NCBI GenBank assembly: GCA_020354945.1
Contig: CP070655.1
Span: forward strand, 439,096 to 453,849
DNA length: 14,754 nucleotides
DNA from: Candidatus Omnitrophota bacterium
GTDB lineage: Bacteria; Omnitrophota; Gorgyraeia; JABMRG01; JAFGKX01
Reading direction: 5' to 3'
In this document: one piece after another, positions 1 to 14,754 of the stretch
How the letters are laid out: the number at the start of each line of letters is the position of its first letter
Position numbering within the stretch: the first letter of the stretch is position 1
The notes under the pieces: model-generated
Seen by the model: the letters and a program-made list of their open reading frames with translations, nothing else
Told to the model about the DNA's origin: nothing
The model's database searches: none
Made by a program: the position numbers and the translations under genes

Positions 1-1
1 A

Positions 2-412
2 TTGATTCCTATAAGTGTAAAATTTCGCAATTCTCAAAGAGGAATAAGTATAGGGTTGGCTGTTGATGGTTGTGATGTCAACTTTGGAGAATATGGACTA
101 CAGGCTTTAGAGAATGCCTGGCTTAAGAATACCCAGATTGAAGCAGCCAGAGTAGTGCTTACCCATCATTTAAGAGGAGGAGGGAAAGTCTGGATAAGAA
201 TTTTTCCGGATAAATCGGTTAGCAAAAAACCGGCAGAAACAAGAATGGGCAAAGGCAAAGGGATGCCTGAGTTTTGGGTAGCTGTAATAAGAAGGGGCAG
301 AGTTCTTTTTGAAGTTGAAGGAGTGCCCGGAGAGGTAGCTAAAGACGCTCTTAGGCTTGCTGCAAGCAAAATACCTTTCAAGACAAAGCTCATTGGGAGA
401 AAACACGTATGA
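2..412 (+). CDS. rplP: 50S ribosomal protein L16; true start probably at or just before the window edge
   Basis: Motifs FGEYGLQALE, QIEAAR, GGKVWIRIFPDK and ETRMGKGKG; lies upstream of rpmC. Confidence 0.97.
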   Translation: MIPISVKFRNSQRGISIGLAVDGCDVNFGEYGLQALENAWLKNTQIEAARVVLTHHLRGGGKVWIRIFPDKSVSKKPAETRMGKGKGMPEFWVAVIRRGRVLFEVEGVPGEVAKDALRLAASKIPFKTKLIGRKHV

Positions 413-624
413 GGCCGTCAGAATTAAGAGATATGACCAGGGAAGAACTTGTATCTAAACAGCTCTCCTTAAAGAAAGAACTGATGAATTTGCGCTCTTA
501 TGCCAAAATGGGCAAGCTGGAGAAGCCATCTAGAATTTCTCGAACAAGGAAAGATATAGCCAGAATTTTAACTGTTTTAAAAGAGGCAAGTTATGCAAAA
601 ACAGACAAAAAGAAAAAAGCTTAA
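409..624 (+). CDS. rpmC: 50S ribosomal protein L29
   Basis: ELRDMT..EL..LKKELMNLR and RKDIARILTVL; ATGA overlap with rplP. Confidence 0.95.
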   Translation: MRPSELRDMTREELVSKQLSLKKELMNLRSYAKMGKLEKPSRISRTRKDIARILTVLKEASYAKTDKKKKA

Positions 625-853
625 ATCTCAGGTCGGCATAGTAGTAAGTGATAAGATGAATAAAACAGCAGTTGTAAGGTTGGAGAATTTCGCTACTCAT
701 AAACTGTATAAGAAGATTATAAAGCATAGACGTAAGGTTAAGGCCCACGACCCTAAAAATGTTGCCAAGATTGGAGATAAGGTTAAAATGCTTCCAACCA
801 GGCCTTTATCGAAAGGGAAACGCTATCGCATAATAGAGGTAATTAAACAGTAA
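593..853 (+). CDS. rpsQ: 30S ribosomal protein S17
   Basis: GIVVSDKMNKT, KAHD, IGDKV and TRPLSK; overlaps the end of rpmC by 32 nt. Confidence 0.96.
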   Translation: MQKQTKRKKLKSQVGIVVSDKMNKTAVVRLENFATHKLYKKIIKHRRKVKAHDPKNVAKIGDKVKMLPTRPLSKGKRYRIIEVIKQ

Positions 854-915
854 TCAGTTGTTAGTTGTCAGTTATCAGTCTAAAGCCGATGGCTGAAAAC
901 TGAAAACTGAAGACT
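854..915. repeat. Inverted pair of 7-bp tandem arrays (TCAGTTR / NAACTGA family)
   Basis: TCAGTTG TTAGTTG TCAGTTA TCAGTC, then GCCGA TGGCTGA AAACTGA AAACTGA AGACT. Confidence 0.85.
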
Positions 916-920
916 TAAAA

Positions 921-1289
921 ATGATACATCTTAGAAGTATGTTAGAGGTTGCGGATAATACCGGGGCGCGGATTGTGCGTTGTATCGGCGTTATACATCG
1001 TTCTGAAAAAAAATATGCAGATATTGGAGACGTTGTAAGCGGTAGCGTAAGAGAAGCAACTCCTGATTCTTTAATAAAGAAGGGTGAGAAGGTTAAAGCG
1101 GTAATAGTTCGAACCCGCAATGCCATAAGGAGAAGGGATGGTTCGACATTAAAATTTGATGGGAACGCCTGTGTCCTTATAGATGAAGCGGGTAATCCGC
1201 GTGGCAGTAGAATATTTGGTCCTGTTGCACGAGAACTAAGAGAGAAACGTTTTGCAAAGATAGTATCGCTTGCGCCGGAGGTTATATAG
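921..1289 (+). CDS. rplN: 50S ribosomal protein L14
   Basis: [31 protein letters not shown] and SLAPEVI. Confidence 0.99.
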
Positions 1290-1465
1290 TTTTGGCATTG
1301 TTCGCTCGGCTAAAATTTTTTACCGTCTTTTTGAACTTATGGCTCGCAACTTGCCGCGATAGGAGAGAGCTTGCCGCAATAGGTAATAGCCTGCCGCAGC
1401 TCGCCATAAGTCCTAAAAAGACATTTGCCAAAAAATTTCTAATGCCTCGCTTACAATACCAAAAC
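1289..1465. repeat. 177-nt imperfect long hairpin element with TCGCTC internal loops and a triplicated apical loop motif
   Basis: GTTTTGGCATTGT (1289-1301) pairs with ACAATACCAAAAC (1453-1465). AAAATTTTTT pairs with AAAAAATTT. GTCTTTTTGAACTTATGGC (1325-1343) pairs with GCCATAAGTCCTAAAAAGAC (1403-1422). Confidence 0.85.
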
Positions 1466-1485
1466 CAACATGAGAAGGCATTGGA

Positions 1486-1794
1486 ATGAAAATAAAAAGA
1501 AATGATCAAGTAAGGGTTGTTGGGGGTAAAGACAAGGGCAAAACCGGCAAGGTCTTACGGGTTTTTCCTAAAGAAAACAAGGTAATCGTAGAAGGGATAA
1601 ATTTTATCAAGCGTCATACTCGCAAAACTCAACAAGATCAACAAGGTGGTATAGTCAAAAAAGAGGCCACCATTGATGTTTCTAACTTAAAGGTTATTTG
1701 CCCGAGGTGCAACAAACCAACAAGAATTGGGATTACTGTTTTAAGCGATGATAAAAAATCACGTTATTGTAAAAAATGTGAAGAGATATTGTGA
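1486..1794 (+). CDS. rplX: 50S ribosomal protein L24
   Basis: KOW motif (VVGGKDKGKTGKV), VEGIN and GGIVKKEATID; C-terminal CPRC...CKKC. Confidence 0.98.
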   Translation: MKIKRNDQVRVVGGKDKGKTGKVLRVFPKENKVIVEGINFIKRHTRKTQQDQQGGIVKKEATIDVSNLKVICPRCNKPTRIGITVLSDDKKSRYCKKCEEIL

Positions 1795-1802
1795 GGAGTC
1801 TT

Positions 1803-1851
1803 TAAGTTATCAGTTAAGGCTGACGACTGATAACTGATGGCTGAGAACTGA
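1803..1851. repeat. 7-bp tandem/inverted repeat (TCAGTTA / TAACTGA family)
   Basis: TAAGTTA TCAGTTA, then GGCTGA CGACTGA TAACTGA TGGCTGA GAACTGA. Confidence 0.85.
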
Positions 1852-1854
1852 AAA

Positions 1855-2400
1855 ATGATTCCACGGTTATTAGAAAGATATAGAAAAGAGGCAGTACCTT
1901 CTTTAATGCAGAAATTCGGCTATAAGAATCGCTTTCAGGTGCCTCGCATAAAAAAGATTGTGGTAAATATGGGTATAGGGGCAGGAGCTCACGATCCAAA
2001 ATTAGTTGAAGAGGCCCAGAAAGACCTGACAATGATTACAGGGCAAAGGCCTGTTGTTACTAAAGCCAAAAGAGCAATTTCTAATTTTAAGATTAGAAAG
2101 GGCTCACACGTTGGCTGTATGGTTACTTTGAGAAGAGCCAGAATGTATGAATTTTTAGACAGGCTTATCAACGTGGCATTACCAAGAATTAGAGATTTTA
2201 AAGGATTGCCTGCTAATAGTTTTGACGGGCATGGCAATTATACATTTGGCCTTTCTGAACAACTAATATTTCCTGAGATTGAGCCGGATAAAGTTTATAA
2301 AACCCAGGGCATGGATATTACTGTAAACTTAACAAAGACTACCAAAGACGTAGCTTACCAACTTCTTAAACATCTTGGCATGCCATTGAGAGAGAGGTAG
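1855..2400 (+). CDS. rplE: 50S ribosomal protein L5
   Basis: KIVVNMG, ITGQRP, VTLR..RMYEFLDRL and PRIRDFKG. Confidence 0.99.
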   Translation: MIPRLLERYRKEAVPSLMQKFGYKNRFQVPRIKKIVVNMGIGAGAHDPKLVEEAQKDLTMITGQRPVVTKAKRAISNFKIRKGSHVGCMVTLRRARMYEFLDRLINVALPRIRDFKGLPANSFDGHGNYTFGLSEQLIFPEIEPDKVYKTQGMDITVNLTKTTKDVAYQLLKHLGMPLRER

Positions 2401-2408
2401 TTAAGGGG

Positions 2409-2457
2409 TAGTCATCAGTTATCAGTTTAATACCGAAAACTGACAACTGAATACTGA
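2409..2457. repeat. 7-bp tandem/inverted repeat (TCAGTTA / AACTGA family)
   Basis: TAGTCA TCAGTTA TCAGTTT, then ACCGA AAACTGA CAACTGA ATACTGA. Confidence 0.85.
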
Positions 2458-2464
2458 AAGATAT

Positions 2465-2650
2465 ATGGCAAAAAAAGCATTAATAGAAAAACAAAGAAAG
2501 AAACCTAAATTTAAGGTGAGAGCTTACAATCGTTGCCAAAGGTGCGGCAGGCCTAGAGGGTACATTAGGAAATTTAAATTGTGTAGAATTTGTTTTAGGG
2601 AATTAGCATCCAGAGGTGAAATACCAGGCGTTACAAAGGCAAGTTGGTAA
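2465..2650 (+). CDS. rpsN: 30S ribosomal protein S14, short zinc-binding (type Z) form
   Basis: 61 aa; [19 protein letters not shown] and IPGVTKASW. Confidence 0.99.
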
Positions 2651-2651
2651 G

Positions 2652-2731
2652 TCAGTTGTCGGTTATCGGTCTTCAGTATTCAGATAATAAAATTAAAAAC
2701 TGATAACTGATGACTGAAAACTGGGGACCGA
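2652..2731. repeat. Inverted pair of 7-bp tandem arrays, about 5 units per arm
   Basis: TCAGTTG TCGGTTA TCGGTCT TCAGTAT TCAG, an AT-rich loop, then CTGA TAACTGA TGACTGA AAACTGG GGACCGA. Confidence 0.87.
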
Positions 2732-2744
2732 TATAGGAGTTAAT

Positions 2745-3149
2745 ATGAGTACGACAGATCCGATAGCCAATTTCTTAACATTAATAAGAAATGCATTGAA
2801 AGCCAGAAAGGCAAATGTAGATTGTCCTTCGTCAAATATTAAAGAACAGATGTCCCAAATATTAAAAAGGGAAGGTTATATCAGAAATTTCAAAAAAATA
2901 GAAGATAACAAACAGGGAATATTAAGAATTTACCTAAAATATGGTAAAGATAAACAGAGAACCCCTGCGATAAGTAATCTTAAAAGGATCTCTTCGCCAA
3001 GCTTAAGGATTTATGAAAAATCAGACCAGGTCAAATCTGTATTGGGTGGGATAGGCATCGCCATTGTATCGACATCAAAGGGCATTAGAACAGACAAAGA
3101 ATGTAGAGATATTAAGATTGGAGGGGAGGTTCTTTGCCATATATGGTGA
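2745..3149 (+). CDS. rpsH: 30S ribosomal protein S8
   Basis: TDPIANFLTLIRNA, LKREGYI, GIAIVSTSKG and GGEVLC; AGGAG Shine-Dalgarno upstream. Confidence 0.99.
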   Translation: MSTTDPIANFLTLIRNALKARKANVDCPSSNIKEQMSQILKREGYIRNFKKIEDNKQGILRIYLKYGKDKQRTPAISNLKRISSPSLRIYEKSDQVKSVLGGIGIAIVSTSKGIRTDKECRDIKIGGEVLCHIW

Positions 3150-3152
3150 AAG

Positions 3153-3168
3153 AGGATTAAGGATTAAG
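3153..3168. repeat. AGGATTA heptamer, 2 copies
   Basis: AGGATTA AGGATTA AG; the same unit recurs at 8427-8456. Confidence 0.6.
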
Positions 3169-3176
3169 TAGAGAAA

Positions 3177-3713
3177 ATGTCCAGAATAGGAAAAAGACCT
3201 ATTAATATACCTGAAGGGGCGAAAGTTAGAAAACGAGACAATGTAGTTTACGTTGAAGGCCCAAAAGGCAAATTGGATTATTCCTTGATGCAGGGGATAG
3301 ATGTCGACATTAAAGATAATACAATTGCTGTAATTAGGTCTTCCGACGATAAACAGCACCGGGCATTACATGGACTAGCTAGAGCGCTGATTGCAAATAT
3401 GATAAAAGGAGTGATGGAAGGTTTTTCTAAGCAGTTAGAGATTATAGGGGTAGGTTTCAAAGCCCAGGTTTCCGGCAAAAAACTCACATTAAACCTTGGA
3501 TTTTCTCACACGATAGAATACAGGATACCGGATGGCATTGCCATAGAGACTCCAAAACCTACCCAAATTGTAGTTAAGGGCATTGATAAGCAGGCTGTCG
3601 GAGAAACGGCTGCGGAGATAAGGGATTTTTACAAACCTGAGCCATATAAGGGTAAAGGCATAAGATATGTCGGTGAATATGTGAGGAAGAAAGCAGGAAA
3701 GACGGTAGCATAA
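3177..3713 (+). CDS. rplF: 50S ribosomal protein L6
   Basis: MSRIGKRPI, GPKGKL, LGFSH and PEPYKGKGIRY. Confidence 0.99.
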   Translation: MSRIGKRPINIPEGAKVRKRDNVVYVEGPKGKLDYSLMQGIDVDIKDNTIAVIRSSDDKQHRALHGLARALIANMIKGVMEGFSKQLEIIGVGFKAQVSGKKLTLNLGFSHTIEYRIPDGIAIETPKPTQIVVKGIDKQAVGETAAEIRDFYKPEPYKGKGIRYVGEYVRKKAGKTVA

Positions 3714-3717
3714 AAGA

Positions 3718-3745
3718 TAAAAATTCAAAATTTAAAATTAAAAAT
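3718..3745. repeat. TNAAAAT heptamer, 4 copies
   Basis: TAAAAAT TCAAAAT TTAAAAT TAAAAAT. Confidence 0.6.
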
Positions 3746-3755
3746 TAGAGAGAAG

Positions 3756-4142
3756 ATGAAGATAAAAGACGCAAGACGAAGAAGATATTTAAGGGGAAAG
3801 AAGAAATTGCTTGGCACAAAAGAGAAACCTCGCCTTTGTATATATAGGAGCCTTAATAATATGACTGCTCAATTAATAGATGATGTCGAAGGCAAGACAT
3901 TGTTGTCTGTCTCTACGCTGGATAAAAGATTGAGAGATAATTTTTCCGCCAAAGGCGGATCTGCCTCTGGCAGAAAACGCAATGGTAATATTACCGCTTC
4001 TAGGGCATTGGGCGAGCTTTTAGCTAAAGAAGCTCAGAAGGCAAATATGAAACAGGTCAAATTTGATAAAAGTGGCTATCTTTATCACGGAAGAGTAAAA
4101 GAGTTTGCAGAAGCTTGCCGTAAAAACGGTTTGCGGTTTTAG
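3756..4142 (+). CDS. rplR: 50S ribosomal protein L18 with a 10-aa palindrome-derived insertion
   Basis: PRLCIYRS, AQLIDD..GKTL and FDKSGYLYHGRVK. Confidence 0.98.
   Translation: MKIKDARRRRYLRGKKKLLGTKEKPRLCIYRSLNNMTAQLIDDVEGKTLLSVSTLDKRLRDNFSAKGGSASGRKRNGNITASRALGELLAKEAQKANMKQVKFDKSGYLYHGRVKEFAEACRKNGLRF
3945..3974. repeat. 30-nt double mini-hairpin element, in frame within rplR
   Basis: TCCGCC-AAA-GGCGGA followed by TCTGCC-TCT-GGCAGA; encodes SAKGGSASGR. Confidence 0.85.
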
Positions 4143-4147
4143 TAGAA

Positions 4148-4193
4148 GGTTCAGACACTGGGAATTGCTAATGCGCATCATAGTGTCTGACCC
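4148..4193. repeat. REP-like hairpin of the GGGTCAGAC...GTCTGACCC family
   Basis: GGTTCAGACACTG pairs with TAGTGTCTGACCC; followed by ATAC, as is the copy at 8600-8646. Confidence 0.75.
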
Positions 4194-4216
4194 ATACGAA
4201 GTGTTTGGAGGCTAAC

Positions 4217-4786
4217 TTGGCAGAGAAGAAAGACCAAAAAGAATTTAAAAAAGACGAGGCAGACAAAAAATCAGCCAAAGAGCTAAAAGAGGCTATTCCT
4301 CGAGAATTAAAAAAGACTTACCAGGAAATACATCCTGAGGAAGAGACTGTTGAGAAGGTAATTTCCATTAAACGAACCACTAAGGTTACAAAGGGAGGCC
4401 GAAAATTAAATTTTGGTGCAGTGGTAGTAGTAGGAGATAAAAAGGGCAATGTTGGCTGTGGTTTCGGGAAAGCAAATGAGGTTCCCAATGCGATTAAAAA
4501 GGGTATCAATGACGCTAAAAAGAATATGATAAATGTCCCTGTCAAAGGAAGCACTATACCCCATGAGGTGATTGGCAGATATGGCGCAGCCGTTGTGCTT
4601 CTTAAACCAGCGGCAGAAGGTACAGGCGTCATCGCAGGTAACGTTATAAGGCCGGTTTGCGATGCAGCAGGCATAAAAGATATATTAACCAAGTGCCTAA
4701 AATCGCAGACGCCATCAAATGTTATAAAGGCAACTATGGACGGACTAAAAAAGTTGCGTTTTAAGAATGAGTTGTTAGAAGAATAG
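4217..4786 (+). CDS. rpsE: 30S ribosomal protein S5 with a charged N-terminal extension; TTG start
   Basis: [27 protein letters not shown] and GTGVIAG. GGAGG at 4207-4211 favours TTG 4217 over TTG 4205. Confidence 0.95.
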
Positions 4787-4839
4787 CACCGTTTTTGAAG
4801 CGTCCCTAACCTGGATGCTTTCAGAAACGGTGCATTCTT
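4779..4839. repeat. Long hairpin overlapping the rpsE stop, at the usual rpmD position
   Basis: AAGAAT-A-GCACCGTTTTTGAAGCGTCC pairs with GGATGCTTTCAGAAACGGTGC-ATTCTT around a 7-nt loop. Confidence 0.8.
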
Positions 4840-4854
4840 AGAGGAAGAGCTTGA

Positions 4855-5307
4855 ATGAAAATACAGGACATGAAATCCCCTAAAGGCGCCAGGAAACCCA
4901 AGAGAAGAAAAGGCAGAGGGATGGGTTCTGGCAGAGGTAAAACTGGTGGCAGAGGCAACAAAGGGCAAAAGTCAAGGTCAGGTTCAAAGCGGACCTTTGG
5001 CTTCGAGGGCGGCCAGATGCCATTAATGAGGAGGATCCCAAAAAGAGGATTTAGGCCAAGAGAAAAAAAAGAATATTCGATTATTAATTTAGAGAAATTA
5101 AATATTTTTAAAGAGGGGACTTATATAACCCCGTCTTTATTAAAAAATAAAAGATTAATAAAAACTATAAAAAAACCCATAAAGATTTTAGGCAAAGGAA
5201 AGCTTAAAAAAAAGTTGGCAGTGAACGCAGATAGTTTTTCAATGTCCGCAAAAGCTGCGATTGAAAAAACAGGGGGAAGCATTGAAAGGATTAAGAAAGT
5301 GCCGTAA
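4855..5307 (+). CDS. rplO: 50S ribosomal protein L15
   Basis: GRGMGSGRGKTGGRGNKGQKSRSG, FEGGQMPL and KILGKG. Confidence 0.99.
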   Translation: MKIQDMKSPKGARKPKRRKGRGMGSGRGKTGGRGNKGQKSRSGSKRTFGFEGGQMPLMRRIPKRGFRPREKKEYSIINLEKLNIFKEGTYITPSLLKNKRLIKTIKKPIKILGKGKLKKKLAVNADSFSMSAKAAIEKTGGSIERIKKVP

Positions 5308-5323
5308 ACGGTACTAAAAAAAG

Positions 5324-6673
5324 ATGTTAGCAGCTTTAGCTAATATATTAAAAGTACCTGATCTAAGAAAGAAAATATTTCTTACATTTGGGTTGGTAGC
5401 TGTTTATAGAATAGGCTGTTTTGTCCCTACTCCAGGTATAGACGGGGCAGCATTAGCGCAGTTCTTTGATAATATAGCCAGGACAACCGGCGGCACACTC
5501 TTTGGCATTATGAATCTGTTCAGTGGGGGAGCTATGCGGAATATGACCATATTTGCTTTAGGTATTATGCCGTATATATCCAGCTCCATCATTATGCAAC
5601 TGCTCACTACAGTTATACCGCAGCTTGAGCGATTAGCCAAAGAAGGCGGGGAAGAGGGCAGAAGAAAGATTACTCAATATACCCGATATGGCACGGTAAT
5701 TCTGGCTGTAATACAATCTACTTTTATTAGTCTATGGTTGGAAAACCCGGCCCATTTTCAAGGTGTCCAGATAGTTCAATTTCCGGGCTGGGGCTTTAGA
5801 TTATTAACAGTTTTAACTTTAGCCAGCGGCACTGCATTTATAATGTGGTTAGGCGAACAAATAACCGAATATGGTATTGGTAATGGTATGTCGCTTATTA
5901 TCACGGCTAGTATAATATCACGATTGCCTACAGCGACAAATCAACTATTTTTGTTGGTATCGCCTTTTGCGCCAGCCAGAAGGCAGATAGATGTGCTTAC
6001 CTTGATAGCAATGGTAATTATTATGGTTGGGGTTATTGTCGCAGTAGTTGTAATTACCCAGGGACAGCGCAGAATACCGGTGCAATATGCCAAGAGAATA
6101 ATTGGCAGAAAGGTTTACGGCGGCCAAAGCACATATATTCCTTTCAGGGTAAATCATGCCGGGGTTATACCGATTATATTCGCGCAATCTTTATTACTTT
6201 TTCCGGCAACAATTGCTGGTTTTTTTCCTAATCCCACATTCCAGAAGATGGCTAATGCGCTGATGAAAGGAAACATTCTTTATTTTACAATGTATTCTGG
6301 TTTGATAGTATTTTTCTGTTATTTTTATACCGCAATTACATTTAATCCTGTAGACGTGGCTGATAATATGAAAAAATACGGAGGATTTATCCCTGGCGTA
6401 AGGCCGGGTAAGCCTACGGCAAGTTATTTTGATAGAATATTGACAAGAGTTACATTGCCTGGAGCTATATTTTTGGCTTTGATAGCTATATTCCCAAGAA
6501 TAATATCAAGATGGCTAAACATACCCTTTTTAATAGCCAGTTTCTTCGGCGGAACAGCCTTACTAATTACAGTTGGGGTTATGTTAGATACAATGAAACA
6601 GATTGAATCCCAGCTTTTAATGAGACATTATGAGGGATTTTTGAGGAAAGGTAAATTGAGGTCGAGGAGATGA
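5324..6673 (+). CDS. secY: Preprotein translocase subunit SecY
   Basis: FALGIMPYI, WLGEQITEYGIGNG, GVIPIIFA and GGFIPGVRPG; multiple hydrophobic segments. Confidence 0.99.
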   Translation: MLAALANILKVPDLRKKIFLTFGLVAVYRIGCFVPTPGIDGAALAQFFDNIARTTGGTLFGIMNLFSGGAMRNMTIFALGIMPYISSSIIMQLLTTVIPQLERLAKEGGEEGRRKITQYTRYGTVILAVIQSTFISLWLENPAHFQGVQIVQFPGWGFRLLTVLTLASGTAFIMWLGEQITEYGIGNGMSLIITASIISRLPTATNQLFLLVSPFAPARRQIDVLTLIAMVIIMVGVIVAVVVITQGQRRIPVQYAKRIIGRKVYGGQSTYIPFRVNHAGVIPIIFAQSLLLFPATIAGFFPNPTFQKMANALMKGNILYFTMYSGLIVFFCYFYTAITFNPVDVADNMKKYGGFIPGVRPGKPTASYFDRILTRVTLPGAIFLALIAIFPRIISRWLNIPFLIASFFGGTALLITVGVMLDTMKQIESQLLMRHYEGFLRKGKLRSRR

Positions 6674-6676
6674 ATC

Positions 6677-6711
6677 CGTATGTCGTATGTCGTATATCGT
6701 ATGTCGTATTT
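6677..6711. repeat. CGTATGT heptamer, 5 copies
   Basis: CGTATGT CGTATGT CGTATAT CGTATGT CGTATTT. Confidence 0.9.
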
Positions 6712-6734
6712 GAAAAGAGGATTAAACGCTAAGT

Positions 6735-7391
6735 ATGCGATTAATATTGTTAGGGCCTCCAGGGGCTGGTAAGGGAACGCAGGCGAAGGTTCTTTCTCAA
6801 AAATTAAACCTAGTTCATCTTTCGACAGGAGATATATTTAGAGAGTCTGCTAAAAGGCCAGATGAAATTGGACAAAGATTAACCGGATATATGCAACGAG
6901 GACAATTAGTGCCGGATGAGATAGTAAATCAAATTGTGATAGAGAAGCTAAAGGATAAACGTATTCAGAACAGGTTTATACTCGATGGCTACCCGAGGAC
7001 AAAAACTCAAGCTACTTCCCTCGATGAATTTTTAGCAATTAATAAAATTCCGTTAGATATGGTTGTTTATATGCAGACATCAGAACAGGTCATAATAGAT
7101 CGCTTAACAGGTCGCCGGATTTGCGGAAAATGCGGCGCTAATTACCATATAAAGAATATACTGCCTAAAAAAGATGGGATATGCGATATATGCGGAGGGA
7201 GGCTTATCCAGCGCGACGACGATAAGAAAGAAACTGTTTTAAAAAGAATAAAAGTGTATAATCAGCAAACAGCAGGATTAATAGATTATTATAAAAATAA
7301 GGGGTTTTTGCATACTGTTTCAGGAGATTTAGAAGTAGATAGGTTATACAAGATTCTTCACGAGCTCTTTAACGAAGAGGGACTGATATAA
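6735..7391 (+). CDS. adk: Adenylate kinase, with a four-cysteine zinc-type LID
   Basis: GPPGAGKGTQA, HLSTGDIFR, ILDGYPRT, CGKC...CDIC and QRDDD. Confidence 0.99.
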   Translation: MRLILLGPPGAGKGTQAKVLSQKLNLVHLSTGDIFRESAKRPDEIGQRLTGYMQRGQLVPDEIVNQIVIEKLKDKRIQNRFILDGYPRTKTQATSLDEFLAINKIPLDMVVYMQTSEQVIIDRLTGRRICGKCGANYHIKNILPKKDGICDICGGRLIQRDDDKKETVLKRIKVYNQQTAGLIDYYKNKGFLHTVSGDLEVDRLYKILHELFNEEGLI

Positions 7392-7415
7392 AATAAATCC
7401 AAAAATCATTTTTTT

Positions 7416-8162
7416 ATGATACATTATAAATCAAAAGATGAAATAGAAAAGATGCATAAGGCGGGGATTATTGTAGCGAAAACATTAGCCATGCTAACTG
7501 ACATGATAATGCCGGGAATGACTACCGGACAACTGGACGAAAGAGCAGCTGAACTGATCGGTAAACTAAAAGGCAGGTGCGCCTTTAATGGTTATAGGGG
7601 ATTCCCTAAAAATATATGCACTTCAATAAATGAAGAAATAGTACATGGTATACCAGGCACACGAAGATTAAAAGAAGCCGACATAATAAGCATTGATACC
7701 GGAGTTGAACTGGATGGGTTTTATGGAGACGCCGCAATAACTGTAGGTGTTGGAGAAATTTCTCCTGAGGCTAAAAGATTACTGGATGTGACCAAAGGAG
7801 CCCTCTATAAAGGTATTGCAATGGCAACTGTTAATAACAGACTTTCTGATATATCGTGTGCTGTACAAGAGGAAGCAGAATTAAATGCTTTTTCCGTTGT
7901 AAGAGAATTTGTTGGCCATGGCATAGGTTCAGACTTGCATGAGGATCCACAAATACCGAATTTTGGACAACCACATATGGGCCCTGCGCTAAAACCCGGG
8001 ATGGTGTTAGCAATAGAGCCGATGATTAATATAGGAACTTATAAAGTGGATATACTTAAAGATGGCTGGACAGCTGTTACGGCTGATAGAAAACTTTCAG
8101 CGCATTTTGAGCACACTGTTGCTATTACAGAGGATGGGCCCAGGATATTGACGGAGTTATGA
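7416..8162 (+). CDS. map: Methionine aminopeptidase, type I
   Basis: CTSINEEIVHGIP, DGFYGDAA, GHGIG..LHEDP, AIEPM and SAHFEHT. Confidence 0.99.
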   Translation: MIHYKSKDEIEKMHKAGIIVAKTLAMLTDMIMPGMTTGQLDERAAELIGKLKGRCAFNGYRGFPKNICTSINEEIVHGIPGTRRLKEADIISIDTGVELDGFYGDAAITVGVGEISPEAKRLLDVTKGALYKGIAMATVNNRLSDISCAVQEEAELNAFSVVREFVGHGIGSDLHEDPQIPNFGQPHMGPALKPGMVLAIEPMINIGTYKVDILKDGWTAVTADRKLSAHFEHTVAITEDGPRILTEL

Positions 8163-8163
8163 A

Positions 8164-8195
8164 GCAGTTTTCAGTTTTCAGTTGTTGATAGCTGA
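8164..8195. repeat. 7-bp repeat of the TCAGTT family with a short opposing arm
   Basis: GCAGTTT TCAGTTT TCAGTTG, then TTGA TAGCTGA. Confidence 0.7.
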
Positions 8196-8206
8196 CGATT
8201 TTTAGA

Positions 8207-8422
8207 ATGAAAGAAGAGGCAATTCAAGCAGAAGGTACGATTATAGAAGCATTGCCAAACGCAATGTTTAGAGTAGAATTGGATAATGGACACAGGGTCC
8301 TGGCGCATGTTTCAGGTAAGATGAGAATGTATTTTATAAGAATAGTACCGGGGGACAGAGTAAAATTAGAACTTTCACCGTATGACCTTACCAAGGGGCG
8401 GATTATTTATAGGGAAAAGTAA
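8207..8422 (+). CDS. infA: Translation initiation factor IF-1
   Basis: [20 protein letters not shown] and [10 protein letters not shown]. Confidence 0.99.
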
Positions 8423-8426
8423 TTCT

Positions 8427-8456
8427 AGGATTAAGGATTAAGAATTAAGGATTAAG
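8427..8456. repeat. AGGATTA heptamer, 4 copies
   Basis: AGGATTA AGGATTA AGAATTA AGGATTA AG. Confidence 0.88.
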
Positions 8457-8479
8457 TTTCAGAAGTAAAGCAGAAGAAG

Positions 8480-8593
8480 ATGAAGGTTAAAGCATCAGTT
8501 AAAAAAATTTGTTCTTCATGTAAGATTATAAAACGCAAAGGTGTAGTTATGGTTATATGCAGGAATCCGAAGCATAAGCAGAGACAGGGATGA
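8480..8593 (+). CDS. rpmJ: 50S ribosomal protein L36, zinc-binding form; missing from the ORF track
   Basis: Manual translation gives [37 protein letters not shown] (37 aa). Confidence 0.98.
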
Positions 8594-8599
8594 TTGGGA

Positions 8600-8646
8600 G
8601 GGGTCAGGCCCTTGGAAAGAAATAGCCATTCCCAGGGTCTGACCCC
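8600..8646. repeat. REP-like hairpin of the GGGTCAGAC...GTCTGACCC family
   Basis: GGGGTCAGGCCCTTGGAA pairs with TTCCCAGGGTCTGACCCC; followed by ATAC. Confidence 0.8.
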
Positions 8647-8671
8647 ATACCTCCACAACAAGGAGTGATAA

Positions 8672-9070
8672 ATGCCGAGAGTTTGCGGTGTTGATATACC
8701 AAAAGGGAAAAGAGTGGAAATTGCACTTACCTATATTCACGGGATTGGCAGAACTGTTTCAAATAAAATATTAAAAGCTATTGGCATAAATCCCGATGTG
8801 AGGGCTAAGGACCTTACCGGAGAAGATGTAGCAAAAATTTCTACTTTCATTACAAAAAATTATAAGATAGAAGGCGATTTAAGAAGAGAGGTAACAGGGA
8901 ACGTAAAGAGGCTGATAGACATAGGAACTTATAGAGGATTGCGCCATAGAAAGGGTTTGCCGGTAAGAGGGCAACGAACAAATACAAATGCGCGCACCAG
9001 GAAAGGCCCGAGAAAGACAGTTGGCGTTGCAAAAAGAGAAAAAGAGCAGAAAATTAGAAAGGAAGGGTAA
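8672..9070 (+). CDS. rpsM: 30S ribosomal protein S13
   Basis: [17 protein letters not shown] and [26 protein letters not shown]. Confidence 0.99.
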
Positions 9071-9078
9071 TTATAGAA

Positions 9079-9516
9079 ATGGTAAAAGCTGAAGAGAAAA
9101 CCCCGCCTGCAGACCGGCAGGCAAAACGAGAACCAGAACCTGAAAAGAAAAAGTCGAAACAAAAAGTTTTAATCCATGATGGTATAGTATATATCTTAGC
9201 GACCTTTAACAATACAATTATTACTGTAACAGATAAAAATGGCAATACAATTTGTTGGTGTTCCAGCGGCAACATCGGTTTTAAAGGTTCGAAAAAATCT
9301 ACACCGTTCGCTGCTCAAAGAGCTGCAAGTGCAGCTGCTGAAAAAGCAAAAGGGTTAGGACTAAAAAAGGTAGACATTTGCGTAAAGGGACCGGGAGCAG
9401 GCAGAGAATCAGCGATACGGGCAATGCAGGCGGCTGGATTACAGATAAGTACTATTAAAGATATTACCCCTATACCACATAATGGATGTAGAGCCCCGAA
9501 GCGAAGGAGAGTATAA
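9079..9516 (+). CDS. rpsK: 30S ribosomal protein S11 with an extended N-terminus
   Basis: [39 protein letters not shown] and TPIPHNGCR. Confidence 0.99.
9102..9123. repeat. GCCTGC..GCAGGC palindrome, in frame in the rpsK N-terminus
   Basis: CCCGCCTGC-AGACCG-GCAGGCA resembles the perfect palindrome at 10295-10314; read as PPADRQA. Confidence 0.6.
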
Positions 9517-9533
9517 TTTGGCAATGTTACATG

Positions 9534-9552
9534 AGGTTACCTTAGGTAACCT
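9534..9552. repeat. 19-bp palindrome upstream of rpsD
   Basis: AGGTTACCT-T-AGGTAACCT. Confidence 0.7.
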
Positions 9553-9569
9553 TTGAATACGAGGTTAAA

Positions 9570-10196
9570 ATGGCAAGATATATAGGAGCATCGTGCAGGT
9601 TGTGCAGAAAGGAAGGCGTAAAACTTTTTCTTAAAGGTAATCGTTGCGTAACTGAGAAGTGTGCCTTAGATAGGCGCAGTTATAAACCCGGCTTACATGG
9701 CCAACAAAGAAGAAAGCTTTCCGATTTTGGTTTACAGCTTAGAGAAAAGCAGAAAGCCAAGACAATATACGGAGTGCTAGAGAAACAATTCAGAAATTAT
9801 TTTAAAAAAGCAGAGAGGTCACGGGATGTCACCGGTGAGGCCCTTCTGCAATTTTTAGAACGGCGGTTAGACAATGCAGTCTTTAGGTGCTGTTTTGCTC
9901 CTTCCAGGCCTCAGGCAAGGCAAATGGTTGGTCACGGTTTTATTATGGTTAATGAAAAAAAGGTAAACCGGCCATCTTACTTAGTTAGCAAAGGAGATAC
10001 TATAAAGGTAAATGCCGAGAAGGACCAATTTAAGATTGTATCCGAAAGAATGCAAGACTTGAAAGAAAGAGGCATACCCGGTTGGATAAATGTAGATGAA
10101 AAACTTTTAACGGCTAAAATTGATAGGCCCCCTAAAAAAGAAGATGTTGGTTTTCCGATTCAGGTTCAGCTTATTGTAGAATTATATTCGAAATAG
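9570..10196 (+). CDS. rpsD: 30S ribosomal protein S4, cysteine-containing form
   Basis: MARYIG..CRLCRKEG.KLFLKG.RC, QLREKQK, LERRLDN and LIVELYSK. Confidence 0.99.
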   Translation: MARYIGASCRLCRKEGVKLFLKGNRCVTEKCALDRRSYKPGLHGQQRRKLSDFGLQLREKQKAKTIYGVLEKQFRNYFKKAERSRDVTGEALLQFLERRLDNAVFRCCFAPSRPQARQMVGHGFIMVNEKKVNRPSYLVSKGDTIKVNAEKDQFKIVSERMQDLKERGIPGWINVDEKLLTAKIDRPPKKEDVGFPIQVQLIVELYSK

Positions 10197-10198
10197 AG

Positions 10199-10352
10199 GT
10201 CCCCCGCTAGTAAAAGATGCTCGCACTTGCTCGTATCTTAGCAATGCTGGGGACAAAATTTATTAATAAATAGTCCCTCCAGCGCTCCTATTCGCCTGCC
10301 TGCCGGCAGGCAGGTTGCACTGTTTGGGACAATTTTTGCTTTGCAAAAATTG
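10199..10352. repeat. Composite hairpin cluster between rpsD and rpoA
   Basis: GTCCCC..AAGATGC-TCGCACTTGCTC-GTATCTT..GGGGAC; TTTATTAATAAA; GTCCC..CCTGCCTGCCGGCAGGCAGG..GGGAC; CAATTTTTGC-TTT-GCAAAAATTG. Confidence 0.8.
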
Positions 10353-10365
10353 GAGGTAAAAAGAG

Positions 10366-11340
10366 ATGGGAATAGCGTGGAAAGAATTTGAAATGCCCAA
10401 AACTCTCGAATGCGATGAATCTACCCTGACAGATACATACGGTAAATTTATAGCAGAACCGCTTGAAAGAGGTTATGGAATAACTCTGGGAAATTCTTTA
10501 CGGAGGGCACTTATATCTTCAGTTGAAGGTAGCGCAGTAACTAATGTAAGATTCGAAGGGGTTCAGCATGAATTTTCTGCTATAGACGGAGTGATTGAGG
10601 ATGTGCCTGAAATTATACTTAATATTAAGAAAGTTGTGATAAGAAGCCATGCCCTAAAACCAAAACCATTATATATAAAAGTTCAACGAAAAGGCAGGGT
10701 TACAGCTAAAGATATAATTGCTGATGAAACAGTGGATATCATAAATAAGGATTTACATATAGCTACATTGACAAAAAATATTAAATTTAATGTAGAAATG
10801 GGTTTAGGCAAAGGCCGTGGATATGTTCCGGCGGAAAAAAATAAAAAAGAAGACGCCCCAATAGGAGTCATTGCTATAGATTCTATTTTTAGCCCCGTTT
10901 CTAAAGTAAATTTCCACGTTGAAGATACCAGGGTAGGCCAGATTATAGATTATGATAAACTTATATTAGAAATATGCACTAACGGAGCGGTGAGCCCTAA
11001 AGAAGCTTTGCTCTATGCATCCAATGTCCTGCAAAGACATTTTGATATTTTTGTCAATTTTGGCAAACTTCCGGAAGACTTAGAGATTACTGAGGAGCCG
11101 GAGGAAGATGAAGAGCTTCAGGCAAAACTTAAAATCCCGGTTACCGAACTTGAACTCTCAGTAAGAAGCGGTAATTGCTTAGAAAAGGCCAAGATAAAGA
11201 CTATAGGCGATTTAGTAGGCAAGACCGAAAGTGAAATGCTGAAATATAGAAACTTTGGCAAAAAGTCATTAAATGAAATTGTTGGCATTTTGAATAATAT
11301 GGGCCTTTCACTTGGAATGAAGATCAAAAAGAAAAAATGA
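10366..11340 (+). CDS. rpoA: DNA-directed RNA polymerase alpha subunit
   Basis: EPLERGYGITLGNSLRR, HEFS, GRGYVPA, ELELSVRS and NFGKKSLNEI; GGAGG Shine-Dalgarno. Confidence 0.99.
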   Translation: MGIAWKEFEMPKTLECDESTLTDTYGKFIAEPLERGYGITLGNSLRRALISSVEGSAVTNVRFEGVQHEFSAIDGVIEDVPEIILNIKKVVIRSHALKPKPLYIKVQRKGRVTAKDIIADETVDIINKDLHIATLTKNIKFNVEMGLGKGRGYVPAEKNKKEDAPIGVIAIDSIFSPVSKVNFHVEDTRVGQIIDYDKLILEICTNGAVSPKEALLYASNVLQRHFDIFVNFGKLPEDLEITEEPEEDEELQAKLKIPVTELELSVRSGNCLEKAKIKTIGDLVGKTESEMLKYRNFGKKSLNEIVGILNNMGLSLGMKIKKKK

Positions 11341-11960
11341 GACACGGCAAATTAAATAAACGTTTCGGGAGAAATAAATCAGCTCGCAAGGAATTAATAC
11401 GGTCCTTAGCGAGAAACGCTCTTATATATTCGAGGATCAAGACGACATTACCTAAAGCCAAGGAGGCGTCCAGGCTTTTAGATAAGCTAATATCACTGGG
11501 CAAGAAAGAGACACTACAAGCAAGGAGAGCGGCTTTTGATATGTTACAGGATAGGTCTTTAGTGTCACGCTTAGTAAAAGATATAGCTCCTTTATTCAAA
11601 GACAGAAATGGTGGATATACTAGAATTATTCAGTTAAACAGTCGCCATGGCGATGGCACCCAAATGGCCATACTTGAGTTGGTAGAAAAACTAAAAGAGG
11701 AGCCAAAGCCGAAGAAGAAGGTAAAGGCCAAAGCCAAAGAAGCCCCGAAGAAAGTTGTAGAGGCGCCCAGGGAGGAACCAAAGCCAATTGAAGAAATAAA
11801 AGAGAAGCCGGCACCTAAGAAGTTAAAAGCTAAGCCTAAAGCGAAGCCTCCAAAAGCTAAGGAAGAACCACAAGAAGCAGAAAAAGTAAAACCTAAACCA
11901 GAGAAGAAAAAAGAGTGGTTTAATCGAATAAAAGGAATATTCAAAAGAAAAAAAGATTAG
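11337..11960 (+). CDS. rplQ: 50S ribosomal protein L17 with a ~90-aa K/E/P/A-rich C-terminal extension
   Basis: MRHG, RIKTTLPKAKE, RNGGYTRII and MAILELVE; ATGA overlap with rpoA. Confidence 0.98.
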   Translation: MRHGKLNKRFGRNKSARKELIRSLARNALIYSRIKTTLPKAKEASRLLDKLISLGKKETLQARRAAFDMLQDRSLVSRLVKDIAPLFKDRNGGYTRIIQLNSRHGDGTQMAILELVEKLKEEPKPKKKVKAKAKEAPKKVVEAPREEPKPIEEIKEKPAPKKLKAKPKAKPPKAKEEPQEAEKVKPKPEKKKEWFNRIKGIFKRKKD

Positions 11961-11985
11961 CCCTTTCGTGTAAGGGGTCGTATTG

Positions 11986-12029
11986 AAGGAGGTGGGGTCC
12001 TGATGTAAAAGGGTCAAACCTCCTTTTTT
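11986..12029 (+). terminator. Candidate intrinsic terminator after rplQ (imperfect stem plus T tract)
   Basis: AAGGAGGT (11986-11993) pairs with ACCTCCTT (12018-12025), with inner GGTCCT/AGGGTC pairing, then TTTT. It lies at the end of the alpha operon. Confidence 0.5.
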
Positions 12030-12074
12030 GTTGGGGGGGCAGTTTTGGGGCCAGACCCTGACCCTGCATTAGAA

Positions 12075-13328
12075 ATGAGCAAGACAGTAGCGGAAAAGAT
12101 ATTAAGCGAACATTCGCGCAGGGACTTAAAGGCGGGCGATTATGCCTTATCCAAGGTGGATTTTTGTTTTGGTCAGGATGGGACCAGCGCTCTTATCATA
12201 GATGCTCTGCATAAACTGGGAGTAAAAGAGTTAACAGCAAGAAAAAGATTTTGTATGGTCATAGACCACAGTGCCCCTTCGCCAAATATAGGAATTTCAG
12301 CAGTGCATGCCAAAATGCGAAAATTTGCTGCTCGAAATAAGCTGCGCTTATATGATATAGGCTGTGGTGTATGCCACCAGGTAATATTAGAATCCGGAAA
12401 TGTACTTCCAGGCGATTTAGTAGTAGGGGCAGATTCTCACACCTGTACTTACGGCGCATTAGGGGCATTGGCGACGGGTTTCGGTTCTACAGATTTAGCT
12501 ATAACATTAGCCAGCGGCAAAAACTGGTTTAAAGTTCCAGAGACTATCAAGATAATAATAGATGGCAAATTGCCAAAGGGTGTTTATTCAAAGGATATAA
12601 TTTTGCATATTATAGGGGATTTAGGTGCTGATGGCTGCACCTATAACTCAATTGAATTTACAGGCAATACAGTGGCAGCTCTAACTGTTGATGCGCGCTT
12701 CACTATTTCTAATATGGCTGTTGAGATGGGAGCCAAATGCGGCATTATGTATCCTGATAAAAAGGTGATTAGCTGGCTTAAGAAAAGAGGTAAAAAGATT
12801 AAAAGAAAAGTCTATCCGGATAAAGATGCCGATTATGTTAGCGTAAAAAGATATGATGCCAGCAAACTTATTCCAAAGATATCTAAACCCCATACAGTCG
12901 ATAACGTATCCAATGTTAAAGCGGTTTCCGGAAAACCGGTAAATTTAGCCTATATTGGAACGTGCACTAATGGAAGTTTGGAAGACCTGGTGATAGCTTC
13001 TAAAATACTTAAGGACAAAACAATAGCTGATAATGTGAGATTGATTATAGCGCCTGCATCAAGACAGATTTATCTGGAGGCTATGAGAAAGGGGATTATC
13101 CGGACATTCATTGAAGCCGGAGGCAATGTAGTTACCCCGGGATGCGGGCCCTGCGTAGGCACTCACGATGGTGTTCCTTCCGATGGCGAGGTTGTAATAT
13201 CTACAGCGAATAGAAATTTTAAAGGCAGAATGGGCAACCCGGATGCTTTTATCTATTTAGCTTCACCGGCAACAGTAGCTGCATCGGCGTTAACAGGAAA
13301 GATAACCGATCCAAGGAGATATGCATAA
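12075..13328 (+). CDS. leuC: 3-isopropylmalate dehydratase / homoaconitase family large subunit (short HacA-like type)
   Basis: KTVAEKILS, IDH, GVCHQV, GADSHTCTYGA, IGTCTNG, PGCGPCVG, STANRNFKGRMG and YLASP. ATG 12075 preferred over TTG 12045. Substrate uncertain. Confidence 0.88.
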   Translation: MSKTVAEKILSEHSRRDLKAGDYALSKVDFCFGQDGTSALIIDALHKLGVKELTARKRFCMVIDHSAPSPNIGISAVHAKMRKFAARNKLRLYDIGCGVCHQVILESGNVLPGDLVVGADSHTCTYGALGALATGFGSTDLAITLASGKNWFKVPETIKIIIDGKLPKGVYSKDIILHIIGDLGADGCTYNSIEFTGNTVAALTVDARFTISNMAVEMGAKCGIMYPDKKVISWLKKRGKKIKRKVYPDKDADYVSVKRYDASKLIPKISKPHTVDNVSNVKAVSGKPVNLAYIGTCTNGSLEDLVIASKILKDKTIADNVRLIIAPASRQIYLEAMRKGIIRTFIEAGGNVVTPGCGPCVGTHDGVPSDGEVVISTANRNFKGRMGNPDAFIYLASPATVAASALTGKITDPRRYA

Positions 13329-13478
13329 TTTTTACATACTTGCCTCCGCTTGTCGCTCGCAAAAAGAATTCTTCGCCAGAGGCGAAGGGCACTTTTTGCT
13401 CGCTGTGGCAAAAATTGCTCGCTTCTTGCCGTTGTTCGCGCAATTTTTGACAGTCACTCCGACAAGCATGCAAAAATT
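13327..13478. repeat. ~150-nt three-way-junction hairpin element with TCGCTC linkers
   Basis: Outer arms AATTTTTACATACTTG / CAAGCATGCAAAAATT and GCTTGTCG / CGACAAGC. Branch 1 is GCAAAAAG..CTTCGCC-AGA-GGCGAAG..CTTTTTGC. Branch 2 is CAAAAATTGC..GCAATTTTTG. Confidence 0.85.
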
Positions 13479-13508
13479 TTAAAGAAAAAGGTGTTTTTTA
13501 AGAAAAAA

Positions 13509-14066
13509 ATGGAACTTAAAGGAAAAGCGCATAAATTTGGGGATGATGTAAATACAGACTATATTATATCCGGAAGATATAAATTTAAGATTCAAGACCC
13601 GCATGAACTGGCAAAACACTTAATGGAAGATTTAAAATCTGATTTTTATAAAAAAATTTCCGCTGGAGGCGAATCCGCCTCTGCCAAAGGCAGATGCGCC
13701 CCAGGCGCAAAACGTGGAAAAAGAGGAGATTTTATAGTTGCCGGTAGGAATTTTGGATGCGGTTCGTCCCGTGAACAGGCCCCCTTAGCCATAAAATACG
13801 CAGGAGTTTGTGCTGTTTTAGCAAAATCTTTTGCCAGGATTTTCTTTAGAAACAGCATCAATATAGGCCTTATGCTTTTAGAATGTGATACAGATGCCAT
13901 TTCAGATGGCGATTATCTCCTCGTCAACATAAAAAGGGGGCTTGTATATAACAAAACAAAAAATATGAAGATTCAAATCAGGCCTTTACCAAATTTTATA
14001 CTAAAGATTTTAAAGGACGGCGGCCTGGTCAATCATTTTAAAAGACATAAGGGGTTTAAGTTTTAA
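13509..14066 (+). CDS. leuD: 3-isopropylmalate dehydratase / homoaconitase family small subunit with a 20-aa insertion
   Basis: GKAHKFGDDVNTDYII, VAGRNFGCGSSREQAP, AKSFARIFFRN and GGL. The conserved domain begins at ATG 13509. Confidence 0.88.
   Translation: MELKGKAHKFGDDVNTDYIISGRYKFKIQDPHELAKHLMEDLKSDFYKKISAGGESASAKGRCAPGAKRGKRGDFIVAGRNFGCGSSREQAPLAIKYAGVCAVLAKSFARIFFRNSINIGLMLLECDTDAISDGDYLLVNIKRGLVYNKTKNMKIQIRPLPNFILKILKDGGLVNHFKRHKGFKF
13659..13718. repeat. 60-nt in-frame, apparently nested, mini-hairpin insertion in leuD
   Basis: TCCGCTGGAGGCGAA TCCGCC [TCTGCC-AAA-GGCAGA TGCGCC-CCA-GGCGCA] AAA CGTGGA; encodes SAGGESASAKGRCAPGAKRG. Confidence 0.8.
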
Positions 14067-14082
14067 ACCCAATAACCAATAT

Positions 14083-14754
14083 ATGTACGACCTTGCAATA
14101 ATAGGAGCTGGACCGGCTGGATATACTGCTGCTAAACGCGCAGCAGAATTGGATGCGCAGGTTTGCATCATAGAAAAGGAACAACTCGGCGGAATCTGCC
14201 TTAATAAAGGATGCATACCTGTTAAGTTTATGGTAAATACTGCAAGTTTGCTCTCTAGCATAAAGAAAAGTGGCCAATTTGGCATTGATACAGAATCTTA
14301 CAGGTTAAATATTACAAAAATGTTAGAAAGAAGAGAGTTTATAATTGATAAACATCGCAGAAGCATAGAGAGATTGCTAAATAGGTCAAAGGCCAAGATT
14401 ATTAGAGGAGAAGCAAAGTTAAAAGATCCGAATACTGTTAATGTTTCCGGTGAAAGTATAAAAGCCAAATATATCATAATAGCAACTGGTTCTATTCCGG
14501 TAGAAACAGATAAGTTAAAATTTGACCATAGCAATATTATCTCCAGCGCAGATATATTAAACCTTAAAGAGGTTCCATCTTCTCTTATAATAGTAGGAGC
14601 AGGTTATATTGGGTGCGAATTTGCCTGCATTTATAATCAGTTTGGATGCGATGTTACTATTATAGAGATAGAACCGCAGATTCATCCTAAACAGGACAAA
14701 AAAATCGCAAGAAGGTTAATGCAGTCGATGAAAAAACGAGGCATAAAAATTATC
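14083..14754 (+). CDS. lpdA: Dihydrolipoamide dehydrogenase (class I pyridine nucleotide-disulfide oxidoreductase), runs off the window end; missing from the ORF track
   Basis: Manual translation gives MYDLAIIGAGPAGYTAA, GGICLNKGCIP (redox disulfide), IIIATGS and IVGAGYIGCEFA. Confidence 0.85.
   Translation, partial: MYDLAIIGAGPAGYTAAKRAAELDAQVCIIEKEQLGGICLNKGCIPVKFMVNTASLLSSIKKSGQFGIDTESYRLNITKMLERREFIIDKHRRSIERLLNRSKAKIIRGEAKLKDPNTVNVSGESIKAKYIIIATGSIPVETDKLKFDHSNIISSADILNLKEVPSSLIIVGAGYIGCEFACIYNQFGCDVTIIEIEPQIHPKQDKKIARRLMQSMKKRGIKII

Follow-up and report, generated by a model that had tools for sequence, protein, structure and literature searches.

The ends of IS200/IS605 insertion sequences are imperfect, subterminal hairpins without terminal inverted repeats, which a Y1 HUH enzyme reads on one strand, and their insertion is strand-biased and occurs 3' of a fixed tetra- or pentanucleotide. 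Correia elements are characterised by a TA duplication, promoters and IHF sites. Several groups of short bacterial repeats resemble the elements of the present locus. BIMEs, REPs and REPIN-RAYT systems, including the GTAG- and CGTC-tagged REPs, are described as palindromes outside genes whose hairpin foot bears a short conserved motif; most lie behind genes, where the neighbouring ORFs are co-directional or convergent, they form dimers and mosaics, and the genome has one copy of a RAYT-type gene (PMC3733652; PMC3337134). A tagged REP is defined as a palindrome of 20–40 bp at one end of which GTAG or CGTC is left unpaired (PMC3733652). The pneumococcal BOX elements, with RUP and SPRITE, are presented as modular repeats of less than 200 bp in transcribed intergenic DNA that can form stable stem-loops, and the enterobacterial ERIC and neisserial Correia MITEs as imperfect palindromes of 100–150 nt, co-transcribed with operons and with orientation-dependent effects on the mRNA (PMC3049150).

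The window, by which we mean the whole stretch of 14,754 nt that was analysed, carries such elements on its plus strand in the rplN-rplX (e1), rpsD-rpoA (e2) and leuC-leuD (e3) spacers. We conclude, with a probability of roughly 0.75, that they represent three related families of interspersed repeats, small, non-coding and hairpin-forming, of the MITE/REP/BOX kind in one Candidatus Omnitrophota lineage, which would spread via a folded single strand and whose tag helix would be read by a protein. They are new families of an already known kind of element; a new kind of gene is rejected. The original prediction, a family of hairpin elements with shared junction and loop motifs, described something real: all its positions and motifs were confirmed, and so were the flanking genes rplN/rplX, rpsD/rpoA and a LeuC/LeuD-family pair. 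The spacers fold well, e1 with an MFE of -62.7 kcal/mol (z = -3.84, 0 of 200 shuffles as good), e2 with z = -2.97 (1 of 200) and e3 with -53.5 kcal/mol (z = -2.53, 2 of 200). The elements begin at or after a stop codon, as predicted (stops end at 1289, 10196 and 13328, starts 1–3 nt on). The apical motif CTCGC-N1-2-CTTGC has three matches in the window (1343, 10220 and 13418), all on the plus strand, as compared to 0.04 expected, and none of 200 shuffles reaches three; seven of its eight matches genome-wide lie in copies of the three element types. A described Rfam family, which the prediction had named as grounds to abandon it, was not found: the scan of the whole window with E up to 1 gave a chance match to the miRNA mir-101 at 2657-2726, outside the elements, and nothing else.

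The elements are nested modules, whose boundaries, helix junctions and apices bear a quasi-palindromic tag, GCTCGC, on both arms. GCTCGC on one arm pairs with GCTCGC on the other, with G-C and C-G pairs around a tandem 2×2 U.C/C.U mismatch, and on the opposite strand of the tag helix a tandem G.A pair is found at the same position. The TCGCTC boxes, previously taken to be unpaired, are thus partly paired, with the mismatch in the middle. The tag is distinctive only after a single strand has folded on itself, so it fits the structure-recognised single-stranded substrate that had been proposed. TCGCTC/GAGCGA is the most enriched hexamer among those with at least 25 occurrences in short noncoding repeats; it occurs 43 times in 17.4 kb, at about 11-fold the density of other intergenic or coding DNA, and the occurrences are not independent, because many are in related copies. 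The GTAG and CGTC super-families of tagged REPs were considered and rejected, as the tags here, (T)CGCTC or GCTCGC, are on both arms and produce a tandem mismatch, whereas known REPs have theirs at one end, and the units are nested or three-way helices of 57–175 nt as compared to 20–40 bp. Nor do the elements have the REPIN plan of two short inverted REP palindromes around a spacer; e1 is a long nested hairpin, e3 a three-way junction with terminal inverted repeats, and the e2a unit of e2 a 57-nt hairpin.

The e1 element spans 1289-1465, with an outer stem of 1289-1301 with 1453-1465 and a long nested hairpin inside, and self-BLAST flags 1294-1463 as repeated. Six full copies, plus solo right ends, were found by nhmmer in the genome that holds the window (G000), and 23 matches in a congener (G001). 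The left junction tag TCGCTC (1302-1307) had been predicted to face the right tag TCGCTT (1447-1452; family consensus CTCGCT) as an unpaired internal loop. The positions were confirmed, but in the family consensus structure GC 1304-1305 pairs with GC 1449-1450, and it is the TC that stands opposite the right tag's TC. Among 19 aligned copies, 11 have GCTCG or TCGAC in the left arm and 5 have GCGAG, the perfect complement. Template switching between the arms of a DNA palindrome can mimic compensatory change without selection, and these paired TC-to-GA flips look like such switching. At the apex, GCTCGC and CTTGC (1342-1354) include the loop motif CTCGCAACTTGC at 1343-1354, and the partner GCTCGC lies at 1399-1404; a copy-specific tandem duplication of about 20 nt × 2.5, read from the sequence, occupies 1350-1399, where two sister copies (G0_172 and G0_184) are 19 nt shorter. 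The outer inverted arms differ among subfamilies, and at the orthologous site of G0_172 and G1_L097 the same outer stem surrounds different inner modules. Another 20 nt (1466-1485) arrived with the insertion and are missing from the empty sites of G001 and a further relative, G002; they contain a Shine-Dalgarno-like GAGAAGG (1472-1478) that may serve the rplX ATG at 1486. The spacer is 197 nt in the window, 6 nt in G001 and 3 nt in G002, and a third allele is seen in a contig of run X6, which has 39 other letters in place of 1292-1485.

The e3 element (13329-13477) is delimited by sharp-ended terminal inverted repeats of about 17–20 nt (AGATTTTGYRTRCTTGCC / GGCAAGYAYRCAAAATCT; 13329-13345 and 13460-13477) and forms a three-way junction with two inner hairpins. 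As predicted, the corners are marked by TCGCTC (13353-13358), TCGCT (13400-13404) and TCACTC (13454-13459), the last being TCGCTC in the family consensus. Inner hairpin 1 (13359-13399; 13355-13403 with its tags) is closed by GCTCGC 13355-13360 opposite GCTCGC 13398-13403, with TC opposite TC in 19 of 21 aligned copies, and its apex is C(UUCG)G in 15 of 21, which we take to be an RNA-stable tetraloop. In four G000 copies this module is replaced by a different one between the same tags. Inner hairpin 2 (13403-13453) carries the apical motif CTCGCTTCTTGC at 13418-13429. By nhmmer there are 11 full and 2 partial copies in G000; three genomes of the same family have 19, 10 and 5 matches, and 12 genomes of the same order have none. 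The bases preceding the copies are often TAG or AAG, not fixed. The spacer is 181 nt here as compared to 2 nt in G004, 6 nt in G005, 62 nt of an unrelated repeat in G003 and 509 nt in G001.

The rpsD-rpoA spacer had been described as one element of 170 nt. It is instead a composite of three units: a 57-nt hairpin (e2a, 10199-10255), a second, older e2a-like unit (10273-10356), and, within the apex of the latter, the inserted 20-nt palindrome CCTGCCTGCCGGCAGGCAGG (10295-10314). The e2a hairpin has the outer stem GTCCC/GGGAC, the apex C-UC-GC-ACUU-GC-UC-G and the loop motif at 10220-10230, and scores 78.2 bits with the covariance model R1; it is missing from the G001 spacer. The older unit is conserved at the same site in G001 and comprises GTCCC...GGGAC (10273-10330), a small A/T hairpin (10330-10352) and GGAGG (10352-10356), 9 nt before the rpoA ATG at 10366. 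The palindrome is missing from G001 and has more than 20 matching sites in G000; it is also found in the apex of a copy at G000 683119-683186 and at G003 locus L213. Model R1 has 8 matches in G000, 4 in G001, 34 in G002 and 3 in G003. At its 3' end the e2 type provides the following gene with a Shine-Dalgarno sequence, preceded by a small hairpin: in eight other G000 copies a Shine-Dalgarno-like run and a start codon come after the 3' module, and in 11 of 24 R1 matches examined an ORF starts 30–34 nt past the hairpin, after the small hairpin and a Shine-Dalgarno-like run, usually GGAGG. Nine of these ORFs were compared with NCBIfam; seven were named as unrelated housekeeping genes (leuB, rplS, dapA, argG, ribH and others) and two had no match, and behind the window's own copy the gene is rpoA.

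Compensatory change preserves the helices while the tags stay constant. Counting as compensatory those pairs with a change on both sides, we found 18 among 41 pairs in e1 (96.8% of cells paired), 16 among 47 in e3 (96.4%) and, in at least 14 genomes, 11 among 15 in e2a (96.0%), and in none of the three did any of 500 shuffles reach the observed changed-cell count or covariation score. In e2a the covariation is evident in family alignments A3 and A5, and the 2-bp helix beyond the UC/UC loop also covaries (GC:22, CG:8, AU:6). The earlier picture of conserved loops on divergent, unshared stems therefore holds in that short motifs are conserved while helices vary and covary, but each element belongs to a sequence family with copies 75–94% alike, and the divergence of its stems is limited. 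In 19 of 19 e1 and 18 of 21 e3 copies the more stable fold is that of the antisense strand, so folding energy cannot single out the mRNA strand as the relevant one.

Further copies and empty sites, which the prediction had called for, are present in G000 and its relatives. The elements are gained and lost site by site, and the same spacer holds differing elements in different strains. Empty sites in relatives are flanked by 92–97% identical sequence and share no motif that we could see; three G001 copies lie opposite empty G000 sites, and four opposite G000 spacers with other sequence, at L081 recognisably another repeat. At G001 locus L098 an e1 element is nested within an e3 shell. Modules are swapped at constant tags, and the result is a mosaic of stem-loop modules in transcribed spacers of the BOX/BIME type. 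Module swapping is known from BOX as well, but there is no sequence relation, and the A, B and C boxes, the terminal inverted repeats with target duplications and the proposed IS partner of BOX are not demonstrated here; the duplication and promoter-like site of Correia elements were not seen either. Over the entire scaffold, copies lie scattered among housekeeping genes. The analogy to integron attC sites, which share with the elements a folded single-strand structure conserved above sequence and the possibility that bases left unpaired or mismatched mark the strand, fails on context, as attC sites follow cassette ORFs in an array near an integrase gene.

Being small, non-coding and multi-copy, with indels between copies that are not multiples of three, and having terminal inverted repeats in e3 and outer inverted arms in e1, the elements could be classical MITEs, that is, deletion derivatives of an insertion sequence whose DDE transposase recognises double-stranded terminal inverted repeats, with the hairpin potential as a by-product. 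Size and copy number suit this explanation, and so do the clear repeats and sharp ends of e3. The expected target duplication was not consistently seen in seven filled/empty comparisons with flanks only about 90–95% identical; one G001 insertion has a possible 4-bp repeat, TCAC, and the others none or replaced spacers. A parent insertion sequence with the same termini was searched for in G000 and not found: there is no longer element with the same ends, no repeat above 884 nt and no DDE_Tnp_1, DDE_3 or rve gene, and the terminal-repeat pattern occurs only in the known short copies. The e3 terminal repeats covary base by base between copies, and double-strand cut-and-paste would not be expected to give an internal mismatch that is conserved or a strong strand bias. 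We consider a classical MITE origin quite unlikely.

The elements would spread as DNA through a folded single strand, recognised by a trans-acting protein through the mismatched GCTCGC helix. The only candidate found for this protein, a weak one, is the single RAYT-like Y1 (HUH) transposase of G000. The elements might be REPIN/REP-like and moved specifically by this enzyme, which would bind the folded strand, read the tag helix as the E. coli RAYT reads its GTAG tag and hairpin, and cut and paste on the lagging-strand template. G000 has exactly one Y1_Tnp gene (67.9 bits in the genome search, 66.6 in the protein scan); its best NCBIfam model is NF047646, REP-associated tyrosine transposase (1.6e-19), with IS200 far behind (1e-4), although its 70.2 bits are below the curated cut-off of 80. 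RVT_1, TnpB zinc ribbon, DDE_3, DDE_Tnp_1 and rve were all absent from the G000 search results, but the genome is 89% complete and other transposases may be missing. The conserved imperfection of the palindromes and the strand bias (below) are what a single-strand mechanism would give, the sense strand being the lagging-strand template if genes run with replication; in both traits the elements are like IS200/IS605 ends and their miniature derivatives, from which they differ by the terminal inverted repeats of e3, by the lack of any fixed target seen and in that no TnpB gene was found. RAYT genes are typically flanked by repeats (PMC3337134; PMC3733652), but no tag, hairpin repeat or family copy adjoins the gene in G000, G001 (L068) or G003 (L076). 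The congener has no close ortholog (best 51% identity, though elements there are 85–90% alike), no conserved position was found in the relatives that share the repeats, and 36 of 41 genomes of the class have RAYT-like genes, with or without the families, so that no correlation with the repeats can be drawn. That the units are multi-helix and 57–175 nt long, unlike REPs of 20–40 bp with GTAG or CGTC tags (PMC3733652), also speaks against this explanation. The earlier idea of an HUH target thus has a candidate enzyme, with nothing that ties the gene to the repeats, and we regard movement by it as unlikely.

The copies lie in the sense of their neighbour genes, mostly directly behind a stop codon. 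With genes called by a crude longest-ORF script, not a gene finder, this holds for 42 of 45 e1 and e3 copies (e1, 6/6 in G000 and 13/14 in relatives; e3, 10/11 and 13/14), orientations that are not independent because some copies counted in two genomes are orthologous. The e1 core begins 4–16 nt past the upstream stop in all six G000 copies. So strong a sense bias is not known for the ERIC and Correia families. Because the GC skew of the assembled scaffold merely tracks gene strand, gene-relative and replication-relative orientation are inseparable.

This arrangement inside operons also suggests that the elements could persist by a role in the transcript, as RNA hairpins that punctuate operons and set boundaries of mRNA decay or processing, with e2 as a structured leader with its own Shine-Dalgarno sequence and the UC/UC loop as a putative site for an RNA-binding protein or RNase. 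The near-fixed distance from the e2a hairpin to the start codon agrees with this, as does the C(UUCG)G apex of e3, and other families of the class, in which the e2a hairpin is low-copy and sometimes adjoins tRNA genes, conserve it and its UC/UC loop with covariation. The analogues ERIC, Correia, BIME and BOX are described as affecting mRNA cleavage, stability or attenuation (PMC3049150). No copy is essential, as the corresponding sites of congeners lack the element, and the downstream genes are unrelated; 5 of the 24 R1 matches face the 3' end of a tRNA gene in convergent orientation, and the tRNA transcript would carry the antisense version, and it is the antisense that folds more stably. Persistence through such a role is possible but somewhat unlikely. 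The strong, covarying structures in ribosomal-protein and leucine operons could further be taken for gene-specific cis-regulatory RNAs (ribosomal-protein leaders, or riboswitch-like) or independent small RNA genes. The same families adjoin many unrelated genes, an Rfam match is absent, and the three spacers showed no promoter-like site. Nor did e1 or e2, or the sequence after them, show a terminator-like site; e3 has two weak terminator-like stems, one per strand, on its inner hairpin 1. The empty sites largely refute such an explanation, which is extremely improbable, and a stand-alone structured RNA gene, as once suggested, does not suit copies that are multi-copy, insertion-polymorphic and inside operons.

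For interspersed repeats that spread through a folded single strand, these observations may imply that an inserted element is co-transcribed with the operon and survives only in an orientation and position that keep the flanking genes translatable. In the operon transcript it would act as an intercistronic RNA hairpin, processing or stabilising the message, and the e2 type would be a portable ribosome-binding leader.

Omnitrophota are uncultivated bacteria with small genomes. The assembly that bears the window (G000, positions 439096-453849 of scaffold C1) is a single scaffold of 1.14 Mb with 38.9% GC and 12,900 N, and it is 89% complete. In the window, genes of the LeuC/LeuD families come after a ribosomal-protein (spc/alpha) operon, and NCBIfam identified rplN (921-1289), rplX (1486-1794), rpsD (9570-10196), rpoA (10366-11340), and the large (12045-13328) and small (from 13509) subunits of a 3-isopropylmalate/homoaconitate dehydratase. 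The original prediction was that hairpin elements in the rplN-rplX, rpsD-rpoA and leuC-leuD spacers (e1, e2 and e3) carry constant short motifs on changing helices. Every motif was found in its place, the grammar had been read correctly, and the observation is real. Each spacer also folds better than its dinucleotide shuffles (z = -3.84, -2.97 and -2.53). Against an expectation of 0.04, the window has three occurrences of the apical motif CTCGC-N1-2-CTTGC, always on the plus strand and at the three apices, and none of 200 shuffles reached three. Seven of its eight occurrences in the whole genome lie within copies of the three element types.

The elements are repeats of MITE/REP/BOX type, a lineage-specific set that is modular, structured and insertion-polymorphic. 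A BLAST search of the genome with the three spacers returned many partial and full copies, and clustering of the intergenic regions gave three large groups (40, 39 and 23 members). The further copies looked for by genome scan with nhmmer were present, 11 full and two partial for e3, and six full together with isolated right ends for e1. With our own ORF mask, the elements make up 18.3 kb of about 113 kb noncoding DNA, roughly one sixth. All three same-family genomes have e3 matches (19, 10 and 5), while none of 12 same-order genomes has any, and elsewhere in the class there are two 21-nt matches only, both in one genome. A pattern scan with one genome per species gave 37 loci, 20 of them in records labelled Omnitrophota or Omnitrophica, 14 in two MAGs labelled 'uncultured Planctomycetia', of which one or both are the congener G001 itself (identical scores), and three in unrelated taxa. 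A closed Omnitrophota chromosome of 1.43 Mb (CP070780.1) contains e3-type copies. These last three (Hyella, Rhodocyclaceae, Sneathiellales) otherwise have no likeness to G000 and were rejected, as were three viral-contig loci, which are one sequence three times over with just 54 nt around the pattern match and thus due to chance. A full-text search for interspersed repeats, transposases or MITEs of Omnitrophota/Omnitrophica found nothing relevant.

The tag TCGCTC/GAGCGA tops the enrichment among frequent hexamers of short noncoding repeats, about 11-fold, and stands in at least six distinct sequence contexts. In noncoding DNA as a whole TCGCTC is enriched 2.8x in G000, and not in the relatives G004 (0.9x, 380 kb) or G022 (0.8x, 300 kb). 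Since it is unenriched in these order-level and class-level relatives, the abundant tag is a trait of this family, and the idea of a signal common to the whole class was abandoned. The tags were also considered as direct repeats flanking a hairpin, an argument that was dropped; in a pentamer test AGCGA scored 14 of 679, with A/T-rich words above it. CTCGC..CTCG pairs were noncoding in 14 of 27 cases, a modest share only.

The helices covary. For e3, 21 copies from four genomes gave 47 pairs with 96.4% of cells paired, 16 pairs changed on both sides and 64 changed cells, and sliding the partners brought pairing down to 43-54%. For e1 the figures were 19 copies from two genomes, 41 pairs, 96.8%, 18 and 74, and for the 57-nt hairpin of the rpsD-rpoA spacer (e2a, 10199-10255) 11 copies from three genomes gave 24 pairs, ten of them changed on both sides. 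None of 500 shuffles matched the observed changed-cell count or covariation score of e3 or e1; covariation of the kind asked for originally is there. The tags had been described as unpaired, and this holds for their centre, where TC lies opposite TC. The outer G-C and C-G pairs do form, with GCTCGC facing GCTCGC. Such a helix occurs in four places, at the e1 outer junction, at the e1 apex, around the first inner hairpin of e3 (hairpin 1; TC opposite TC in 19 of 21 copies), and at the e2a apex (C-UC-GC-ACUU-GC-UC-G).

Read on the complementary strand, the tag helix has a tandem G.A pair, which probably explains the lower computed energy of the antisense strand in most copies (18 of 21 for e3, all 19 for e1, 7 of 11 for e2a). 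Assignment of the sense strand from conserved G.U pairs in e3 was dropped for the same lower antisense energies. In five of the 19 e1 copies the left arm is the perfect complement GCGAG, which may be a two-base flip of the kind that template switching between palindrome arms produces.

The elements are placed in nearly constant orientation, with genes called by a simple longest-ORF script. Copies in the sense of their neighbours were 10 of 11 (G000) and 13 of 14 (the relatives G001-G003) for e3, and 6 of 6 and 13 of 14 for e1, or 42 of 45 overall (one-sided binomial about 4e-10, though orthology between some sites means that these do not count as independent). The e1 core begins 4-16 nt past the upstream stop codon in every one of the six G000 copies. 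A scan of the three spacers found no promoter-like sites, and e3 hairpin 1 has two weak terminator-like stems, one on each strand. The listing of 22 sequencing runs included no RNA data set holding the sequence. A test of replication against transcription as the cause of the orientation was dropped, because GC skew tracks the gene strand and contig order in the scaffold is arbitrary. Cumulative skew changes sign with gene strand along C1; the agreement between skew blocks and gene strand is almost perfect (19:0 or 0:20 genes in 20 kb, for instance). The one 'contig' of the assembly is made of scaffolded pieces in arbitrary orientation, and its gene-strand bias is strong.

Comparison with relatives revealed the empty sites that had been sought. 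The rplN-rplX spacer measures 197 nt in G000 and 6 nt (ACCCGG) in G001, whose flanks are 95-97% identical; G002 has 3 nt there, and in G003 next to nothing separates the genes. In a contig of a related population from a marine-sediment sequencing run, position 1291 is joined to 1486 through 39 other letters made of AGGATTA heptads, which is a third allele. The leuC-leuD spacer is 2 nt in G004 and 6 nt in the further relative G005; in G003 it is an unrelated heptad repeat, 62 nt long. In G001 it is 509 nt and filled with other elements, among them the right end of an e3 and an e1 copy in reverse orientation. When G001 copies were compared with the orthologous G000 sites, three sites were empty and four were filled by other sequence, at one locus (L081) recognisably another repeat. 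A consistent target duplication was not seen in the filled and empty sites compared, one case having TCAC on both sides. A permissive pattern for a longer element with e3 termini gave 297 matches in G000, with adjoining element sequence only in the known short copies. At the 3' end of leuC in G001 (L018), the gene enters a different repeat and its C-terminus is altered; this repeat has a short ATTGC/GCAAT stem around two direct GAGCGAA boxes, the tag on the other strand.

The rpsD-rpoA element e2 is a hairpin element as predicted, though not a single unit. Its composite nature follows from G001, where the spacer is 77 nt and matches the second half of the G000 spacer only; relative to it G000 has gained the 57-nt hairpin, which directly follows the stop codon, and, within the apex of the older hairpin, a palindrome of 20 nt. 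This perfect palindrome, CCTGCCTGCCGGCAGGCAGG (10295-10314), is a separate small repeat with more than 20 further G000 sites, and at several sites it recurs in the apex of e2a-type hairpins. The larger elements are modular as well. In four G000 copies of e3, hairpin 1 is swapped for a different one between the same tags, a complete e1 element is nested in an e3 shell at one locus of G001, and one orthologous G000/G001 site keeps the outer stem with different inner e1 modules.

The e2a hairpin has a wider range. With the covariance model built from it, the match counts were 8 in G000, 4 in G001, 34 in G002 and 3 in G003. Of 12 same-order genomes six had one weak match each, and across a 121-genome class sample that included G000 the model matched six other genomes of three other families (E 1e-6 to 1e-3). 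The distant matches keep the outer GTCC/GGAC stem and the UC/UC loop, often also the ACUU apex, while their stem sequences differ. In 39 model-aligned matches pairing stood at 96.0% and 11 of 15 pairs were changed on both sides, including both pairs beyond the UC/UC loop, figures that lean towards the model to which the alignment was fitted. The e2a hairpin is older than the abundance of the TCGCTC tag in the family of G000. Among 24 matches examined, 11 are followed by a small A/T hairpin, a Shine-Dalgarno-like run (usually GGAGG) and an ORF start 30-34 nt downstream. Nine of the downstream ORFs were sent to NCBIfam; seven were named as unrelated housekeeping genes and two had no match. Unrelated downstream genes and varied contexts are evidence against a gene-specific regulator, and favour a generic intergenic cassette able to amplify, as it has done in G002 (34 copies). 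In other families of the class, an e2a-type hairpin and small hairpin abut a tRNA 3' end on the opposite strand at five loci (L200, L204, L218, L189 and L190), where the tRNA 3' end, read as its reverse complement, supplies the GGAG that comes after the small hairpin; at two more (L203 and L187) such a hairpin lies just upstream of a tRNA gene on the same strand.

Among comparable repeats, bcr1 of Bacillus cereus can be named beside those cited here. PMC3733652 describes REPs as 20-40-bp palindromes with GTAG or CGTC tags, mainly downstream of genes, and the RAYT genes of REP systems as flanked by REPs or long inverted repeats; according to PMC3337134, RAYTs are single-copy and typically flanked by REPINs, which are two inverted REPs. 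BOX, RUP and SPRITE repeats, and the transcript effects of ERIC, Correia and BIME, are treated in PMC3049150. The only Y1_Tnp gene of G000 (C1:1123640-1124266) encodes 209 aa, in which an HUH-like HIH can be seen and, downstream of it, a YxxRY stretch, and its nearest NCBIfam entry is the REP-associated tyrosine transposases, with a score below cut-off. There are no repeats on the flanks of this RAYT-like gene and no close ortholog in G001, whose contig ends at that point; G003 carries ilvD without it. RVT_1, TnpB zinc ribbon, DDE_3, DDE_Tnp_1 and rve were not found in the 89%-complete G000. RAYT-like genes are present in 36 of 41 genomes of the class, some with up to 12 matches and several matches with internal stops, and their co-occurrence with the repeats is therefore without discriminating power.

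It is conceivable, at about one chance in four, that a dedicated factor common to the class recognises the mismatched GCTCGC x GCTCGC helix, which has UC/UC on one strand and tandem G.A on the other. Such a factor could be a RAYT-like HUH enzyme acting on folded ssDNA or an RNA-processing protein. The helix would then define a third superfamily of tagged palindromes beside the GTAG and CGTC REPs, with members that nest at the tag and some that are now portable leader cassettes carrying the ribosome-binding site of the next gene. The mechanism of spread, and any function of the elements as RNA, we infer.

Other repeats were also observed in the window. Heptad-run hairpins with ACTGAnA in one arm and TCAGTTn in the other are a third type, found in many ribosomal-operon spacers (845-925, 1815-1860, 2410-2460, 2652-2740 and 8161-8185) and, genome-wide, in a cluster of 23 intergenic regions; a 61-aa ORF (2465-2650) is wholly bracketed by a perfect 19-nt inverted pair (2410-2428 and 2697-2715). 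AGGATTA heptad runs, the type that replaces e1 in the related population, have the look of AAGGA units of Shine-Dalgarno type stacked on one another. They lie in spacers at 8427-8456 and at 3153-3168, the latter 9 nt ahead of the start codon at 3177. A 47-50-nt hairpin family (GGGGTCAGACCCTGG...CCAGGGTCTGACCCC) has 11 matches in G000, one of them at 8596-8650 in the spacer upstream of the ORF 8672-9070. Within leuD, an in-frame insertion of about 60 nt (13659-13717) consists of three GC-rich mini-palindromes encoding the peptide SAGGESASAKGRCAPGAKR and is absent from G001, G003 and G004. A similar mini-palindrome pair lies inside the ORF 3756-4142 (3945-3979), and both are reminiscent of palindromic elements placed in frame within genes.

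The repeat families account for spurious ORFs such as 1292-1489 and for an over-long leuD call from 13350, and since repeat copies are located at N gaps, the elements break MAG assemblies. Through them, close strains differ in the spacing and ribosome-binding context of core operons. Three traits of the set are unusual, the tag that forms a mismatch, the almost invariant sense orientation and, in one type, the built-in ribosome-binding leader. Together with the covarying helices, the mismatch tag, the near-absolute sense orientation and the carried ribosome-binding module offer a concrete and testable way into the questions of how such repeats come to be recognised and why they are tolerated within essential operons.

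Follow-up and report, generated by a model that had tools for sequence, protein, structure and literature searches.

A double hairpin inside the gene for ribosomal protein L18

The stretch of DNA analysed here (the window, 14,754 nt) is one whole contig of a metagenome-assembled genome of a Candidatus Omnitrophota bacterium, which we call G000 (1.14 Mb, 38.9% G+C, 89% completeness) and whose database record consists of contigs strung together by runs of 100 N. On the forward strand, positions 3756..4142 hold the gene for ribosomal protein L18 (uL18), an open reading frame whose translation is 128 amino acids long (Pfam PF00861 Ribosomal_L18p, E = 8.6e-35) and whose product also matches solved uL18 chains (best E = 8e-27). 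Within this gene, at positions 3945..3974, lies a 30-nt element composed of two hairpin units of 15 nt that abut directly: unit 1 at 3945..3959 (TCCGCC-AAA-GGCGGA) and unit 2 at 3960..3974 (TCTGCC-TCT-GGCAGA), each with a perfect 6-bp stem and a 3-nt loop. The element is in phase 0 and codes for SAKGGSASGR, residues 64-73 of L18. An initial annotation, made from the letters of the window, had pointed out these tandem hairpins, their peptide and their setting as a G+C-rich island in an A+T-rich gene, and all three observations stand: the in-frame translation agrees, and 19 of the 30 bases are G or C, against about 35-42% in the surrounding gene and window.

The pattern TCYGCCNNNGGCRGA has three matches in the window, where 0.04 are expected, and none of 200 dinucleotide shuffles had three or more. 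Predicted folding of a 50-nt stretch gave exactly the two hairpins as its sole elements, both as RNA (-17.9 kcal/mol, z = -3.05, equalled by 2 of 200 shuffles) and as DNA (-11.7 kcal/mol, z = -3.31, equalled by 1 of 200). At the protein level, alignment with the solved uL18 chain 1ovy_A puts the L18 insert opposite a 12-residue gap that follows the conserved STLDK strand. In an AlphaFold model of L18 (mean pLDDT 82.2) the insert forms a loop between helices at residues 57-64 and 79-95; pLDDT is 56 and 63 for the two 10-residue blocks of this region and falls below 50 at residues 67-69. This low-confidence loop agrees with the flexible loop in which the insertion had been placed by the initial annotation.

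The public sequencing run that best holds the window may be the source sample of G000. An independent assembly of this run has a contig that spans positions 3766-4626 with no gaps and two other letters; since this second assembly contains the L18 insert, the insert is not peculiar to one assembly. In runs X2, X3 and X4, where no listed contig bridges the L18 site, summed depth at this bin is raised, perhaps by copies of the element from other organisms. None of the public runs listed for the window is an RNA run.

Gain of the insert within one genus

We located L18 in 40 of the 41 genomes searched and read the loci of 29 relatives. Alignment of orthologues had been proposed as a refuting test of the insertion, and it showed that the peptide is not conserved: SAKGGSASGR is present in 0 of the 29. 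The L18 protein of G001, a genome of the same genus, is 94% identical (the search's own figure), and its gene is without exactly the 30 nt, in line with the earlier claim that L18 is of normal length once they are removed. DNA alignment with G001 and with a same-family genome places the empty site at …AATTTT/AAAC… (in flanking sequence, here and below, the slash marks the point of insertion), and no target duplication was seen at the L18 site in these alignments.

The reverse polymorphism also occurs. An open reading frame of G001 carries an exact 30-nt insert at a site that is empty in G000 (…AT/AAAG…), and a further hairpin site is common to the two genomes, which differ there in the number of units. 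The sites of our filled and empty pairs read TTTT/AAAC, AATT/AAAA and AT/AAAG, and none of them has a duplication. The 30-nt double hairpin, hereafter the doublet, has been gained in both directions between G000 and G001, that is, within one genus.

A different insert occupies the same L18 loop in one of the 29 relatives, G020, a genome from another family of the class (L034:1501-1878). It is longer, at about 13-19 residues, and its DNA contains a short inverted repeat, AGGTAG…CTACCT. Because G020 carries this different insert at the same place, the loop seems permissive for independent insertions.

A nested copy in a LeuD-like gene and other copies in the source genome

The second host gene in the window, at 13509..14066 on the forward strand, codes for an aconitase-family small subunit (LeuD-like; Pfam Aconitase_C, E = 3.5e-18), and the large-subunit gene lies upstream of it (12045-13328). 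A 60-nt composite insertion at 13659..13718 codes for the 20 residues SAGGESASAKGRCAPGAKRG, and the same-genus gene has an exact 60-nt gap there; DNA comparison with G001 puts the insert between …AAAATT and AAAAAG…. The 20 extra residues are missing from all 15 relatives compared, 11 of which have an exact 20-residue gap, while alignments of the other 4 have 19 gapped positions arranged differently. A contig from run X2, a metagenome of another study, skips 66 letters at this place and has 6 between, a net difference of -60, and is an empty LeuD allele in a related population.

Inside the 60 nt, at 13680..13709, lies a perfect doublet, TCTGCC-AAA-GGCAGA then TGCGCC-CCA-GGCGCA, in which positions 13680-13694 are the third match to the pattern in the window. 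The remaining letters form another doublet with mismatches, TCCGCT-GGA-GGCGAA plus TCCGCC…AAA-CGTGGA. Judged from these letters, the insertion would be an older, decayed doublet interrupted by a younger, perfect one, and the younger appears to split the older after its second 5' arm.

In G000 as a whole, the tandem signature GCC-N3-GGC-N6-GCC-N3-GGC has three sites (L18, LeuD and position 789146); among control spacings and orders of the same signature, four give none and a fifth gives one. The copy at 789146 is within a PanE/ApbA gene, whose ApbA match covers 170 residues for 149 profile positions, and it too can be read as a perfect doublet inside an older one. Decayed doublets are found in a ComEC-like gene (peptide PAGGGSAFGGG) and in the C-terminal tail of L22 (peptide SARGGPDSGK). 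For G+C-rich hairpins in general (6-bp stem, 3-nt loop), the genome has 45 against 26-29 in two Markov simulations. As this excess is modest, the signal is a specific family and not hairpins at large, and we rejected genome-wide enrichment of all such hairpins as the signal.

Several other palindromic repeats are present in the same genome. Between two genes, at window positions 10294-10314, there is another G+C-rich palindrome, GCCTGCCTGCC/GGCAGGCAGG, distinct from the doublet. Its 18-nt core occurs eight times in G000, and our list of hairpin clusters has about 18 sites of it, mostly intergenic; it abuts a 15-nt hairpin at G000 801410-801441 and lies within a doublet in G002 (L204). In the related population of run X3, 43 other letters replace window positions 10196-10333. 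In the spacer between the large- and small-subunit genes of the aconitase family (13318-13518) we found a repeat of roughly 115-135 nt that has a TTCGCC-AGA-GGCGAA hairpin at its centre; at least eight partial copies of it, 84-94% identical, exist at other places in G000. In runs X3 and X4, contigs have 20 other letters in place of 13318-13518, which makes this a second insertion polymorphism of the window.

From a list of perfect GCC-N3-GGC palindromes we also recovered a TTTGCC-TTC/GAA-GGCAAA repeat family with conserved flanks, whose six copies are at G000 196331, 313724, 329592, 456886, 647514 and 892824. At G000 131772, 204048 and 735907, GTAGGA or ATAGGA is followed by GCCGCC-TCC-GGCGGC or GCGGCC-TCT-GGCCGC and then by GA; these sites resemble either one more family of small hairpins or a conserved motif close to the starts of genes.

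Structure of the doublet and of its insertion sites

The family consensus is TTT/TCCGCC-NRA-GGCGGA TCCGCC-TYN-GGCGGA/AAA. The initial annotation had suggested TCYGCC for the stem arm; the family is real, but the arm is wider than that (TCNGCC), and compensated variants such as TGCGCC/GGCGCA belong to it as well. In 113 of 125 doublets among the matches listed, both free stem positions are complementary (about 8 are expected by chance); one position only is complementary in 11, and neither in 1. The third stem pair of the family is mostly C:G (about 70% of cases), less often A:T (about 22%) and otherwise T:A or G:C, and in unit 2 of the L18 copy this pair is altered on both sides relative to the consensus. 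Loop 1 has the form N-R-A, its last base being A in 91%, and loop 2 the form T-Y-N, its first base being T in 92%; the last base of loop 1 pairs with the first base of loop 2 in 112 of the 117 copies listed. Because this loop layout is the same on the reverse complement, the doublet consists of one unit followed by the same unit inverted. We rejected a single long hairpin, for which the two loops would have to be complementary: they are fully so in 17 of 117 copies, and the shuffle mean is 15.2.

Outside the hairpins, T is found at positions -3, -2 and -1 of the left flank in 55%, 81% and 60% of copies, and A at positions +1, +2 and +3 of the right flank in 59%, 74% and 53%; no flank conservation was seen further out than three bases. 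A left T and a right A combine independently of each other (39, 31, 30 and 17 copies for the four combinations), and 17 of 117 copies have neither. A one-sided target was rejected on these numbers, since the two flanks are statistically independent and there is no excess of copies with at least one of them. The independence of the two flanks makes the target rule a loose one. Insertion of the doublet is precise and without target duplication, falls mostly between a T-rich left and an A-rich right flank, and also occurs into older copies.

Copies inside protein-coding genes

Among the matches listed, 66 loci have full flanks and a G+C content below 62%. The element lies in an open reading frame of at least 250 amino acids in 31 of these, and in shorter frames or none in the other 35. 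Twenty of the 31 are in phase 0, five in phase 1 and six in phase 2. The peptide varies with phase and strand, being of the SAxGG-SAxGG, PPxADPPxA or RQRRIRLxR type, and phase 0 on either strand reads SAxGG-SAxGG. Doublets that bear TCAGCC, and so have TGA in phase 0, are in that phase in 0 of 7 cases, against 20 of 24 for the other doublets.

All six frames of the L18 copy are free of stop codons, and around the insert we saw no pair of take-off and landing codons for ribosomal bypass. The L18 peptide is probably translated and functionally neutral. The initial annotation had explained survival in genes by a length that is a multiple of three; the 30 nt are indeed in frame, but the stop-free frames and the choice of phase also count. 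An insertion that adds exactly 10 codons, with no stop in any frame, could be tolerated even in an essential gene, and in its commonest phase it would read Ser-Ala-x-Gly-Gly/Arg twice, a small flexible linker. Insertions would survive selection only in permissive surface loops, so that selection after insertion would leave only the copies that form harmless linkers there.

One could argue instead that the L18 insert is adaptive, either as a selected flexible linker or as a regulatory mRNA hairpin, because it is in frame in an essential gene and its RNA hairpins are stable (-17.9 kcal/mol). However, it is missing from the same-genus L18 and from all 29 relatives, and the same DNA is found in genes of unrelated enzymes, in each of the three phases, and also outside genes. 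Moreover, the window has no match in Rfam at gathering thresholds, and the structural confidence of the insert is low. We assign the adaptive explanation a small probability, and treat the insert below as selfish DNA.

Distribution across genomes and phyla

A search for other genomic copies, which the initial annotation had proposed and whose failure would have counted as a refutation, found them in G000, in its relatives and far beyond. All but one of 61 genomes of the class have the single unit, TCNGCC-N3-GGCNGA; copy numbers range from 0 to 93 per genome, compared with 0-10 for a backwards control. Of 401 genomes sampled from the phylum, 91 have the exact 30-nt doublet pattern, at most 23 times each, and none of the 401 has its backwards control. 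Across bacteria and archaea, with one genome per species, there are at least 124 doublet loci, in metagenome-assembled genomes of many phyla. By our own count of the 80 titled loci among the matches listed, 34 are from Patescibacteria/CPR, 8 from Gammaproteobacteria or other Pseudomonadota metagenome-assembled genomes, 7 from Ignavibacteria-type organisms, 4 from Kiritimatiellae, 2 from Omnitrophota, 4 from high-G+C actinomycete isolates, and 21 from other groups that include Verrucomicrobiota, Lentisphaerae, Binatia, Bacteroidota and Zixiibacteriota. A stem pair is mismatched in two of the four actinomycete matches, and all four may be due to chance in such G+C-rich genomes. In five long-contig carriers of other phyla we counted 3-38 units, compared with 0-4 for the control.

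The doublet pattern was also found at 16 loci in a viral collection, a number too small to suggest phages as its main home. Two of the viral contigs (L225 and L230), which come from different samples, carry the same doublet with flanks that are identical for at least 36 nt on each side. In G002, several hairpin units lie less than 100 nt from the ends of contigs C49, C63, C71 and C96 (L208, L211, L214). Their position near contig ends suggests that hairpin repeats break short-read assemblies, so that copy numbers in draft genomes would be underestimates.

Nearly all carriers are metagenome-assembled genomes, as would be expected if the insert were an artefact of sequencing, assembly or binning. 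Against this, some carriers among the matches listed are contigs of 0.8-1.6 Mb, another is a 1.19-Mb chromosome record, and a second assembly of the best-holding run has the L18 insert. Artefacts would also have to account for the compensatory changes in variants, for the placement at T/A junctions, and for two genomes of one genus each having a filled site that is empty in the other. The probability that we leave to an artefact is therefore negligible, and we take the element to be real DNA. A search of the literature, both in general terms and with the element's sequences and peptides as text, supplements aside, found no description of it.

New copies are templated on existing copies

Individual genomes tend to have a private variant of the doublet in many identical copies. 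In G178, 19 of 23 doublets are of the main variant, counted in either orientation; the corresponding figures are 10 of 19 for G179 and 7 of 16 for G031, and repeated variants are also present in G002, G064, G300, G350 and G371. The many identical copies of a private variant within one genome indicate that new copies are templated on old ones and not made afresh.

The alternative, that the hairpins arise anew at each site by snap-back synthesis, template switching at a fork or repair of a hairpin-capped break, has some points in its favor: there is no target duplication, the element encodes no enzyme, and the palindromes are perfect even where they depart from the consensus (TGCGCC/GGCGCA, CCAGCC/GGCTGG), as arm-to-arm correction could produce. 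However, palindromes made in this way would mirror their flanks or be arbitrary, whereas one consensus is found at hundreds of unrelated sites in many phyla, and the identical private variants speak against it too. We consider origin afresh at each site very improbable. Arm-to-arm correction may nevertheless act on copied doublets, and keep old copies palindromic.

The doublet does not always stand alone. All 20 copies that we fetched from G178 are embedded in a longer shared repeat, and in G028, which has a G+C content of 60%, units frequently belong to larger palindromic repeats. The doublet therefore serves mosaic elements as a module too, and where counts are high in such genomes it is the longer elements that have spread. 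Long open reading frames with a bare doublet were found in G000, G001, G002, G179, G272 and many loci of other phyla. The initial annotation had called the 30 nt a minimal element. This holds insofar as a doublet of two inverted 15-nt palindromes is what spreads, but the doublet is also intergenic and also forms the core of longer mosaic repeats. We conclude that the 30 nt in L18 are, with high probability, one copy of a mobile DNA element that is very small, non-autonomous and palindromic.

How the element might move

We suggest that the element moves as a folded single strand on which an enzyme acts in trans. The lack of a target duplication, together with ends that are hairpins, points to a single-strand route such as those of IS200/IS605 and REP/RAYT systems, and the leading candidate for the mobiliser is an HUH/Y1 transposase of the RAYT-like or IS200-like kind. 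The single Y1 gene of G000, at genome positions 1123640-1124270, has the model for REP-associated tyrosine transposase as its best match in NCBIfam, scoring 70.2 bits where the cut-off is 80. The Y1 domain PF01797 is present in 54 of 61 relatives in the class, in 5 of 5 tested carriers of other phyla and in 6 of 14 control genomes; because controls have it too, its presence says little. Copy numbers of Y1 genes and of hairpins are weakly correlated (Spearman 0.32, n = 61, the genomes being kin and not independent).

There is no G+C-rich hairpin beside the Y1 gene of G000, and TCNGCC hairpins flank the Y1 genes of other carriers at 0 of 10 loci, where short IS200-type genes bear hairpins of their own, different from the element's. 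Seven genomes of the class without a Y1 match still have 1-14 hairpin units. With no adjacent hairpins in G000 or at the 10 other loci, and a weak correlation of copy numbers, no Y1 transposase is tied to the element here. Cleavage of the IS608 type happens at a distance from the hairpin. An element that ends exactly at the feet of its hairpins is a poor fit to such cleavage. Mobilisation by a Y1 enzyme, even as the leading candidate, is therefore possible but doubtful.

Spread without any transposase would take the form of microhomology copy-choice, in which stable hairpins provoke a nascent strand to switch template at a T-run and to return at an A-run. Donors and targets do have T-rich and A-rich flanks in common, duplication is absent, as is a link to an enzyme, and the element is present in genomes without a Y1 match. 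On the other hand, microhomology of 1-3 nt is very short, and the 17 of 117 copies with neither flank lack even that. The exact ends at both hairpin feet in every case suggest that a structure is recognised, and the sequence identity across phyla would need horizontal transfer in any event. On this evidence copy-choice is unlikely, but it is a rival to be taken seriously. What these two possibilities leave of the probability goes to an enzyme of a class not yet linked to such elements.

The furthest-reaching reading, which we consider possible but less likely than not, makes the doublet a 30-nt 'nano-REPIN', smaller than any self-propagating DNA element so far seen in a cellular genome. It would be common to bacterial phyla and above all to Patescibacteria, and its mobiliser would be a single-strand DNA enzyme, either a conserved one of the host or a domesticated one, for which the two hairpins alone are the recognised structure. 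The doublet would then be a general means by which essential proteins in uncultivated bacteria acquire flexible loops of 10 residues.

If the 30-nt double hairpin is indeed a mobile element, the lower size limit for mobile DNA that invades protein-coding genes becomes 30 nt instead of the approximately 150 bp of the Rickettsia elements, and invasion of this kind would be widespread among the uncultivated majority of bacteria, not peculiar to one intracellular genus. The element offers a tangible origin for loop insertions in conserved proteins, among them ribosomal proteins; such insertions interfere with sequence alignment, with phylogenies from marker genes and with gene calling in metagenome-assembled genomes. 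Since close strains differ in having the filled or the empty allele, the element can serve as a strain marker. Together, the strict dyad symmetry and the cross-phylum consensus point to an enzyme that would recognise a minimal DNA structure.

Comparison with known palindromic elements

In form, the nearest look-alikes of the doublet are the G+C clusters and double-hairpin elements of fungal mitochondria, short G+C-rich modules that invade A+T-rich genomes, coding sequence included, and that have a similar tandem double-hairpin design. The byp inserts of fungal mitochondria are not multiples of three, and ribosomes hop over them by translational bypassing. The 30-nt element differs in not being organellar; its length is a multiple of three and its frames are free of stops, so plain read-through suffices, unlike for byp inserts.

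Palindrome-associated elements derived from IS200/IS605 resemble the doublet in having hairpin ends on a single strand and in inserting without duplication. In them a spacer separates the hairpin from the cleavage site, and insertion takes place 3' of a short, fixed target. In contrast, the ends of our element are the hairpin feet, its target is only a T/A-rich junction, and no transposase is linked to it in the loci examined.

Like MITEs, the element is small, non-autonomous and built with inverted symmetry, and is sometimes intragenic with in-frame fusion (for MITEs, see PMC10969869). It has no target site duplication, however, filled and empty sites differing by exactly 30 or 60 nt, and it consists entirely of its two hairpins, with no terminal inverted repeats around an internal region.

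The closer parallels are with two kinds of selfish palindromic DNA. Rickettsia palindromic elements are described in the review PMC10969869 as repeats of about 150 bp, confined to one genus, that lie in frame in open reading frames and code for a peptide compatible with the protein fold. The initial annotation had noted that they are much longer, and on that description they are: our element, at 30 nt, has a fifth of their length. Both are selfish palindromic repeats found in frame in unrelated protein-coding genes, with peptides that the fold can accommodate. The present element differs by its occurrence in many phyla and by coding for a low-complexity linker of 10 residues, where Rickettsia palindromic elements have a conserved peptide of their own.

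A REPIN, according to PMC3337134, is a pair of inverted REPs, non-autonomous and about 89 bp long, with RAYT as the suspected mobiliser; the RAYT gene is typically flanked by REP repeats. Set against that account, our element is similar in that its units are short, G+C-rich and palindromic, and in that it is the doublet of inverted units that spreads; it is likewise non-autonomous, has many copies per genome, and forms mosaics built from the same units. G000 also has a RAYT-like Y1 gene, though one below the cut-off of the RAYT model. The differences are that a REPIN as described there has a spacer and folds into one long hairpin of about 89 bp, whereas our element is spacer-less, has two separate hairpins and measures 30 nt, and that RAYT genes are flanked by repeats, whereas our element is not beside the Y1 gene. 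In addition, REPs are mainly extragenic and REPINs lineage-specific, whereas about half of the copies of our element are inside long open reading frames (31 of 66) and its consensus is common to many phyla. In design, the element is a spacer-less miniature of the REP doublet, and we class it with the REP and Rickettsia kind of selfish palindromic DNA.

Follow-up and report, generated by a model that had tools for sequence, protein, structure and literature searches.

A 60-nt insert in leuD of a Candidatus Omnitrophota bacterium: probably two nested copies of a 30-nt double-hairpin element

The leuD gene of this genome is interrupted, without loss of the reading frame, by 60 nt composed largely of small hairpins. 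What such a sequence is, and how it came to lie within a conserved gene, is the question raised by this locus. The window, which is the whole stretch of 14,754 nt that was analysed, contains leuD as an open reading frame whose product matches TIGR02087 with 194.7 bits (cut-off 108.95), and the match is split into two stretches flanking the insert. The 20 codons begin on a codon boundary at codon 51 and encode SAGGESASAKGRCAPGAKRG. In a preliminary description, the 60 nt had been divided into a decayed outer dimer and an intact inner dimer, and this division holds to the letter. The features are as follows.

13509 to 14066, plus strand: leuD, small subunit of an archaeal-type LeuD/HacB dehydratase (open reading frame, translation, TIGR02087)
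13656 to 13658, plus strand: left flank of the target, ATT, Ile50, also in the empty site
13659 to 13718, plus strand: whole in-frame insert, 60 nt, carried by none of 15 aligned orthologues
13659 to 13673, plus strand: hairpin 1 of the outer element, TCCGCT (13659-13664), GGA (13665-13667), GGCGAA (13668-13673); decayed, four Watson-Crick pairs and one G.T
13674 to 13679, plus strand: 5' arm of hairpin 2 of the outer element, TCCGCC; protein P0003 has SA-KGG, uninterrupted at the same point
13680 to 13709, plus strand: inner element, two perfect 6-3-6 hairpins
13680 to 13694, plus strand: inner hairpin 1, TCTGCC-AAA-GGCAGA
13695 to 13709, plus strand: inner hairpin 2, TGCGCC-CCA-GGCGCA
13710 to 13718, plus strand: loop and decayed 3' arm of outer hairpin 2, AAA (13710-13712) and CGTGGA (13713-13718)
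13719 to 13721, plus strand: right flank of the target, AAA, Lys, also in the empty site
3945 to 3974, plus strand: sister copy in rplR (L18), TCCGCC-AAA-GGCGGA-TCTGCC-TCT-GGCAGA, encoding SAKGGSASGR and located between codons

In the RNA fold, the arm at 13710-13718 pairs with 13659-13663. Tandem array formation or in-register duplication was rejected as the origin of the 60 nt, because adjacent 5' arms together with a trailing loop and 3' arm are impossible that way.

Exactly these 60 nt, or 20 amino acids, are lacking in all 15 aligned orthologues, including that of the same-genus genome G001, in DNA as well as protein alignments; 19 relatives had been fetched, and four loci left unparsed by the motif filter were omitted. 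The insertion is thus clean at the boundaries proposed. The empty site of G001 reads TATAAAAAAATT|AAAAAGGGAGATTTT, with ...AAAAAAATT|AAAAAG... at the target flanks, and empty sites are also present in proteins P0004 and P0005 (165 aa) and in one contig of run X2. Among 80 LeuD relatives collected from metagenomes, the 76 that were parsable by motif all have 53-55 residues between the NTD motif and the GCGSSRE loop (residues 83-89 of LeuD), compared to 75 in the source genome. The scan of metagenome contigs retrieved distant relatives only (at most 61% identity), all with empty sites and none with an intermediate allele.

An intermediate form is encountered in P0003, a LeuD protein of 91% identity which has the derived LKSDFYKKI in common with the source genome and carries ten additional residues, SAGGESAKGG, at the same site. 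SAGGE corresponds to outer hairpin 1, and the whole peptide is that predicted for the outer dimer with its second hairpin intact; at the 3' end of that hairpin P0003 has KGG, the source genome KRG. The further ten residues of the source genome, SAKGRCAPGA, are located exactly at the proposed position of the inner dimer. Alleles of 0, 30 and 60 nt, the series for which a search had been suggested, therefore all exist, the 30-nt form as protein only, and nested insertion is supported. Either the inner copy was inserted into the 30-nt allele or it was lost precisely in P0003. A contig of run X4 contains a 15-nt allele, which is best read as the product of a 45-nt deletion from the 60-nt form, bounded by CGC microhomologies. 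Runs X2 to X4 cover the stretch partially.

The leuD insert is not the only one of its kind in the source genome. Four loci were found, in leuD, rplR, panE and comEC, those in leuD and panE being nested. GC-rich tandem 6-3-6 hairpin dimers occur four times in this genome and 0, 0, 0, 0 and 1 times in five shuffled versions. The copy in rplR is a clean 30-nt insertion relative to all four aligned L18 orthologues (G001, G002, G003 and G012); G001 reads GATAATTTT|AAACAC at its empty site. The comEC copy is likewise inserted between codons. A second 60-nt nested composite resides in the panE-like gene and is absent from G001, G002, G003 and G006; among PanE relatives, the 60-nt composite (P0122, 97% identity) and empty forms were detected, but no 30-nt intermediate. 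Nested composites with the same internal position are also present in G028. Self-targeting insertion, as proposed initially, gains from these composites, and the absence of all four loci from the congener G001 speaks for the recent activity that had been suggested.

Comparison of the filled sites of the source genome with their empty counterparts in G001 identified T^AA as the target in four out of four cases, without target duplication. The T run and the AAA consequently belong to the target and not to the element. The nested copies are located at CC^AAA and TC^CGCC; the inner leuD copy is preceded by CC and not by a T run as originally described, so that the usual target was not used, which counts against the reading as a nested mobile element. 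Further observations count against it. All four leuD loops end in A, so that leuD lacks the TNN loop by which the family's second hairpin is usually marked. A fully canonical source copy is absent from the source genome, which is 89% complete and contains 129 gaps. Arrays, trimers or nestings with canonical stems were detected in none of 401 genomes with a pattern that is blind to variant stems such as those of the source genome.

The family to which these copies belong has the consensus TCCGCC-NNA-GGCGGA-TCCGCC-TNN-GGCGGA, that is, 30 nt forming two adjacent hairpins with 6-bp stems and 3-nt loops. It is present in eight of 41 relatives and in 100 of 401 genomes of the class, probably Omnitrophota, with 1-20 copies each; the reversed pattern, used as a control, gave no match in the 41 and none in the 401 genomes. 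At least 126 loci were found in metagenome-assembled genomes (MAGs) of many phyla, among them Patescibacteria, PVC and Ignavibacteriota. In 125 copies, the element starts with TCCGCC and finishes with GGCGGA, and the flanks consist only of T at -3 to -1 and A at +1 to +3 (T at -2 in 107 copies, A at +2 in 97), alike in 63 coding and 36 probably non-coding copies. Identical variant 30-mers at three loci of G331 have unrelated flanks and were therefore counted as support for copying, while identical copies in G206, G125 and G209 are parts of larger repeats and do not represent separate insertions.

Compensatory stem variation, already noted for the leuD insert, was confirmed across the family. 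In 42 variant copies, the two-hairpin model leaves 98.6% of the cells paired with 34 double-sided changes, a value as high as this being reached in none of 500 shuffles, and the changes are compensated within each 15-nt hairpin. A single long hairpin or cruciform was rejected as the conserved fold (87.6% paired, three double-sided changes). A9 and T22, however, are conserved, and in that fold they would be partners.

When located in genes, the element is read predominantly in one phase. Of the 126 copies, 72 are inside open reading frames of at least 150 aa, with a phase split of 63:6:3, and the main phase specifies SAxGGSAxGG. Target motifs in the long reading frames of the source genome would offer the phases at about 50:0:50. 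Pfam matches were obtained for 37 of the 47 host reading frames scanned (out of 65) and include DnaG, RpoC, DnaE, tRNA synthetases, S3, S9, L15, GrpE and DnaJ. For LeuD, the alignment to the nearest solved structure, 2PKP, is broken at the insert. The AlphaFold model (mean pLDDT 85.6) drops below 50 only at residues 53-71 and places the insert in a predicted disordered surface loop between helix 46-52 and strand 75-78. No evidence for a benefit of the insert to leuD was seen, and we read it as selfish DNA.

From these results it appears probable that the insert consists of one copy of a 30-nt non-autonomous mobile element lodged within another. The first dimer entered leuD between ATT and AAA, without target duplication, to give SAGGESAKGG, an allele that survives in a sister lineage. 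The second dimer now interrupts hairpin 2 of the first, directly behind the 5' arm. The nested form is missing from the congeneric genome, and a relative has a form that is apparently 45 nt shorter. The DNA may be copied from resident copies and inserted where the target is transiently single-stranded, which would be at AT-rich T^AA sites and in loops or the dyad of resident copies, by an enzyme acting in trans and reading the folded hairpins. Recognition of structure had been suggested before and may be inferred here as well. Inserts would then be transcribed and translated, and would survive only where the peptide is harmless, i.e. in the SAxGG phase and in a surface loop.

The foremost candidate for the mobiliser, though a doubtful one, is a RAYT-like HUH/Y1 transposase such as the source genome encodes. 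The RAYT-like reading frame, at 1123640-1124269 of contig C1, reaches 70.2 bits with NF047646, below the cut-off of 80. Y1_Tnp (PF01797) is found in 36 of 41 relatives with or without the element, and no family hairpins were found flanking the RAYT-like reading frame of the source genome, so that neither co-occurrence nor flanking repeats support this assignment. RAYTs cut at a GTAG tag (PMC3733652), and the absence of this tag from the element also counts against them.

Among the other explanations, spread without any transposase is unlikely, yet it is the one to be taken most seriously. During replication, a growing strand with a T run at its end could anneal beside another copy, all copies having T...A flanks, copy 30 nt and return via the A run, with hairpin stalls favouring the switch. 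T-rich and A-rich flanks at coding and non-coding copies, four empty sites out of four without target duplication and the fact that no transposase correlates with the element agree with such template switching, and the 45-nt deletion between CGC microhomologies in X4 indicates that slippage does occur at the leuD site. Palindrome-correcting template switches could, moreover, generate compensated stems in place of selection. The flanks, however, provide only about 3 nt of microhomology of low information, the nested copies at CC^AAA and TC^CGCC have no T or A run, and near-identical stems across phyla are left unexplained. Considerably less probable is a role of the hairpins as selected cis-acting RNA, such as blocks to 3'-exonucleases, processing sites or translation pauses, rather than as selfish DNA. 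The copies between operon genes in G028, which are placed as the REPs of E. coli, and the maintained stem complementarity would fit such a role, and hairpins preceded by T and followed by A on both strands would be unlike intrinsic terminators in either direction. On the other hand, neither the congener nor any other orthologue examined has the copy in leuD, rplR, panE or comEC, which means that a function of the sites is not conserved; the phase bias suggests that the peptide is under constraint, and copy numbers vary from 0 to 20 among related genomes.

That the insert originated locally, by slippage or duplication of a Gly/Ser/Ala-rich linker with a benefit at the protein level and palindromes by chance or codon choice, is very improbable. 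It has in its favour a low-complexity peptide situated in a loop and the succession of KRG and KRG, the underlying AAACGTGGA and AAAAGAGGA matching at 7/9 bases. The ancestral flank AAAAAGGGA, though, matches at only 6/9, for which reason AAACGTGGA was rejected as a target duplication, too. Non-coding copies exist, and this 30-nt DNA, whose codons are GC-rich while the genome has 39% GC, recurs in unrelated genes and many phyla. An artefact of assembly or sequencing is hardly credible, even if all listed carriers are MAGs and 129 gaps of 100 N break up the scaffold of the source genome. A 525-nt contig of run X1 spans positions 13521-14040 and crosses the insert without a gap; misassembly, which would have undone the initial proposal, is thereby ruled out. 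X1 is possibly the source sample, and the contig is a test of the assembly and not an independent organism. In addition, reading frames are kept, decayed as well as compensated variants occur, independent data contain an allelic series, and the carriers stem, by record title, from many studies and assemblers and include contigs of 1.6 Mb.

The nested mobile element favoured here seems to be undescribed so far. Searches of the literature by sequence, peptide or keyword did not find a description of the 30-nt element, and matches to a 12-mer core were cloning primers. Among known kinds it comes closest to intragenic REPs, Rickettsia palindromic elements and mitochondrial double-hairpin elements. 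MITEs are also small, non-autonomous and dispersed, but they are usually far larger than 30 nt. In our element, moreover, terminal inverted repeats around a core and target-site duplications (four of four sites) are missing, and the hairpins are the whole element. The Rickettsia palindromic element RPE-1 has about 100-150 bp and is known only from Rickettsia. Such elements are palindromic selfish DNA found in frame in conserved protein genes and kept in the protein. The copies in leuD, rplR and comEC are in frame as well, and retention in the protein is suggested by the phase bias; the likeness is one of description, and 30 nt in many phyla differ from RPEs in size and host range. Rickettsia palindromic elements are mentioned along with REPs in PMC3733652.

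REPs are short GC-rich stem-loops, often arranged as close dimers, dispersed and variable in copy number among relatives (Di Nocera et al. 2013, PMC3733652). They are found between operon genes, some lie wholly in reading frames whose proteins are known, there presumably occupying linkers or loops, and RAYT genes are common in genomes bearing them (PMC3733652). As a palindromic GC-rich stem-loop of 20-40 bp repeated in the genome, the element resembles them. It has no GTAG/CGTC tetranucleotide at its end as described for REPs (PMC3733652), and it is not mainly extragenic, since 72/126 copies are in long reading frames, although intergenic copies exist. In addition, the 15-nt units abut without a spacer, the dimer adds 10 aa instead of 20-30, one reading phase dominates and the same stems occur across many phyla. 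TCCGCC and GGCGGA are not contained in the main text of PMC3733652.

Double-hairpin elements (DHEs) of AT-rich mitochondrial genomes consist of two adjacent GC-rich hairpins of tens of nt. As described in PMC10085805 and PMC2800124, they are located in intergenic DNA, rRNA genes and, less often, protein genes, and inserted copies are kept in transcripts. Flanking duplications are not among the features given there for the Allomyces elements. The stems are conserved while the loops vary, and identical copies across species were read as horizontal transfer (PMC10085805, PMC2800124). Both the adjacent GC-rich hairpins as a dispersed unit and insertion without flanking duplication, in four of four site pairs, are found in our element. 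In these sources DHEs are organellar (fungi, sponges) whereas the element is carried by bacterial MAGs of many phyla, and the likeness is one of description only.

We would suggest, with much reserve, that this is the smallest bacterial mobile DNA known, a unit of 30 nt or possibly 15 nt with no gene of its own, which could move between phyla (Patescibacteria, Omnitrophota, PVC, Ignavibacteriota, Chloroflexota and Firmicutes MAGs), write SAxGGSAxGG into essential proteins and re-enter its own copies preferentially. It might be mobilised by an enzyme that has so far escaped recognition or simply by the machinery of replication, and could be a counterpart, even an ancestor, of mitochondrial DHEs. 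If this reading holds, a 30-nt sequence without coding capacity resides in conserved genes across a large share of uncultured bacterial diversity, with ribosomal proteins, RNA polymerase, primase and tRNA synthetases among its hosts, and phenomena associated with Rickettsia RPEs, intragenic REPs and mitochondrial DHEs would extend to a much smaller unit and a wider host range. The 0-, 30- and 60-nt alleles of leuD and the deletion derivative define a recent event, for which mobility, self-nesting and loss can be tested in metagenome time series, and with its small size the element lends itself as a substrate in the search for whatever enzyme or replication pathway mobilises hairpin DNA. In marker-gene alignments of CPR and Omnitrophota MAGs, homoplastic 10-aa inserts should be masked and not be taken for shared ancestry.

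The distribution outside the genes considered above adds some detail. The canonical copy with short flanks gave no match to PLSDB plasmids or INPHARED phages in a BLAST search, which was weak with the low-complexity filter on. Two loci were detected on viral contigs, with the element at the very end or start of a reading frame, and say nothing on a vector. In G028, many copies separate neighbouring genes within a single operon, such as one for an ABC transporter. Finally, contig C17 of G021 contains a variant hairpin pair like the inner element of leuD, consisting of TCAGCC-AAA-GGCAGA, with one mismatch, and TGCGCC-TCT-GGCGCA.

In the window, leuC (12045-13328) and leuD (13509-14066, + strand) come after a ribosomal-protein operon; the source is a 1.14-Mb scaffolded MAG (39% GC, 89% complete, 129 gaps of 100 N). 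For the window LeuD and the PanE of this genome, the closest named homologues originate from Candidatus Omnitrophota, to which the organism therefore probably belongs. LeuD belongs to the archaeal LeuD/HacB type (TIGR02087, 194.7 bits vs a cut-off of 108.95), the match being split into two pieces, one on each side of an insert:

13659-13718, + strand, 60-nt insert beginning between codons 50/51 of leuD, encoding SAGGESASAKGRCAPGAKRG

The base-by-base reading of this segment in the preliminary description matched the sequence exactly, and the clean indel it implied was observed: aligned as DNA and as protein, all 15 orthologues compared (15 of 19 loci from related genomes; four unparsed by the motif filter were left out) lack precisely these 60 nt. 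In the congener G001, the empty site reads TATAAAAAAATT|AAAAAGGGAGATTTT. Among 80 metagenome LeuD relatives, all 76 that could be parsed have 53-55 residues where the window LeuD has 75. An artefact of the MAG assembly is ruled out by an independently assembled 525-nt contig of sequencing run X1, which spans 13521-14040 without a gap; as X1 is possibly the source sample, this contig tests the assembly and does not represent a second organism. Chance does not explain the hairpin dimers either, as four GC-rich tandem dimers are present in the genome vs 0, 0, 0, 0 and 1 in five shuffles.

Forms of 0, 30 and 60 nt, a search for which had been suggested, were all encountered. The site is empty in the LeuD relatives P0004 (93% identical) and P0005 (89%) and in a form from run X2, in which AAAAAG replaces 13659-13724 with a net loss of 60 nt; X2 also yielded a 97-nt contig crossing the filled site. 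The intermediate form is known as protein. P0003 (ENA, 184 aa, 91% identical to the window LeuD and sharing its derived LKSDFYKKI) reads FYKKI-SAGGESAKGG-KKGDF, corresponding to the outer dimer alone at the same site, as expected for a nested insertion; the peptide of the second outer hairpin is intact there (KGG vs KRG in the window LeuD). On these sequences, the inner 30 nt act as a discrete unit, whether P0003 is ancestral or has precisely lost the inner copy. In-register tandem duplication was rejected as the origin of the 60 nt, because it cannot yield the observed order of hairpin, 5' arm, hairpin, hairpin, and loop plus 3' arm. A further form in run X4 lacks 13661-13705. Since the 15 nt it retains match both ends of the 60-nt form exactly and meet at a CGC microhomology, it is read as a 45-nt deletion derivative and not as an ancestor.

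In an AlphaFold2 model of the window LeuD (64-sequence alignment, mean pLDDT 85.6, pTM 0.84), residues 53-71, corresponding to the insert, form the only segment with pLDDT below 50. They lie between helix 46-52 and strand 75-78, which leads to the GCGSSRE loop, and have no counterpart in 2PKP, the closest solved structure. The model thus predicts a tolerated disordered loop.

The inner leuD dimer and the rplR copy at 3945-3974 served to derive a first family pattern, with matches in 8 of 41 related genomes. A looser one, unconstrained at four stem positions, was found in 100 of 401 class genomes at 1-20 copies per genome; controls read backwards gave no match in either case. Scanning one genome per GTDB species revealed at least 126 loci. 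Among the matches listed, all are in MAGs, labelled as many Patescibacteria lineages, Omnitrophota, Kiritimatiellae, Lentisphaerae, Verrucomicrobiota, Planctomycetales, Ignavibacteriota, Chloroflexota, Firestonebacteria, Desulfotomaculaceae, Bacteroidota, and 'Gammaproteobacteria'. Only two viral contigs carry the element, and no BLAST match was obtained in PLSDB plasmids or INPHARED phages with the low-complexity filter on. The consensus is TCCGCC-NNA-GGCGGA-TCCGCC-TNN-GGCGGA, with A at position 9 in 117 and T at position 22 in 119 of 125 copies among the matches listed. Its reverse complement has the same form, and the element therefore lacks intrinsic orientation. A9 and T22 are nearly invariant family-wide, though the two-hairpin fold places them in loops. 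With these two bases, the inner arms make up a perfect 14-bp palindrome, AGGCGGATCCGCCT, centred on GATC, and two independent nested insertions lie directly 5' of this GATC. A dimeric protein could bind or cut at the palindrome.

Conservation of the fold was assessed with 42 sequences, some of them related: both copies of the window, 38 copies picked for their non-canonical stems among the listed loose-pattern matches, and two more of the latter kind. In this selected set, the two-hairpin model gave 98.6% paired cells, 34 double-sided changes and a covariation score of 0.222, values equalled in none of 500 shuffles, which bears out the compensatory stem variation suggested from leuD. A single long hairpin was rejected as the conserved fold (87.6% paired, three double-sided changes, score 0.034, lower than most shuffles). 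Five compensated stem variants were found: TCAGCC/GGCTGA, TCTGCC/GGCAGA, TTCGCC/GGCGAA, TCGGCC/GGCCGA, and TGCGCC/GGCGCA. As RNA, the rplR copy is predicted to form two hairpins (-17.9 kcal/mol, z -3.95) and the leuD 60-mer an outer stem around three hairpins (-29 kcal/mol, z -2.9).

Two further loci of this genome are located outside the window:

C1:789131-789190, nested 60-nt composite in a panE-like (2-dehydropantoate 2-reductase) gene
C1:245878-245907, 30-nt copy in a comEC-like gene, immediately ahead of the metallo-beta-lactamase domain

The panE composite, on the coding strand TCCGCC-AGT-GGGGGA-TC[TCAGCC-AAA-GGCTGA-CCAGCC-TCG-GGCTGG]CGCC-TCC-GGCGGA, is missing in G001 (flanks 95-96% identical) and three other related genomes (G002, G003, G006) and is found in a 97% identical metagenome protein, P0122. 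Its outer copy is in phase 0, the inner one in another phase. The inner copy is located at TC^CGCC (GGCG^GATC when read on the opposite strand), and in the related genome G028 four copies are interrupted at this position by a different 33-nt hairpin. The self-targeting proposed for leuD thus has a second case in the same genome. Canonical-stem trimers or nestings were detected in none of 401 class genomes, indicating that nesting is uncommon or quickly diverges. The comEC-like copy, CCCGCC-GGA-GGCGGA-TCCGCA-TTT-GGCGGA, encodes PAGGGSAFGG; G001 lacks it, and the two bases on its 3' side are not those of the empty site. The four loci of this genome amount to 180 nt; G001, with its single canonical hairpin, has none of them. 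The lineage would thus have gone through a recent burst, in agreement with the recent activity suspected earlier. In G331, three variant 30-mers are identical including the loops and have unrelated flanks (ungapped identity 0.20-0.33), which fits templated copy-and-paste from a master copy. Identical copies in G206, G125, and G209 lie within larger repeats and were discounted as independent insertions. Larger family derivatives occur in G028 (L180, L183, L188, L191-L193, L195-L197 and L184, L185, L189, L194), some with the second hairpin lengthened to a stem-loop of ~30 nt, others with a 33-nt foreign hairpin within the first; in L181 and L182 the loops are enlarged to 9-16 nt.

Comparison with G001 defined the empty sites:

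leuD, ATT^AAA
rplR, TTT^AAA
panE-like, GCT^AAG
comEC-like, CTT^AAA

Target duplications are absent at all four filled/empty pairs. Among the matches listed, T is found at -2 in 107 and A at +2 in 97 of 125 copies, giving the target consensus that had been sought: T-rich upstream, A-rich downstream. These flanks are equal in 63 coding and 36 probably non-coding copies. They are assigned to the target and not to the element, since the G001 empty sites of all four loci already have them. Among the matches listed, ORFs of at least 150 aa hold 72 of 126 copies, in phases 63:6:3. While these counts are from many genomes, the control for available phases is from one: in the long ORFs of this genome, target motifs (TTAA, TTTAAA and similar) are divided roughly evenly between phases 0 and 2, and phase 1, in which TAA would terminate translation, has none. 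Phase 0 specifies SAxGGSAxGG in either orientation, the other phases PPxADPPxA or RQRRIRLWR. In phase 0, the TCAGCC/GGCTGA variant introduces TGA; its occurrence in this genome is confined to another phase, in panE. The phase distribution suggests that the element is translated and filtered by selection. Of 65 covering ORFs, 47 were scanned and 37 matched Pfam, the host families including DnaG, PurA, class I and II tRNA synthetases, PheT, S3, S9, L15, RpoC, DnaE, GrpE, DnaJ, PGK, FolD, HemB, MraY, and others.

Insertion thus occurs at T^AA without duplication and into resident copies; complementarity is kept per hairpin, variants are amplified within a genome, and deletion proceeds by microhomology. 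Mobilisation would involve a trans-acting activity recognising folded single-stranded hairpins, for which RAYT-like Y1 transposases are the obvious candidates. Their genes are present in 36 of 41 class genomes, in this one as follows:

C1:1123640-1124269 (L203:1474-2103), RAYT-like ORF of 209 aa, PF01797; NF047646 70.2 bits, cut-off 80

This ORF is solitary, between genes named from sequence as an O-antigen-ligase-like membrane protein and ilvD, and is flanked neither by family hairpins nor by other repeats. Among the 41 genomes, presence of RAYT-like genes does not track that of the element. The main rival is template switching, which would spread copies without a transposase. According to PMC3733652, RAYTs cut at a GTAG tag; the family copies lack it. 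The same paper describes intragenic REPs, notably of Opitutus terrae and Rickettsia, whose dimers encode 20-30 aa. For mitochondrial double-hairpin elements, PMC2800124 and PMC10085805 describe GC-rich sequences that have no duplicated flanks, remain in transcripts, and recur unchanged in different species. The 30-nt family has its logic in common with both, but it carries no REP tag, is much smaller and extends over many phyla. A prior description was not found in the literature searched, including the text of PMC3733652.

Other repeats were noted in the window. The leuC-leuD spacer (13329-13508, ~200 nt) is a polymorphic insertion, 20-22 nt replacing 13318-13520 in contigs of runs X1, X2, and X3, with a summed contig depth of ~30 vs ~7. 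BLAST against this genome gave 15 partial matches in roughly ten places (84-97% identity), and the spacer represents a second dispersed repeat family of ~130 nt; it includes a perfect hairpin, TTCGCC-AGA-GGCGAA, at 13372-13386. Within ORF 11337-11960, which comes after ORF 10366-11340, a 33-nt direct repeat with many Lys/Glu codons is present twice, at a distance of 105 nt (11685-11822). The ribosomal-gene spacers 854-925, 1815-1873, 2401-2465, 2652-2739, and 8164-8189 have inverted low-complexity arms, (CAGTT)n/(AACTG)n, enclosing a small GC hairpin such as AGCC-GAT-GGCT. In G028, arms rich in ACCAA/TTGGT are analogously placed around family hairpins between ABC-transporter operon genes, and both arrangements may be operon-internal RNA structures.
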